NCBI GenBank assembly: GCA_963842945.1
Contig: CAWJIM010000021.1
Coordinates: 64,001 to 128,000 of the forward strand
Length of the DNA: 64,000 nt
Reading direction: 5' to 3'
From: an uncultured Gemmatimonadales bacterium
Lineage (GTDB): Bacteria > Gemmatimonadota > Gemmatimonadetes > Gemmatimonadales > GWC2-71-9
The translations under genes and the position numbers were made by a program. Below are positions 1 to 64,000 of the stretch, piece after piece; positions within the stretch are counted from its first letter, which is position 1, and each line of letters starts with the position of its first letter. The notes beneath the pieces were generated by a model. It searched no databases. It worked only from the letters and a program-made list of their open reading frames with translations, and was not told the origin of the DNA.

Positions 1-603
1 GAACTGCCACATGCCGACCGCCTTGGCCCGGCTGGTGGCCGTGTTGGAGAAACCGCTTTCGATCAGCGCCAGATATACCAGGTCACCCGGCAACCCTTGA
101 TGCTGCAGCCGCTCCCGAATCATCTCCTCGTACCGGGGCAAGCGGGTCAGCCAGATATTCATTCGCTCGCGGCCGCGGTCCTGAAAGAAATCGAGGTAGT
201 ACTGCACCCGGTCGTGGCCGTTGTAGGTGGCGACATCGATATCCCAGGTCACCGCATCCGCCGCATTGGCTCCGCCGGGAACCGCCTCGGCCGCCTCGTC
301 CCCGCCGGCATCGTTCGCCCCGTCCTCCGGGTGCGCATCCGCCAGCTCCTCGAGCACCGCTTCGTCGGCCGCGGAGTCTGCCGCCTGGCGTCGCTCATCG
401 TTCAGATCGGCCACGAGCAGTGCGGTGTCACCCACCGATGTGTCGGGAATGCCGAGTGAATCCAGAACAGTGCTGAGGGAGGTTTCGCCCGGGGCGGTTC
501 CTGTCAGAGGAGAACCTGTCGAGATGGGCGAGACGGAGCGAGGGCCTGAATGCCCGCTGCAGGCTGCTGCGATGCCGACGAGACCGATCCACCAATAGCG
601 CAT
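1..603 (-). CDS. MltD-like lytic transglycosylase lipoprotein, N-terminal part (runs off window start)
   Basis: Manual translation from ATG 603 (GGAG RBS): MRYWWIGLVGIAAAC lipobox ... LPGDLVYLALIESGFSNTATSRAKAVGMWQF, an SLT catalytic ES plus GxWQF motif. Confidence 0.85.
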   Translation of the reverse strand, partial: MRYWWIGLVGIAAACSGHSGPRSVSPISTGSPLTGTAPGETSLSTVLDSLGIPDTSVGDTALLVADLNDERRQAADSAADEAVLEELADAHPEDGANDAGGDEAAEAVPGGANAADAVTWDIDVATYNGHDRVQYYLDFFQDRGRERMNIWLTRLPRYEEMIRERLQHQGLPGDLVYLALIESGFSNTATSRAKAVGMWQF

Positions 604-743
604 AGAAAGACTCCTGTGGCGCGTCATCGGGGCGACGAGGCGCTTTCGGCAAGATTTCGGGGTGGTTACATCGGGCCCACCCATGTGGCGACGTGCAAAC
701 CGCAGGACCGAAGGCGAACTGAGGCGACGAGAAATGGGGGCTG

Positions 744-1169
744 CTAACGCATGAACAATCGATTTCCCAGGATCCGGTTGGTGGCATTCAGCACGGCAAG
801 GGCAGCCCCGCGCGCCGTATCGGTGTCCGTGAGAAAGGAGCCCACCACCCGTTGGCCGCCCGCACCGGGCCCTTCTCCATGGACCGCCAGCGAAACGATC
901 ACCACCGTAGAATCGAACGCCCGGACCGCCTTCACCCCCAACAGCTCGAAGCTGAGCCCCCCTTGGACCGCCTGTCCGAGGGCGATGACGCATGCCTGCG
1001 CCGAACAGCGCAGCTCGCCGGCCTGCGACGCGAGCCCTTCTCCTTCACCGGTAAACTGCTCGGAATCCTTCCACGTCAGCCCAACCCGGGCCCGGCATCG
1101 GCCGTTCGGCAACCGATCCAGAGTGAACTCCGCGAAACGAAGCCGTTCCGGGAGAGGGGTTGACGACAT
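744..1169 (-). CDS. Hypothetical protein, resembles a stand-alone LeuA/CimA C-terminal regulatory domain
   Basis: Two repeats of beta strands followed by a helix: TGEGEG..CSAQACVIAL and VGSFLTDTDTARGAALAVLNATNR. Confidence 0.55.
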   Translation of the reverse strand: MSSTPLPERLRFAEFTLDRLPNGRCRARVGLTWKDSEQFTGEGEGLASQAGELRCSAQACVIALGQAVQGGLSFELLGVKAVRAFDSTVVIVSLAVHGEGPGAGGQRVVGSFLTDTDTARGAALAVLNATNRILGNRLFMR

Positions 1170-1238
1170 TGCCGTCCTTGGGTCGGGCCCAAAATCAGGG
1201 TGAGACACACACGCCGGCAAGGCAAAGCCCATGCCATT

Positions 1239-1478
1239 TCAGGCTAAGCGGGCAGCGAGCAACTCTTCGAGATCTTTATTGGAAACGCGGTCCGCCCGCG
1301 CGAAGAGCGCGGCCTTGGACGAGGACGAGATGGGATACGCGGCCCAGACGGAGCGACGCCCGGGATCGCTGCTCCGAAAGGAGAAGACCAGATTCCACTG
1401 CGATGAGTTGGGCCCCCGCTCCGCGGCAAGGGACACATTCCACATCTGCCCGGCGTGCTCCAGCACTCGCCAGGCCAT
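1239..1478 (-). CDS. Small hypothetical protein (79 aa)
   Basis: MAWRVLEHAGQMWNV... starts 4 nt after the ilvE stop; globular composition. Confidence 0.6.
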   Translation of the reverse strand: MAWRVLEHAGQMWNVSLAAERGPNSSQWNLVFSFRSSDPGRRSVWAAYPISSSSKAALFARADRVSNKDLEELLAARLA

Positions 1479-1482
1479 CGGC

Positions 1483-2388
1483 TCAGCTCCGGGCCAGCGC
1501 CTGAAAGCGCGCGCGGAGATCGCGCGTGATGGGGCCGGCCTTGCCGGTTCCGATAATACGGCCATCCAGCTGACGGATCGCGACGATCTCGGTGGCGGTA
1601 CCGGTGAAGAATGCCTCGTCCGCGGTGTAGATGTCGTAGCGGTTGAGCATCGTCTCTTCGACCTTATAGCCCGCTTGCAGCGCCAGCTCCAGAACGGCGT
1701 CCCGGGTCACTCCTTTGAGCAGACCGGCAAATGGGGGCGGGGTGCGCAGCTCTCCCTTTTTCACCACAAAGATGTTTTGCCCGGACCCCTCGGCCACGGC
1801 ACCCGAGCTGTCCAGCATGATCACCTCGTCGGCGCCGGCGCTGATGCCTTCCATCTTGGCGAGAATGTGCGGCAGATAGTTGAGCGATTTGACCCGGGGA
1901 GACAATGACTCGCGCTGCGGAATGGGTGTGCCGGCAGTGATGACCGTGAGCCCGGCCTCGTAGATGTGCTCGGGCCAGAGCTTGATGGTATCGACGATGA
2001 TCATGACGGTGGGCTTGGGGCACTTGCGTGGATCGAGCCCCAGATCGCCCGGGCCGCGGGTTACCACATGGCGAATGTACGCCTCCGCAATCCCGGAGCG
2101 GCGAACCGCCTCTTCCGTTATGCTGGCCAGCTCGTCTTGGGACTGGGGAATAGTGAGCAGGATGGCCTTGGCCGAATCGTACAGCCGCTCCAGGTGGTCC
2201 CGCAGGCGGAAGATCTTGCCGCCGTACACCCGGATACCCTCGAAGACGCCGTCGCCGTACAGCAGGCCATGGTCGTAGACCGAGACCATCGCAGTGCTTC
2301 GGTCGCACCACTTGCCATCCAGCCAGATGACTGGTGTGCCGGTACTCTGGCTGGCGGTAGACACGGAAGGCTTGGCGCTGACGGTCAT
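1483..2388 (-). CDS. ilvE: Branched-chain amino acid aminotransferase
   Basis: HGLLYGDGVFEGIRVY, VKSLNY (PLP Lys), EGSGQNIF, LKGVTR, ADEAFFTGTATE: class IV aminotransferase motifs. Confidence 0.95.
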   Translation of the reverse strand: MTVSAKPSVSTASQSTGTPVIWLDGKWCDRSTAMVSVYDHGLLYGDGVFEGIRVYGGKIFRLRDHLERLYDSAKAILLTIPQSQDELASITEEAVRRSGIAEAYIRHVVTRGPGDLGLDPRKCPKPTVMIIVDTIKLWPEHIYEAGLTVITAGTPIPQRESLSPRVKSLNYLPHILAKMEGISAGADEVIMLDSSGAVAEGSGQNIFVVKKGELRTPPPFAGLLKGVTRDAVLELALQAGYKVEETMLNRYDIYTADEAFFTGTATEIVAIRQLDGRIIGTGKAGPITRDLRARFQALARS

Positions 2389-2452
2389 GAGGGCAATGTA
2401 GAGGAACTGCGGGATTCTGAGCTATCGGGCGTTAGCTGGGACCTGGGAACGT

Positions 2453-2480
2453 CACCGCTCACCGCTTACCGCTTACCGCT
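2453..2480. repeat. Heptamer tandem repeat (C/T)ACCGCT x4
   Basis: caccgct caccgct taccgct taccgct immediately after the MFS gene stop. Confidence 0.8.
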
Positions 2481-2481
2481 C

Positions 2482-4122
2482 CTAATGCGCGTCAGCCGCC
2501 ACCGCCCTTCCCCGCGGCTTGCGCAGCAGAATGATGGCCGGCGACACGGCGATGAACGTCATCAGAAGCAGCATCCAGGCGTCGTTGTAACTCAGCATCG
2601 AGGCCTGGCGCATGGTCTGCTGGTCCAGCAGCGCCAGGGCACCGCGCCGCGCCGCCTCCGGATTGTAGCCGTGACTCAGGAGATTCCCGGTCAGCATTTG
2701 CAGCCGCTCGTCTACCAACGGATTCCCCGGATACACGTTGGCCAGGAGATCGACCCGGTGCATCTGAACATGCACCGTGACGTAGTTGACCAGGATCGCT
2801 ATCCCGAAGGAGCCGCCCAGCTGGCGGGAGAGGTTGATCAATCCCGAGGCCTGTTGCGCCTCGCTCGGCTTGAGGCTGGCATAGGCCACGTTGTTGATCG
2901 GAGTGAACAGAAAGCCGAGTCCCAGGCCCCGCACGATCAGGGCCAGGCGCACGTCTGCTTCTCCGGCCGCGGTGGTGAGATGTCCCAGATCCCACATCGA
3001 GAGTACGAAGAGGACTACTCCGATACCGATGAGCACCCGGGGATCGACCAGCGGCCTCGCCCCATTGAGCATCAACCCGCACACCAGCGCGGTCACCGCC
3101 GTGGCTATACCGCCGGGCATCAGCGCCAGCCCGGTCTCCGTCGGAGTGAAGTGCAGTAGCGTCTGGGTGAACAGTGGGAAGATGAATATGCCACCGTAGA
3201 GCCCGAACCCGAGCGCCACGAACAGGAAGATGGACGCCGCCAGATCGCGGTTCTTCAGCACCCGGAAGTTGACGATGGGATTGGGATTCCTGGATGACAG
3301 TTCCCACCACAACATGGAGATCAGGCTGACCCCGGCCACCAGGGAAAAGCGGACGATCCAGATGTCGGAGAACCAGTCCTTGGAGTTTCCCTCCTCCAGC
3401 ACCCATTGCAGCGACCCGATGCCCGCGGTCAGCAAGCCGATTCCCCACCAGTCCACTCTGCCCCGGTGCCGCTCCTGCCCGGGCGGATCCCGGAGGAACT
3501 GGCTGACCAGGAACGCCGAGGCAATTCCGATCGGCACATTGATGAAGAAGCACCAGCTCCAGGAGTAGTTGTCGGTGATCCAGCCTCCCAGCGTCGGCCC
3601 CAGTGTGGGGGCGACGATGATGCCCAGCAGAAAGATCGCCTGCACCAGACCCTGCTGCTCCCGGGGAAAGATCTGCCGGATGGTCGCCTGAGCGGTGGAC
3701 AGCAGAGCGGCTCCGCCCGCGCCCTGCAGGATGCGCCAGATCACCAGCTCGGTCAGGGAGTTGGACGTCCCGCAGAAAAACGAGGCCACGATGAAGATGA
3801 TGATCGAGATCGTGAGATAACGCTGCCGCCCGATGCGCTCGGTGAAAAATGCCGTCATGGGCAGCACCACGACATTTGACAGGATGTAGCCCGTACTCAC
3901 CCAGCTGATCTCCTGCTGGGTGGCTCCCAGATTACCCGCCATCTGGGGCAGGGCCACGTTGATGATGGTGGTATCCAGCACCTCCATGATGGCCGCCGTG
4001 ATCAGGCCCAGCATGATCAGCCAGCGGTGCCGGCTGACGTAGGCCGCCGCCTCTTCGGCCGCGCTCAGTCGGCGGGGCGCTTCATGGGCGGGAGATGCAC
4101 CGGGAGCGGCGTTCGCGGTCAT
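2482..4122 (-). CDS. DHA2 family (EmrB/QacA) MFS efflux permease
   Basis: MEVLDTTIINVALP, WRILQGAGG, APTLGPTLGGWIT, WSWCFFINVPIG; 14-TM pattern. Confidence 0.93.
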   Translation of the reverse strand: MTANAAPGASPAHEAPRRLSAAEEAAAYVSRHRWLIMLGLITAAIMEVLDTTIINVALPQMAGNLGATQQEISWVSTGYILSNVVVLPMTAFFTERIGRQRYLTISIIIFIVASFFCGTSNSLTELVIWRILQGAGGAALLSTAQATIRQIFPREQQGLVQAIFLLGIIVAPTLGPTLGGWITDNYSWSWCFFINVPIGIASAFLVSQFLRDPPGQERHRGRVDWWGIGLLTAGIGSLQWVLEEGNSKDWFSDIWIVRFSLVAGVSLISMLWWELSSRNPNPIVNFRVLKNRDLAASIFLFVALGFGLYGGIFIFPLFTQTLLHFTPTETGLALMPGGIATAVTALVCGLMLNGARPLVDPRVLIGIGVVLFVLSMWDLGHLTTAAGEADVRLALIVRGLGLGFLFTPINNVAYASLKPSEAQQASGLINLSRQLGGSFGIAILVNYVTVHVQMHRVDLLANVYPGNPLVDERLQMLTGNLLSHGYNPEAARRGALALLDQQTMRQASMLSYNDAWMLLLMTFIAVSPAIILLRKPRGRAVAADAH

Positions 4123-4143
4123 GGGGAATCTGCAGCGGCGAGT

Positions 4144-4791
4144 TTACTGGGAAGCGGCGTCGGTGCCGATCAGCTCCAGCACGAGCCGGGCGGCGGACTC
4201 GAGCGAGACGGTCCCGGTGTTGATCTGACAGTCGTAGCTGCAGGGCTCATTCATATCGGTCTTATAGTAGCGCTGGAGATAGTGCTGCCGGTCCACATCC
4301 CGCCGGCGCACGTCGGCTGCCGCGCGCTGCGATGGGGCCCCGGTGCGCCGAGCCACGCGCTGAACTCGTACGTCAAAGGGGGCCACGACCCGAACTCGCA
4401 GCACATCGGGTCTGCGGCGAAACAGACAGTTGCCGCCGTGTCCCACGATGATGGCCGGGGGATTCTCCGCCGCTTCGAGCAGGATCTCGCGGGCCGCGGC
4501 GGCGATGCAGTCCGGGTCGGTGGTCCACGGGCTGGAGTGGACCCTCGATTCCGGCGCGGTCACCGTCGCCGCGGCCGCCAGCCGCTCCAGGAAGCTGGGC
4601 GCGTGCTCGTCCATGGCGACCACGTCGCCCTCGTCGCAGCTCAGCCGGGCCGCGAGACGGCGGACCAGCTCGTGATCGATCACCGGCCAGCCCAGCTTTT
4701 CCCCCAGCAGGACACCCAGCTCACTGCCGCCGGCGCCGTACTCGCGCGAGATGGTGAGCAATCGGATCGGCTGCCGCCGGGCATCCCTCAT
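4144..4791 (-). CDS. Cytidylate kinase-like family protein
   Basis: LTISREYGAGGSELG P-loop variant, IIVGHGG, YDCQINT; own ATG at 4791 inside the 379-aa ORF. Confidence 0.85.
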   Translation of the reverse strand: MRDARRQPIRLLTISREYGAGGSELGVLLGEKLGWPVIDHELVRRLAARLSCDEGDVVAMDEHAPSFLERLAAAATVTAPESRVHSSPWTTDPDCIAAAAREILLEAAENPPAIIVGHGGNCLFRRRPDVLRVRVVAPFDVRVQRVARRTGAPSQRAAADVRRRDVDRQHYLQRYYKTDMNEPCSYDCQINTGTVSLESAARLVLELIGTDAASQ

Positions 4792-4832
4792 GGCCTCAAT
4801 ATGGATGCCGGGGAGAGCCACTGCCAATGCGA

Positions 4833-5283
4833 TTACTGGAGCGGCGCCGCCGCCGCTCGTCACGTTGACGGCCACTGGGTCGAAGGTCGTCTCGTCGGCG
4901 GCATCGTCGTGGCCGTAGCCGACCTGCACCGTGCCGCTGCCGGCGCTCGGTGCCGTCACATCGAACTGAAAGTGGTGATCTGCCAGACGAGTGGCGGTGC
5001 CCAGCGAGGTGGGGCTGAAGGTAAGGCCGGCAAAGTGCTCCGCCTCGACATTGTCGAGGTCTTCCCCCGCAGCGTTGAAGAACTTGATCTGCACCCGCGA
5101 CGTTTGGCCCGCCGTGAGAGCATATGGTGCAGTCTGGGGGACGTCGTCGACAATGAGATTGTAGGTCGCCGGGGTATGGTCTTCGGTGGTCGGCGCGGTC
5201 TCATCATCGCCGCAGGCCGCTGCCAGGAGCAGGGCACCTATCAGAGAGAGGCGGGACACCGGCAACAGAGCGGGATGAGACAT
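4833..5283 (-). CDS. His/Asp-rich lipoprotein, probable partner of the TonB-dependent receptor
   Basis: LLLAAAC lipobox; EDHTP, EAEHF, DHHF, GHDDAADE. Out-of-frame TAA near 4833 suggests the true stop and an indel-caused fusion to the next gene. Confidence 0.6.
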
Positions 5284-5295
5284 CAGTCATTTCTC

Positions 5296-7392
5296 CTATT
5301 CGTGGTCGGCAAAACGGACCGCGGCCCGCAGGGTGCGAGGCGCTCCAGGGTTGATGAAGCCGGAGGATCGAATCTCCGGATACTTGGTGCTGAAGATGTT
5401 CTGCAGCTCCAGATCGAGCACGGCGCCGAGCGGAGTCAGGTGAAGTGAGGCTCCAGCATCCACCACCGCATAGGACTGGGTTTCCGTGCCCGGCTCGCCG
5501 ATCGGGGTATACGGGCCGGAAAATCGGAGGAGAGCCCGGGTGGAGACTCGAGGGCTCCACGCCGTCTCCACTCCTACTCGCCCCAACCACTGCGCCACAT
5601 TCGGCACCGGGTCTCCCGGCTCCAGCGGCTCGATGTGAAATGACGGACGGAGGGGCGTGCCATCCGCGCCTTCGAGGAGCTGCGGCACCACCAGCGGCGT
5701 GGGAGACGAGCCCGGATCGCCTTTGACATGGGCGTCATTCCAGGTCCCGTCGAGGGTAAGACTGACCTGCGGACTCAGCCGCACCTCGGCATCGAGGTTC
5801 ACTCCCTGCCGCAGGCTCTCTCCGGTGGGCAGCACCTCTCGGGTGACGGGATCCTGAATTCGTTCGTGCGACACATCCAGCCGGAACAGCGCGAGCTGGG
5901 CGGTGAGAGACCCACCATCGTAGCGCGCCCCCACCTCCTTGCTCCAGCCGCGAACCGGCTCCAGCGAAGGGTCGCCTATTACTCCGGGCGCGCCCCGGAA
6001 CCCCGCGCTCAACGATCCCAGCAGCGACCAACCGCCGGATACCAGATATCGCATGCCGAGCTTGGGGCTGACGATCACGTCGCCATCGTCCTGTTGCGGG
6101 CTCCCCGCGACCCGATCGAGACTCTGGTAGTGAACTCCGTCCGCCCGGGTGCCCAGGTCCAGAGACACATGAGAGCCAATCAGTGTCCGCCAGCGGACAA
6201 ATACACCACCTCCCACATACTCCGCGTCATAGCCCTTCTCCGGACTGAGCGTGGTCCGCTGGAAGGTGTTGTACAGATCGTACTTGGCGAAATCGGCTCG
6301 CCCGTCGAACCCGGCACTCACGTCTCCACCGCCCAGCGGGTGGCTCACCTGAAAGCGGGCACCCACCGCGTTCCGGCGGTCGAGCTCATCGCTTTGGTTC
6401 AGCAGGCCATCTTCGGGTATGGTGAGGAACACGTCGGAGTGGACGTGCTGGAGCCAGGCGGTGGCCTCGATGCCGGTGGTCCCGGCGACGGTGCTGAATC
6501 GGCCATGGGCAATCCCGCGGTACGCCGAGCCCCCGTCGGTTGGATCCATGGCGGAGGTCAGGTCGCCCGCGTTGTACTGATCCACCGAGAGGAATCCCGG
6601 TGAGTCCCAACTCGAGCCGTAGAGCGCAAGGCCGCCCTCGAGACGGCCGGAGCCCACTTGCCGCCACCCGCGAAGAAGACCGTTCCCCAGCCAGTAGGAT
6701 GAGTTGTCGCGCCAACCCTGTTGCCGCTGCCCATCTCCCGCAAACAGGTACCCGCCCTGATCTTTCCTGGCCCCGGTGCGCAGCCACCCGCTGGCGTCGC
6801 CATAGCTCGACGCGGCCAGACTGCCGGTGGTGCCCACCGCATCGGCCGCGGTAAAGACCTCTACCACACCGGCCATCGCGAAATCACCGTAGAGGGGGCT
6901 GGCGGGCCCGGTGATCACCCGGAGCGAGCTCACCCCAGCCGGTGAGAGAATGCTCCAGTCGGAATACCCTTCGACATGCCCGTGCACCGGCAGATTGATG
7001 GGCACTCCGTCGAGCACCAGCAGCACATCGGAGGAATGGTCCGAGGAGAACCCGCGGATCACTGCATCGGAGGCGAACCCCGGTCCCTGCCCCTGCTCGT
7101 GTACTTCGATTCCGCTGGTGCGGCGAAGCAGATCGTAGGGGTTGGTGGCGAGGGTACGGCGGAGCTCGGCCGCTGGCACCACCAGCGTCGTCACCGGTGG
7201 AGCGGCCGCGCGGGGACGCTCGGCGGTAACGGTTATGGTCTGGAGCTGCTTCACCTGGGTGGTGTCCGCCCCGGTGCTGTCCCGGCTCTGAGCCGAAGCA
7301 GAGCGGGTTGCCATAGTGAAGATCAGAATCAGCCCAGCGCGACTCGTCGCGGCGGTGACATTTCCGGTGCGGTACATCGCTGCACACCCCAT
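5296..7392 (-). CDS. TonB-dependent receptor
   Basis: Signal peptide, TITVTA TonB box, plug motifs IRGF..LVLDGVP and GPASPLYGDFAMAGVV, C-terminal LQNIF..PGAPRTLRAAVRF; exact start uncertain. Confidence 0.93.
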   Translation of the reverse strand: MGCAAMYRTGNVTAATSRAGLILIFTMATRSASAQSRDSTGADTTQVKQLQTITVTAERPRAAAPPVTTLVVPAAELRRTLATNPYDLLRRTSGIEVHEQGQGPGFASDAVIRGFSSDHSSDVLLVLDGVPINLPVHGHVEGYSDWSILSPAGVSSLRVITGPASPLYGDFAMAGVVEVFTAADAVGTTGSLAASSYGDASGWLRTGARKDQGGYLFAGDGQRQQGWRDNSSYWLGNGLLRGWRQVGSGRLEGGLALYGSSWDSPGFLSVDQYNAGDLTSAMDPTDGGSAYRGIAHGRFSTVAGTTGIEATAWLQHVHSDVFLTIPEDGLLNQSDELDRRNAVGARFQVSHPLGGGDVSAGFDGRADFAKYDLYNTFQRTTLSPEKGYDAEYVGGGVFVRWRTLIGSHVSLDLGTRADGVHYQSLDRVAGSPQQDDGDVIVSPKLGMRYLVSGGWSLLGSLSAGFRGAPGVIGDPSLEPVRGWSKEVGARYDGGSLTAQLALFRLDVSHERIQDPVTREVLPTGESLRQGVNLDAEVRLSPQVSLTLDGTWNDAHVKGDPGSSPTPLVVPQLLEGADGTPLRPSFHIEPLEPGDPVPNVAQWLGRVGVETAWSPRVSTRALLRFSGPYTPIGEPGTETQSYAVVDAGASLHLTPLGAVLDLELQNIFSTKYPEIRSSGFINPGAPRTLRAAVRFADHE

Positions 7393-7480
7393 TGCCGTCC
7401 AGCATGGCCGAATGGGCCAGGCGTGAACGACCTCGTCTGGAACACTGATCCGGCCGGATCATTTCCGGCGCGGATGGTTA

Positions 7481-7882
7481 TCAGGCTGGGGAGTGAGGCG
7501 GGCCCTGCGCGAAGGGAAGCGTGTGCGACGGACGGAGAAGAACGAAGCCTGTGGCGGCCGGTCCGGAGCCCTGCTGCGCCGGAGTCAGGCGTCCGGAGGA
7601 ACCGGTATCACCCGGGACGCCGCTGAGCTGGATACAGCAGAGATGTACCGAACACTGGTTGGAGGCTGGGAGGCCACCGTTGGAATGCGAGTGCGTCCCC
7701 TGGACATCCTGCCCGTGTGCATGGTCGGTCGGGGGACCGGGGTGCCAGACACACCCCGGCATAGATCCCCATGTGATTGCGGCGTACGCGAAACACGCAG
7801 CAATCCAGGCACAGGTCAGTTTCCGGGCGCGCTCTGAAACAGTCACGCGTGAGAATGTCACCCCGGCACAGGATCCAGGCAA
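7481..7882 (-). CDS. DUF2946-like His/Cys-rich leader protein
   Basis: Hydrophobic N-segment, His-rich linker (DHAHG..HSHS), CSVHLCC, C-terminal HTLPFAQGPP; directly upstream of the TBDR; start uncertain. Confidence 0.65.
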   Translation of the reverse strand: MPGSCAGVTFSRVTVSERARKLTCAWIAACFAYAAITWGSMPGCVWHPGPPTDHAHGQDVQGTHSHSNGGLPASNQCSVHLCCIQLSGVPGDTGSSGRLTPAQQGSGPAATGFVLLRPSHTLPFAQGPPHSPA

Positions 7883-7939
7883 GATCGATGGCCGGAGCCC
7901 AATTACCGGGACGGCATGACAGTGGAACTTCGGCCTTTT

Positions 7940-7954
7940 TTCATCTCCGCTTCA
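7940..7954 (+). promoter_or_regulatory. TTCA-N7-TTCA direct-repeat operator
   Basis: TTCATCTCCGCTTCA, identical to the 15-mer at 24065-24079. Confidence 0.6.
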
Positions 7955-8014
7955 CGTCGGTCACGCCATCTTGGCTGCGGTCCTCTGATCTCAACCTCAG
8001 CCGAGGCAGACATC

Positions 8015-8251
8015 ATGAAGGTCACCGACACGACCACCGGTCAGCAGGTCAGCCCGGACGAAGCGTACGAGCGATTCTTTGACGGCTTCTTCAACCTGGG
8101 CCGGCCGGGTGACATCTTCGAGCGGAGCGTGGTGCTGAGTCGCCCAGCCGCCCGTCCAGCTGCGCTACGTCGCTCCACCCGCAGAATGAAGAGAGGTTCA
8201 CACAAATCCAACCGCGCCTTTCAAGCGGTGAGGCCTAAACTGGCGGTCTGA
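8015..8251 (+). CDS. Small hypothetical protein (78 aa)
   Basis: GAGG RBS, MKVTDTTTGQQVSPDEAYERFFDGFF..., basic C-terminus; precedes the two-component genes. Confidence 0.5.
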   Translation: MKVTDTTTGQQVSPDEAYERFFDGFFNLGRPGDIFERSVVLSRPAARPAALRRSTRRMKRGSHKSNRAFQAVRPKLAV

Positions 8252-8280
8252 GCAGCTGCCGACAGACGGAGTGGTAAACG

Positions 8281-8649
8281 ATGCGCATTCTCGTGGTTGA
8301 AGACGACGAAAAAGTCGGGGGCATGCTGGAACAGGGACTCCGGGAAGAGGAGTTCGAGGTGGGCCGGGGACGGGATGGGGAAGAGGCGCTCTCCATGGCC
8401 ATGAGTCATACCTACGACCTGATCCTACTCGACTACATGCTCCCCAAGAAGAGCGGGCCCGAAGTCGCCAGCGCGCTTCGTACTCAGGGCCGGCAGACTC
8501 CTATCCTCATGCTGACCGCGCGGGATGCGCCGGAAGACATCGAGCGATGCCTCACCTCCGGGGCCAACGGCTACGTTACCAAGCCATTCCGGTTCGCCGA
8601 TCTGCTGGAGCAGATCCAGCGGCTCGCTGAGCCGCCGGCCCTGGACTGA
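8281..8649 (+). CDS. Single-domain response regulator (OmpR-like receiver, no output domain)
   Basis: MRILVVEDD, LLDYMLP, LMLTARD, YVTKPF; stops at 122 aa with TGATG coupling to the kinase. Confidence 0.9.
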   Translation: MRILVVEDDEKVGGMLEQGLREEEFEVGRGRDGEEALSMAMSHTYDLILLDYMLPKKSGPEVASALRTQGRQTPILMLTARDAPEDIERCLTSGANGYVTKPFRFADLLEQIQRLAEPPALD

Positions 8650-9801
8650 TGGCCCCGCCACCACGCTCCTTCAGCCTGCAGCGGACGCTCGCCATCCGCT
8701 TTTCCCTGACGATGTTCGTCGGCCTTCTGGCGCTGGCTGTCTGGGGTTATCACGCGGTAAGTCAGCAGATCAGCCAGCTCGCCATACTGAGCGATCCAGT
8801 TGCCGCCGCCTCGCTCGAGACCCTGCGGCTCCAGTTGGCGGCTATCGTCCTGCTGGGCACCCTCGCCACGGCGATCGGAGCGGGGTGGCTGGCCGCCTCG
8901 TCCGTGGCGCCGGTCCACACCATCGCGGCCCAAGCAGGGGGCATAACCGGTGAGGTGGCCGGCCAGCGTATTACGGTCCATGCGAATGTCAGTGAATTTC
9001 AGGGCCTCATTCAGGTGCTCAATGCCATGGTGACGCGACTGGAGCGAGCCTGCCGCTGGCATCGCCGCATCGTGCGCGATCTCGGCCATGACCTGCGTAC
9101 GCCGATCGCGGCAATGAGGGCGGCGGTCGAAGTCGCTCTGTGGAAGGAGCGGAGTCCAGCCGAGTACCGCGAGCATTCTCGCCAGCACGCTGGAAGAGAT
9201 CGACCGACTGACTCTGATCTCTGATGCCCTGGTCCTGCTGGGCAGACTGCAGGCCGGCGAGGTCACCTTGCGGTTAGCCGAGCTGGATGTGCGAACGCTC
9301 GCGCGAGAGGCAGTGGCTCAGGTGCAGGATGGAATCGGAGGCCACAAGGTGACCCTGGTGGAATCTGCCGGCGAGGTTGCCATCAAGGCCGATCCCCGGC
9401 TGATGAGAATGGTCCTGGAGCAGCTGCTCGACAATGCCCGGCGATACACCCCGCCCGGCTCCTGCATCGACGTGCTGGTGCAGACCAGCGGATCCAACGC
9501 GCTGATCACCGTGGCGGACAATGGTCCCGGCGTCCCCGAAGACGTCCTGCCCCACCTCTTCGAGCCATTCTATCGCAGCGACCAGGCCAGGGGACGGGAC
9601 GGCGGGCCCGGTCTGGGCCTCACCGCGACCGCCTCGATCGTGGCCCTCCACGGCGGGACCGTGCGGGCGAGCCGCGGCAGCGAAGGCGGCCTCCGGGTGA
9701 CGGTGTCGATCCCTCGCTCGGATCGCAAGGTGAGAGGCGCATCCTCAGTGCGCGGTAGCTCCCGCGGACCATGCCGTATTGCCGCCGACACCCGCTCGTA
9801 G
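8649..9801 (+). CDS. Sensor histidine kinase (HAMP-HisKA-HATPase), frameshift near 9175
   Basis: Two TM segments, HAMP, DLGHDLRTP H-box, LLDNARRY, DNGPGV, FEPFYR, GPGLGL across two ORFs. Confidence 0.85.
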
Positions 9802-9850
9802 CGACCCGGCACCCAACCTGCTCTCCAAGTCTCCTTAGCGTCAGGAGGAA

Positions 9851-11823
9851 ATGTGCCGCTCGATCCCGCAGGAGGCGCTGCGCGCGTGGTTCCTGGGCCC
9901 ACGGGGGGAGAACGCCGAGCTGCTGGAGCGCCTGGTGGTCGAGGCTCTCAGAGATCATGTGTTCTGGCGTCGCAATTATCACCCCGAGGACGGCTTCACC
10001 ATTCGAGAGATGGACAAACGGCAGGAGGGCTATGAGTCCAGCGTTGCCGTACTGACTCAGGAGCTTCTCGGCTTATTGGCCGAGCTCAAGCGCGACGTTC
10101 CGTTCTTCAGCGGACGCTACAAGGGCCACATGATCGCGGAGCAGACCATCGCCTCCCAGATCGGCTACTTCGCCACCATGCTGTACAACCCTAACAACAT
10201 CGCGGCCGAGATCTCCCCAGTGACCACTCGACTGGAGATGGAGGTCGCGCGCGACCTGGCCCGCATGATCGGCTACGATCCATCCCGGAGCTGGGGGCAC
10301 CTCACCTCGGGCGGCACCGTGGCCAACTTCGAGGCGCTGTGGCTCGCGCGCAGTGTCCGCTACCTGCCGGTGGCCGTAGCCGGCGCGGCTGCCGAGCTCG
10401 GGCTCGAACTGGAGGTGGGACTTCCTGATGGCAGCAAGGCACCGCTGACCGAGCTGCGACTCTGGGACCTGCTGAATATCCCGGACGAGGCCAGCCTCGA
10501 TCTCTGGGAGCGGCTCCTGCGGTCGGCCGGAGTGGCGGCGGCGCGGCGCGCCCTGGCAAACCATTCTCTCGCCGACGATCGGCTATCAGGAGTACAGCCG
10601 CCGGCTGGCGCTGGACTACGGCGACCCGCTGCCGGCCGGCGTCGTCCTGGTTGCCGCCACCGCCCATTACTCCTGGGAGAAGATTGTCCGGGCGCTGGGC
10701 ATCGGCTCCAATCAGCTGGTTTACGTTCCCCTCGACTCCTGCTTTCGAATGGACCCGACGCCCTGTGGGAGCGCGTGAGCGAGCTGGTCCGCCACCGGCA
10801 GCCGATTCTCGCCTGTGTGAGTGTCTGCGGGACCACGGAAGAGAGTGCAGTCGACCGGCTGGACCGGGTGATCGAAGTGCGGGACCGGGCGGCGCGGGAG
10901 CTGGGCGCCAGCTTCCACATCCATTCGGACGCGTGTTATGGCGGCTATGCCGCTGCCGTAACCAGGAAAGCGGACGGCACTCGCCGGACCGGCGCCGAGA
11001 TCAGGCGCTCTACCGGAGAGCTCGTGGCCTGATGACGACTGGATCCGGGCGATCTCCTCACTGGAGGGGGCCGACTCGGTGAGCATCGATCCGCACAAAA
11101 TGGGGTACGTGCCCTACTCGGCGGGCGCCATCCTGGTGCGCGATGGCAGGACTCGGCTACTGGTGGCTGCTGAGCCGCCCTATCTGGCTCCGGCTCGATT
11201 CTGCTGAATCCGAGGTGGAGCCGTTCCTGGGCCGCTACATCCTGGAGGGCTCGAAACCCGGCGCCGCGGCAGCCGCGGTCTGGCTGAGCCACAAGGTCAT
11301 TCCACTGGACGACCGGGGGTACGGCTATCTCATCGAGCGCACGATGGCCGGCGGCCGCCGGCTGCACGAGGAACTCGGCCGGGCGAACCTGGCTCCCTTC
11401 CAGGTGGTGCTGCTCCCGGTTCCCGACATCAACATCGTCTGTTATGTGATACACCATCCCTCTCACGCTACCCTCGCAGCCCTGAATGCCTTTAATGAGC
11501 GGGTCTTTTGCGAGCTGAGTCTGGCCCGGAAAGAGGGGCCCCCGGAATACATCATTACCCGGACCCGGCTGCAGAGTCCGATGTACGATGGGGCGATCGG
11601 TCCGCTGCTCGCCGCACTGGGGGTCTGCTCGTTCGATGAATGGAAGGCGAGCGGGTCAGAGGGGCTGGTGGTACTGCGCTCGACGGTGATGGACCCTTTC
11701 CTTGACCCGCCCGGACCAGGTCCCGACCACGTGGCCGGCTACCTCACAGCGCTCCGGGAGGCCTGCTCGGCGGCTCTCAGTCCTTCTCATCCTTCGGTTC
11801 CACCACTTCGTCTCCAGGACTGA
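9851..11823 (+). CDS. Group II pyridoxal-dependent decarboxylase (tyrosine decarboxylase-like), several frameshifts
   Basis: AWFLGPRGEN, YNPNN, GHLTSGGTVANFEALW, AHYSWEK, GTTEESAVD, HSDACYGGY, SIDPHKMGYVPY (PLP Lys, near 11082-11117), LEGSKPG. Confidence 0.85.
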
Positions 11824-12277
11824 GCGCGGCCGCCTGGCCAGGCCGGATCTCCGAATGGCGAATCTGACCTCCGAGATTGGCGACCCAACCGAAGTAGCCG
11901 CTCAACAGTACGCCCCCGATCAGCACGATCGCGGGATACCAGCGGGCCAGCGTGCGCCCGCCTCGGGAGCGGAGCCAACCGAACAGGGCCAGCAGAGCGA
12001 GTCCCGACATTCCGATAGTGCCGATGAGAGCCGCTTCCTCGTGCCGTTCCACCATGGAATCGAGCACTCCCGGCAACCCCTCGACCAGGTCTTCGGCGGG
12101 CTCTCCGGTCAGCTGAACCACGAGAGTCACGAGGGCAAGCAGGACCAGAAGTCCGAAGGCTGCTCTGATCAGCTCAGCGTTCCGCCGGACAAGTCCCCAG
12201 AGCAGCAATAGGACGACGATGGGGAGGCCGATCACCGGAACGTGATTGAGAGCAAGATGAATATGAGCCCAGCTCAT
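11777..12277 (-). CDS. Four-TM membrane protein, DUF2231-like
   Basis: HIHLALNHVP, TGEPAE, HEEAA, ANLGGQIRHSEIR. Confidence 0.7.
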   Translation of the reverse strand: MSWAHIHLALNHVPVIGLPIVVLLLLWGLVRRNAELIRAAFGLLVLLALVTLVVQLTGEPAEDLVEGLPGVLDSMVERHEEAALIGTIGMSGLALLALFGWLRSRGGRTLARWYPAIVLIGGVLLSGYFGWVANLGGQIRHSEIRPGQAAALSPGDEVVEPKDEKD

Positions 12278-12875
12278 GAGATACCTCCTGAACTACCTGA
12301 GTCTCAGCTGGCACGGCGAAGCCAACGGCCTCAGCCCGGCGGGCGATGCCGAGCAGCTGTTTCCGCTGCATGACGAGATGTCCCAGCGGCATAAGCGCAT
12401 CGCCCATCCAATGCGGCAGCCCCAACGGGGGACAATATGCCTCCCCGACACGAACCCGAACGATGAGCCGGGTACAGCCCGGAGCGGGCTCCTCTAGCAC
12501 GAAAGCCCAGGTCACGATGGGGACGCCCTCCGGCGAAGGCCAGCCCAGCACCAAGAACCGCTCGGCCTCAAAACTCAGAACCACAAAACCTTCGGTGATT
12601 CCCGGCTTCCCGGGAAATACGTCGCCGACCTTTACCTGCTGCAGCTCGGGAACGATTCGGTCGGCGCTCGGGCGGCCATTGTTGTCGATCCGATCGTAGC
12701 TGTACCAACCGGCTCGCCCACCGCCCATCTGCACCAGCCAGGGCCATACTTCACGGCGCGGACGCCGAATCGTGATGCCGTGGGTGATCATGGCCTGAGC
12801 CCTCGAGATCAGCTCATCGCCAGGAAGCATCCGCCAGCGCTCCCCGCGATTGGGTCGGACTGACCGTGCAATCAT
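12174..12875 (-). CDS. SRPBCC-like hypothetical protein
   Basis: LPGDELI..THGITIRRP..VWPWLVQMG.GRAGWYSYD..MQRKQLLGIARRAE; true end probably near 12274. Confidence 0.75.
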   Translation of the reverse strand: MIARSVRPNRGERWRMLPGDELISRAQAMITHGITIRRPRREVWPWLVQMGGGRAGWYSYDRIDNNGRPSADRIVPELQQVKVGDVFPGKPGITEGFVVLSFEAERFLVLGWPSPEGVPIVTWAFVLEEPAPGCTRLIVRVRVGEAYCPPLGLPHWMGDALMPLGHLVMQRKQLLGIARRAEAVGFAVPAETQVVQEVSHELGSYSSCSQSRSGDRPPHRRPIAALGTCPAER

Positions 12876-13492
12876 GGGCTCCTCCGGTTCGAGTCGGCCG
12901 CCCCTTCCTGCACCAACTGCGAAGCGGCACGTCTCTCGGCCTCGGCCTTGATCAGACTGAGCGCACGGTGCCTCACAATCCCGTCGCCCAGGCGGATCAG
13001 GCGCCAGTAGCGCCGGAAGTGAGCTCGCGCGGTTTCGTCGGTGGTGGCAATTCGCGCCTCGTAACGCAGCTGGGTCGCCCCGTAGGTGGGCCAGAGCGAA
13101 AGGCTGATGGCGAGCTTGGCGTATCCCGGCTCGTTGAAGGAAGCGAAATCCTCCGCTGGTACCGGTCTCCAGCCGTAGTCGGCCCGCCAGAATTTGCCCA
13201 CCGACCCTATCACGAGCTGGCTGCCCCGATCCTCGGCCAGCAGCATCCAGGGCATGTCTGTCTTCGCCAGGTCCTCGAAGGTGCAAACCTCCGGCGTGCG
13301 GGATGTCGGGATTCCGCGCATCCTCTCCGAGAGACGTGTCGGCAGCTCCCGCAGGGTGAAGAGCACGTCGATGATTGGATCGTGCAAGTCGGCGTGCCGG
13401 ATTGCCGCGTACACGATCTCTGGTGGTGCGTCTATCTCCACTTCGTGTATCTCAGTCACGTCGAACGCCGGCAGAAATCGCTCGATCAACAT
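12872..13492 (-). CDS. Hypothetical protein (DUF2867/SRPBCC-like)
   Basis: MLIERFLPAFD..H, VGKFW, F.EPGYAK, FRRYWRLI; ATGA coupling to the next gene. Confidence 0.7.
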   Translation of the reverse strand: MLIERFLPAFDVTEIHEVEIDAPPEIVYAAIRHADLHDPIIDVLFTLRELPTRLSERMRGIPTSRTPEVCTFEDLAKTDMPWMLLAEDRGSQLVIGSVGKFWRADYGWRPVPAEDFASFNEPGYAKLAISLSLWPTYGATQLRYEARIATTDETARAHFRRYWRLIRLGDGIVRHRALSLIKAEAERRAASQLVQEGAADSNRRSP

Positions 13493-14016
13493 TGTGATCT
13501 CCTTTCTACCTCCCAGGTGCCCCATTCAGTCTGGGGAAGCGGCCTGAACGTCAGATCTTCCAGCAGCGAGGTTGCCGTATAGCCGACGTCCGCACATCGG
13601 ATCTCCCCGGCAGCGAACTCGATCTCGGCGTACCAGAGCCGCAGTGCCTCCAGGAGAGCGCGTGCGGTCCGGGCCAGCTCCCGGGCAGTGCTCGTCCGGT
13701 GAGCCAGGCCGTCGAAGTCCCGATGCAAGTGATGCAATCGATCGAGCTGCATCGAAAGCCGTGCCCGGATCTCAGCCGGGATGAATGGATGCAGCTCATC
13801 CAGCAGCTCCTGCTCCCTCTGAAGCCGCACCGGCAGCTCGTCCCAGACATACCGCACGGCTGCCCACCGCTGCATGAAGGTTGCGTCCGAATCGGTCACC
13901 GGTCCGATGAACTTGTCTGCCTCAGCCATCCAGCGGTCATGGGTCCGAGCCAGGATCGGGTCAAAAGTGTCCCGAGCTGACCGGTCGAGCGGAGGGACTA
14001 CAGTCGTGGCGCACAT
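13486..14016 (-). CDS. Helical hypothetical protein, possibly hemerythrin-like bundle
   Basis: All-helical pattern with LQREQELL and LWYAEIE; canonical hemerythrin His ligands incomplete. Confidence 0.45.
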   Translation of the reverse strand: MCATTVVPPLDRSARDTFDPILARTHDRWMAEADKFIGPVTDSDATFMQRWAAVRYVWDELPVRLQREQELLDELHPFIPAEIRARLSMQLDRLHHLHRDFDGLAHRTSTARELARTARALLEALRLWYAEIEFAAGEIRCADVGYTATSLLEDLTFRPLPQTEWGTWEVERRSQC

Positions 14017-14057
14017 AGGATGACTCGCTGCTTCGAAGTAGGTGAACGCTCGTATCT

Positions 14058-14459
14058 CTACAGATTGCCGGTGGCCACCGCGCGGACGATATCGGTGGTC
14101 GAAATCACGCCGACCACCTTGTCGTCGGCGGTGACAAACAGCCGGTGCACGTCGGCATAGAGCATCTGCTGCGCGGCCTCCCTGACTTCTGCATCGGGCG
14201 AGACGGTCAGCGGCCGCCGGGTCATGATGTCCCGCACCATCATCTGCTCGAACAGGGCCTCCCGCTCGACCGCATCGTTGGCTTCCGCCTCGGAGGTCAG
14301 GACGTCGGTGCTCGACACCACGCCGACCATGCGTCCCCCGCCGTCAACGACCGGGAGGGCGGAGATGTGTGCATCGGTCAGGGTCACCACCGCGTCGTTG
14401 ATCGAGGTATCCAGGTTGACGGTGATGACATCGCCCTGCATCAGTTCGCGGACCCTCAT
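14058..14459 (-). CDS. CBS domain pair protein
   Basis: MRVRELM..ISALPVVD..VGVVSSTD and VRDIMT..VHRLFV..VGVISTTDI. Confidence 0.93.
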   Translation of the reverse strand: MRVRELMQGDVITVNLDTSINDAVVTLTDAHISALPVVDGGGRMVGVVSSTDVLTSEAEANDAVEREALFEQMMVRDIMTRRPLTVSPDAEVREAAQQMLYADVHRLFVTADDKVVGVISTTDIVRAVATGNL

Positions 14460-14522
14460 ACGTCCTCCCGGTTCATGTCAGGATCAGGTGAGCTGCTGAC
14501 TGCAATCTGACGCATGGACACC

Positions 14523-14557
14523 TGAAAGAGCCTGAAGCTGCCGTGAAAAGACCTTCA
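14523..14557 (-). promoter_or_regulatory. TTCA direct-repeat operator upstream of the CBS gene
   Basis: TGAA at 14523, 14533 and 14544 on +; TGAAGC-N4-GTGAAA-N2-ACCTTCA shared with 15613-15637. Confidence 0.6.
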
Positions 14558-14600
14558 TGAAGCCGCCGGGGCACACTGCAGTTATGCCGGGGCGAATTCC

Positions 14601-15541
14601 TCACCGACACTGAGCGCTCGCACTCGTTCGGGCTTGGCCTGCCGCGCTCGCCGGGTTCGCGGGCACCGGAGGAACCACCAGCACCGGTACCTCCGCTGTA
14701 CGTACTAGCTTATCGGTCACGCTGCCCAGGATGAACCGCCGAATTCCTCCCCGCCCGTGAGTGGCCATCGCGATCAGGCTCACCCGTCCGGGACGCGCCA
14801 GCTCGCGCAACTGATGGGCTGGCATGTCGGTGCCCATCAGCGCCACCCCCGAGGCCTTCACCCCGCTGCTCCGAAGTCGCTCGGCCGCATGCCTGACGTA
14901 CTCCTCGGCGGACTCCCGCGCTATCGCCGTCAGCTCCTGGTCGGAGTTCTGAGCCGCTGCGATTCCCGGTTCACCGGCAATCGGGACCGGGTAGACGATC
15001 TGCGCCAGAGTCAGCTCCGCGTCCCACAGTCTGGCCAGCGCCGCCGCGGGCTGGAATGCCGTTTCCGCCAACGGCGAGCCGTCCAGCGGGACGAGGATTT
15101 CGCTGGGCTCGAACTCGGGTGCTGCGGCACCTCACACGGCTGGACTACCAGGACAGGTATTCCGATGCGGCGGATCAGTTGGTCGGTCACGCTGCCCAGC
15201 CAGGCGCGCTCCAGGCCACCACGACCGTGCGTCGTCATGATCACGAGGTCGGCGCCGATCTTTCGCGCCTGCTTTACCAGGGTGGCGGCAACCGGCCCGT
15301 GCAGGAGAGCGGAAGAAACAGAGTCTCCCAGGCGCTCTCTGGCTCGTGCGGTAAGCCGCGAGAGATACTGCCATGCCAGCTCGACGGGCTCGAGGGGAAT
15401 GCGGTCCTGGTAGACAAAGACGAACTGGACTCTGCTGCGGGCTCGCTCAGCAACAGCCAGCGCATAGGGAATCGCCGCTTCGGCCAAAGTCGAGCCATCC
15501 ACCGGCACGAGAATCGAGTGAAACGCGGTCTTGTCTGACAT
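14601..15541 (-). CDS. Tandem-domain universal stress protein, frameshift near 15100-15130
   Basis: ILVPVDGS..MTTHGRGG..LGSVTDQL..PVLVV, then ILVPLDGS..MATHGRGG..LGSVTDKL..PVLVV. Confidence 0.9.
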
Positions 15542-15612
15542 GAGAACACCTCCTGGGCGCCGAGTGACAGCTTGATACCGGACAATTTGCCTTCGACTCT
15601 CGTCAGGAAGCT

Positions 15613-15637
15613 TGAAGCCGGGGTGAAAGAACCTTCA
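15613..15637 (-). promoter_or_regulatory. TTCA direct-repeat operator upstream of the USP gene
   Basis: TGAAGCCGGGGTGAAAGAACCTTCA, about 72 nt upstream of the start, same spacing as the CBS site. Confidence 0.6.
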
Positions 15638-15652
15638 CGATCCGGGAAGGCG

Positions 15653-15683
15653 GCAAAGAAAGACCCCGGAACGAATCCGGGGC
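15653..15683 (-). terminator. Intrinsic terminator of the hsp20 gene
   Basis: On -: GGCCCCGGA-TTCGT-TCCGGGGTC followed by TTTCTTTG. Confidence 0.65.
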
Positions 15684-15710
15684 CTGGAGGTCGTCGAGGA
15701 CCGGACGTCG

Positions 15711-16169
15711 TTACTTGATGACGATCCGGTTGGCCACCGCCGGCGCGACCTTGCGCAGGTGGATCACCAGGATTCCATCCTGATAGGTGGCCTTGACTTC
15801 CTTCTCCATTACCGGCGCGGGCAGGCGAATGGTACGGGTGAACTTTCCGACCTCGCGCTCCCGGCGCAGATAGGTCTCACCCGCGATCTCGGGCACCAAC
15901 TCGCGGCGGCCGTTGAGGGTCAGCAACGTGCCGGTCAGGTTGATGTCGAGGTTCTCCTTGTGAACGCCAGCCACCTCGAGCCGCACGATGTACTCCTCCG
16001 CGGTCTCGGTGAGGTCCAGCGCCGGATACCATTCCGCTTCCGCAGTCTCGAACGGGAATGGCGGAATGAAGGGCTCCGTCAGGAACCCGGGGGTAAGGAA
16101 GCGATCGAAGAACCGCTCGACTTCCTCTCCCACTTTCCCCTTCATGGGGGCCAGCTTCGCAACTCGCAT
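15711..16169 (-). CDS. Hsp20/alpha-crystallin family protein
   Basis: PALDLTET, LTLNGRR, REREVGKFTRTIRLP, ATYQDGILVIHL.K. Confidence 0.93.
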   Translation of the reverse strand: MRVAKLAPMKGKVGEEVERFFDRFLTPGFLTEPFIPPFPFETAEAEWYPALDLTETAEEYIVRLEVAGVHKENLDINLTGTLLTLNGRRELVPEIAGETYLRREREVGKFTRTIRLPAPVMEKEVKATYQDGILVIHLRKVAPAVANRIVIK

Positions 16170-16220
16170 AGAACCTCCTGTGAAATCGAAGTTGCAGGAG
16201 CAAAATACCGCTTGGCCCCT

Positions 16221-16297
16221 AAAGACTCCGTGAAACCCCGGTGAAATTTTGTCCCGCTGAATCAGAAAGATCTCACCCGGATTTCATCCTGCCTTTA
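16221..16297. promoter_or_regulatory. Back-to-back TTCA-N7 repeat arrays in the hsp20/tonB divergent promoter
   Basis: TAAA/TGAA/TGAA at 16221, 16231, 16242 (facing hsp20); CTCA/TTCA/TTTA at 16272, 16283, 16294 (facing tonB). Confidence 0.55.
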
Positions 16298-16346
16298 ATT
16301 CCCGGGTGGTAGCTTCGGATCGTAACTTCTCGAGCGAGCGTGGCCT

Positions 16347-17066
16347 ATGTTCGACGTCCTTCTTGCTTCCGGGGTGCACCGGGATATCAAGTTTCGCTGG
16401 TTCACCACTTCCGCGCTGAGCCACGGACTGTTGCTGGCGCTGGCAATCGGGGCCACACGCTCCGCCATGGAGGCAGCCCGGACCGCGCTACCCAACGACG
16501 AAATCCTGCTGTTCATCCCCCGGGCACCCGAGCCTCCGCCTCCTATCCGGGCGGAAAAGCCCGCCACGATCGTCAATCTGGGCGATCCTCCGCCGCAGGG
16601 ATTCCAAACGGTGCCGCCGCTGAGCGAAATCCCCAGCGTGATTCCGCAGGTGGACCTGAACCAGCGGCCGTTCGACCCGCGGGATTTCACCGGCCGCGGA
16701 ATGGAGGGCGGCGTGGCCGATGGAGTGGTGGGAGGCACCCGCCCGGTCGAGGTGCATGAGATCTACCAGGCAACCACGAACCTCCCCGGCTTCGAGCCTG
16801 CTATGGTGCTGTCCCAGCCAACACCCGAGTACCCCAGTGGGTTGGCCTCGGTAGGCATCGAAGGACGGGTGGAGGTGCAGTTCGTGATCGATACCACCGG
16901 GAAAGTCGAGCCTTCGTCATTCCAGGTGGTGAAGAGCACGCAGGTGGGGTTCGAGCCGGCCGCCCGCACGGCGATCATGGGATCCTTATTCCGGCCGGCC
17001 CGACTCAGCAATGTTCCCGTTCGCCAGCTCACCCGGCAGGCAATCAGATTCGTGGCAGCCCACTGA
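16347..17066 (+). CDS. Energy transducer TonB family protein
   Basis: N-terminal TM with S..SH motif, Pro-rich linker, PEYP..GIEGRVEVQFVIDTTGKV..FRPA C-domain. Confidence 0.88.
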   Translation: MFDVLLASGVHRDIKFRWFTTSALSHGLLLALAIGATRSAMEAARTALPNDEILLFIPRAPEPPPPIRAEKPATIVNLGDPPPQGFQTVPPLSEIPSVIPQVDLNQRPFDPRDFTGRGMEGGVADGVVGGTRPVEVHEIYQATTNLPGFEPAMVLSQPTPEYPSGLASVGIEGRVEVQFVIDTTGKVEPSSFQVVKSTQVGFEPAARTAIMGSLFRPARLSNVPVRQLTRQAIRFVAAH

Positions 17067-17113
17067 GGGGCGCATCCGCCGACGGCGGTCCACGACAGAG
17101 TGGCGAATGACTT

Positions 17114-17143
17114 GGGCCCGCGTTCGCAGTCGAGCGCGGGCTC
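17114..17143. terminator. Hairpin between convergent tonB and the cytochrome operon
   Basis: GGGCCCGCGTTCG-CAGT-CGAGCGCGGGCTC. Confidence 0.6.
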
Positions 17144-17146
17144 TTG

Positions 17147-18594
17147 TTAATCCCCTCCTGGAATGGCCGCACCGTGACACACAGTGCAGGCCTGAGAGTT
17201 CTTGCGCCGCAGCGTCTCCGGATCGAAGCCGGGGCCGTGGGGGTTGAATCGCCGCCCGCCCACCGCCGAGTGGCAAGTGAGACAATCGCGCTCCGCATGG
17301 CAGGCCACGCAGCTCTCCAGGTTCTGCCGCGCGGCCTGGCCGTGATTCAGCAGGAAGAACTGCTTGGCATCATGGTACCCTGCATTCAAGCGGCCCTTGC
17401 GCGGAGAGTCCGGCCTTGACATGACAGTCGGCGCAGAACTGGCCGGTGTTGTGGCAGTCGCTGCAGCTGGTCTCTCGGGTGTATGCAGCCGCCGGGTGAC
17501 GGGAGAGAAAGCCTGCAGGGTGGTATCCCGGGGTGGGATCTGCCGGATTGGGCCGGTGGCAGTCGAGGCACTGGGGCCGCACATGGCACCCTTCGCAGGA
17601 CTGGGGCCGGGCATCGGCCACCGGACCATGAATCTCGGTGAAATCCCGTCCATGCGAGTCGGGCCGCTCTCGCTCGGATGCTCGGCGCCTTTCCTCGTCC
17701 GGGTCCCGCAACCGGGAGGGCATGGACCGTGGCAGGCTTGCCGACATGACAGGTGAGGCAGCTCTCCTGGGTGTGACAGGTGGCGCAGGTGCCGGGAGAC
17801 TTGCGGGCCGGCTCTCCATGCCGGAACAGGAACTCGGGGTCTGCGATGATCGGCGGGCGCCTCGAGCTTCGCCTGGATGGCGGTCGACCGGGGATCGCGG
17901 CGCAGAGCCTGGATCACCGGCACTTCTGGCGCATTCACGTGGCATTGGATGCAGAAGTCCCGGGCATGGCAGGTGGCACAGGCCGCCGAGACCTTCGGCT
18001 CCGCCGGAGGCGCGGGCCAGCTTGCCATGCCCGCTGAAGGCAAAGCCGGGCTCGCTGGTGCGACTCCGGGGCCGGGAATTCGGCGACATCCTGCCGGGTC
18101 AGCCGGATCGCCTGGGCCAGCGGGACGTGGCAGGTGGCGCAGCTAGTGTCGGGTGCCGACAGATGGGCGGTCTGGATCCCATGGCAGTTAAGGCAGCTCT
18201 CGACCACGGCCAGTCGGACCTGCATTCGTCCTCCGGGTCCGGCATGGCAGACTCGACAACGCAGCGCAGAATCCTTCGCGGTAGCTTTCGCGCACCGCCT
18301 CGGCATGCCCGTCATGGGTAAACCGGAGGTTGGTTCGGGGCGGACCGGAAGGCGGCTGCCAGTCTACCCGGTCTTCTCGACCGTTCCATCATGACAGTCG
18401 GCACATGCGGTCGGCGGCAGGCCAGAGTGGCCGGTCCGACTCCTGCACGCCGGCATGGCAAGCTATGCAACTGGGAAAGAGCTTCCGGTGTTGCCAGTGG
18501 TCGAAGCGGTCCTGGCGCTCCTGGGAGAGGCCTCCGGCCGGGCTCCGCCGCCGAGTAAGACGAAAACAGCGACGATGACCCAGCGAAGCTTCAT
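17147..18594 (-). CDS. Exported multiheme c-type cytochrome, ~16 CxxCH (frameshifted)
   Basis: Signal MKLRWVIVAVFVLL. Motifs across frames: CIACH CADCH CRVCH CLNCH CATCH CATCH CIQCH CATCH CLTCH CEGCH CLDCH CSDCH CADCH CVACH CLTCH CTVCH. Confidence 0.88.
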
Positions 18595-20101
18595 CGCGTT
18601 CCCGCTGGAGGTCGGGTCCGGAGCGCCCGCGGGAAGGCGCGAGCGATCCGCTCCGCTACCCAGGAACAAGGTGACGCCGGCGTGCAGTCGGGTCTGATTC
18701 CAGTCGATCCCGCTGGCGTCGGGACGCCGCCGGTCCTCTCGATAGTGAGCCCCGCCCAGGGCCAGCCGCAATCGATCGCTGGGCCGCCACTCCGCATCCA
18801 GGCCCAACACGTCCACCCCTGCCTCTTCGAACCGAAACTCCAGTGGCCGGTCCAGCGTTGATCCATAGGCCGTGAGCGTGAGCTGAGCCAGCGGCACGGC
18901 GCTGATGCTGGCCTCGAATCCATGGGACGAGGCGCCGGGTCCGTACTCCTCCCGGTATCCCGCATCGAAGGTCCAGACTGCATTGGGACTGAAGGAGGCT
19001 CCGACCCCCAGACGCCAGCCGTCGTCATCCACATCCACCAGCGGGGTCTGAGGTCTCGGTAGGGGAATAGGCGTAATGCTCCCCGCGGCCCCTCAGCTCC
19101 AGCGCCGGCAAGGGGCGGACCCAGACCGAAGCATTCACTGCGTGGTAGGGCACCGGACTGAAGGCGCCCCAGATGGTCCAGAGATCGAAGTGGGGCCGGT
19201 ATTGCCGGGCGCCCACCAGCGCGGTGACGGCGGGCGTCGTGTAGCGCAGGCTCAGCGTCGGCGTTGCCGAACCAGGTGTTGGCCAGGTCGTACTCCGCTC
19301 CGCCCGTGACGCTCCATCGCGAGAGGGGCGCAGCTCGCCCGAAACGGCCGCCCGCTCGGACCCGAACTGCCGGGAGTCGCGATCCACCTCGCGCTGATAG
19401 TCGAGCCGCGACCTGGCCGTACCGGCCGGCCCAGCCCAGCGCACCGCCGGCCAGCAGCTGCCGGGACTCGGGGCTGAAACTCGTCCAGCGGGTTGATCGC
19501 CGAGCTGGAGACCGGGAGTGCCGTGGCCCGAGCCAGTCCGTAGCCGACGTAGCCTTCGGCTTCGAGACCCAGCCGCTGGGAACGGACGGTCGCCCGACCG
19601 CCGTCGAAGCCGACGATGCCGAGCCGGCTCACCAGCAGCTGGCGCCCGAGCCGGGCGGTCACGCCGCGGCTGGCGTAGTCGGCGTACGCCTCCAGCAGTT
19701 GAATCGGGGGGTCGGTTCCGGGCCAGACCTCACTCTCGCCAAGGTCGGTGCCCGCTCGCGCGTTCACTCGAAGGCTCAGACCATTCATGCCCAGCCCCCA
19801 GAGCAGTAAGGTCGGCGCTGGTGACCAGAGGCCCTCCCTGCAGATAGGGGCCCGGCCGAAAGAAGAAGCAGTGCGTCGCCCCGGGCTGGCAGCGAACGAA
19901 GAATCCGTCCGCAGTCTGGAATCCCCCGGTCGGCCCGACCACGACGTCGGTGGCGAGCACGCTGTCGGCCCGGACCCCACGGTAGGCGGCAGCCTGGGCT
20001 CGGGCATCGAGCCGGAGCCGATAGCCCTGCGCCTCGAGCGCGGGGGTGAGGAGCCAGCACCGAGTCAGCGACGAGCATCCAGCGCTCCGGGCTCGGCTCA
20101 C
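18591..20101 (-). CDS. Outer-membrane beta-barrel (porin) of a porin-cytochrome cluster (frameshifted)
   Basis: GTG start overlapping the upstream stop, signal ending ALEA-Q, amphipathic strands (LLEAYADY, ARLGRQ, GFDGGR, WRLGVGASF, LGLDAEWR, RLHAGVTLFL), no heme motifs; ATGA coupling downstream. Confidence 0.75.
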
Positions 20102-22156
20102 GATTCCGCGCCCGTCTTCCTCAGATGGCGGCGGTATGCTTCCGGTGACTCGAGGAAGTGGCACTCGGTGCATTGCTTCGCCGCGTAGTGATCGACCTGC
20201 GGGAATGGCAGGTCAAACAGAACGAGCGAGTGGGGATCAGCTCGGCGACGGTCTCTGGCGCATGGCACTGGTCGCAGCCCGAGTGCGCTTCGACCGGCCT
20301 GGCATGGGCCGCGTTGATCTCGCGCGGTTCTGATGGCAGGCGGCGCAGTCGCGGTCCGCGGCGTGGTGATCGTCGTGACAGGCGATGCAGGCTGCGGCCT
20401 TCGGGATCGGCACGAGGCTCACCGGCGCCGTGTGGCACTGCACGCACTGGACTTCGCGTGTGCTCCGAGTGCTCGAACTCAACCGGTCGCGATCGCGTCG
20501 GGTGGTGCTTGGGACACCCCGACCACGACGGTGACCGGCCGGGCGGAGGAAAGCTCGTCACCGTGTGGCACGTCGCGCAGTCGCTCCGGGCGGGGCGCTG
20601 ATGATGGCAGATCTGGCAGCCGCGCGGCGGCTCGAAAGGTCAGGTCGCTGCGCCGAGAGGTGGTGCTGTGGCAGGTGATGCAGGCGAGTCGGCGATGGCG
20701 TTCATGGGAGAAGGTGTCGGGGGGGAAGGAGGCGGCTGCGCTCGCTCCCCGGTGGTCCCCTGGTGGTGCGTCTCCCTGCCCTCGCGATCGGCCCGGCTCG
20801 ACTAACCGGTTCGATTGCTGGAGCGCCTTGGTGGTATCGAAGGGAAGCGGCGGTCGCATCCGCCCGCCGCCCTTTCTCACCTCGGTGTGGCATCCGGTGC
20901 AGTCGCTCGCATCCACCCGGGCTGCATGGGGCTGGTGGCAAGTCTCGCAGCGCTGGGCCACCTTCCGGTGCGCCGCGCCCACATGGAAGGGAACGCTGCG
21001 CCAGGTTGCGTGACAGTTGGCATCGGTGCAGGACTTCAGCGCGTCCTTCGGCTTCACATCGGTATGCGGGTTGTGACACATCCCGCAGCTCCCGCCGTGC
21101 GGGTCCTTGACGGGATCGAAGGTCGCCAGCAGCGCTCGCATCTCATGGCACCCGAAGCACTGTCGCTCGCGTGGCTGCAGGGTCTTGGTCGCGGAGTCCA
21201 GCGACACGAGCTGGGCCTCGGCCGTGAACTGGTGGCAGGAGTTGCAGTAGAGCTGCTCCTCATTGGGCAGCGGCTGGCTGGGCGGCCATGGAAGCGCGCC
21301 GCCATCCGGCCCAGCCGAATCTTGACGTCGTCGGTCAGATGGCAGCCCTTCTGGGCGCAGGTGGTGTCAGCCGGCTGGAAGCGGTGGGCGGTGCGGGCGT
21401 GACAGGTTAGACACTGAACATCTTTGAGGGGAGCTGAATCGGATTCGAGGTGGATGCGATGGCCGGCGGTCGAGGCTATCCGCTGCCAGGTCTTCTTGGC
21501 CTCGCCCTGGACGTGGCACTGTTCGCAGATGGTTCGCGGTACCTTGGCGTGAGGCGGGATCTTGTCCGGCCGCGCCATGATCCAGTAGTACAGCTCCTTG
21601 GTCTGGGCCTTGAGATCGAACGGATGACAGGCATGACAGGAGAGGCTGTCGTGCGTCCCCTCCAGCTGGTTGACCAGGAGGTAGGTGCCGGTATCCGGCC
21701 GGACGAAGATCTGGCCGCTGGGCACGAAGATGTGGCAGCCCGCGACAGAAATCGTTGTCGTGCATGACGTAGTCATGGGCCTTGAGCCCTCCGGCGAGCG
21801 ACCAGAAGCAGGACCGCGCCAACCGCCGAACCGAGCGCCAGCTTGACCCCGCGGTCGCGGGTGATCAGCCAGTGGCCAATTGGCTTTCCCTGCGCTCCAG
21901 ATAGCAGGAGGACCGCGAGCGCGACGCAGCGCGCCGAGCACGATCCCGCTGATCATCACCCAGCTGGGGCGCTGGAAGATCCATTGGACGATCGGGATGA
22001 GGGGATCGGGCAGCGGTGAGCGCACCACCACCGAATCGACAAACCGGCCGGAGAGTGAATCCTGGATCCGCCGAGATGGTGTCGGAGACCGGAGGGTGGG
22101 CCTGAATACGCAAGAGCCCCCGACCACACCGCTTTGACCAGGTGGACGGGGGCCAT
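20098..22156 (-). CDS. Membrane-anchored NapC/NirT-like multiheme cytochrome with long C-terminal heme chain, ~20 hemes (frameshifted)
   Basis: Two hydrophobic segments, then DYVMHDNDFCRGCH; 18 CxxCH plus 2 CX4CH (CAQKGCH, CTDANCH) across frames; ends QCTECHFLESPEAYRRHLRKTGAES*. Confidence 0.85.
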
Positions 22157-22170
22157 GAGTGCTGGAAGTG

Positions 22171-23805
22171 CTAGCGGACCGAGATAGGCCGGCCCGGCGC
22201 GGGCCGGATGAGCGGCCGTCCGTTTCTGGCCTCGACCTTCTTCATAATATCCTGGACCGCCACACTGGCCTGTGGGAGGCCGGGATACGTAGCGCGGAGC
22301 TCATCGATGTTTGCGGTCAGCAGTGCCCGCGCCAGGAATGGGTTGTGCACGCCGGATGAGCCGTCCACGCCGCCACCCAGCTCGCGCGGGCCGGGCCGGA
22401 GCATCCGCACGTTGAACAGGGCACCCTCCGCCGGCGTGATGTGGTTGTCTGTGGTCGCGTATTCGGTCGGCGGGACGTTGGTGAAGTCCGACAGGTAGCC
22501 TCCATCGGTCGGCGCCGCCTCAACCGTATCGTTGCCGTTCTTGTCGTCCCAGATCTGCTTGGTCAGCTGATCCAGGAGCTGGCCCGAGGAGGCGAAGGCG
22601 GCAGCGGCGGTAGAGGCATCGCCGTGGCAGCCGGAATTGGTGCAGGCTCCCCAGGTCCGCGCCTGGGTATCGTACGCGCAGGTTCTGTCGGTGGTTGGCG
22701 CGCCCTGCCCATCCAGGCATGGGATAGGCAGAAACAGATGGCCCACCGAGTGAACGACCTGGTTCCCCGTGTTTGGGTCGGTCACATCGTATCCGTTCAC
22801 ATGACAGCCGGCACACAGCCTCGGGTTGCGCTCCGACCCGTGGGTACTGGCCACCGCCTGCACGTCGGGATCGAACCCGGCCGGGTGATAGCCGGCATCA
22901 CCCAGGAGCATCGGTCCCTGCGGAGAGTGCGGCCCGCGCGCTGAAGCCTCATCCGGCTCCGCCCGGCGCTGGTGGCACTTCATGCACAGGTTCTGATTGA
23001 CGTCCGGCACGTCGATCGGATACCGAAGCTGGCCAGCTACGGGTAGGCCGTCCGTGCCGGTGGTGAAACCATGCGGGTCATGGCACACGGCGCAGGTAAT
23101 TCCCAGATAATTTTCGGTGCCGGGCAAACCCTTCTCCGCATAGTCGGCGGTTACACCCCAGGCCGCCAACACATCGCGTCCTTCGTGACAGGAGCCGCAG
23201 GTGGGAGATGCATCCTTGACGAAGGTGCCGTCCTCCTCCTGCAACGAGACTGCGTGGGCCGAGAGCTTCCATTCATCGACGAAGGGATGATGGAACCCAC
23301 TGTGGCAATCGGCGCAGCTCTGCGCCATGGTGGTCGAGTCACCCAGCACCGCCACATGGGCCAGGGGCGGATTTCCCGCGCCCGCAGGAGCATCCGGATT
23401 CTGGGCGTGGGTATTGCCGGGACCGTGACAGCTCTCGCATTGGACGTCGTGGTACGCCGTATCCTTCACCACGTCCCACCCGGCCGGCCCGGCTGCCGCA
23501 TTGCCCTTGTCGCTGACGGTGTGACACGACTCGCAGAACGACTGGGACGCACCGGAGTTGAGCAAAGTGGCGTACGCGTTGGCGTGAGCCGTGTTGACCC
23601 AGCCCGCCTGGTGGCTGGTGTGGCAGTTACCGCAGGTGGTGTTCTTATCGCTGCTGGTGAAGTAGCCGAGGAAACCGGAGTTTGCGTCCGGGGGAGGATT
23701 GATGGGCTCGCGGTAGACGATCTTCTCGTCGGTACAGCCAGAGAACAGCATTACCGCCAGAGCAGCAATGCTCGCGACCTGCCAGCCGGCAAATCTCTTG
23801 GCCAT
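22171..23805 (-). CDS. Multiheme c-type cytochrome lipoprotein (8 CxxCH + 1 CX4CH)
   Basis: LFSGC lipobox; CGNCH CESCH CESCH CADCH CGSCH CAVCH CMKCH CAGCH CTNSGCH; C-terminal DGSSGVHNP helical region. Confidence 0.93.
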   Translation of the reverse strand: MAKRFAGWQVASIAALAVMLFSGCTDEKIVYREPINPPPDANSGFLGYFTSSDKNTTCGNCHTSHQAGWVNTAHANAYATLLNSGASQSFCESCHTVSDKGNAAAGPAGWDVVKDTAYHDVQCESCHGPGNTHAQNPDAPAGAGNPPLAHVAVLGDSTTMAQSCADCHSGFHHPFVDEWKLSAHAVSLQEEDGTFVKDASPTCGSCHEGRDVLAAWGVTADYAEKGLPGTENYLGITCAVCHDPHGFTTGTDGLPVAGQLRYPIDVPDVNQNLCMKCHQRRAEPDEASARGPHSPQGPMLLGDAGYHPAGFDPDVQAVASTHGSERNPRLCAGCHVNGYDVTDPNTGNQVVHSVGHLFLPIPCLDGQGAPTTDRTCAYDTQARTWGACTNSGCHGDASTAAAAFASSGQLLDQLTKQIWDDKNGNDTVEAAPTDGGYLSDFTNVPPTEYATTDNHITPAEGALFNVRMLRPGPRELGGGVDGSSGVHNPFLARALLTANIDELRATYPGLPQASVAVQDIMKKVEARNGRPLIRPAPGRPISVR

Positions 23806-23901
23806 AGGCCTACCTTGAAAACCGTCTTTATGGACGATCCTGCTCCTATTTTGGGTACTCCGTAGAATTACGCAAGTGGTACTTGGGGTAAGACTCTCCG
23901 C

Positions 23902-23916
23902 TTCATGAAATCTTCA
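23902..23916. promoter_or_regulatory. TTCA-N7-TTCA site upstream of the cytochrome operon
   Basis: CTCTCCGC-TTCATGAAATCTTCA, preceded by the same TCTCCGC heptamer that forms the spacer at 7940 and 24065. Confidence 0.5.
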
Positions 23917-24064
23917 TAATTCTCGTGTCCTGGCTCCGCCCGGCTATGCGAAGGGAACCATCTCACCTGCCCAGTCCCGTAGTGCCTGCGGATTCCCGCT
24001 CAGCGCTGAATTCCCCAGACCAGTTACCCAGAATTTTCTAGTCTGAGCATAGTTGCATTGCGCC

Positions 24065-24079
24065 TTCATCTCCGCTTCA
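24065..24079 (+). promoter_or_regulatory. TTCA-N7-TTCA operator upstream of the YceI gene
   Basis: TTCATCTCCGCTTCA, identical to 7940-7954. Confidence 0.6.
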
Positions 24080-24122
24080 TGAACGTGGCTCCAAGTTTCA
24101 GGTAAACACGCTGGAGGGAGCC

Positions 24123-24755
24123 ATGCGAATTGCTCGGATGACAGTGGTCACGATGGGCCTGGCGGCGCTCATGCAGGTTGGGGCTCGAGCGGCAGAGGCG
24201 CAAACCGCTGCGGAAGCGTCCAGCGGGTATGCCAGGCAGACCAAATGGGTGGTGGACATGGTCCACTCCCAGGTCGACTTTGGAGTCCGCCATCTGGTAG
24301 GGCGCGTCCGCGGCACTTTTAACAAGTGGTATGCCATCCTCACCACCAAAGACGGTGACTGGAAGCTGGGGAAGGTGGACGTCCAGATCGAGACAGCCAG
24401 CCTGAACACCGGTAACAATTATCGCGACACAGACCTCCGTTCCGATCGTTTCTTTGCCGTGACTCACTACCCCAAGATGACGTTCCAGGGGGAGGGGTTC
24501 ATGGCGACCGACAGCACCCTCGACGTGATCGGCGCGCTGACCATCAAGGGGCACACGAAACCGGTGGTGCTGTCGGGGAAGTATCGAGGCATTGCCCGGG
24601 ACCAAGAAGGGCGCGAGCGGATCGCCTTTGAGGCGACGACCAATGTGGATCGCCGTGATTTCGGCATGAATTGGAACGAGAGCGTCGCCGGTACCGAGCT
24701 GATCGGAAATGATGTGGAGATCACGATCGGCATCGAGGCGGTGCGGGTCGACTGA
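24123..24755 (+). CDS. YceI family lipid/isoprenoid-binding protein
   Basis: Signal peptide; WVVDMVHSQVDFGVRH, SLNTGNNYRDTDLRS..FF, GALTIKGHTKPV, RRDFGMNW. Confidence 0.93.
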   Translation: MRIARMTVVTMGLAALMQVGARAAEAQTAAEASSGYARQTKWVVDMVHSQVDFGVRHLVGRVRGTFNKWYAILTTKDGDWKLGKVDVQIETASLNTGNNYRDTDLRSDRFFAVTHYPKMTFQGEGFMATDSTLDVIGALTIKGHTKPVVLSGKYRGIARDQEGRERIAFEATTNVDRRDFGMNWNESVAGTELIGNDVEITIGIEAVRVD

Positions 24756-24762
24756 GACTGGA

Positions 24763-24794
24763 GCACGGAGCACGACGGGCCTTGTGCTCCGTGC
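24763..24794. terminator. Hairpin after the YceI gene
   Basis: GCACGGAGCACGA-CGGGCC-TTGTGCTCCGTGC. Confidence 0.55.
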
Positions 24795-24938
24795 GCTTGC
24801 GGCCATATGGTAGGGTTATGTCACTCCGCTATCGCCTTGGATTCACCCCCATGCTGGGCCGGGCGGCTCCAGGCCGGTGGAATCTGTACTTCATGCAGAC
24901 CGACGGCCCAGCCTGATAGTTTGCGGTGGCTTCTTCCG

Positions 24939-25727
24939 ATGACTAGTGGCGCTGCCTCCCTCTGCCAGTCTTGCGGCACCCCACTCGTTGGCAAGTTCTG
25001 CTCCAATTGTGGAGCCTCTCGCGAAGCCTCGACCTGCACTCACTGCGGTGTCCCGATTCCCACCAGCGCGCGGTTTTGCCCCGCCTGTGGGGCGCCGGTG
25101 GGTGGGAGGGCGGCTGCAGCCCGGGACCGTACCCCATGGGTCATCGCCGGAGGAGCAGTGGCTGCCCTGATGGCAGCGCTCCTCATCATGCTCGCCCGCG
25201 GGTCGCCGAACGTCTCCGCTCAGCCCGAGGTAGCCGCCGTTCAGCCTTCGGCCGCCGAGGAGTCGCCGCCGGACATCAGCCGCATGAGTCCGCGGGAGCG
25301 GTTCAATCGCCTCTACAATCGCGTGATGCAGGCAGCCCAGGCGGGGGATGAGGCTACCGTTACCCAGTTCACTCCGATGGCGTTGATGGCGTATGCCCAG
25401 TTGGACACCGTCGACGCCGACGCCCGCTATCATGCCGCTCTCCTCCAGGTTCACACCGGCGACGTCACCGCCTCCCGGGCTCTAGGCGACAGCATCCTGG
25501 CCCAGACGCCGGGGCACCTCTTCGGCTACATGATTCAGGGGACGGTGGCTCGGTTTCAGAAGGACCAGAAGGCGCTCTCCCGAGCGTATGCGGCATTCTT
25601 GAAGCGTTATGACGGGGAGATCAAGCTCGCGCGGCCGGAGTACAGCGAGCACCAGACCTCCCTGCAGGATTTCCGCAAGGCAGCGCTGGAGGGAACCGGG
25701 ACGGCTACTCCACCCACTCGGCAATGA
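24939..25727 (+). CDS. Double zinc-ribbon membrane protein with helical periplasmic domain
   Basis: CQSCG..FCSNCG and CTHCG..FCPACG, one TM, TPR-like helices. Confidence 0.75.
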   Translation: MTSGAASLCQSCGTPLVGKFCSNCGASREASTCTHCGVPIPTSARFCPACGAPVGGRAAAARDRTPWVIAGGAVAALMAALLIMLARGSPNVSAQPEVAAVQPSAAEESPPDISRMSPRERFNRLYNRVMQAAQAGDEATVTQFTPMALMAYAQLDTVDADARYHAALLQVHTGDVTASRALGDSILAQTPGHLFGYMIQGTVARFQKDQKALSRAYAAFLKRYDGEIKLARPEYSEHQTSLQDFRKAALEGTGTATPPTRQ

Positions 25728-26769
25728 AGATGTTCGTCTCCCCCGGCTGCTTCGCCCGGCGGTTGGAGGCGAAAACCAGGCTCTTCCCATCCGGACTGAA
25801 CATGGGAAAGCTGTCGAACTCCGGGCTCGTCGTCACCCTCTCCAGCCCGCTGCCGTCCACCCCGACGAGATAAAGATCGAAGTTCCGGCTTCTCGGATCA
25901 GGATAGTTCGACGCGAACACGATACGGAGTCCATCTGGGTGAAAGAACGGCGCGAAGCTGGCGGCACCCAGATGGGTCACCTGACGAGCGTTGCTGCCGT
26001 CGGCACCGGCTACCCAAAGCTCCAGCCGGGTGGGCCGCACCAGCCGCTGGCCGAGGAGGTGCCGATAGTCGGCGGAGTCGGCCGCCGTTTCGGGATACAT
26101 CGTCCGCCACACCAGCCGGGCTCCGTCCGGTGAGAAGAAGGCGCCTCCATCGTAGCCGACCCGGCGGGTAACCCGGCGGATATCGGTGCCGTCCACTTTC
26201 ATGGTGTACAGCTCGATGTCGCCCTCCCGCGTACTGGTGAACACTATGCGGCTTCCGTCGGGCGAAACGGTGGCCTCGGCGTCGTAGGCATCGTTGTGGG
26301 TAAGCCGCTGGATGTCGTTTCCGTCGGCTCGAGCGGTGTAGAGCTCGAAATTGTGCAGTGGCCAGACGTAGCCCTGCGACCGATCCACCGGAGGGGGACA
26401 CTCCGGTGAGCTCTCGAAAGTGGAGCTGTAGAGAATGCGGCGTCCGTCCTGATAGAAGTAGCCGCAGGTGGTGCGGCCCCTCCCGTTCGACACCCGGTGC
26501 AGTCCGCTGCCGTCCACATTCATCACGTACTGCTGGTCACAGCCGTGGTTCAGCTGCTCCTGCCGCTGGAAAATCAGTTGCCGGCCATCGGGCGAGAAGT
26601 ACGCCTCGGCGTTGTTGCCGCCGAAGGTGAGCTGCCGAACATTGCGGAAATGGCGCTCGCCCGGAGCCGAGGCCGAAGGCGCTCGAGAGCAGCCAGCGGC
26701 GGAAATTGCCAGCGCTGCGGCCACCGGCAGCAAAAAGCGCGAGGGACTACAGCCGGTAAAGCCTGGCAT
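25705..26769 (-). CDS. TolB-like PD40 beta-propeller lipoprotein
   Basis: AAGC lipobox; repeated (F/V)SPDG..LVF units (EAYFSPDG, EATVSPDG, GAFFSPDG, PMFSPDG). Confidence 0.88.
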   Translation of the reverse strand: MPGFTGCSPSRFLLPVAAALAISAAGCSRAPSASAPGERHFRNVRQLTFGGNNAEAYFSPDGRQLIFQRQEQLNHGCDQQYVMNVDGSGLHRVSNGRGRTTCGYFYQDGRRILYSSTFESSPECPPPVDRSQGYVWPLHNFELYTARADGNDIQRLTHNDAYDAEATVSPDGSRIVFTSTREGDIELYTMKVDGTDIRRVTRRVGYDGGAFFSPDGARLVWRTMYPETAADSADYRHLLGQRLVRPTRLELWVAGADGSNARQVTHLGAASFAPFFHPDGLRIVFASNYPDPRSRNFDLYLVGVDGSGLERVTTSPEFDSFPMFSPDGKSLVFASNRRAKQPGETNIFIAEWVE

Positions 26770-28252
26770 ACTTGTTCCGCAAAGCGTCAATCAGGGGCCG
26801 GTGGTTGGGAGGAGACCCGGTGACGAGCTCTATCAATCTCGCCGAGGGATAGCGACTTCCCTCCCGATAGACCTTGCGTCTCAGCCAGCCGGACAGCTCA
26901 GCGAACTCCCCCCGGGCAAACTGGCTCTCCAGATCGCCCAGCTCGGATTCGGCCTGGGCGAACAGCTGCGCCGCAAACACATCGCCCAGGGTGTAGGTTG
27001 GGAAGTACCCGATGAGGCCATCGGCCCAATGGCCGTCTTGCAGGCAGCCCTCCCGGTCATTGGCCGGCATGACCCCGAGATACCTGCGGTAAGCGGCATT
27101 CCAGGCTTCGGGCACATCGGCAGACTTGAGATCTCCCAACATGAGCGCGCGCTCCAGCTCGAAGCGTATGAGAATGTGAAGGTTGTAGGTGACCTCGTCG
27201 GCGTTGACTCTGATCAGCGTCGGTTTCACCTGGTTGACCGCGAGAACAAAGCGATCCAGACCGTACCCGCGCAGAGCATCGGGAAACAGCTCTCGGCATC
27301 GAGGATAGAAGTAGCGCCAGAACCCGGGACTCCGTCCCACCCGATTTTCCCAGAGTCGGGCCTGGGCCTCGTCCATTGCGACGGAAGCCGACTCACCCAT
27401 CGGGGTTCCATAGTAGCTGGGGTCCAACCCCTGCTCGTATAGCCCGTGACCGACCTCGTGCAGAATGGTGAGCACTCCAGCCACGAAATCGGCCTCGTCA
27501 AACCGCAAGACCAGCCGGCAATCTCCCGGGCCGATGGCGCTGCAGGAGGGGTGGATTCCCAGGTCGAACCGACCCCGGAGGCGGTCGAAACCAGCGGCGA
27601 CCGCCACCGTTTCACCGAAGCTCCGTTGCTGGTCCACCGGGAAAGGGCCCCGAGGAACTGGCGGGAGAACTGGACGCTCGGCAATCTGCCCTGCGAGCTC
27701 AACCAGACTCTGCCGCAGTGCCTCGAAGAGCCGTCCCACGATCCGGCTGTCGATGCCGGGCTCGTGGTCTTCGATGAGCGCATCGTAAGGCTCACCCGAG
27801 TAGCCAACGCACTCCGCCTCGTCCCGCTTCAGGGCGATGATCTTGTCGAGCCAGGGACGAAAGTCCCTGAATTGTGAGGCCGCCCGGGCCTGGGCCCAGG
27901 CGGTCTGGGCCAGAGCGGTGGTGCGGGCCACCTCCTCCACCAGGCGGCGGGGGAGTCGAACATAGCGGTCATACTCCCGCCGCAGTTCCCGGACGTTCAC
28001 TGAAACGGGAGACCTGGGATCGGCGACGAGGTCCGACCTTTCCAACTCCGCCAGCAGCTCGCCGATCTTGGGATCGGTCCCCCGCTCATGCAGCAGTCCG
28101 GCCAGGAGCGCCAGTTGATCACTTCGGTTCTCCACCCCGCCCGGCGGCATGTAGGTCTCCTCGTCCCACTCGAGCAGCGCCTCGCAAGAGGTGAGGAGAG
28201 TCTCCTCCCGCACTCTTTGGATCAGCTCGTCGTAGGCGGTTTCGGCGCGCAT
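26747..28252 (-). CDS. Carboxypeptidase M32 (Taq-like)
   Basis: LLEWDEETYMP, PYDALI, HEVGHGLYEQG (HEXXH), IRVNADEVTYNLH, GCLQDGHW, YFPTYTLG. Confidence 0.93.
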   Translation of the reverse strand: MRAETAYDELIQRVREETLLTSCEALLEWDEETYMPPGGVENRSDQLALLAGLLHERGTDPKIGELLAELERSDLVADPRSPVSVNVRELRREYDRYVRLPRRLVEEVARTTALAQTAWAQARAASQFRDFRPWLDKIIALKRDEAECVGYSGEPYDALIEDHEPGIDSRIVGRLFEALRQSLVELAGQIAERPVLPPVPRGPFPVDQQRSFGETVAVAAGFDRLRGRFDLGIHPSCSAIGPGDCRLVLRFDEADFVAGVLTILHEVGHGLYEQGLDPSYYGTPMGESASVAMDEAQARLWENRVGRSPGFWRYFYPRCRELFPDALRGYGLDRFVLAVNQVKPTLIRVNADEVTYNLHILIRFELERALMLGDLKSADVPEAWNAAYRRYLGVMPANDREGCLQDGHWADGLIGYFPTYTLGDVFAAQLFAQAESELGDLESQFARGEFAELSGWLRRKVYREGSRYPSARLIELVTGSPPNHRPLIDALRNKYARLYRL

Positions 28253-28346
28253 AGGCGGTCCAGGATCGAACGGGTCGGCGTTGCGGCACTGCGAGGAGGA
28301 CGTAACATACACGGGCAAGCCTTACCACCCGAACCGCTGAAGCGAG

Positions 28347-29837
28347 ATGCTTACTCCCGCTGAGGAGTTGGGACTGAGTGGGCTGGCCCTGGCCAGCCGA
28401 GTTCAACACGCCCTCTATCGCCTGGGCGAGGACCGGCTCATCCGGCTGGTGGAAGACCTGCGCGAGGAGGCAGTGGCTCGCCATATGGTCTATTTCCACG
28501 ACGGCGAGATCGAGCCGATCCGGGTGCTTCCCCTGCCGCTCACGGTCCTGCCCGACCAGCTAGCCTACATCCACCATGTCACTCTCACCGTGCAGAATGC
28601 CCTCAAGCGCCTCCCTCGGCTCTATCTGGACGACCCAGACGTGCGGCAGATTCTTCGGTTGCCCGACCCGGAGGAGCGCTGGCTGGTCGAGTGCTGGGGC
28701 ACCAGCCAGGAGGAGCACAACTCGGTTTTCGGACGCATGGACGCCCTGATCGATTTCACCAGCCCCATGTGGAAGAACTCATTCCGTCTGGTGGAGCCCA
28801 ACCTGAGCGGGATCGGCGGGCTCCACATGGTCCCCCACAGCGAGCGGCTGGTGTCGGAGCTGGTGGTGCCCGCGCTCCGGCGGGAGGACCCCGAGCTGGA
28901 CCTCGAGTGCGGACATGACATCCGGGAGCTCCTCTTCCAGGAAATTCTGGATCATATGGAGGCCATCGACTCGGGCCCACAGCTCTGCCTGATCGAAGCC
29001 AAGTACTCCGGCGACGGCCCCGACGAGCAGGAGCAGCTGTGCCGCTACTTCCACGACCGGCACGGGCTGCACGTGATGCATGCGGATCCGGCCGAGCTGG
29101 AGCTGCAGCAGGGTGAGGTCCGCTACTGTGGTACCCGGGTAGATCTCGGATATCGCGACTACAGTGTGACCGATCTCCTGGAGCTGGAGGAGGAGGGCGT
29201 CAGCGTCGAGCCGATGAAGCAGCTGCTGCGCCAGAACCGACTGATCTCATCCATCGCCGCCGAGCTGGACCAGAAGAGCTGCTGGGAAGTGCTGACCGAC
29301 CCGCTGATCGCCCAGAAGTACTTCAGTCCGGACGAACGGCTGGTTTTTCAGCGACATGTTCTCTGGACCCGGCTAATCTCCGACCGGCGGACGGTGCTCC
29401 CCGAAGGGCATCTGGGCGAGTTGCTGGAATACGTCGCCCGGCACCAGGATGACCTGGTGCTCAAGCCCAATCGCTCCTACGGCGGCGAAGGGGTGATGCT
29501 GGGCTGCGCGGTGTCTGATTCACAATGGCGCGACACCATCGAAGCGGCGCTGGCCGATCCCGGGAGCTGGGTGGCGCAGCAGCTGGCGACCATTCCGGTG
29601 CGGGAGTTCCCGGTGCTGCGTCCGGACGGAACGCTGAGCGTCGAGCCGTTCTACACGGTCATGGGTTTCGCGGCGACCGAACACGGAGTGTCGATTCTGG
29701 CCCGCGCGTCGCAGAAGCAGGTGGTCAACGTGGCCCAGCGGGGCGGGCTTGCTGCCGTGCTGGTGAGTCGCACGGCGCCGGTGATCGCAGCCCCGGCCAC
29801 TGCTCTTGATCTTCACCTCAGTTGGGGGAAGCTTTAG
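28347..29837 (+). CDS. Circularly permuted ATP-grasp (glutathionylspermidine synthase-like) ligase
   Basis: RMDALID, LVEPNLSGIGG, LVLKPNRSYGGEGVMLG, WVAQQ, VVNVAQRGG. Confidence 0.8.
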   Translation: MLTPAEELGLSGLALASRVQHALYRLGEDRLIRLVEDLREEAVARHMVYFHDGEIEPIRVLPLPLTVLPDQLAYIHHVTLTVQNALKRLPRLYLDDPDVRQILRLPDPEERWLVECWGTSQEEHNSVFGRMDALIDFTSPMWKNSFRLVEPNLSGIGGLHMVPHSERLVSELVVPALRREDPELDLECGHDIRELLFQEILDHMEAIDSGPQLCLIEAKYSGDGPDEQEQLCRYFHDRHGLHVMHADPAELELQQGEVRYCGTRVDLGYRDYSVTDLLELEEEGVSVEPMKQLLRQNRLISSIAAELDQKSCWEVLTDPLIAQKYFSPDERLVFQRHVLWTRLISDRRTVLPEGHLGELLEYVARHQDDLVLKPNRSYGGEGVMLGCAVSDSQWRDTIEAALADPGSWVAQQLATIPVREFPVLRPDGTLSVEPFYTVMGFAATEHGVSILARASQKQVVNVAQRGGLAAVLVSRTAPVIAAPATALDLHLSWGKL

Positions 29838-29840
29838 ATC

Positions 29841-30254
29841 ATGAAAGCCGGCCACAAGTTCCTGCTCGGCGCCGCCATCATCGTCAGCAGCGTGGGCTTC
29901 CTCATCACCGAGGGGGTCAAGGAGACCGGGGTCTACTTCCTGACCCCGGCCGAGCTGGCGGCCAAGACGGCCACCGATCCGAGCTTCGTGGAGAACGTCG
30001 GGTTCAAGGTGGGCGCCAAGGTGGTGCCCGGGTCGGTCCGGCGGGATCCGGGGGCCCAGGTCATCGATTTCCAGGTCTCGGACGGGATCAAGACCTATCC
30101 GGTGACCTACCACGGTCTGGTGCCGGATACCTTCACCGATGCCAATGACATCGAGGTCGTGGTCGAAGGGCGGTTGGGCCGGGACGGTGTCATCCGCGCC
30201 ACCGATGTGCTCGCCAAGTGCGGCTCCCGCTACGAGGCTGTTCCCAAGGCCTGA
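29841..30254 (+). CDS. ccmE: Cytochrome c maturation heme chaperone CcmE, CxxxY type
   Basis: N-terminal TM, YFLTPAE, VVPGSV, PDTF, VVVEG, LAKCGSRY. Confidence 0.9.
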   Translation: MKAGHKFLLGAAIIVSSVGFLITEGVKETGVYFLTPAELAAKTATDPSFVENVGFKVGAKVVPGSVRRDPGAQVIDFQVSDGIKTYPVTYHGLVPDTFTDANDIEVVVEGRLGRDGVIRATDVLAKCGSRYEAVPKA

Positions 30255-30261
30255 GCATTCC

Positions 30262-32300
30262 ATGACACTCCTGGGTCAATTCGCCCTCTGGGCTGCGCTC
30301 CTTCTCGGTCTCTGGTGCGTGGTCATCTCCTTCTCCGGCCAGTGGCGCGGGCGGCCCGAGCTGTGCCCAGTCGGTGGTCCGCTCGGTGTACGCCGTGTGT
30401 CGGCTGCCTGGTCGTGGCTTCCATCGCGCTGTGGAAGGGGCTCGTCTCCCACGACTTCAACATCGAGTACGTCGCCGCCTACACCAGCCGCAATCTGCCG
30501 TCCTACTACATCTTCTCCGCCTTCTGGGCCGGCCAGAAGGGCTCCCTGCTCTTCTGGGCCGTGGTGCTCTCGCTCTTCGCCGCCGCGGCCCAGCTGCTGA
30601 CGCCCCGCCGCTACGCCCACCTGATGCCCTACGTCGCGGGCGTCACCACCGCGGTCGTGTGCTTCTTCGTCAGCGTCATGATCTTCGCGGCCAATCCCTT
30701 CGAGCGGCTGAGCTTCGTTCCGGCCGACGGGCGGGGGCTCAATCCCCAGCTGCAGAACGTCGGGATGGTCATCCATCCGCCCATGCTGTACCTGGGTTAC
30801 ATCAGCATCACCATACCGTTCGCCTTCGCCATGGCCGCCCTGCTCTCCCGAAGGCTCGACACCGGCTGGATCCACGCCATTCGGAAGTGGACCCTGGTCT
30901 CCTGGCTCTTCCTCTCGATCGGCATAACCCTGGGGATGTGGTGGGCCTACGTGGAGCTGGGGTGGGGCGGATACTGGGCCTGGGATCCGGTGGAGAACGC
31001 GAGCTTCCTCCCCTGGCTCACCATGACGGCCTTTCTCCACTCGGTGATGATTCAGGAGAAACGGGGAATGCTCAAGCGCTGGAACTTCGGTCTCATCATC
31101 GGGACCTTCCTGCTGAGCATCTTCGGCACCTTCATCACCCGCTCGGGCGTCATCGCCAGCGTGCACAGCTTCACCCAGTCCAACGTCGGCTACTTCTTCC
31201 TGGCCTTCCTGGTGGTGGCCGCGGTGCTGTCGTTCACGCTGCTGTATACCCGCTGGGGGCTGCTGGAGGCGGACGTTCGGCTGGAGTCGATGGTGAGCCG
31301 GGAGGCGGCGTTTCTCTTCAATAACCTGCTGCTCGTGGGCATCGCATTCTCGGTGCTTGTGGGGGACGCTCTTTCCCATTCTGTCGGAGCTGGTCAAGGG
31401 CACCAAGATCACCGTCGGCCCGCCGTTCTTTAATCGGGTGAATGTCCCACTCGGCCTGCTGCTGCTGGGCCTTACCGGCGTCGGGCCATTGATCGCCTGG
31501 CGGAAGGCGTCAACCGCCAACCTGCGGCGGCAGTTCATCGCGCCGGTGGCCGCCGGCTGGTCGACGCTGGTGGCTCCTGCTCGCCGCGGGCATGCGAGAC
31601 TTCTACGCCCGGTGGCGCTGGCGCTGGCCGGGTTCGTGGCCGGCACCATCGGGCAGGAGTTCTACCGGGGTATCCGGGCCCGCCGCCGGATGCACGGCGA
31701 ATCGGTCCCGCTCGCGTTCGCCCGGCTGATCGGCCGGAACCGGCGGCGCTACGGCGGGTACATCGTGCACGCCGGCATCCTGATCTACTTCGTGGCCTTC
31801 GCCGGAATGGCCTTCCAGCCGGCAGCAGGAGGCCACGCTCAAGCCGGGCGAATCGGTGGAAATGCAGAGCCCGTTCGGCCACACCTATCGGTTTACTCAC
31901 CTGGGGATCTCCCAGTACGAGGCGCTGAACCGGGTGGTCTCCGCCGCGACGGTGGAGGTTACCAAGGACGGGCGGCGCGCCGGGCTCATGACCTCGGAGA
32001 AGCGGCAGCACGTGGACAGCTTCAAGCGTCCCACCTTCGAGCCGTCCACCGAAGTCGCCATCCGCAGCAACCTGCAGGAAGACGTGTACATGGTGTTTGC
32101 CGGAGCGGTGAACGGCACCGAGGAGGCGGTCTACCGCTTCAACCTGAATCCGCTGGTGTGGTGGGTCTGGTTCGGCGGACTGGTGCTCGTGTTCGGCGGG
32201 ATGATCACCATGTGGCCCGGCGGAGGTCCAGTAGTGGCGGCGCCGCGGAGAGCACAGGCCGGGTATCAGGTCGAGCTGGTCGGGAACGGGGACGAACTAG
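30262..32300 (+). CDS. ccmF: Heme lyase CcmF/NrfE (frameshifted)
   Basis: FWAGQKGSLLFW, GLNPQLQ..HPPMLYLGY, WGGYWAWDPVENAS (WWD), RSGVIASVHSF, GGYIVHAG, NPLVWWVWFGG. Confidence 0.92.
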
Positions 32301-32888
32301 ATGCCGCTCTCTCCGATGGAACGCCTGCTCTCTCGCCGAGCCTTTGTGGGCTCGCTGGCAGCGGTCATTCCGCTCCGCCTCGGGCAGCAGCAAGCGGATT
32401 CTCTGGCCGGGCGCGGAGCCACTGGAACGCTGCGGGATCCAACCGCCCTGGGCCGCTCCCGGCAGCCCACCAATGCGCGGGAGAACAGCGCGGAGATTCA
32501 AGCCATCGAGCAGCAGCTGGCCTGCAACTGCGGTTGCACCCTGGACGTGTTCACCTGCCGTACCACGGACTTTTCCTGCACCTACTCCCCGGCACTGCAT
32601 CGGGAAGTGCTTGCCCTCCGAGACCAGGGCAAGTCCGCCCGCGAAATTCTCGACGCGTTCGTTCAGAAGTACGGCGAGAAGGCGCTGATGGCCCCCAAAC
32701 CGAAGGGTTTCAATCTCTGGGGCTATCTCCTTCCCGGAGCAGCGGTGGCGACCGCAGGGATCGCGCTGGCGGCGGTTCTCAAGCGGCGGGAGGCGGTGCA
32801 GCGGGCGCCGGAGGTGCTACCGCCCGTGTCGGCCAGCCCGGATGAGCTCGACCGGTTGAAGGCAGCGCTCGCGGAAGTGGAGGATTGA
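32301..32888 (+). CDS. ccmH: CcmH/CycL-like protein with Cys-rich motif
   Basis: LACNCGCTLDVFTCRTTDFSC, GKSAREILDAFVQKYGEKALMAP, GFNLWGYLLP TM. Confidence 0.8.
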   Translation: MPLSPMERLLSRRAFVGSLAAVIPLRLGQQQADSLAGRGATGTLRDPTALGRSRQPTNARENSAEIQAIEQQLACNCGCTLDVFTCRTTDFSCTYSPALHREVLALRDQGKSAREILDAFVQKYGEKALMAPKPKGFNLWGYLLPGAAVATAGIALAAVLKRREAVQRAPEVLPPVSASPDELDRLKAALAEVED

Positions 32889-33251
32889 TGCTGGGCGAGG
32901 CCATTGCGGCCGTGCTGGTCGGGATGGCCGGGCTGCTGCTGGTGCTCCAGCCGCTGTTTCGTCTCCTCCGGCAGCGTCCGCAAACCGGACGAGCCGCTGG
33001 ATCCGGAGGAGACGCCGAGAGGCGTGGCGCTGACCGCGCTCAAGGAGATCGACTTCGACCGCGAGACCGGCAAGCTGTCGGATGCGGACTACGAATTCCT
33101 CAAGGCGAAATACACCGCCATAGCTCTCGAAGCGCTGCGGGCGGAGCAGTCGACCCCACCTGCTTCCCAGCAGAGCTGCGGGACCTGCGGCCCCCGCCCC
33201 GAGCCCGACGCCATCTTCTGCTCAACGTTGCGGTTTGCATTTGAGGGCTAG
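32888..33251 (+). CDS. CcmI-N-like small membrane protein with zinc ribbon (frameshifted)
   Basis: TM then ALKEIDFDRETGKLSDADYEFLKAKY, CGTCG..FCS. Confidence 0.65.
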
Positions 33252-33341
33252 CTCTACCGCCGAGCCGGCGAGCAGCTCGGAGAAACAACGTCCAGTTTCC
33301 ACCCCGCTTCCAGCCAATCCTCTGCAGGCCAGCTGATAGCG

Positions 33342-34208
33342 TCAGCGGCTGGCGCTTTTCAGCGCGGCCGGCTCCACCCGCGCGGCCAGTGCCCACACCG
33401 GTTTGTGATCGCTGGCGCCCCGCACGTCGTGCATGACTCCCGCCTGCCGGGGAGTCAGACCGCGGACGAAGATGTGGTCCCAGGAAAAGATGGTGATGCT
33501 GGGCCCCACGCGCTCGGTGAGCCAGCGATAGCCATGGCGGACGAGAAAGGGGCCGATCCCTTCGCTGTTGAAATCACCGGCTATGACCGTGGGCCCGGGA
33601 AATTGTGCGGCATCGTCGATGATGGTCTGGACCTGGTCCCGGCGGCCCTGGTCGGAAATCTTGATTTGCGTCTCCAGGTGCACCGCGTACGCCAGGACCC
33701 GCTGATTGCCGATCCTTAGGATGGCACCGGTGGCCGTGCGCTGCTGATGCCGAATTCGCCCTTCATGGGGAAGGATCAGCTTCCAGCTGCGCTCGATCGG
33801 CCAGCGGGAGAGGAGGGCCGGACCGAAGTAGCGGTCGTCGATGGGGTGAATCGAGCCGGGATAGTAGGCGTAGTTCAGCTTCATCGCCCGGGCGATCCGT
33901 TCCACCCCCAGCTCGTCCATCTCCTGGAGGGAGATCACATCCGCGCCGGCCAATGGGCTCTTCTCCAGCACGGAGATGGCCCCGGGAATATTTCGGCCCA
34001 GCTTCACGTTGAAGGTCACGACCCTCAGCTCACCAACGGCGACCGAATCTACCGTAGCCGCATAAGAGCCGAGGAACGCCGGCGTGGTGGGATTGAGCAG
34101 GTTGGTGGTGTGGGTACAGCCCAGCAGCACCATGCCGGCGAGCGCGCTCAGGGCGGGCACGCGAAGTGCCCGGTGAGCCTTGGGTTGGCGGAGGACCGCC
34201 GGTATCAT
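33342..34208 (-). CDS. Endonuclease/exonuclease/phosphatase family lipoprotein
   Basis: LLGC lipobox, VVTFNV, SLQE, AVHLE, AGDFN, WDHIF, SDHKPV. Confidence 0.88.
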   Translation of the reverse strand: MIPAVLRQPKAHRALRVPALSALAGMVLLGCTHTTNLLNPTTPAFLGSYAATVDSVAVGELRVVTFNVKLGRNIPGAISVLEKSPLAGADVISLQEMDELGVERIARAMKLNYAYYPGSIHPIDDRYFGPALLSRWPIERSWKLILPHEGRIRHQQRTATGAILRIGNQRVLAYAVHLETQIKISDQGRRDQVQTIIDDAAQFPGPTVIAGDFNSEGIGPFLVRHGYRWLTERVGPSITIFSWDHIFVRGLTPRQAGVMHDVRGASDHKPVWALAARVEPAALKSASR

Positions 34209-34235
34209 GCTACGTCGTTCTTCGGGTGATCTCAT

Positions 34236-34658
34236 ATGGATCTGAAGCACCAGAGCGTCCTGCTCTTTGATGGTGACTGCGGTCTCTGCACCCGCATCGT
34301 GCAGCTGGTGCTTCGGGCAGACCGGAAGGGAACGCTGTGCTTTGCATCCCTCCAGGGTGAGTTCGGCCGAAAGATAATCGCCCGGCACACCGAGCTCCGA
34401 GCCGTGGATTCGGTCGCACTGCTCGAGACCACAGCGGCCGGCGGTTATCACGTCTCCATCCGTTCGGAGGCGGTGCTCCGGCTGGCCCGATATCTGGGCT
34501 TCCCCTGGCGGCTCTTGGCTCTGGCCCGGGTGATCCCCCGCCCGGTCCGAGATCGGCTCTACGACTGGATTGCCCGGCGGCGCCATCGCTGGTTTGGGCC
34601 CGCTCTGATCTGTCAGCTTCCCACACCGGAGCAGCAGAAGAGAATGGTGACTTCATGA
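34236..34658 (+). CDS. DCC family thiol-disulfide oxidoreductase (DUF393)
   Basis: LFDGDCGLC, FASLQG, RDRLYDWIARRRHRWFG. Confidence 0.9.
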   Translation: MDLKHQSVLLFDGDCGLCTRIVQLVLRADRKGTLCFASLQGEFGRKIIARHTELRAVDSVALLETTAAGGYHVSIRSEAVLRLARYLGFPWRLLALARVIPRPVRDRLYDWIARRRHRWFGPALICQLPTPEQQKRMVTS

Positions 34659-35593
34659 ATCTCGATTTTCTGCTCGCGTTTGCCGCCTTCGGCATCGGCA
34701 TCGTCGTCGGACTCACCGGAATGGGTGGCGGCGCCCTGATGACCCCGGTGCTGGTGCTCTTCTTCGGGGTGCCGCCGCTGGCGGCGGTGTCATCGGATCT
34801 GGTGGCGAGCGCGATCATGAAGCCGGTGGGATCCGTGGTGCACCTCAGGCGGGGCACGGTGCACCTGGGGCTGGTCAAGTGGCTCTGCATCGGCTCGGTG
34901 CCCGGCGCGTTCAGCGGCGTGCTCGTCGCCCGGGCGCTCGGCCGTGGTCAGGACGTGCAGAACATGATCCGGCTGGCCCTCGGATTGGCGTTGCTGCTGG
35001 CGGCCGCGGGTCTGATCGCGCGAGCCTACGTCCGGCTCCTGGAGTATGCCCGGGTGCGAGACGGCCGGGCGGCGCGGCTCCCCGAGGGCCCGCCGCGCCT
35101 GAGTCTCCGTCCGGGGCCGACCATGATCGTAGGCGCGTTGGGCGGCCTGGTGGTGGGCCTCACCTCGGTCGGCTCGGGCTCGCTGATCATCATTGCCCTG
35201 ATGGCGCTCTATCCCAGTCTCACAGCCAATGAGCTGGTCGGCACCGACCTGGTGCAGGCCGTCCCGCTGGTGGCATCTGCGGCCCTGGGCCACATCCTGT
35301 TCGGCGATTTCCAGATGGATATCACCACATCCCTGCTGCTGGGGTGCGTTCCGGGCGTTTGGGTGGGAGCTCACCTCTCATCGCGGGCGCCTGGAGGGCT
35401 CATCCGCCGGGCTCTGGCCTTCGTGCTGCTCGCCTCCGCGCTCAAGCTGCTCGACTTCTCCACCAAGGCCACCGGTATCATCCTCGGTCTGGTGCTGGTC
35501 ATCGCGCCGGTGCTCTGGATGCTGGTTCGCCGGCACTACGGCTTTCCCGCCCTGGCCCGGCGCGCCCGGCGCTCTCCCTCCCGCTCGACTTGA
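34655..35593 (+). CDS. Sulfite exporter TauE/SafE family protein
   Basis: VGLTGMGGGALMTP and VGLTSVGSGSL repeats, LVGTDL. Confidence 0.9.
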   Translation: MNLDFLLAFAAFGIGIVVGLTGMGGGALMTPVLVLFFGVPPLAAVSSDLVASAIMKPVGSVVHLRRGTVHLGLVKWLCIGSVPGAFSGVLVARALGRGQDVQNMIRLALGLALLLAAAGLIARAYVRLLEYARVRDGRAARLPEGPPRLSLRPGPTMIVGALGGLVVGLTSVGSGSLIIIALMALYPSLTANELVGTDLVQAVPLVASAALGHILFGDFQMDITTSLLLGCVPGVWVGAHLSSRAPGGLIRRALAFVLLASALKLLDFSTKATGIILGLVLVIAPVLWMLVRRHYGFPALARRARRSPSRST

Positions 35594-35648
35594 CTCCCAC
35601 TTGAGCGCTCGATGGCAGACTCTTGCTCGTAAGAGGCCAGGAGCTGTC

Positions 35649-35786
35649 ATGGTACCGACATACAATGGATGGGAAGATCCCTCGGAAGACGAGCGGGAAG
35701 CGCTGGAGCAGTGGGAAGCTCGGGAGCGGCGGGGCCGCAGATCATCCCAGCGGATCGCTATCCCGGATGTGATGTGGGATCCTTGA
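35649..35786 (+). CDS. Putative 45-aa small protein
   Basis: AGGAG RBS; MVPTYNGWEDPSEDEREALEQWEARERRGRRSSQRIAIPDVMWDP. Confidence 0.35.
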   Translation: MVPTYNGWEDPSEDEREALEQWEARERRGRRSSQRIAIPDVMWDP

Positions 35787-35827
35787 CGGTAGGTGGAACG
35801 CACCGTAACTCAACAACGTTGGGCAAC

Positions 35828-35930
35828 AAAGTCATAGGCACACCCGGCGAAAGCCGGGGTCGCAAAGCCACGGGTCCTCGCTTTCCTTCCCCCGGGATTC
35901 CAAGACCGCCGAGCCGCCGATACGGTGACT
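35828..35930 (+). ncRNA. c-di-GMP-I (GEMM-I) riboswitch aptamer
   Basis: GGCACAC-CCGGC-GAAA-GCCGG-GGTCGCAAAGCC-ACGGGTC...GACCGCCGAGCCGCCGA matches the GEMM architecture (GNRA-capped P2, GCAAAG junction, P3); in the 5' UTR of 36042. Confidence 0.85.
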
Positions 35931-35939
35931 CGGCTTTTT
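35908..35939 (+). terminator. Riboswitch expression-platform terminator
   Basis: GCCGAG-CCGCCG-ATA-CGGTGA-CTCGGC-TTTTT, overlapping the aptamer 3' strand. Confidence 0.75.
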
Positions 35940-36041
35940 CGTGCCAACAAGCGTGAGCACCAGTGACTTGACGGCGGCTTGATCGACTTTGGGTAGGGTT
36001 GGGCAGGAAGTCGACGAGGAACAGCAGCAGAGGGTAGCAGC

Positions 36042-38101
36042 ATGTCAGGGTTGAAGGAAAAGGTATCAGGTGCACTCCTTGCCGGGTTGCTGACCCTGTT
36101 CGCCTGCCAGGACAATCCCGAACTCACCGCGCCATCCGCGGCCAGTGCCGCAGTCGCTCACAGACTCACCATCATCGGGTCCGGTACCGGAACCGGGACC
36201 GTCACGTCCGTCCCGAGCGGGATCAACTGCCGCATCTCCCTCGGAGCGGCGAGCGGCCCGGTCTGCTCCAAGTTGATCAGTGGGACCGTGACCCTGAAGG
36301 CCGCTCCCGCGGCGGGCCATGCGTTTGCCGGATGGACCTCCGGCGTCACGTCCTGTGTCGGAACCGAAGCGTGCCAGGTCGATATGAGGACGGCAGATCG
36401 CAATGTGACCGCCAAGTTCAACAAGGGTCCCTTCAACATCAAGATCTCGAGTGGCACCGGCGGCGGGAGTGGGAAGGTCAAGCTCCAGGTCGGGACCACG
36501 ATAAAGACCTGTACCATCACCAACGGCGTGCCGGGCAGTGCGGCGCAGTGCTCGATCTCGGCCGCGGCGAATAAGGTCGTTACCCTGACTCCAACACCGG
36601 CCGCAGGTTACGCCTTCAACGGGTGGAAGATCGCCGGGTGCGGGACCGACAAGTGTCAGTTCTCGGCAATCCAGTCTCTCACAACACCGGCCACCTTCTC
36701 CCGTATCAGCGCCGGCAGCCCTGCGCTGGTGGGAAAATGGGATGCTCCGGTTACCACGCCCGTGGTGGTGGTGCACGCGCATCAGCTGAGCACGGGGAAG
36801 GTGCTCCTCTGGGGAGACACGGGCGGCGCATACCTGTGGAGCGCTCCGTCCAGCTTCACCGCCCTGCCGGCCAAGCCGTTCCGGCTTTACTGCAGCGGAC
36901 ACGGCTTTCTGCCCGATGGCCGTCTCCTGATCGTGGGAGGAACCGACTCACGAACCGGCGGCCTCAGGGATGCTACCCTGTTCAATCCCTCGTCATCGGG
37001 CTGGAGCGGATTTGGCTCGATGGCCCTGGGTCGCTACTACCCCACCATCACCACGCTACCGAACGGCAGTTTGCTTGCGGTCTCTGGCCAGGACACGAAC
37101 CTCGATGTGGTCCCGCTCCCGGAGATCAGCACGCCGACCGGTTGGCGCCAGCTGACCACCGCTCCCCTGGATATCGATACGCCGTTCTACCCACCGGTGT
37201 TCGTGGCTCCGGACGGTAAGGTTTTCCTGGCCGGCTTCCTCCAACCCAGCCACTACCTCGACGTGACCGGAACCGGCCAGTGGACCGACGGTCCCGCACG
37301 GGTCGTGAAAGATCGCGTGCTGGGCAGCGCGGTGATGTACGAGCCGGGGAAGATCCTGTACGTCGGCGGTGGAAAAGGTTTGGAGGCACAGTATGCGGGG
37401 ACTCCCACAGCGACTGCGGAAGATCATCGATCTGAATGACCCGAGCCCCGGCGTGGAGGCTCACGGCGACAATGCGGTTCCCGCGCCGCCAGCTGAACGC
37501 CACCATCCTGGCCGACGGGAGCGTGCTGGTGACCGGTGGAACCAGCGGGCCCGGGTTCAACGACCAGGCGGGTGCGGTGCACGCGGCCGAACTGTGGAAC
37601 CCGGCCACCAGACAGTGGACCACCATGGCGTCGGAATTGAAGAATCGCACCTATCACTCCACGGCGCTGCTGCTGGCCAGCGGCCGGGTGCTCTCCAGCG
37701 GGAGTGGAGAGGGCGGCGGGGTCCCCTACGCCAACGCCGAACGCTCGCTGCAGCTGTTCTCGCCGCCGTACCTCTTTAACCCGGACGGAACCTCGGCTAC
37801 CCGGCCCAGCATCACGTCTGTTCCGGCCGCGATTCACTACACCCAGTCATTCACCGTCGAGACCCCGGATCCTTCGGCGATCGTGCGGGGCAACCTGATT
37901 CGTACTTCCTCGGTGACTCATGCTTTCAATCAGAGTCAGCTCCTGTACCCGCTCACTTTCGAGGTCGCCGGACCGACGACCCTGCGGGTGACCAACCCGC
38001 CGGCCAGTGGCGCAGTCGCGCCGCCGGGCCCGTACATGCTGTTCCTGATCAACAGCTCCGGAGTGCCTTCTCCGGCCAAGTTCGTCACCGTCGGGCCCTA
38101 G
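36042..38101 (+). CDS. Copper radical oxidase (galactose oxidase/AA5-like) lipoprotein with two InlB-B-like repeats and DUF1929-like C-domain; frameshift near 37420-37450
   Basis: LFAC lipobox; GTGTVTS.P.GINC..F.GW repeats; LYCSGH, RYYPT, TYHS, VTHAFN supply the Cys-Tyr and Cu ligands; APPGPYMLFL. Confidence 0.88.
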
Positions 38102-38506
38102 GAACTCGGCGGCCGCTATTGGAGACTTCACAGCCTCGGCTCAAACGAGTTCTTGACGAGGCCTGCACCTGACGATAGAGTCTGCCTTCGTCAAAGCCAG
38201 CCAGTCAGATCCGTCCGGAGCCGAGCGCTAGGTCATCCTAGCGCTTGCCCGCCGCACGAGCCCAACTAGCAAGCTAGACCCCACATGCTTTGTCATACCG
38301 CCACGCTAGGATGGGGGGGTGGCGATACCCTATACTGTCGGCCGACTTGATGGGTACTTGACTACTTACCGCTACAGTAGCCGTCAGCTCAAGCCACTAA
38401 GCAACATCGTATGGCAGCGACAACGGACACGTCATTGGGACGTTTTGGCGCTGTCCCCAGCAGTGAGAGATGGGCAAACTAAGCTCCACAACAAAGAGGT
38501 TGACGT

Positions 38507-40591
38507 ATGACTATGCGAGTTGGAATTCCTTTACTGCTTGTTGCCGCGATCTTCCCACTGATCAGTTGCCAGGAGGACTCCGTCCCGACTGAGCCACAGC
38601 TTAGCCAAACTACTTCGATGGCGCCCATGGTAGCTGCACAGAAAGATCCTATTGCAGACCGGTATATAGTGGTTTTCAAGCCGTCTGTTCTAGAGTCGGC
38701 TGGCGAGGCGCGCCGCCAGGTCGCGATGGCACAGGGTGAATTGCATCTCACCTTTACTCGAGTAATAAGAGGCTACGCTGCGACACTGTCCGCAGCTGGT
38801 TTGGCTGCCGTGCGCAGGTCCCCGGTCGTGAGCTACGTCGAACAGGATCAGCGGGTATATGCAGACGAAGTCGAGAATCCGACGCCGTCATGGGGATTGG
38901 ATCGCATAGACCAGCGTGATCTCCCACTTAACAACAGCTATTCCTACACACCTACGGGTATCGGGGTACATGTGTACGTTTTGGACACTGGCATTCGGAC
39001 CTCCCATCAAGACTTCGGTGGAAGGGCAGTGTCGGGTCAGGAATTTGTAGGCGATGGTAATGGAACCAATGACTGCAACGGCCATGGAACGCATGTGGCG
39101 GGCACTATCGCGGGTTCCAGGTATGGAGTGGCTAAGGGTGCGACACTCGTGGCGGTGCGTGTTCTGGGTTGTGATGGTTTCGGTGATTACTCGTGGATCA
39201 TTGCAGCTCTTGACTGGGTGACACTACACGCCGCCAGGCCCGCAGTTGCCAACATGAGCCTGGGCGGCGGTTATTCTCAGGCTGTAAACGATGCAGTGAC
39301 TGCATCGATCAACTCCGGAATCATCTACGCAGTCTCTGCGGGGAACGAAAACATCAGCGCCTGCAATCGATCCCCGTCCAGCACACCTTCGGCACTTACC
39401 ATCGCAGCAACTGGCACCACAGACATTAGAGCTGCTTTCTCGGATTGGGGTCCCTGCGTCGATCTCTTCGCGCCGGGTGTCAACATTACCTCCGCCTCCT
39501 ACACAGGGGACAACGCGACCGCCATTTATAGCGGCACGTCAATGGCCTCCCCACACGTGGCTGGAGCAGCAGCGCTGTACCTCCAGCAGAATCCCTCGGC
39601 TACTCCGGCTCAAATTGCGCAAGCACTGGTCGCAAACTCAAGTGCTAATAAGGTCACTGACCCCGGCGAGGGCACACCAAACCAACTCCTCTACATGGGA
39701 TTTCTCAACCGATCTGTGGGTGCTTGGGCTGTACGTACCTCGCTGCCCTCCGCGCGCCGAAGTCTGGGGATTGCTACCTCCTCAGGACTCCTTTACGCCA
39801 TTGGCGGCGCCACCAGCTCCGGGACCGCGCTGAAGACCGTCCAGGTCTACAACCCGAGCACCAACGCCTGGACCACCAAGGCATCACTCCCAGCCGCCCG
39901 CCCCTTCGGGAACGGCGCGACCCACATCAGCGGAACGATTTATCTGCCCGGCGGTCAGGACGCTTCCGGGATCATCACCCGCACGCTCTACGCCTACAAG
40001 ATCAGCACCAACACCTGGTCGGCTAAAGCCAACATGCCCGCGTTCAGCGGCTGCGGTGGCTCGGGTGTAATCAGCGGCAAGCTCTACGTCTACAGCGGCT
40101 GCACCAAGACCGCCACCGGCCCACAGACCGCGGCCGCGCTGCTGCACCGCTACGATCCGGCTACGAACGCGTGGACCACACTGCGGGGCGCTCCCGCCGT
40201 GCACGTGCAGCCGGCGGTGACGGTGGTTGCGGGCAAACTCTACGTCGCGGGGGGCAATTCCGGCGGCGGTACCGTCACTGGCCGAGTGGACGTGTACAAC
40301 CCGGCCACCAACAGCTGGTCCACGGGTTCTGCGCTGCCGACACCGAGAGTGGCTGCTGCCGGCGGCCTCATCGGCGGGAAGCTCTACGTCGTTGGCGGCC
40401 GGAACGGCGCAACTTACTACAACACTGTGGAAGTCTACGATCCGCTCACTAACGCCTGGACATCTGCAGCGGGAATGCCGACCGCTCGCGGCGGACTGGG
40501 TGTGGGAGTCATCAGCGGAGCGCTGTACGCCATCGGTGGCCGCAATGCCGCCACGGCTGCGCTGGCCACCAATGAGCGGCTTACGCCCTAG
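38507..40591 (+). CDS. S8 subtilase (aqualysin/proteinase K-like, I9 prodomain) fused to C-terminal Kelch propeller; lipoprotein
   Basis: LISC lipobox; [23 protein letters not shown] catalytic triad; six Kelch repeats (LY..GG..Y.P....W). Confidence 0.93.
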
Positions 40592-40646
40592 CTCCCTTAT
40601 CGGAGCTGCCCTCGACAGGAACGGCTGCCTTCACCGGCAGCCGTCC
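39725..40646 (+). repeat. Kelch cassette + terminator, copy 1
   Basis: 867-nt coding block plus hairpin, duplicated at 41643-42562. Confidence 0.9.
40621..40646 (+). terminator. Terminator-like hairpin
   Basis: ACGGCTGCC-TTCACC-GGCAGCCGT. Confidence 0.6.
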
Positions 40647-40829
40647 ACCTGACCGCCGCCAAGCGACTCTTGGGGATCACTCGTAACTCCTTCTGCACTT
40701 TACCTCCGCTTGACATGCCTCTCATAGACTAGCCGCGAATCTCGGCCCAACACGCGTGACCTGGTTCCGAGTGAGAACACTGCACGGTCATGCCAGGCTA
40801 AGCGGCTTTTTGCCGCGTCAGGAGGAGTC

Positions 40830-42509
40830 ATGACGCAGGGAACAGGAGTGCGGCCAGTCGGGCTGCGAGTAGTACCGGTCTCGCTGGTACTCGTCACCGT
40901 TGTTCTCGCAGGCTGCAATGAGAGTCAGGAAGGACCAATTGCTCCCTCCACCGAGCTCGCCCAATCGGCGGGTTGCGCCTACTCCGACGATGCGGCTGCC
41001 CGAGTACGGACTGTGACAGGTACCTGCGCGAATGGCCGGGTGACGGTTCCCAAAGGGTGGTCACTTAAAGTCGAGCGCTCGGGACAAGGGTTGGGCTCCG
41101 GGGGTGTGTCCGTGGCCCCGTCCGGCACGGTTTCGGCAGCTAGCACCATTTTCTCATCGCCCGATGCGAGTTATCTACTGAGCGCCAGATCAACTATTGA
41201 TATCGCCTCCTTGCCGGACGCCAGCACCCACAATTCCGTCAGTGCTGGCTCTCAGACCATCTCCTTTAGTACTCCCCTGGAAAAGCTGCAGGTACCCGAC
41301 TCTTGGGGATCGTGGTCTTCGCCGCCAGATGTGGAGTCATCTACACCACCGGTCCTGTTCTCGCAGTACGAGAACTCGCTAACCTTGTCACTCTCGCGAC
41401 CCACCATCATTCTGGGGTTCGAGCTGGAGCCGAACAATTTTGACCTGTTCACCTTCACTGTGGATTTCTTCTCGGGAAGTCAGCTTGTAGGAAGTGTTAC
41501 CCGAACAGTCGATGGCGCCGCAGGAGCACGGTTATTTGCAGTCCGGACCGATGGTCTGTTGATTGATCGCGCTGTAATTGCTACAGACGGCGATGCTGGC
41601 GGGTTTTCCATAGCGCAGCTCCGTTATTCTACCGAGATCGGCTGGGTTGCGCGGACATCGCTCCCCTCAGCTCGGCGCAGCCTGGCCGCTGCCTCCGCCG
41701 CAGGACTCCTCTACGCCATTGGTGGCGCTACCAGCTCCGGGACCGCGCTGAAAACCGTGCAGGTCTACAACCCGAGTACCAACGCCTGGACCACCAAGGC
41801 GCCCCTCCCCGCCGCCCGCCCCTTCGGCAACGGGGCGACCCACATCAGCGGAACGATTTACTTGCCGGGCGGGCAGGATGCCGGCAATGTCATAACCCGC
41901 ACCCTCTACGCCTATAAAATCAGCACCAATACCTGGTCGACCAAAGCCAGCATGCCCGTCTTCAGCGGCTGCGGCGGTTCGGGCGTGATCAGCGGCAAGC
42001 TCTACGTCTACAGCGGCTGCACCAGGACCGCGACCGGTCCGCAGACCGCGGCGGCGCTGCTGCACCGCTACGATCCGGCTTCGAACACCTGGACCACCCT
42101 GCGGGCCGCCCCTTCGGTGCACGTGCACCCGGCGGTGACGGTCGTCGCCGGCAAGCTCTACGTTGCCGGGGGCAATACCGGCGGCAGCGTCGTCACCGGC
42201 CGAGTGGACGTGTACAACCCCGCTACCAACAGCTGGTCCACAGTGGCGGCGATGCCGACGCCGAGAGTGGCTGCTGCCGGCGGCCTCATCGGCGGGAAGC
42301 TCTACGTCGTCGGGGGCCGAAACGGCGCAACCTACTACAACACGCTGGAAGTGTACGATCCGCTCACGAACGCCTGGACGTCGGTAGCTTCACTGCCGGC
42401 TGTTCGCGGCGGACTGGCTGTGGGAGTCATCAGTGGATCGCTGTATGCCATCGGTGGCCGCAATGCCGCCACGGCCGCGCTGGGCACCAACGAGCGGCTT
42501 ACGCCCTAG
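40830..42509 (+). CDS. Lipoprotein with unknown beta-sandwich domain fused to C-terminal Kelch propeller
   Basis: AGGAGG RBS, VLAGC lipobox, beta-rich middle (LGFELEPN, GARLFAV), Kelch x6. Confidence 0.85.
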   Translation: MTQGTGVRPVGLRVVPVSLVLVTVVLAGCNESQEGPIAPSTELAQSAGCAYSDDAAARVRTVTGTCANGRVTVPKGWSLKVERSGQGLGSGGVSVAPSGTVSAASTIFSSPDASYLLSARSTIDIASLPDASTHNSVSAGSQTISFSTPLEKLQVPDSWGSWSSPPDVESSTPPVLFSQYENSLTLSLSRPTIILGFELEPNNFDLFTFTVDFFSGSQLVGSVTRTVDGAAGARLFAVRTDGLLIDRAVIATDGDAGGFSIAQLRYSTEIGWVARTSLPSARRSLAAASAAGLLYAIGGATSSGTALKTVQVYNPSTNAWTTKAPLPAARPFGNGATHISGTIYLPGGQDAGNVITRTLYAYKISTNTWSTKASMPVFSGCGGSGVISGKLYVYSGCTRTATGPQTAAALLHRYDPASNTWTTLRAAPSVHVHPAVTVVAGKLYVAGGNTGGSVVTGRVDVYNPATNSWSTVAAMPTPRVAAAGGLIGGKLYVVGGRNGATYYNTLEVYDPLTNAWTSVASLPAVRGGLAVGVISGSLYAIGGRNAATAALGTNERLTP

Positions 42510-42562
42510 CTGCTCACCTAGCTGCGCTCTAACGGAACGGCTGCCCTCACCGGCAGCCGTTC
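41643..42562 (+). repeat. Kelch cassette + terminator, copy 2
   Basis: About 35 differences in 288 aa versus copy 1 (manual count); same hairpin AACGGCTGCC-CTCACC-GGCAGCCGTT. Confidence 0.9.
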
Positions 42563-42634
42563 TAGTGTGATCCAGATCACACCGCCGTTTGCCCGGCCAA
42601 ACCGGGTTCCCTACATTGCGAAGTCCCCTCTCTG

Positions 42635-44593
42635 TTGCCGGAGCTCACCTGCCCAAGCCCTGAACGTCCGTCTCACCCCGTTTCGGCTGCCGACCTGACC
42701 GCCGCCAGGTTGGCCGCCATTGTCGAGTCCTCCGACGACGCGATCGTGAGCAAGACGCTCGACGGCACGGTCCTGAGCTGGAATGCCTCGGCCGAGCGGA
42801 TCTTCGGCTATTCGGCCGAGGAGATGGTGGGCTCCTCCATTTACAAGCTGATCCCGCCAGAGTTGCATGACGACGAACGCGACATTCTGGCGCGGATCGG
42901 TCAGGGCGAGCACCTCGCCCACTTCGAGACCATTCGCAGGCACAAGAACGGATCGCTGTTCCCCATCGAGCTCAGCATCTCTCCGATTCGCGACGATTCG
43001 GGTACCATCATCGGGGCGTCCTCGATCAAACGGGATATCAGCGAGCGCAGGCGCGCCGTGGAGACCTCGGCCCGTCTCGCCGCCATCGTCGAGTCGTCCG
43101 ATGACGCCATCATCAGCAAGGCACTGAACGGAACGGTGTTGACCTGGAACGCCGCGGCGGAGCGGATGTACGGCTACCGGGCGTCAGAGATTGTGGGCCG
43201 GTCAATTTACGACCTGGTGCCAACCGATCTCCGATCGGAGGAGCAGGACATTCTGGAGCGGGTAGGCCGAGGCGAGCACGTGGCTCATTACGAGACCCGA
43301 CGCTGCCGCAAGGACGGCACTCAGCTGGAGATCTCTCTTGCGCTCTCTCCTATCCGGGACGGACGCGGCGAGATCATCGGCGCCTCGTCCATTCAGCGCG
43401 ACATCTCCGACCGGCGCCGGGCCGAGGACGCCCTCAGGCAGGCCGCCAAGATGGAGGCGATTGGAGTGCTGGCCGGCGGACTGGCCCACGACTTCAACAA
43501 CCAACTCTATGCCGTCAGCGGATTCGCCCATTTCATTGGGCGAGATCCGGGACTGAGTCCCGCCACTCGCCAGGATCTCATCGAGCTCCAGAAGGTGGCG
43601 GAGCGGATGGCCAGCCTGACCCGGCAGCTGCTGGCCTTTGCCCGGCAGCAGGTGCTGAGCCCTGAGATCCTCGATCTGAATGTGGCAGTGGAAGAGACCC
43701 TGCCCATGCTCCGGCGGCTGCTGGGCAGCAACACCGCGGTGGAGCTGAGCCTCTCTCCCGGGCCCAGGTGGGTCCGGGTGGACCGGGCCCAGCTGGTGCA
43801 GGTGCTGCTGAACCTGGTGATCAACGCCCGCGATGCCATGCCCGACGGCGGAACGATCAAGGTGCGCACCACCACCCACGAGGTGAGGCCGGGCCGGATG
43901 CGCGACCGGCTGAAAACGCCGGTGGAGCCTGGCGCCTATGCCGAGCTCTCGGTCAGTGATACCGGCAGTGGAATTTCCTCCGAGCATCTGCCCCACATCT
44001 TCGAGCCGTTTTACACCACCAAGGAAGTGGGCATGGGCACCGGTCTGGGCCTGGCGACGGTGGAGGGGATCGTCGCCCAAAGCGGAGGCTATATCCAGGT
44101 TGACAGCACGCTGGGACAGGGCACCAGCATAAGGATTCTGATGCCGTTCGCGCCGGAGCCCACCTTGAAACCGCGCTCGGGGCCTGTGGGACCAGGCAAG
44201 AACAAGTCCCGCGGCCGGATACTGGTGGTGGAAGACGAGGATCCGGTCAGGGCTGTGGTAATCCGGACGCTGAAGGAAGCCGGCTATGACGTGCTCGGCG
44301 CCTCGAACAGCCAGCAGGCGCTGAAAGAGCTGGAGGAAATCGGGGGCGCCGTAAATGTGGTGCTGAGCGACGTCGTCATGCCGGGGATGAGTGGGCGTCA
44401 GTTTGCCGCTGAGCTGAGCCGCCGGTATCACCAGATCCCGATCGTATGGATGTCGGGTCACACCCGGGAAACGGAGCTGCAGAAGGGCCAGGTGACGGCC
44501 GACGAGCCCTTCCTGCACAAGCCGGTACCTCGTGACCTTCTGCTGGACACCCTGGCCAACGCCATAAAGCGTCTCACCGAGACGAGGAGCTGA
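42635..44593 (+). CDS. Cytoplasmic hybrid histidine kinase (2 PAS-HisKA-HATPase-REC, CckA-like)
   Basis: LAAIVESSDDAI x2, LAHDFNN, NARDAM, FEPFYTTK..GTGLGL, ILVVEDE..SDVVMPG. Confidence 0.93.
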   Translation: MPELTCPSPERPSHPVSAADLTAARLAAIVESSDDAIVSKTLDGTVLSWNASAERIFGYSAEEMVGSSIYKLIPPELHDDERDILARIGQGEHLAHFETIRRHKNGSLFPIELSISPIRDDSGTIIGASSIKRDISERRRAVETSARLAAIVESSDDAIISKALNGTVLTWNAAAERMYGYRASEIVGRSIYDLVPTDLRSEEQDILERVGRGEHVAHYETRRCRKDGTQLEISLALSPIRDGRGEIIGASSIQRDISDRRRAEDALRQAAKMEAIGVLAGGLAHDFNNQLYAVSGFAHFIGRDPGLSPATRQDLIELQKVAERMASLTRQLLAFARQQVLSPEILDLNVAVEETLPMLRRLLGSNTAVELSLSPGPRWVRVDRAQLVQVLLNLVINARDAMPDGGTIKVRTTTHEVRPGRMRDRLKTPVEPGAYAELSVSDTGSGISSEHLPHIFEPFYTTKEVGMGTGLGLATVEGIVAQSGGYIQVDSTLGQGTSIRILMPFAPEPTLKPRSGPVGPGKNKSRGRILVVEDEDPVRAVVIRTLKEAGYDVLGASNSQQALKELEEIGGAVNVVLSDVVMPGMSGRQFAAELSRRYHQIPIVWMSGHTRETELQKGQVTADEPFLHKPVPRDLLLDTLANAIKRLTETRS

Positions 44594-44614
44594 CAGGCAA
44601 AGGAGAATGGGCCG

Positions 44615-45628
44615 GTGAAGGGAGCAGCCAGAGTTGTCCGGTGGGTCCTGCTCTGTGGAGCGGGGTTGCCGATCAACGCACCGGCCCAAAAGTCTGAGAT
44701 CTCGGCGGTGCAGGTCCAGATGCGCCACGTCGATTTCCATGTGGATTCGAGCATAGTCCTCCAGATCGAATCCCTCCGCGGTGAGGTCCAGCCCACATCC
44801 CCGGAGCACTCCCCCTACTTCGACGACAAGAGCTCGTTTGTCCTCTCCATCGACTCGGCGCGAATCGGCATCACGCCACGGTCGCTGGGGGACTTGCTCA
44901 ACCGCTACACCTTTGCCTACCCGGGATCACCCCTGCGGCGGCTGCGGATTAGCGTCGAGAAGGGGCAGATCAGGCAGGAAGGCACCATGCGGGGAATCTC
45001 GTTCAGCATTCTGGCCGACCTGACGCTGACCCCAACCGGTGAGCTCCGCCTGCACCCCAGCTCGGTCAAGGCAGCAGGAATCGGGGTGGGCGGACTGATG
45101 AAGTTCTTCGGCTTGCACCTGGAGAAGCTGGTCAAGCTGGAGGGAGTCCGAGGCGTGCGAATAGACAAGGACGACTTCTATCTGGATCCTCCCAGACTGT
45201 TGCCGCCTCCGCTGGTCAAAGGCCGGGTGGGCGGGGTGCTGGTCACCGACACCGCCATGGTGCTGACATTCCAGCCGGTCGACAGCAGCAAGGTCAAGCC
45301 GCTGACCGTTCCCGACCCCAAGGCAGCGAACTATATGTTCTACCGCGGGGGTGTGCTGCGCTTCGGCAAGCTCACCATGCACGATGCCGATCTCATGATC
45401 GTGGATGCCAATCCGCAAGATCCGTTCGACTTCTACCTCGATCACTACAATGCCCAGCTGGTTGCCGGGTATGAGAAGAACACGCCTGACCACGGCCTGA
45501 TCGTGGTCATGCAGGACTACAGGAGAACGCCGCCCCTCCCCCAGAAACTCGTCACCCCAAGGCCGGCTCTCCTCCCAGCTAGAATGGGGTGGTTCCAGAT
45601 TCACGCTGGATTCACGGAAGATCGTTAG
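44615..45628 (+). CDS. Exported hypothetical protein
   Basis: Signal peptide, beta-rich; no motif recognised. Confidence 0.65.
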   Translation: MKGAARVVRWVLLCGAGLPINAPAQKSEISAVQVQMRHVDFHVDSSIVLQIESLRGEVQPTSPEHSPYFDDKSSFVLSIDSARIGITPRSLGDLLNRYTFAYPGSPLRRLRISVEKGQIRQEGTMRGISFSILADLTLTPTGELRLHPSSVKAAGIGVGGLMKFFGLHLEKLVKLEGVRGVRIDKDDFYLDPPRLLPPPLVKGRVGGVLVTDTAMVLTFQPVDSSKVKPLTVPDPKAANYMFYRGGVLRFGKLTMHDADLMIVDANPQDPFDFYLDHYNAQLVAGYEKNTPDHGLIVVMQDYRRTPPLPQKLVTPRPALLPARMGWFQIHAGFTEDR

Positions 45629-45696
45629 CCTCGGGGTCACAATACGCCGGGCTTCAGCAAATCGCCCTCACCCCGTGTCACTTTTTAGGAGGATCT

Positions 45697-45855
45697 ATGT
45701 CTGAGCACAAACGGCAGGTCAGGACTGAGCTGACCGCTGATCAGAAGGCCAGCAAGCGGGATGAATCGAACCTGGCCGCCACGGGGAAGGATGCTGAGTT
45801 GGAGTTGTCGGCAGAAGAGCTGGAAGAGCGGATTGCGCCCGTTAAAGCGTGGTAG
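45697..45855 (+). CDS. RiPP-precursor-like peptide (52 aa, ELEERIAP motif)
   Basis: AGGAGG RBS; MSEHKRQVRTELTADQK...ATGKDAELELSAEELEERIAPVKAW. Confidence 0.7.
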   Translation: MSEHKRQVRTELTADQKASKRDESNLAATGKDAELELSAEELEERIAPVKAW

Positions 45856-46031
45856 AAGAAGCACGTGTAAGCTGGACCCCTGCTTGGGAGTACCAGAAGG
45901 GCCGGGGCGGCATCGCTCGGCCCTTCCAGCAATTGGCGTGGGGTCATGCCGTCTCTGCTTACCCTGAGGAATCCTGAAAGGCAGCACATGGTGATCCTTG
46001 TCGGCGGGGCTTTGGTGCTAGTGAAGGCGGC

Positions 46032-46178
46032 ATGACGGTCCGGGACTTCGTGATCTTCTGGGCTGGGATCGTCGCGGGCAGCGGGATAACGGGCTTGCTG
46101 GCGATCCTGACTATCGGCCGGGTGTACCGGGACAATCAAAGGCCCACCATCAGCCTTGTGCGAGGGGAGGCAGACTAG
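46032..46178 (+). CDS. Putative 48-aa single-TM protein
   Basis: MTVRDFVIFWAGIVAGSGITGLLAILTIGRVYRDNQRPTISLVRGEAD; ATGA-coupled to a 29-aa ORF at 45946-46035. Confidence 0.35.
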   Translation: MTVRDFVIFWAGIVAGSGITGLLAILTIGRVYRDNQRPTISLVRGEAD

Positions 46179-46427
46179 TCAATACGAGCAGATCTCGAGC
46201 AACAGCCTTCTAGGTCCAAAAGCGCCCGCCAGCCACCGCCAGCGGGCGCTGCTGTTCCTGTGACTGCACCGTCCGGCTGAGGAAGTAAGCCACCCCTCAT
46301 ATCGCAGATGGTAGGTCGCAGTTCGGCGTCGCGGCCGAGCCAGCACAAGCGGGCGGCGGAAGGTCGACAAGGTTGCCCCCGGATGAATTGCCTAAGATAT
46401 TTTGGAATCGCTATTTCCATTGCACTC

Positions 46428-46500
46428 GGGGGCGTAGCTCAGTTGGTAGAGCAAGGGACTTTTAATCCCTAGGTCGTGGGTTCGAGTCCCACCGCCCTCA
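46428..46500 (+). tRNA. tRNA-Lys (anticodon TTT)
   Basis: GGGGGCG acceptor stem pairs with CGCCCTC; D-arm GCTC-AGTTGGTA-GAGC; anticodon arm AGGGA-CTTTTAA-TCCCT; GTTCGAG T-loop; CCA not encoded. Confidence 0.97.
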
Positions 46501-46605
46501 TAGACTTAGCTTTCCTGCACTGTCGCATTGCACCGCCGCTGGCACTACAGACCCGCCATTTCTGCGGGGCTCGGCTCTGACCCTGCCCGTCTGAGTTCGG
46601 AAAAC

Positions 46606-46881
46606 ATGCCAACACTCCTGGTGAACTGTCGCGTCCCCGTAGAGGGGGCCCATGAAGGGTCCGCTCTCTATTTTCGCAAATGGATCCCGGACGGTGCCAA
46701 TGACGCACTGGAAGTCGAGGAAGGTGGGTTTAGAGTCCGTGTTTGGATAGACAGGAGCTGCCTCCATGTCCGTGACCGCGCCAGGACCGACGACGAACTT
46801 GCCAGACACCTGAACATCGCGGTCTCTTCGATTCTGGTCGAGGTGATTGTGCCCGATGTTCCTGACGATCTGGCATCCTAG
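46606..46881 (+). pseudogene. Probable 3'-truncated gene fragment right after the tRNA
   Basis: MPTLLVNCRVP..LVEVIVPDVPDDLAS ends abruptly at the convergent cupin stop; lower GC. Confidence 0.35.
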
Positions 46882-47366
46882 TAGCCGAACGGAAAACTTC
46901 GCGGCTTCGGTGCGTCCTCAGCCCGCACATAGGTGATCGTGTAAGGGCCCATGAACGTTGCCGAAACCAGGGTCCTCCCCTTGGCGATCGAGAAATGGTG
47001 CATCCCCGCCGGGGCGGTCGCCGAATCACCGGCTGCCAGGGCCTGGGTCATCTTGGGATCGAGCCGGTCTCCCGCGCCGACCAGGAGGGCTCCCTCCTTG
47101 ACCTCGACGTGCTCGTAGCTGGGATGGCTGTGCGGCGGGATCCGGTACCCGTTCGGCATGGAAACCAGGAGAGTAAACGGGCCGGGACGGGTGGGATCGC
47201 CGCTGAGGACGGCAATGAGAGCGCCGGGTGGCAGCACAGGCGGCACTATCCAGTGCAGTGAGTCGGTCTGGCTGACCCCTGCGCCACCGCACCCGGAGGC
47301 CAGAAACCACACCGATCCGGCGATGGTGCATCGACGTAGTGAGCTCCGGCTGTTGAACAGGTCCAT
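46878..47366 (-). CDS. Cupin domain lipoprotein (DUF4437-like)
   Basis: LASGC lipobox, LSGDPT.PGPF, IPPHSHP..EHVEV, PAGMHH. Confidence 0.85.
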   Translation of the reverse strand: MDLFNSRSSLRRCTIAGSVWFLASGCGGAGVSQTDSLHWIVPPVLPPGALIAVLSGDPTRPGPFTLLVSMPNGYRIPPHSHPSYEHVEVKEGALLVGAGDRLDPKMTQALAAGDSATAPAGMHHFSIAKGRTLVSATFMGPYTITYVRAEDAPKPRSFPFGY

Positions 47367-47454
47367 AGCTATAGCCCTCAGGAGTACGGGAAGATCCGAT
47401 GTGGGTCCCATGCTGAGACGTGGGAACCTCAAGGGATTCGGATCCAATGGGCCG

Positions 47455-47746
47455 ACCGGGTATGGGCCTTTCGATCTGCCGCACACTGGTGACCTCGCAC
47501 GGCGGAAGACTGTGGGCGGAACGCAGGGCCGAGCGCGGCGCCGCATTCTATGTCGCGCTCCCTCTGGCCATGGAGCACGGATCATCGACGCTGCTAGCGT
47601 CGGCATCGTCGACCAGCCCTTCCAGTGAACCCGCCGGGGACTGGGCGCTTCTAGCGGCATGCAGCGCGACCCTCGCGGACTCCATTCGCTGCGCCTCCTA
47701 CTCTCGGAGCCGGCTCCACTCGAGCTGCGTCATCCGCCCCACCTGA
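47455..47746 (+). pseudogene. Histidine kinase HATPase C-terminal remnant
   Basis: GMGLSICRTLVTSHGGRLWAE..GAAFYVALP with no upstream domains. Confidence 0.75.
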
Positions 47747-47800
47747 TCTAGTGGCTTCCCAGCCGCGGTCGTATAGTTGTGCACACCCGTGAATTCAAAC

Positions 47801-49426
47801 ATGAGTTCCAACTCACACCCCGACCCTCGGGCCACCCGTCTCGTGGAGACCGAGATCGGGATTACGCCGAAGCAGCGAGGATCGGCCGACCGGCAGCGCC
47901 TTCCCGACGACGTGCTGCAGGAGGCGGCTCGACGCCTTGGCGTCCTCTGTCTCATCAGCGCTGTTGTCTGGACCGCCAATCTGCTGCTGTTGAACCTCGT
48001 CTACGCCGTCCCGGGGGAGGCGGCGCTCGAGCCCATCCGGGCGGCAGCGTACTGGAAGTGGCGCTCGGTCTACGATGTGGTCATTGGGACCAACATCCTC
48101 GGATCCCTCGGCTTGTTCTGGTTCACTCGCCGGCGAAACCAGCGCCCTCAGCTGATTCTGGACCTAGCTCTGGTATATGAGGTTCTTACCGCGCTGTCGG
48201 TGGGAATTCTCGACTACGTCAAGCAGCGTCCCACCGAGGGTGTGTCCTGGATCGCAGTGATCATTCTGCTCTTCGCACCGATGGTTCCCAGCACTCCGCG
48301 AAAGACGTTGGCGACCGCCCTGCTGGCCGCGAGCATGGGCGTAGTAGGTGCCCTCGTCTGGAGGGCTTTGGGAGTGCAAACGGCGGGGTTGCAGCAGATT
48401 CTGCTGCTCTCGACCCCTAATTACCTCTGCGCCGCCATGGCGCCCGTGGTCTCCCACATCATCACCCGGCTGGGCCGCGAGGTCCAGCAGGCACGAGCGA
48501 TGGGTAGCTATCTCCTGGGTGAGCTCATAGCCCGGGGGGGGATGGGAGAGGTGTGGCAGGCAACTCATCGCTTGCTGGTGCGTCCCGCGGCCATCAAGCT
48601 GATCAGGCCGGAGGCTCTAGGGGCGAGCACGCCCGACCAGGCCAAGGTGATGGTGCAGCGATTCCGGCGAGAGGCCCGGGCTGCAGCCGCCCTGCAATCG
48701 CCGCACACCATCCAGCTCTACGACTTTGGGGTGTCGAGTGACGGCACTTTCTACTATGTGATGGAGCTGCTCAACGGGCTCGATCTTCAACGTCTGGTGT
48801 CTGAGTATGGCGCACTCTCGCCAGCCAGGACCATTCACATTCTGCAGCAGGTGTGTGAGTCGCTCGGGGAAGCCCATGACCGGGGGCTGGTCCATCGTGA
48901 CATCAAGCCGGCCAACATCCAGGTCTGCCGGAGAGGGCGCGAGTGCGACTACGTAAAAGTCCTCGATTTCGGTCTCGTAAAGCACGTCGCCTCCGGCGAC
49001 CCGGCGGAAGCGGACCTCACTGCTCCAAACTTGCTCGCGGGTACTCCTGCCTATCTCTCTCCCGAGACTGTCACCGGTGAGCCAGTGGACCACCGAAGCG
49101 ACATTTACTCCCTGGGCTGCGTGGCGTACTGGATGCTCACCGGAAGGCACGTATTCGAAGCTGAGAGCGTAGTACAGATGATAGCGCGGCATATGCAGGC
49201 CATCCCGGAGCCGCCGTCACGTTTCAGTCCCGAGCCCCTACCGAGCGGTCTCGAACAGGTGGTTCTCGCATGTCTGGCCAAACGCCCGGCGGACCGACCG
49301 AAGAGCGCGTGGGAATTGGCCGATAGGTTGGCCGAATGCGAGACGGTGACGCCCTGGACTCGCGAAGATGCGCGCTGCTGGTGGGAAACCCGGCTCACTC
49401 CCGAGCCAGCGGTCATCTTCGAATGA
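47801..49426 (+). CDS. Hanks-type Ser/Thr kinase with N-terminal multi-TM domain
   Basis: IARGGMGEVW, AAIKLI, HRDIKPAN, VLDFGLVK, GTPAYLSPE, DIYSLG. Confidence 0.95.
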   Translation: MSSNSHPDPRATRLVETEIGITPKQRGSADRQRLPDDVLQEAARRLGVLCLISAVVWTANLLLLNLVYAVPGEAALEPIRAAAYWKWRSVYDVVIGTNILGSLGLFWFTRRRNQRPQLILDLALVYEVLTALSVGILDYVKQRPTEGVSWIAVIILLFAPMVPSTPRKTLATALLAASMGVVGALVWRALGVQTAGLQQILLLSTPNYLCAAMAPVVSHIITRLGREVQQARAMGSYLLGELIARGGMGEVWQATHRLLVRPAAIKLIRPEALGASTPDQAKVMVQRFRREARAAAALQSPHTIQLYDFGVSSDGTFYYVMELLNGLDLQRLVSEYGALSPARTIHILQQVCESLGEAHDRGLVHRDIKPANIQVCRRGRECDYVKVLDFGLVKHVASGDPAEADLTAPNLLAGTPAYLSPETVTGEPVDHRSDIYSLGCVAYWMLTGRHVFEAESVVQMIARHMQAIPEPPSRFSPEPLPSGLEQVVLACLAKRPADRPKSAWELADRLAECETVTPWTREDARCWWETRLTPEPAVIFE

Positions 49427-51533
49427 CCAGCCTTGGCCCGCCGCACGTCGCCGCAGCTCCGGTGCGGCTGCCCCTCACTGTGATGGTGTAAGTCCCCGGC
49501 CCGGCTGGAGCCCAACGCAGTTCCCAGGGGTTGCGAGATTCCTCTTTCACCATGCGGAGCTCGAGGTTGGGATCGTTGTCTATTGCCAGCAGGGAATCCC
49601 TACCGTCTGACCCCCTGCCTCGGATCTCAACCAATGAGGCGGCGTCACTCGAGTCCCCGACCAGCCAGCCACCCGAACGCCCAAGCCCCAGCAGTGCGTA
49701 GACGGTATCTCCAGAGCACCAGGCCCGATCCACTCCGGCATGGCGGTCACCCTGAATGTGAGAAGCATGCCGGCGTGACCCGGGACTCACCTTCACCCCA
49801 GGGGCGCTCCTCCCGGGCAATGAGTCGCCGGCACTCAACGTACGCGTCAGTTCAGCCAGGGCCTTCGCGAGCATTGCCGCCGAGCCGGGTCCATAGAGAG
49901 TGGAACTGCCCTCGTAGTACTGAGCACCGTATTCGTCTGCAGTCGTCACGTACTCGAGAAAGCCGTTGGCCAGCGTTACCACCAGGATATTCTGTTGTCC
50001 CCCGAGAGTTCGCCTGGCGACCGCAATGGAATCCTGGAGCTGCCGCGCTGCCATGGTGCTGGTCTCGAAGGGCGCTGCGGCCAGCACGTGCGATCCGATC
50101 CGCAGCATCATGACCTGGGCAGTGGTGGGCAGTTTGCTTCCGACCAGCCGCTTAATGGCGCCCTCCCACAGAAGAAACCGCTTTTGCGCCTGGCAGCCGT
50201 GCGGAATACGGGCAGAAGCAGGGCCCTCCTCCATTCCGCTGTGGATTAGACCGAGCCAGCGCCAGCCGTAAAACCGAGTCCGCGCGTCGGGCGCTCCGCC
50301 AAAGGTCGCCATCCCGGGTATCGGTGCATCGCAGATCCCGAGCGACTCTGCGCGCTGAGCGAGGGGCAGCGTGACGAAGGATCGTTCGAGGGTAAGCGAA
50401 TCTTGGAGGCTGTCCTGCAAATCATGATACAGACTCTCGGCGACCGTGCTGATCGCTTCTGCCACGCTCGTCATCGCGCGTCGTGCTGCGTGGCGGCAGA
50501 CTGCCAGCTCCGTGGGATCGGGAGAGATCCAGCTCCAGTGTGCCCGGGCGAAGGGACCCATCGGCGATGCTTGAGGTCGCAACCTCGGCGGGGTGCACCT
50601 GCTTTGGATGGGCCAATCCGGGGAAACATCACCCGCTGGGCCGCTGGCCATCAGGTAGGTCGCCCGAGGAGCCGTGGAATCGCCGATGAGGTGAGCATCG
50701 ATGTACCGCTCTACCGATTGCGCGATCATCCCCGGTAGATCGGGATCCAGTAAGTCGTTGTCGGGTGTGTTCCCGGTCCCGTGTATGGCAAACACGCTCC
50801 AGGCACCGGCAGGCCGGAAAGTCCGCTTGGCGGAGTCCCAGCGGTCCACCCGAAGCATGGTGAGCCGGGGATCCACCAGCGCATACTCTGGTGCCAGCCC
50901 CTCAGGAGGGGCGAGCAGTGGGCGAGGTCGGGGTACGTTCCGCAGCATCGCCGGTAGGCTTCGGATGCGGGTCTGGCCCCAGACCGGGCGAGTCCCCCAC
51001 CCGATGCGAGCGGGGGTGAGATCGGCCACGGCAGACCGGATGGCACGAGCGATCCTGCTGCTCATCGAGTCCAGGATCTCACTGTCGAATCCCCCGACGA
51101 TTGATCCTTCCTCGTTGTATGCCGAGGCTTCGTACATGTTGCCCACGCTTGCGTGGGTATGAGTAGCGGAGAGGAGGAGACGGTCGACGCCGATGCCAAG
51201 GTCATGAGTCTTGGCTGCCACCCGTCGGTGGAGAAGGAGACTGATATGGGGCAGATCCACCACGACCAGTGCCAAACGATCTCCGCTTGCCTGCTCCAGA
51301 ACCAGGGCCCTGGCCAGGAGGCGCATTCGGTATCCTCTGGCTCGATTGCCTTCCGGGCCGTTGCCGGTGAGTCCTACTCCGGGGGGTGGCGTAATATCAA
51401 TTCGACCAAAACCTGCCCGAAGCGTGCCGGTTCCTGGTTGGGGAAGAGGCGAGAGCGCTGCGTCTTCCTGCCATGGCGTGATCCCGCCGCAGCCCGTCAG
51501 CGATAACAGGAGCAGCCCTGCGGATGCCCTCAT
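49413..51533 (-). CDS. Neutral/alkaline ceramidase family lipoprotein
   Basis: LTGC lipobox; GFGRIDITP, ARALVL, SATHTHA, FAIHGT, GDVSP, LANGFLEYVTT..Y..QYYEGSSTLYG. Confidence 0.85.
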   Translation of the reverse strand: MRASAGLLLLSLTGCGGITPWQEDAALSPLPQPGTGTLRAGFGRIDITPPPGVGLTGNGPEGNRARGYRMRLLARALVLEQASGDRLALVVVDLPHISLLLHRRVAAKTHDLGIGVDRLLLSATHTHASVGNMYEASAYNEEGSIVGGFDSEILDSMSSRIARAIRSAVADLTPARIGWGTRPVWGQTRIRSLPAMLRNVPRPRPLLAPPEGLAPEYALVDPRLTMLRVDRWDSAKRTFRPAGAWSVFAIHGTGNTPDNDLLDPDLPGMIAQSVERYIDAHLIGDSTAPRATYLMASGPAGDVSPDWPIQSRCTPPRLRPQASPMGPFARAHWSWISPDPTELAVCRHAARRAMTSVAEAISTVAESLYHDLQDSLQDSLTLERSFVTLPLAQRAESLGICDAPIPGMATFGGAPDARTRFYGWRWLGLIHSGMEEGPASARIPHGCQAQKRFLLWEGAIKRLVGSKLPTTAQVMMLRIGSHVLAAAPFETSTMAARQLQDSIAVARRTLGGQQNILVVTLANGFLEYVTTADEYGAQYYEGSSTLYGPGSAAMLAKALAELTRTLSAGDSLPGRSAPGVKVSPGSRRHASHIQGDRHAGVDRAWCSGDTVYALLGLGRSGGWLVGDSSDAASLVEIRGRGSDGRDSLLAIDNDPNLELRMVKEESRNPWELRWAPAGPGTYTITVRGSRTGAAATCGGPRLVIRR

Positions 51534-52387
51534 AGCCGTCCCAGCCGCAGAGTGGTACCCAGCCAGTATGCGAGGAAAAGACCGCGACTCTGTCCTCCAG
51601 TTCCTCGTTTGGCCTCGTCGTCTATACCCGCCTGGAGCCGCGCTCCCGTGCTGAAAGTGAAGTTCTCGTTTGGCTGCAAGTCGACCGAAAGCCCCACAAC
51701 CACGTGGGTAAATCCGTCGCTGGCGTAGTAGGCCAGCTCCTCCGGTTTCTCCGGGTTGGGACTTTCCCCCAGGCTGAGCCCGATGGCCACGTCCAAAATC
51801 ACGTTCACAGGGGGTGAAAAGGGCCAGGGGATCACCGGCACAGCACCCGATCCCTCCAGATACAGACCCTTTACGCGATCCACGTCCCAGTAGACTGCCA
51901 GAGCTGGTATCGGGTAGGTGTTCCTGGCCTGGAGCCCGAATCCGATCTCGGTGGTGTTCTGTTCCGCCGGGCGGCCCCCCAGCTCCTGATCGCCGTGGAA
52001 GGTGTAGCGAGTGGCACCGAGGAACATCACCTGACTGCCGACTGGCCTCCGGTACTCCAACCACCAGTCTCGTTCACCCAGCCCGCTTTGACCATGACCC
52101 ACTTCGGTCAGATCCGCCGGGCCGGCAGAGCCCAGCTCTCTGCTCTCGAAGACCCCGATGCCGACGGCCCCCCTGCCGATGGGAGCGGCGGCCGATGCAT
52201 CGATCTGCCCAACCCACGTAGTGGTGCGATTGATGCCCCGCCAGAGGTATCGGTTGGCACCCGTCAGCTCCACCCGAAGACTCTGAGCCACGAGCGGGGT
52301 CAGGTGGGGTCCCCAGATGAGGATGGAAAACGCGGCCGCCAGGTAAACCGTCAGTCTTCGGGTAATCCTGGCGTGGTCTTGTCTCAC
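51530..52387 (-). CDS. Outer-membrane beta-barrel protein (TorF-like)
   Basis: Signal peptide, NRYLWRG N-terminal motif, amphipathic strands; ATGA-coupled to the ceramidase. Confidence 0.65.
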   Translation of the reverse strand: MRQDHARITRRLTVYLAAAFSILIWGPHLTPLVAQSLRVELTGANRYLWRGINRTTTWVGQIDASAAAPIGRGAVGIGVFESRELGSAGPADLTEVGHGQSGLGERDWWLEYRRPVGSQVMFLGATRYTFHGDQELGGRPAEQNTTEIGFGLQARNTYPIPALAVYWDVDRVKGLYLEGSGAVPVIPWPFSPPVNVILDVAIGLSLGESPNPEKPEELAYYASDGFTHVVVGLSVDLQPNENFTFSTGARLQAGIDDEAKRGTGGQSRGLFLAYWLGTTLRLGRL

Positions 52388-52450
52388 GCCGGCTCTGTAG
52401 ATCCAACGTTGAGAGAAGAGGCCGCGTGGTACCTCAAGGACAGGCTTTAC

Positions 52451-53026
52451 TCATCGGTAGGTGACGCCGAGTAGGAGAGCAAGAAAGCCGTCTCCTCCCA
52501 GTGTATCGTCAAGTGGTCTCCCCGCAAGGTGAAAACGGGCGCCCGCGGAGATGCCGAGCGGCCCATCGCCGGGGTGAACCTCCAGTCCAGTGCCCAGGTT
52601 AAGGCCCGGCGCGACGAAATCCTCGCCATCCTGGCGTAGCGCGTATACCCCGAGCCCGGCCAGGCCGTAGGGACGGATCGATCCGGTAGGCGACCTCAGT
52701 CGCAGCATCGCTGTGAGGTGCCAGGCCGAACGGTCATACTCAAGTGTGCCGAGACCCCCCACGACCTCGCTCCGGCTCTCGTGGTGATCGTACCCGACCT
52801 CCGCGCCAAATCGGAGCTTTCCTTCGCCACCACCGAAGACACTGAGCGCCAGGGCGCCTGAGCCGTGGCTAAAGTCACTATTATCGACTCCGGTGACGTA
52901 GCCGCCGGAGAGGGCGCCGGACCACGAGCTCTGTGCCGGGGCCTGCGCGGCAGCATCTCCGGCTGTTGCTGCTAGAACGAGGACAAGAAGCGTGGCTGTC
53001 GTCTGACGTGCCAGTGAGCGCATCAC
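52451..53026 (-). CDS. Small outer-membrane beta-barrel protein
   Basis: Signal peptide, IRPYGLAGLGVY, C-terminal LLGVTYR. Confidence 0.75.
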   Translation of the reverse strand: MMRSLARQTTATLLVLVLAATAGDAAAQAPAQSSWSGALSGGYVTGVDNSDFSHGSGALALSVFGGGEGKLRFGAEVGYDHHESRSEVVGGLGTLEYDRSAWHLTAMLRLRSPTGSIRPYGLAGLGVYALRQDGEDFVAPGLNLGTGLEVHPGDGPLGISAGARFHLAGRPLDDTLGGDGFLALLLGVTYR

Positions 53027-53081
53027 GCCTCCTCATCTCCCGCTCGAATTAGAGATTCGGCAGGTGACCTTCACCATCAGA

Positions 53082-53888
53082 TCATCGTGCTACCGGCTCC
53101 GAGCTCCGTTTCTTGTAGCCGGTGCGCGTCATCAGAGACTGCACCACCCCGGGAAATACCGCGTGCTGCCAGTAGGTCAGCTTCATCATGAACGGTACCA
53201 CTACCAGCTTCTGCTCCCGCTCGATGCCGCGAACGATGGCCCGGGCGGCAGCCTCTGAGGTCAGGGCCGGGACCAGGTTACCCATCTTCGGCACGCGCTC
53301 TCGACTTCCCGGATTGTGTTCCCAGTACTCCGAGCGAACCACGCCTGATTCGTACAAGGTGACCCGGATGCCGGTCTTGGCCAGATCGGACCGCAAGGCC
53401 TCGGTGAAGCCCCGGACCGCCCACCGGGCAGCGAGATAGGCGGTAGCTCCGGGCCACACGAAGCGGGAGCCGACCGAGCTGACATTCACGATGTGCCCTG
53501 AGTTCCGCCGCAGCATACCGGGCAGGAAGGCATGGGTGACGTAGAACGTGGCGAAGTAGGGCACGGCCATCAGCTGCACCGCTTCCTGCGGCGTCGTTTC
53601 CTCCACGAACCTCCAGCGACCGGCCCCGGCGTTATTCACGATAATGTCCGGCGTCCCGATTTCGGATGTCACCCGCTGTCCCAAGGCAGTGACTGCCTTT
53701 TCGTCGCTCAGGTCGGTGGGATAGACCGAGGCGGCGCCTCCGATGGAGCTGGCCACCTGGCGGAGCTGCTCTTCCCGACGCGCGACCAGAATGACCCGAG
53801 CTCCTGCCTTCGCGAGCTCCTGCGCGGTCGCGGCGCCTATTCCACTGGAGGCGCCGGTGACGAGCGCCGTTTTCCCTCGAGGATTCAT
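53082..53888 (-). CDS. Short-chain dehydrogenase/reductase
   Basis: TGASSGIG, NNAG, NVSS, YLAAR (YxxxR variant of YxxxK). Confidence 0.92.
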   Translation of the reverse strand: MNPRGKTALVTGASSGIGAATAQELAKAGARVILVARREEQLRQVASSIGGAASVYPTDLSDEKAVTALGQRVTSEIGTPDIIVNNAGAGRWRFVEETTPQEAVQLMAVPYFATFYVTHAFLPGMLRRNSGHIVNVSSVGSRFVWPGATAYLAARWAVRGFTEALRSDLAKTGIRVTLYESGVVRSEYWEHNPGSRERVPKMGNLVPALTSEAAARAIVRGIEREQKLVVVPFMMKLTYWQHAVFPGVVQSLMTRTGYKKRSSEPVAR

Positions 53889-54190
53889 ACAGAGCCCTTT
53901 CGTCAAGTAATGAGTGGGCTGCTGGTGGGTTTCCTACACTAGAGCTGAGAGCTTCAATAGTTCGCAGCCACGACGGCCTGGCGCTGAGCCGGCCAACCTA
54001 CCCCACGTCCTCATCTGCGCTCTCGGGGAAAGCATCGAGAGTCTCAACTGGATGAGTTCTCGACCTGATTTCCGACCTGCCGAGCCACCGCCGCCTGCTC
54101 CACATGCTGGAGAACGCGACCCGTACGCCCACTCACCTTCAGTCCGAGCATCCCTCTGACGGAACCGGTCCCGGCGTCTGGGCACTCCAA

Positions 54191-54829
54191 CTACAGGGAG
54201 CCTGAGGTGGCCAGCAGCGCCACCGCTCGTGAGCGTGACTCAGCGCCGATTTTGTGTCGCACGCGTTCTGCATGATGCTCGGCTGTGCGAAGGCTGATGG
54301 CGAGTCGTGTGGCAATGGCCTGATCTGACAGTCCTCTCCCCATTAAGCAAGCGACCTCGGCTTCTCGAGCCGTGAGTCCCAACCGATCGCAGAGGTCACG
54401 CAAGTGGACCTTTCGTTTCCCCGTGCGCTCCAATTCGATCAGGATCCCCCAGCAGCCTGGAAGCAATAGCATGGGTGGCACCAGCACCCCCCGGAGACGG
54501 AACTCAGAGCCCGGGGTAAGAACCTCCCGATTAAGCACGATGGGCTTTGCAGGTGGTCTGCTGCTGTCCAGGGTACGTACCCTGGCAGACAGGCGCCGCA
54601 CCGCCTGATCCAGTTCGTCTTGCAGTTGAGCCCGCTCCTTGATGGCTGCACGGTTCAAGCAGTCGTGGAGCGCAGGGGTTTGGTACAGTAGTCGTCCACC
54701 TTCATCGGCCGCGACCAAGGGCCGGGCGAAAGCGTCTAACAGCCGCGCTTGGGTCTGGGTGAGGGTACCTTGCGAGGGCACGAATCCCCTCAACTCGATA
54801 GAGGTAGGTACTTCTTCCCATGCGGACAT
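54191..54829 (-). CDS. LuxR-type HTH transcriptional regulator
   Basis: LTAREAEVA..GLSDQAIA..L.IS.RTAEHH..KIG; start uncertain. Confidence 0.8.
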   Translation of the reverse strand: MSAWEEVPTSIELRGFVPSQGTLTQTQARLLDAFARPLVAADEGGRLLYQTPALHDCLNRAAIKERAQLQDELDQAVRRLSARVRTLDSSRPPAKPIVLNREVLTPGSEFRLRGVLVPPMLLLPGCWGILIELERTGKRKVHLRDLCDRLGLTAREAEVACLMGRGLSDQAIATRLAISLRTAEHHAERVRHKIGAESRSRAVALLATSGSL

Positions 54830-54879
54830 CGGAGGTTTGCCATAGTATCGCTCGGGCCAGTTGCGCGCTAGGCGTGCGA

Positions 54880-54995
54880 GCCAAAGTGCAGGTTCGGCCT
54901 TAGCCGGGGCCGCAAAGCCTCGGGTCATCGCTCTCCTCCGAGACGCCGGCTAGGCGCCCCCGAAGGACCCCCAAGACCGCCGAGCTGCCTACCTG
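54880..54995 (+). ncRNA. Variant or degenerate c-di-GMP-I-like aptamer
   Basis: TGCAGGTTCGGC-CTTA-GCCGGGGCCGCAAAGCCTCGGGTC...CCAAGACCGCCGAGCTGCC aligns with the 35828 riboswitch; in the 5' UTR of 55062. Confidence 0.65.
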
Positions 54996-55061
54996 GACCG
55001 CAGTTCTCCGCCTCACATGTGAGACGGTTCCTTCACTGATGCTCTCTTTAAGGAGGGAACT

Positions 55062-56819
55062 ATGTCCATGTCTCGACCGGCTCGGGACCGACGCCGTCCA
55101 ACCCATTCGCTCCGGGTTGCGGCGTCGCTCATTCTGGCGGCAACCTGGCTGGGTTGCGCGAAGGATGATCCGACCGCTCCGGAACACTCGTCCCAGTCGC
55201 TCGCCGCCGTGGGCAACGTCACCGGAAGGATCCTGGGTCCGGACGGCCGGAACATCTGCCGGACTGTAGGAGACGGCACGATGATCGTGACTCTGCTCAA
55301 TCCGGACTTCGATTTCACCAACGACCCTTTCCTAGGGTTCCAAGAGGTCACCTGCCCGGATAACTCCTTCTCCCTCGCCCATGCTGGCCCCGCTCATCTG
55401 CGCGTTGAGTTGCCGATCAACGACAACATCGACGACCTGCCCTGGCGAAACCTGGAGGATGAGTTCACCGTGCCCGCGGGCGGGGTCAATCATCCGGTCA
55501 ACCTCGAAGAAGGGACCCCCCTGGGAGGCCGGGCCCTCTTCGAGGGAACGCCGGTCGAGGGTGCCCCAATTTTCATCAACTATGGATTCAACCTCGGCTT
55601 CGGGGCCACCAACGGCTTCAGCGGTCCAGACGGCAGGTGGGTGGAATTCTTCGGCCGCGCGCCACTGCTGCTGCGGAGAGATGTGAGCTATCAGGTCTTC
55701 GGCTGTGAGGGTGGGGTTCTCGGCGCGAAGCAGGCCGCTCCGCTTCCCACGGCCCCGTTTGTCTTCCCCTCCGGGAGGCAAGGGGTGACCTGCCGGCTGG
55801 AGAGCGGACCCACGACGGAGTTCTCCCACACCGACACCCGCCTCGCGATCACTCCGATGCCGGGCGACATCGGCGGTGCCTTCAGCGGCGATTTCTTCGA
55901 ACAGTTCGGCGTGGGCTGGGGGGTGCAGTTCCCCGTCCCGTTGAACAAATCGCCGGCCCATGGCCCGATCTCCCTGTCCCACATGTTCAACGGCGGCCTC
56001 TTGATCGGACTTCCGGCCCAAGGAGGCAGTCCGGCCCGGATTCTCTCTGGCGTCGACCTGGGGTCGGCAGGACTGGAATGCGTCGGGTTCTGCCGAGATC
56101 TCGGTTTTGATGGCGTGGTGACGTTCGGCCCCACCGGCGCGAGCGGCGAGAGAAAGAGCGTGACCTGGCGTTATTCGGACGCCGGTTCGGAAGAGGCCGT
56201 GGGGCTCCAGGTCATCCAACACTCAATCGATGGAATAAGGCCTCATGACTATGTGCTGTTCCGGTTCCGGATCCGGAACACCAGCCCGTCCAGCCTGAGA
56301 TTGTATGCTGGGGTCTTCACCGACTGGGATGTCCAACCCGACCCCTTCGACGACCGGGGCGCCACCACTCTCAACGGCACACTGATGTACCAGGTGAGCC
56401 AGGCCAACGGTATCCACATTGGCACCGTGTTGTTGGGCGAGGCCCCGGTCACCGGGAATTACTTCTGGGATGCCGAGCAGAATCCTCCTCCCTCAATCGG
56501 CCAGCAAATTCGGGCGTTGCGGGGGGACCTTACCCGCACCTCGGCCGGACCCAACGACCTGCGCTACATCCAAGGCGCTGGACCCATCACCCTGAGCCAC
56601 GGGGAGGCGCAGGACGTATGGCTCGCGGTGGTCGCGGGGCTGAGTCGAAGCCAGCTGATCGCCAATGCCAACGCGGCGAGGGCCCACGTGTCCAAGCTGC
56701 AGAATACGGCAATCAGCGATGCCGATGAGACCGTGCGGATCGCCGCGGTGCGGAACCGCACTTCGCCCTTGCTCCAGCGGCCGAATTGCAAGTACAACTG
56801 CCGAAATAGCGGACAGTAG
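55062..56819 (+). CDS. Large hypothetical lipoprotein
   Basis: AGGAGG RBS, WLGC lipobox, beta-rich; C-terminal LYAGVFTDWDV..GPITL..VWLAVVAG domain. Confidence 0.8.
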   Translation: MSMSRPARDRRRPTHSLRVAASLILAATWLGCAKDDPTAPEHSSQSLAAVGNVTGRILGPDGRNICRTVGDGTMIVTLLNPDFDFTNDPFLGFQEVTCPDNSFSLAHAGPAHLRVELPINDNIDDLPWRNLEDEFTVPAGGVNHPVNLEEGTPLGGRALFEGTPVEGAPIFINYGFNLGFGATNGFSGPDGRWVEFFGRAPLLLRRDVSYQVFGCEGGVLGAKQAAPLPTAPFVFPSGRQGVTCRLESGPTTEFSHTDTRLAITPMPGDIGGAFSGDFFEQFGVGWGVQFPVPLNKSPAHGPISLSHMFNGGLLIGLPAQGGSPARILSGVDLGSAGLECVGFCRDLGFDGVVTFGPTGASGERKSVTWRYSDAGSEEAVGLQVIQHSIDGIRPHDYVLFRFRIRNTSPSSLRLYAGVFTDWDVQPDPFDDRGATTLNGTLMYQVSQANGIHIGTVLLGEAPVTGNYFWDAEQNPPPSIGQQIRALRGDLTRTSAGPNDLRYIQGAGPITLSHGEAQDVWLAVVAGLSRSQLIANANAARAHVSKLQNTAISDADETVRIAAVRNRTSPLLQRPNCKYNCRNSGQ

Positions 56820-56889
56820 CCCTAAGCGGTGAGCGGGTCACCCCAATGTTTGGAGGCCCGCTCCCTGCCCGGGGCCGCAAAAGTCACGG

Positions 56890-57696
56890 CTCACACCGCT
56901 GTCCCAGTGGGGAAAGAGGTACACGCCGCCGGCCAACGTGCCGCTCAAACCCGGGGTGGATGCCAATACCCCCGTGCCTGACCAGGTACTGGCGATGTGG
57001 CCGGACACGTTTTTCAACCGGCTGAACCAGTTACTCGTCCGGAACCCGCCCGAGCCCGATGACCCGGCGACGATGGATCGCATCGCCAAGCTCGGCATTG
57101 CTCTGGGCGCCGAGTTTCACATGGAGGCGTTCTCGAGCGAAGTCCAGAAAGCGATTCAGGAGGGTGTTGCCGCCGGGCAGAAGGCCTTGCGCGAGGCAGT
57201 GCTGGGCAAGGTGGTCAACGGCTGGCAGATCGCGCTCGATTTGGGCCGTTATGGTACGAACTACGTCTATCGTGCCGGATGGACCTTCTTTGGTGTCGGG
57301 GGCAACCTGGCCGAGGATGCCGTCTATCCAGTCGCCGCCGTTGACGGTGACGGCAAGCCGTTCGTTTCCGCGAACAAGTACGTCCTGCGCTTCACCAAGG
57401 AGCAGATCCCGCCGGTGCAGGCGTTCTGGTCGCTGACCATGTACGACCCGGACTCGTACCTCGTTCCCAATCCGATCAAGCGGTACGCGCTCGGGGATCG
57501 GAGCGGGATGAAGCCCGGTGACGACAGCTCACTCACGATCTACATCCAGCGCGACTCGCCGGGGAAGGACAAGGAAGCCAACTGGCTACCCGCGCCGAAG
57601 GATGGTGGGTTCAAGCTGGCCCTGCGCCTGTACGCGCCTCGGAAGGAAATCGCCGAGGGGACCTGGACGCCGCCGCCAGTCAAACGAGTGGGCTGA
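56890..57696 (+). pseudogene. DUF1214 protein, 5'-truncated (DUF1254 half missing)
   Basis: Begins mid-protein at LTPLSQWGK; GRYGTNY, DAVYP, PPVQAFWSLTMY, NWLPAP, LRLYAP; no signal peptide. Confidence 0.75.
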
Positions 57697-58212
57697 ACTC
57701 AAAGACGCCACCACGGCTGATGCACCCAGCTTGCCGCTGTAACCTGCTAACAAGAACGGCACACCCGGGCCGCAGTCAGCCTCCCTCTGCCGCAATTGGC
57801 GACGCCTCGCCTGCGATTGACGCACCAGCGGGACCAGCGCCAGCACGAGCTCGTGTGGGGAGAACGGCTTGTAGAACAGAGGCACGGCGGCGGGGGAGGT
57901 CACCGGAGGGTTGTACGCGGTCATCGCCACGATCGGCAAGCCAGGTCGACATTCCTGGAGCACCGCGATCAGCTCGTGGCCGGAGACCACGGGCATCTCG
58001 AGGTCGGTCACCACCACGTCCAAGAGCTCCGCCTTGTCCCGCTCGAGGACGTCGATGGCGTCCTCAACGTCCCCCGCCACGACCACCACAGCGCCTTCGA
58101 GGTTCAGCATCCGCGCTAGCGCTAGCCCGACACCATTATCGTCGTCAACCAGCAGAAGGCTCGCGCCCTCCAGCAGGCGGCTGTTCGTAGGTGGGAGGTC
58201 CCAATCGTTCAT
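57586..58212 (-). pseudogene. Receiver-domain protein, 3'-disrupted paralog of 59186..59812
   Basis: LLVDDD, TDLEMPVVSGHELIAVLQ, YKPF; homology ends near 57775, then the frame reads into DUF1214 antisense. Confidence 0.65.
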
Positions 58213-58411
58213 CAGCCTGTATCCCCGGTTCCAGGATACGAAGGGAATGCTGCAGCGACATTGCTGTGCTGCAACAATTTACATGCCTGTCAAGGCTCGC
58301 AGCTTGTCGCGATTCTGGATGAAATCACCGCGTTTTGCGAACGGTCCGTAGAGTCAACGCAGGGGATACAGTGAGATGAGCGCCTGGCGAGGAGGACTTT
58401 TTTTCACTCCT

Positions 58412-58852
58412 TCAGAAGAGTTCCTCGGCCAGGGCGACGATGATGCCCGCAGGGCCACGCATGTAGCAGAGTCTGTACTTGTCCTCGTACTGGACCACCT
58501 CGCCGACGAGTTCGCCGCCGCTGGCGCGCAGTCGAGCGACGCTCTCATCGACGCTTTCGACTGTAAACATCACGCTCCGGAGGCCCAACGTGTTCGGCGG
58601 TGCGATCGCCGGTTCGAGCTCGACCAGTCCTGGATTGCGAAACTTCGTCAGCTCGACCCGCCCGTGTCCATCCGGGGTCCGCATCATGACGATGTCCACT
58701 CGGACACCTTCGAGCCCGTTGACGCGGTCCACCCACGGGCCCTCGACGGGACTTTCGCCCTCGACCGTCATGCCGAGCGCGGTGAAAAAAGCGATAGCGG
58801 CTGCAAGGTCGTCGACCACGACGCTGACGTGGTCCAATCTCTTGATCGTCAT
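58412..58852 (-). CDS. VOC/glyoxalase family protein
   Basis: LDHVSVVVDDL, RVELTKF, LRSVMFTV, YMRGPAGIIVALAE. Confidence 0.93.
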   Translation of the reverse strand: MTIKRLDHVSVVVDDLAAAIAFFTALGMTVEGESPVEGPWVDRVNGLEGVRVDIVMMRTPDGHGRVELTKFRNPGLVELEPAIAPPNTLGLRSVMFTVESVDESVARLRASGGELVGEVVQYEDKYRLCYMRGPAGIIVALAEELF

Positions 58853-58860
58853 GGCCCCTT

Positions 58861-58965
58861 TTACGTCCCCGCTACCGCAACCGGCACCGAACGGTTGATC
58901 CCACTCCCGTCGCCCAACTGGCCGTTGCTGTTGTCACCCCAGCACCATGCCTTGTTCACCGTATT
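58861..58965 (-). pseudogene. Last RCC1 repeat of a deleted gene
   Basis: KAWCWGDNSNGQLGDGS..RSVPVAV* with no upstream repeats. Confidence 0.75.
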
Positions 58966-59185
58966 ATGGCGCGAGAGTTGGAGCAGGCCGTAGCCGTGCA
59001 CCATCGTTGAGGGTGTCTTGGAGACCGGGAGTTTTGACAGAGAATTGATGCCAGACAGGACTACCCCTTGGTCCAGTATTCGCTCCGTGCACCAGAGCAT
59101 ACACTCAGTAATGGCCCTCCTTGAAGGCTCGATCCCTGACCACGCTGGAGGGAGAGAAGCAGCGCTCGACACGAGATGAGGTCAC

Positions 59186-59812
59186 ATGACCAACCCGGGG
59201 AACGGCGAGCGAGTAGGTCCACCGCCGCCGACACAGGGGGCTGACCGCTCAAGGCAGGGTTCTCTGCCCAATGCGGATGCGCGGACGACCCTCGAGATCT
59301 CCGGAACAACCTTGCTGGTCGTGGACGATGATCCGTCCTTCCGCCGAGCACTGCGGAGACTGCTGGAGCTGGAGCTAATCTCCGTTATCGAGGCCAACGA
59401 CGGCGAGCGGGCCGTTCGGGTGATCGAGCAAGACGAGCCCCAGGTGGTCGATGCGGTCCTGACAGATCTGGCGATGCCAGCCGTTTCTGGTCCCGAATTG
59501 ATCGCGGTGCTCCAGCAGTACCGCCCTGCGTTGCCGGTCGTGGCCATGACGGGATGGGACCCGCTCCCACTCGGCCTTCCCCGTGTGCCCCTCCTGCACA
59601 AGCCATTCGAGCTGAAGGAACTGATCGAAACGCTCGGACCGCTGGTTCTCACGCCGGAAGCGACCCGGCGGCGAGCACGGCAAGCGCGCGCGGATGCGGC
59701 CGAATCGCGGTCATTGGCCGAACGGCAACTGGCGATAGCAAGAGACCAGCGGGCCAAGACCGGTGATCTCATGAAGGCCTTCATGCAGCTACGGGAGAGG
59801 ATGCGGCACTGA
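59186..59812 (+). CDS. Response regulator receiver with C-terminal coiled coil
   Basis: LVVDDD, TDLAMP, AMTG, HKPF, helical tail. Confidence 0.85.
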   Translation: MTNPGNGERVGPPPPTQGADRSRQGSLPNADARTTLEISGTTLLVVDDDPSFRRALRRLLELELISVIEANDGERAVRVIEQDEPQVVDAVLTDLAMPAVSGPELIAVLQQYRPALPVVAMTGWDPLPLGLPRVPLLHKPFELKELIETLGPLVLTPEATRRRARQARADAAESRSLAERQLAIARDQRAKTGDLMKAFMQLRERMRH

Positions 59813-59875
59813 TACAAAGCTAGCTGCCGAAAATCCAGCGCCAGGAAATTTTGGTAGTGTCCTTGTGCTGTCCCC

Positions 59876-60073
59876 TCAGCGGCTTACAGAAACTTCCTCA
59901 GCGGCCTTGGTCCCAGGGATCGGGGGGAGTGGATGCCACGCATCAGAATGGGACCCGATGGTGTAGGTGTAGACCGATCCATCCTCGCACACCACGACCA
60001 TTGGCGTGAGCAATACCTTCAGGTCAGAGCGTTCAGAATCGAGCTTGAGTACAGTGTGTGGCTTAGTGGTCAT
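59876..60073 (-). CDS. Small hypothetical protein (65 aa)
   Basis: GGAGG RBS; VVCEDGSVY..WHPLPPIPGT. Confidence 0.5.
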   Translation of the reverse strand: MTTKPHTVLKLDSERSDLKVLLTPMVVVCEDGSVYTYTIGSHSDAWHPLPPIPGTKAAEEVSVSR

Positions 60074-60135
60074 TTTTGGTTTCCTCCCGATAGACCATAG
60101 CATTGTGAGGTGCCGAGATCGGCCGCGATCAGCGA

Positions 60136-60499
60136 TTATGTACTGCCGGCCGTGATGCCTCGATGACCTTCGGCGAGCACTCCGCGGGAGCTGGCAGGTT
60201 CATCAGAAGGGCTGGTCGACGATGCCGCCGATGGGGACCGCGTCGCTGATCCGTGCTCCATGGTCAGAGGCAGCGCGACATAGAATGCGGCGCCGCGCTC
60301 GCCCCTGCGCTCCGCCCACAGTCTTCCGCCATGCGAGGTCACCAGTGTGCGGCAGATCGAAAGGCCCCTTGCTGTCGGGAAAAGTCAGCACCCAGGCGGT
60401 TCGCGTCGCCAGATAATAGCAAGCACCGGCGGCCAGAATCTGGAACACCGTCCGGAGAGAGAGCCCAGGCTGCCGCATCGTCTCCATCATTCGGGCCAT
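60136..60499 (-). pseudogene. Internally deleted membrane sensor kinase (MASE1-like start joined to HATPase end)
   Basis: FQILAAGACYYLATRTAWVLTFPDSK joined out of frame at ~60367 to GLSICRTLVTSHGGRLW. Confidence 0.7.
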
Positions 60500-60869
60500 T
60501 CAATCCGCTCCGAGTTGGGCGAGACTGCGTACGCGGCTGGATCATCGCCCGGCGAACCTGGCATCAACCTGTTGTAACTATCCGCATCCCGATCTTTTGG
60601 ATATCTCTGCTGATACTAATCCGTTCACGTTGGAATTCCACAGGAGTGGATCACTGCCGGTCACGGCGTTGCGGGGCCCGCTTCGGCGTGCAAGATGCGG
60701 TGATTTCAGTCAGAGTCATGGCGCACTGCGAGCCTTGACGAAGCGTTATATTGTTGGCTGTTCAGTAGTTAGTTCCCGATAGCTCGGTCATTCGCGCCGG
60801 CGTGCCTATCGCGATCGACCTATAAAACGCTCGCTCCTTATGCACCTCCCACCCCAGAGTAGGTGTCCC

Positions 60870-61277
60870 GTGAATCCCACCGCGTCTCAGCTCCTCACGC
60901 TCACGGTGTTGGTAGTCGACGATGACGACGCTGTTCGGCGCATTATGGCTCGAGGGTTGGAGCAGGCGGGATTTCGCGTCCTGACTGCAGGGAATGGGGT
61001 AGACGCCCTGACGGCGCTGGAGCAGTCCGGCCAAGAAGTGCATCTCGTGGTCTGCGATCTGCTGTTGCCCCAACTCGATGGTTATCAGCTCGCCCACCGT
61101 CTGGCGGCATTACCCAGCGCTCCGGAAATCATCTATCTGTCACCCTTCCGCTCCGACCTGGAACTTGACCACCCGGTACTTGCTAAGCCCTTCCATCTCG
61201 ACGACCTCAGTGCCGCGGCCCAACGCATCTTACAGAAACGATGGGGAGACGAAGTGACCGTCGGGTCTCCGAAGTAA
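60870..61277 (+). CDS. Single-domain response regulator
   Basis: VLVVDDD, CDLLLP, LAKPF. Confidence 0.85.
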   Translation: MNPTASQLLTLTVLVVDDDDAVRRIMARGLEQAGFRVLTAGNGVDALTALEQSGQEVHLVVCDLLLPQLDGYQLAHRLAALPSAPEIIYLSPFRSDLELDHPVLAKPFHLDDLSAAAQRILQKRWGDEVTVGSPK

Positions 61278-61445
61278 CCGAAGCGCCCCCCGTCAGAACG
61301 TCTTCTGCCCCGTCATCGCTACATCTACAAGGGGTTGCCGGGACTCGCCGATACTGAAACCGACACTCCCAAGAGCCACCTCACCTTTGGAGTAGGCCGG
61401 TACCGTTAGGCGCTTCGATGCCGTCGCCCGTCTTCGACTGGTAGC

Positions 61446-62408
61446 TTACTCGCCAGCGCATGCTCCGGCACCGCCCATTACTCCTCGGCAATCCCGTCTT
61501 CGCTCCTGCGCCGCAAGCCTGGTCTGACACGATGGCTCCCCATAGCGGAGCTCGAGCGGCCGCTTGACCCGCTCGGCCAGCGCTCGGAGGTCGGCTCGAT
61601 CGCGCGGGATGGTCTCGTGGCCGCGGCCTCCCGGTTCAACCACCCCAGTGGCGGTCTTGGTAATACCGGCGAACACATTCACCGTTCCGCGCATCACCTG
61701 CCACTGGTCACTGGAGACCGCAATGCGAGTTTGCCGGAGGTCCGGTCTGCCGAGCACTGCAAACACCGCCGACAGGAACCCCAGGGGCCGGACGGAGATC
61801 CCGCGGACCTGGTCGAGAACCAGGAGATCCCCATACTGCAGCACCTTGAGCCGAACCACGCGCTGGTTGTATACCTCCACGGGCGGGCGTGAGAGCGTAT
61901 CCCGGTAGCTGAACTCCGATGGTGCCTCACCGGTGTCGGGCCAAAACAGAGTCACATCAAGAGCGGTAAGCGGGACCGGGCCCGCTTTGACCCGCTCCAC
62001 TACGTGAGACCCATAGTCGACCAGCGCATTCCGGCGATGCTCAAAGCTGGCCCGCGCAGCCTTGGACATCTCCGCGTAGGACACGCCCGCCGTCTGAAGG
62101 TGCGCGGCGAACCAGTCGTCATAGTTGATCTGGAGGTGCGTACTGCCGGGAGCCTGCTGCTTGCGGCGTTGGACGATCGCCAGGAGTGCCTCGCCGGCAA
62201 AGCGGATCGAGGTAGTGATGCTGGTGAGGCTATACGCGCCGTGCCTACCCATGGCCTGAAGGATCTCTTTCCGAGAAACCTGGTATGGCTTCGGGCAGCC
62301 CTCCGTTTCCTGGACGCCCACTCTGGGCGTCTCCGCTGATAGGGAGTCAACGATGACCGTGGAAACGAAGATGAGGAGAGGAAGCACCCTGATCCGTGTC
62401 ATTATCAC
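61446..62408 (-). CDS. Exported hypothetical protein
   Basis: Signal peptide, long ORF, Cys near both ends; no family recognised. Confidence 0.6.
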   Translation of the reverse strand: MIMTRIRVLPLLIFVSTVIVDSLSAETPRVGVQETEGCPKPYQVSRKEILQAMGRHGAYSLTSITTSIRFAGEALLAIVQRRKQQAPGSTHLQINYDDWFAAHLQTAGVSYAEMSKAARASFEHRRNALVDYGSHVVERVKAGPVPLTALDVTLFWPDTGEAPSEFSYRDTLSRPPVEVYNQRVVRLKVLQYGDLLVLDQVRGISVRPLGFLSAVFAVLGRPDLRQTRIAVSSDQWQVMRGTVNVFAGITKTATGVVEPGGRGHETIPRDRADLRALAERVKRPLELRYGEPSCQTRLAAQERRRDCRGVMGGAGACAGE

Positions 62409-62472
62409 ATCGAGACAATTGAGTGTGACGCGCGTGGCTGGTGCAGATCCCAGGCCAGGCTAGAGTATAAGC

Positions 62473-63918
62473 GTGCAACGCCGCGTCGGAGCCGTTCTCG
62501 CCCCCGCAGTCTTTCTGCTGTTCCTCATCCTTCCGCTGGAAGGACTCTCGCCTCCGGCCCACCGCCTTGCCGCGGTGCTGGCCGCGGTCGTGGTCCTCTG
62601 GGTAACCGAGGCGCTGCCCCTCCCGGTCACGGCATTACTGGGCGCTTCTGCCTGCGTCGTGCTTCAGGTCGCCCCCGCCAAGGAGGTTTTCGCCCCGTTC
62701 GCCGACCCGCTGATGTTCCTCTTCATCGGCGCCTTCATCCTGGCCCGCGCCATCTTCATCCATGGGCTCGACCGCCGGGTGGCGTACGCCGTCCTGTCCC
62801 TTCCCTGGGTTGCGGCGCGGCCCAGCCGGATCCTGCTCGCCTTCGGCGCCGTCACCGCGCTCATCTCCTGGTGGATCTCCAACACTGCAACCACGGCCAT
62901 GATGTTCGGGATCGGACTGTCCATCCTCGCCGCGATGCGCGGGTCTCAATCCGGCTCCATCGACCCCCGCTACCCGACGGCGCTCATGCTGATGACCTCG
63001 TTCGCCGCGTCGATCGGAGGTCTGGCCACCCCGGTCGGCACGCCACCCAATGTGATCGGGATCGGCTTCATCCGCTCCCAGCTGGGCGTGGACATCAGCT
63101 TCCTCCAATGGATGCTGATCGGGGTTCCCGCCGTGCTGCTGCTGTTCGGGATCCTCTATGTCTTCCTCAATGCCGCGGCGCCGGCCGGCGTGGGCGAGCT
63201 GCCCACCGGGGCCGCGACGATCCGCCGGGAGCGGGAGCTGCTGGGGCCCTGGACCCGGGGACAGCGCTCCGTCGCCATCGCATTTGGGGTGACGGTGGCT
63301 CTGTGGGTGATCCCGGGAGTGGTGGCCGTAGCCGCGGGAGAAGGGAGCCCGGCCTATCGAGCTCTGACGCAGAGTCTGCCGGAGGGAGTCGCCGCGCTGC
63401 TCGGTGCCATGCTGCTGTTCGTTCTGCCCGGCGATGAGGGACGGGCGATCTCCTGGAAGGAGGCGGTGCAGATCGATTGGGGCGTGGTGCTGCTCTATGG
63501 CGGCGGCTTCGCCCTGGGCGTGCTCTCTTTTCAGACCGGGCTGGCCGAGTCACTCGGCCGGGGACTGACCGGCCTGCTGCCGATCGAAGGGAGCTTTGGC
63601 CTGCTGACAGCATCGGTCATCGCCGCGGTGGTCCTCTCGGAGACGACATCGAACACCGCCTCGGCCAACATGATAGTCCCGGTTGTCATCGCGATCGCCC
63701 GGGCAGCGGGGCTGGATCCGTTCGAGCCGGCGCTGGGCGCCACCATGGCCGCGAGCCTGGGGTTCATGCTGCCGGTATCCACGCCCTGCAACGCCATCGT
63801 CTATGGCTCGGGATTAATTCCGCTGGGGCGGATGATTCGATACGGATTGGTGTTGGATGTGGCTGGAATAGTGGTGATTGTGAGCCTGGTGAGATTCTTG
63901 GGGCCACTCTTGCGGTAG
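62473..63918 (+). CDS. DASS/SLC13 family anion symporter
   Basis: WVTEALP, SWWISNTATT, TPVGTPPN, SETTSNTA, FMLPVSTPCNAI. Confidence 0.93.
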   Translation: MQRRVGAVLAPAVFLLFLILPLEGLSPPAHRLAAVLAAVVVLWVTEALPLPVTALLGASACVVLQVAPAKEVFAPFADPLMFLFIGAFILARAIFIHGLDRRVAYAVLSLPWVAARPSRILLAFGAVTALISWWISNTATTAMMFGIGLSILAAMRGSQSGSIDPRYPTALMLMTSFAASIGGLATPVGTPPNVIGIGFIRSQLGVDISFLQWMLIGVPAVLLLFGILYVFLNAAAPAGVGELPTGAATIRRERELLGPWTRGQRSVAIAFGVTVALWVIPGVVAVAAGEGSPAYRALTQSLPEGVAALLGAMLLFVLPGDEGRAISWKEAVQIDWGVVLLYGGGFALGVLSFQTGLAESLGRGLTGLLPIEGSFGLLTASVIAAVVLSETTSNTASANMIVPVVIAIARAAGLDPFEPALGATMAASLGFMLPVSTPCNAIVYGSGLIPLGRMIRYGLVLDVAGIVVIVSLVRFLGPLLR

Positions 63919-64000
63919 CGTCGGTCCCGACTCCCACGCCGACCCCTCCTGTAAGAATTGACAGTCAGCTCATCACTCCTGGTCGCTAAACCGGGTTCGT

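Follow-up and report, generated by a model that had tools for sequence, protein, structure and literature searches.

We report a four-gene cassette in which the gene for a predicted outer-membrane beta-barrel adjoins genes for multiheme cytochromes with 9, 20 and 16 heme sites, carried on a 64,000-nucleotide stretch of DNA (hereafter the window) from an uncultured soil bacterium. The reading that we favour, at a probability of about 55%, is that the cassette encodes a conduit from the inner-membrane quinol pool to extracellular acceptors and that the breaks in three of its genes, as assembled, are errors of assembly. A first-pass annotation of the DNA had taken the host for a probable member of the Gemmatimonadota, and it is placed in the Gemmatimonadales. 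The Gemmatimonadota are among the most abundant soil phyla and have few cultured members; to our knowledge their anaerobic and extracellular redox abilities are barely known, and we know of no cultured host of the cassette.

Gene order, distribution and broken reading frames

The cassette occupies positions 17147-23805 of the minus strand, and all the elements that the first-pass annotation had listed for it were found there. The first gene, g1 (22171-23805), encodes a nonaheme lipoprotein cytochrome resembling OcwA and OmhA; g2 (20098..22156) encodes a 20-heme cytochrome with a two-helix membrane hairpin near its N-terminus and a NapC/NirT-like module; g3 (18591..20101) encodes the outer-membrane barrel, of about 500 aa and belonging to an unnamed family; and g4 (17147..18594) encodes a 16-heme cytochrome that carries a signal peptide or anchor at its N-terminus. 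The TAG stop of g1 is followed, after a 14-nt gap, by the ATG of g2 at 22156, g2 and g3 overlap in a GTGA at 20101-20098, and g3 and g4 overlap in an ATGA at 18594-18591, as had been described.

A Pfam scan of the window places a YceI gene on one flank of the cassette and a TonB_C protein on the other. The divergent YceI-like gene (24042..24752, plus strand; PF04264, E 1.7e-38), to which the earlier annotation had drawn attention, is indeed present; its adjacency is kept in just 2 of the 43 related loci with at least 4 kb of DNA upstream of g1, and the gene is an incidental neighbour outside the cassette. The ccm locus that had been noted about 6 kb from the cassette was found at 29838..32885 on the plus strand and comprises ccmE (29838-30251; CcmE profile, E 2.1e-24), ccmF in pieces spread over three frames (30255-32842; one Cytochrom_C_asm match and two CcmF_C matches) and ccmH (32301-32885; CcmH profile match). 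These genes serve general cytochrome c maturation and lie outside the cassette. In some relatives a NiFe hydrogenase gene recurs as a neighbour of the cassette.

Of the 401 Gemmatimonadota genomes sampled, 181 were found to contain the g3 barrel. Among the best 80 related loci, all four genes occur together in 62, of which 49 have g2 unbroken and in one piece, with 17-18 CxxCH motifs. One genome, G027, keeps g1 (in two copies), g3 and g4 and is missing g2.

As assembled, g1 is the one open frame (544 aa), and g2, g3 and g4 are interrupted. Alignment with the intact orthologous locus L031 reveals 28 frameshifting indels, 12 in g2, 7 in g3, 9 in g4 and none in g1, those in g2-g4 being mostly +1 insertions, and because of them automatic annotation will overlook or garble g2, g3 and g4. 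The figures given here of 20 and 16 hemes and of about 500 aa for the barrel derive from the conservation of motifs in the local frame together with intact orthologues in relatives. In the local frame 44 of the 45 heme motifs are kept (g1 9/9, g2 19/20, g4 16/16), and the one g2 motif that is disrupted has an inserted base at 21745.

The breaks in g2-g4 most likely reflect errors in the assembly consensus and not decay of the genes, a judgement made because divergence in these genes is not raised (DNA identity to L031 is 0.829 for g1, 0.836 for g2, 0.843 for g3 and 0.841 for g4) and because nearly all the motifs survive locally. Were the 28 frameshifts real, the cassette of this strain would be a decaying pseudogene cluster, which we consider very unlikely. 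Such decay would fit indels that are specific to the window in every comparison made (the extra bases are absent from G011, L031 and L027, and those in 21745-22112 also from short-read contigs of two sequencing runs) and that are concentrated in g2-g4, with g1 and a 5-kb flank clean. Against it stand the even divergence across the four genes, the retained motifs, the lack of any large deletion, the ccmF gene of the same window, which is broken alike, and relatives on contigs longer than 380 kb, which carry similar breaks at different sites in the genes; of nine related loci in which g1, g2 or g4 is split, seven lie on contigs of that length.

The genome containing the window is 86.9% complete in only 24 contigs, which counts for an artefact, as do the split ccmF and the absence of the window's extra bases from G011, L031, L027 and the short-read contigs. 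The indels are, on the other hand, unevenly spread, g1 having none and the 5 kb between 24.9 and 30.1 kb having 2; uniform sequencing error would not usually give such a pattern, which counts against an artefact. Programmed frameshifting or an alternative genetic code was considered and rejected, the indels being scattered, assembly-dependent and absent from relatives. Each of 20 sequencing runs contains a small share of the stretch (0.16 at most), and the contigs obtained from four runs are short and 92-99% alike to the window, and therefore come from relatives and not from this strain. Contigs from an RNA library span parts of g1, one 232-nt piece (22161-22392) without mismatch, and may reflect carry-over of DNA.

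The lipoprotein cytochrome and the putative quinol module

The product of g1 carries an LFSGC lipobox, eight CxxCH motifs and one CX4CH motif (CTNSGCH); the lipobox cysteine, Cys24, and all nine heme motifs are invariant in 41 orthologues, which bears out the earlier description of a 9-heme lipoprotein. The best PDB matches of the orthologue profile are 6qvm_A (E 3.7e-18) and 6i5b_A (E 1.8e-16), which Table 1 of PMC9250108 gives as OmhA, with eleven hemes, and OcwA, with nine. Enzymes of the wider superfamily follow (HAO, E 1.9e-7; c554, E 8.3e-6), and the Pfam matches are to PF22113 (E 1.8e-11) and Cytochrome_C554 (E 2.7e-7). By these profile matches we class g1 as a member of the OcwA/OmhA family of surface reductases. 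OcwA, from Thermincola potens (6I5B), and OmhA, from Carboxydothermus ferrireducens (6QVM), are surface terminal reductases of Gram-positive iron reducers; they share with g1 a pair of histidines after the fourth heme motif and a GVHN in the C-terminal helices, and OcwA and g1 each have nine heme sites. In contrast to both, g1 is a lipoprotein of a diderm, is encoded with a barrel and, whilst the first of the two distal histidine pairs found at the penta-coordinated hemes is kept as HH, has a single histidine at the second site (GPHSPQ against GVHHPQ, with the numbering matched by eye). Eight non-motif histidines are conserved for the nine hemes. The superfamily that includes NrfA, HAO and MccA is mostly catalytic, an observation that, like the single histidine at the second site, counts against a role for g1 in a conduit.

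The lipobox by itself makes the cell surface a candidate location for g1. A search for components of a type II secretion route gave five matches to GspG (TIGR01710), all under the cut-off, and one to T2SSK (PF03934), but 10 of 14 control genomes, Gram-positives among them, also give a match to the latter model.

Intact orthologues of g2 are 670-693 aa long, with 18 CxxCH and 2 CX4CH motifs, and the two-helix hairpin accompanying these 20 motifs agrees with the inner-membrane-anchored cytochrome of about 20 hemes that had been proposed. In the AF2 model the helices, residues 66-89 and 103-133, have a pLDDT above 90; outside the hairpin the model is poor (pLDDT 51.5). Beside the 20 hemes there are 19 invariant non-motif histidines. 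Using hhalign, residues 114-262 of g2, which cover the second transmembrane helix and hemes 1-4, match an NrfH/NapC-type alignment with a probability of 96.8 and an E of 3.1e-10; four of four heme motifs are aligned and the register after the transmembrane helix is kept. The g2 orthologue of genome G028 scores 29.3 bits against PF03264 (cut-off 24.1), whereas the g2 proteins of the window's genus gave no match to this family at E<=0.1 and a profile search of the window's own genome likewise gave none. The first four hemes of g2 thus appear to form a divergent, remote NapC/NirT module, which, with the hairpin, fits a built-in quinol module.

The barrel and its predicted cytochrome partner

The AF2 model of g3, made for the G024 orthologue (pLDDT 76.8, pTM 0.70), contains 23-24 strand elements, and the protein is predicted to be a plug-less barrel of about 22-24 strands. 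This fold and the Foldseek and VIA-align matches agree with the outer-membrane barrel of about 500 aa that had been described: all the listed matches are outer-membrane barrels, save one S-layer assembly entry in Foldseek. The top structural match is the Fiu barrel (Z 18.9), and the best matches are the 22-strand barrels of TonB-dependent receptors and the 24-strand ushers; MtrB is found among the Foldseek matches at rank 6 (E 2.5e-8, TM 0.40). A Pfam scan of intact g3 returned OMP_b-brl alone (E 0.033) and no MtrB-type family at E<=0.1, and the nearest Atlas clusters, unnamed without exception, all come from Gemmatimonadota.

Orthologues of g4 are 479-556 aa in length with 14-18 CxxCH motifs and match PF22113 (E 7.1e-14) and Paired_CXXCH (E 3e-9); with its 16 motifs and N-terminal signal peptide or anchor, g4 answers to the exported cytochrome of about 16 hemes put forward earlier. 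A model of the g3-g4 complex, from which hemes were left out and which may partly echo the solved MtrAB complex, scored 0.63, the best of three controls scoring 0.00; solved complexes attain this mark in 116 of 157 cases and mismatched pairs in 2 of 215. Between runs, at least 52% of the contacts agree, and the partner pLDDT is at least 69. Residues 250-470 of g4 are predicted to touch strands all round the g3 barrel, and an invariant segment of g3 (305-319) contacts invariant residues 419-423 of g4 in the model. The C-terminal half of g4 is therefore predicted to sit inside the barrel.

The proposed conduit, its relatives and its alternatives

In the conduit that we propose, g2 would oxidise menaquinol at the inner membrane and hand electrons on, through the 16 hemes that follow, to the N-terminal half of g4 in the periplasm; g4 would carry them through the g3 barrel to g1 on the outer face. 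There g1 would reduce an external acceptor, for instance humic substances or minerals of Fe(III) or Mn(IV), and the net flow of electrons would be outward.

The proposed logic, in which a barrel would house a multiheme cytochrome and be joined by a lipoprotein cytochrome and, at the inner membrane, a quinol module of NapC/NirT type, resembles that of MtrCAB with CymA in Shewanella (PDB 6R2Q; relatives MtoAB and PioAB), and stretches resembling domains II/IV of MtrC/MtrF occur in the cassette (PF22113: g4, 52.1 bits; g1 of the window, 44.3 bits; cut-off 30). The parts themselves differ. For the barrel no sequence family was matched, and its closest structures are those of TonB-dependent receptors and ushers; the lipoprotein is an OcwA-type nonaheme protein in place of MtrC, and the quinol module is part of an operon-encoded protein that has 16 additional hemes. 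A decaheme MtrA is missing, the candidate for threading through the barrel having 16 hemes; the MtrA/DmsE decaheme model TIGR03508 never reaches its cut-off of 192.2 bits (g1, 35.3-35.6; g2, 23.1-28.3), in keeping with the earlier remark that the decaheme MtrA/MtrC layout is absent. The Pcc clusters of Geobacter (OmbB-OmaB-OmcB, ExtABCD) resemble the cassette in that one cluster encodes a lipoprotein cytochrome, a multiheme cytochrome of the periplasm and a barrel with some 20 or more strands, a comparison made by description only; we know of no in-operon NapC/NirT fusion among them. The GSU2203 decaheme model scores 19-37 bits against the cassette (cut-off 325).

Another relative in kind is PCC3, described by He et al. 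2017 (PMC5566968) as a porin with two cytochromes of median 34 and 21 hemes that have few residues per heme and for which a span across the whole envelope was proposed, with a conserved five-helix inner-membrane protein of b-heme type bearing two HX13H motifs, and with hosts that are mostly Proteobacteria. PCC3 has in common with the cassette a porin and cytochromes with very many hemes; as far as that account goes, it differs in its five-helix protein, which is not among the four genes here, where g2 has a c-type, NapC/NirT-like two-helix hairpin. In the literature searched we found no published description of the cassette. The first-pass annotation had seen in the cassette a self-contained wire from quinol to the cell surface and a candidate new architecture. 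The in-silico checks that it had proposed all favour that wire, the barrel fold and the NapC/NirT-like g2 among them, but its standing as a separate kind does not hold up: the cassette belongs to the porin-cytochrome kind, within which its architecture is distinct.

The same proteins could run inward, delivering electrons to the quinone pool from extracellular donors, among them cathodic surfaces, reduced humics, Fe(II) and Mn(II). The architecture is neutral as to direction, and the many-heme PCC3 and PCC4 clusters have been proposed to act in oxidation (He et al. 2017, PMC5566968); the closest solved relatives of g1, however, the OcwA and OmhA of the PMC9250108 table, are terminal reductases of iron reducers, and we regard inward flow as unlikely. 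A more distant alternative, which we hold to be quite unlikely, would confine the chemistry to the periplasm, with g1 as a tethered reductase or oxidase of a soluble nitrogen or sulphur compound, fed by an NrfH-like g2 as in NrfHA, and with the barrel and g4 serving import or storage. The place of g1 within the NrfA/ONR/HAO/MccA/c554 superfamily, its position beside a NapC/NirT-like gene as in nrfHA, its shortage of conserved histidines relative to hemes and the reduction of nitrite and hydroxylamine by OcwA in vitro (PMC9250108) would all suit such an enzyme. It would leave superfluous the 16 extra hemes of g2 and the 16-heme g4 predicted to fill the barrel lumen, and it sits poorly with the core of g1, g3 and g4 without g2 in G027 and with best PDB matches for g1 that are the two surface reductases and not the superfamily's enzymes. 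The direction of electron flow is not readable from sequence, which counts against an outward assignment, and inward flow can be likened to proposals for MtoAB, PioAB and PCC3.

Returning to the outward conduit, a broader form of it, to which we give somewhat less than even odds, would combine an independently evolved barrel family, a NapC/NirT module joined to a heme wire across the periplasm, and an OcwA reductase of Gram-positive type turned into a lipoprotein of diderms. Together they would give a large part of the Gemmatimonadota a self-contained 45-heme wire from the quinone pool to the exterior, working with no soluble shuttles in the periplasm and, in some lineages, linked genetically to an uptake NiFe hydrogenase. 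If this is true, soil Gemmatimonadota would respire minerals or humics, possibly with H2 as the driver, as a mainstream trait that has been overlooked. To the few trans-envelope conduits on record the cassette would add one of distinct design, with a new barrel, an OcwA-type lipoprotein, a 16-heme cytochrome threaded through the barrel and a fused NapC/NirT module; its occurrence in 181 of 401 genomes would supply a genetic basis, open to testing, for respiration with minerals, humics or electrodes or for the uptake of electrons.

Gene layout and interrupted frames

The cassette occupies 17147-23805 on the minus strand and comprises four genes, g1 to g4, encoding respectively a nonaheme lipoprotein cytochrome, a 20-heme anchored cytochrome, a predicted outer-membrane barrel and a 16-heme cytochrome. 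The first-pass annotation had described a tightly coupled four-gene cluster, and the junctions are as it claimed: g1 ends in TAG, followed by a 14-nt gap and the ATG of g2 at 22156, while g2 and g3 meet at GTGA (20101-20098) and g3 and g4 at ATGA (18594-18591). The neighbours that it named were also found, namely a YceI gene (24042-24752, plus strand; PF04264, E 1.7e-38) and, for cytochrome c maturation (ccm), CcmE in the window (E 2.1e-24) and CcmF pieces with CcmH at 30255-32885. On the 3' side of the cassette lies a run of stress-type genes (14061-16283, minus strand) for a CBS-domain protein, two universal stress proteins and Hsp20, and a TonB_C-domain gene (16326-17063, plus strand) is convergent with g4. 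The AT skew of the window is strongly negative in the bins 30001-32000 (-0.21), 34001-36000 (-0.16) and 62001-64000 (-0.19) and about 0 in most others.

Within 17147-23805 the sole long intact frame is g1 (22171-23805, minus strand, 544 aa). It carries a lipobox (LFSGC) and nine heme sites, eight of them CxxCH and one CTNSGCH; downstream of it the CxxCH-rich frames jump repeatedly among the three minus-strand frames. Against L031, an intact orthologous locus, we count 0, 12, 7 and 9 frameshifting indels in g1, g2, g3 and g4, most of them single inserted bases. We consider the breaks in g2-g4 most likely to be consensus errors of the assembly, because the DNA identity to L031 is flat (0.829, 0.836, 0.843 and 0.841 for g1 to g4), because the heme motifs are kept in the local frame (9/9, 19/20 and 16/16 for g1, g2 and g4, window against L031) and because the extra bases specific to the window are absent from L031, from a second related locus (L027) and from a related genome (G011), those of 21745-22112 being absent also from the short-read contigs of two soil-metagenome runs. 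The same reading draws on the ccmF of the window, which is split over three frames (Cytochrom_C_asm at 30255-31430; CcmF_C pieces at 31297-32685 and 31784-32842, plus strand) by what look like the same sort of single-base indels, on the 86.9% completeness of the genome despite its 24 contigs, and on the finding that seven of the nine loci with a split g1, g2 or g4 lie on contigs above 380 kb, which we take to be long-read assemblies. L027 is also broken, at sites of its own. That the frameshifts are real and the cassette is truly decaying in this strain is improbable; in its favour is the patchiness of the indels, with none in g1 and only two in 24.9-30.1 kb, a pattern unusual for uniform sequencing error.

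Frameshifting indels relative to close relatives are strongly uneven along the window, the stretches 17147-22165, 7317-12293 and 30256-32984 contrasting with 24919-30136. Their density is high where the GC content peaks (18-22 kb, 67-69% GC) and close to nil over the adjoining 5 kb.

The four proteins

In relatives g1 is intact at about 545-575 aa, with 8+1 heme sites and a lipobox cysteine that is invariant among 41 orthologues. A profile built from these orthologues and matched to solved chains finds 6qvm_A (E 3.7e-18) and 6i5b_A (E 1.8e-16) as its best matches, followed more weakly by MtrA as solved in 6r2q (E 1.6e-9), hydroxylamine oxidoreductase (E 1.9e-7) and cytochrome c554 (E 8.3e-6). 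Of these, 6I5B is OcwA, a nonaheme surface reductase of Thermincola potens, and 6QVM is the undecaheme OmhA of Carboxydothermus ferrireducens (PMC9250108, Table 1). Nine sites are found in g1 as in OcwA, and in common with OcwA and OmhA it has an HH pair behind the fourth motif and a C-terminal GVHN motif; at the second distal-histidine site, with numbering matched by eye, there is one histidine in g1 and two in OcwA/OmhA. In a rhizosphere metatranscriptome library (X20), contigs match pieces of g1 (22161-23741) at 95-100% identity, and one piece of 232 nt reaches across the stop codon of g1 and the start of g2 with no mismatch; these contigs are a weak hint that g1 is expressed in situ.

Intact g2 in relatives has 670-693 aa, 18 CxxCH and two CX4CH motifs and, beside these 20 heme sites, 19 invariant histidines outside the motifs. 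The AlphaFold2 model of an orthologue is confident only in a two-helix hairpin (residues ~66-133, pLDDT >90; whole model 51.5), and its arginine-rich inter-helix loop, read with the positive-inside rule, suggests to us that both ends of the protein face the periplasm. Pfam scans with PF03264 (NapC/NirT) give no match to g2 of the window's genus and none in the window's own genome. Of 151 Gemmatimonadota genomes sampled, 43 have matches to the family; in one of these (G028) a match falls within the g2 orthologue of a cassette with all four genes (29.3 bits, cut-off 24.1). When 53 g2 sequences were compared, profile to profile, with eight proteins of NrfH/NapC type from the phylum, the second transmembrane helix and first four heme motifs of g2 aligned to all four NrfH/NapC motifs (probability 96.8, E 3.1e-10); these alignments point to a probable kinship of the first four hemes with the NapC/NirT family. 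Loci L098-L106 encode proteins of ~526-580 aa that begin with a NapC/NirT domain of four hemes (E 1e-25 to 1e-31), fused to a C-terminal domain, which we take to resemble a formylglycine-generating-enzyme or sulfatase-modifying domain.

The product of g3, intact in relatives at about 500 aa and without heme, is modelled by AlphaFold2 (orthologue; pLDDT 76.8, pTM 0.70) as an all-beta protein of 23-24 strand elements with no plug domain. Its listed Foldseek matches are all outer-membrane barrels except one S-layer assembly entry; MtrB holds rank 6 among them (E 2.5e-8, TM 0.40), and the top ranks in VIA-align are 22-strand TonB-dependent receptor barrels and 24-strand ushers, the best being Fiu (Z 18.9, rmsd 4.6 over 354 residues). 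Fold and both structural searches thus bear out, at the level of models, the earlier proposal that the middle gene encodes an outer-membrane barrel. A Pfam scan gave OMP_b-brl at E 0.033 and nothing else. The databases hold at least 1205 relatives; the 120 listed carry no functional name (‘hypothetical protein’, none or, once, ‘opacity protein-like surface antigen’), those named by organism among the matches listed are Gemmatimonadales, and the 30 Atlas clusters nearest to g3 all lack a name and come from Gemmatimonadota.

The last protein, g4, has sixteen CxxCH motifs, many of them paired, an N-terminal hydrophobic signal or anchor and Pfam matches to PF22113 (7.1e-14) and Paired_CXXCH (3e-9); in relatives it is intact at 479-556 aa with 16-18 CxxCH, the range over orthologues being 14-18. 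The model of the g3-g4 complex scores 0.63, against 0.00 for the best of three controls; in calibration, this mark was attained for 116 of 157 solved complexes and for 2 of 215 mismatched pairs, counts that hold only roughly since our own alignments were used. Contact agreement between runs is at least 52% and partner pLDDT at least 69. Residues 250-470 of g4 touch barrel residues from strand 1 through the last strand, and the tightest pairs join F305..Y319 of g3, its most conserved stretch with invariant columns, to the invariant g4 residues 419-421. This model, which is without hemes and may be biased by the solved MtrAB complex, supports a putative binding of g4 to g3, in a placement as expected of a cytochrome in the barrel lumen.

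A putative route for electrons

We propose that g2 would oxidise quinol and hand the electrons, by way of its other 16 hemes, to the periplasmic half of g4; from there they would cross the barrel and reach g1, at the outer leaflet or the surface, where an insoluble or large acceptor would be reduced. With about 28 residues per heme, compared with about 33 cited for MtrA (PMC5566968), g2 and g4 look to us like wires long enough to span the periplasm without soluble carriers. Outward flow is favoured, by analogy, for the sole reason that the nearest solved relatives of g1 are terminal reductases; the conduit may instead run inward, or g1 may be a periplasmic catalytic protein served by an NrfH-like g2. 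We retain as likely the porin-cytochrome conduit put forward in the first-pass annotation: its composition, coupling and conservation are observed, modelling and sequence comparison give the folds of g3 and of the g2 hairpin and the kinship of g1 and of the N-terminal module of g2, the placement of the C-terminal half of g4 in the barrel is predicted, and the interpretation as a whole is supported in silico.

By analogy, the cassette would work like MtrCAB with CymA and like the Geobacter Pcc clusters. Its proteins fall outside the MtrB, MtrA/DmsE and GSU2203 families in membership tests, and it is without the five-helix inner-membrane protein by which PCC3 is defined (PMC5566968). The cassette is a distinct form of the porin-cytochrome kind, here as a copy damaged by probable assembly errors. 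In the literature searched, with passages of PMC11495043, PMC13264449, PMC6295460, PMC9769843 and PMC8478452, it is not described, and there are only general statements on multiheme or iron-cycling genes in Gemmatimonadota MAGs. Two ImcH homologues and one CbcL homologue are listed for Gemmatimonadetes in Table 1 of Zhong and Shi (2018).

Distribution and genomic neighbourhood

A profile of the barrel finds matches in 181 of 401 sampled Gemmatimonadota genomes, among them 117 of 166 in the window's family and 11 of 24 in its genus, and none in 19 genomes of three families outside its class. When 185,579 species genomes were scanned by pattern, 273 places were confirmed to encode a relative. 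The titles of 77 of the best 80 begin with Gemmatimonad-; the remaining three bear the names Acidimicrobiaceae, Vicinamibacterales and Bacillota, labels that we suspect to reflect binning errors. All four genes are present in 62 of these 80 loci and a single intact canonical g2 in 49, while six hold an expanded variant, exemplified by L114 (genome G178, 3797-10647) and L116 (G081, 1-11834), in which g1 is followed by a 9-heme gene, the gene of a 21-heme protein, an 11-heme gene and finally g3 and g4; the 21-heme protein has a full-length PF03264 match. Another genome (G027) keeps two copies of g1 together with g3 and g4 and is without g2, which suggests that g1, g3 and g4 are the core set.

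In the 43 loci whose flank upstream of g1 extends 4 kb or more, that flank holds a zinc-ribbon gene in 27 cases, a NiFe hydrogenase pair in seven and YceI in two, so the YceI neighbour is incidental to the cassette. The hydrogenase pair, which is divergent from g1 (L021, L022, L023, L042, L044, L056 and L074), consists of a large subunit (PF00374, E 1.3e-232) and a Tat-signalled small subunit; a NiFe hydrogenase occurs also in G027 and G013, the observation extending to L016 (3765-6624) and L015. This neighbourhood recurs, yet in a minority of loci, and where it is present the divergent NiFe hydrogenase may couple the oxidation of H2 to the conduit.
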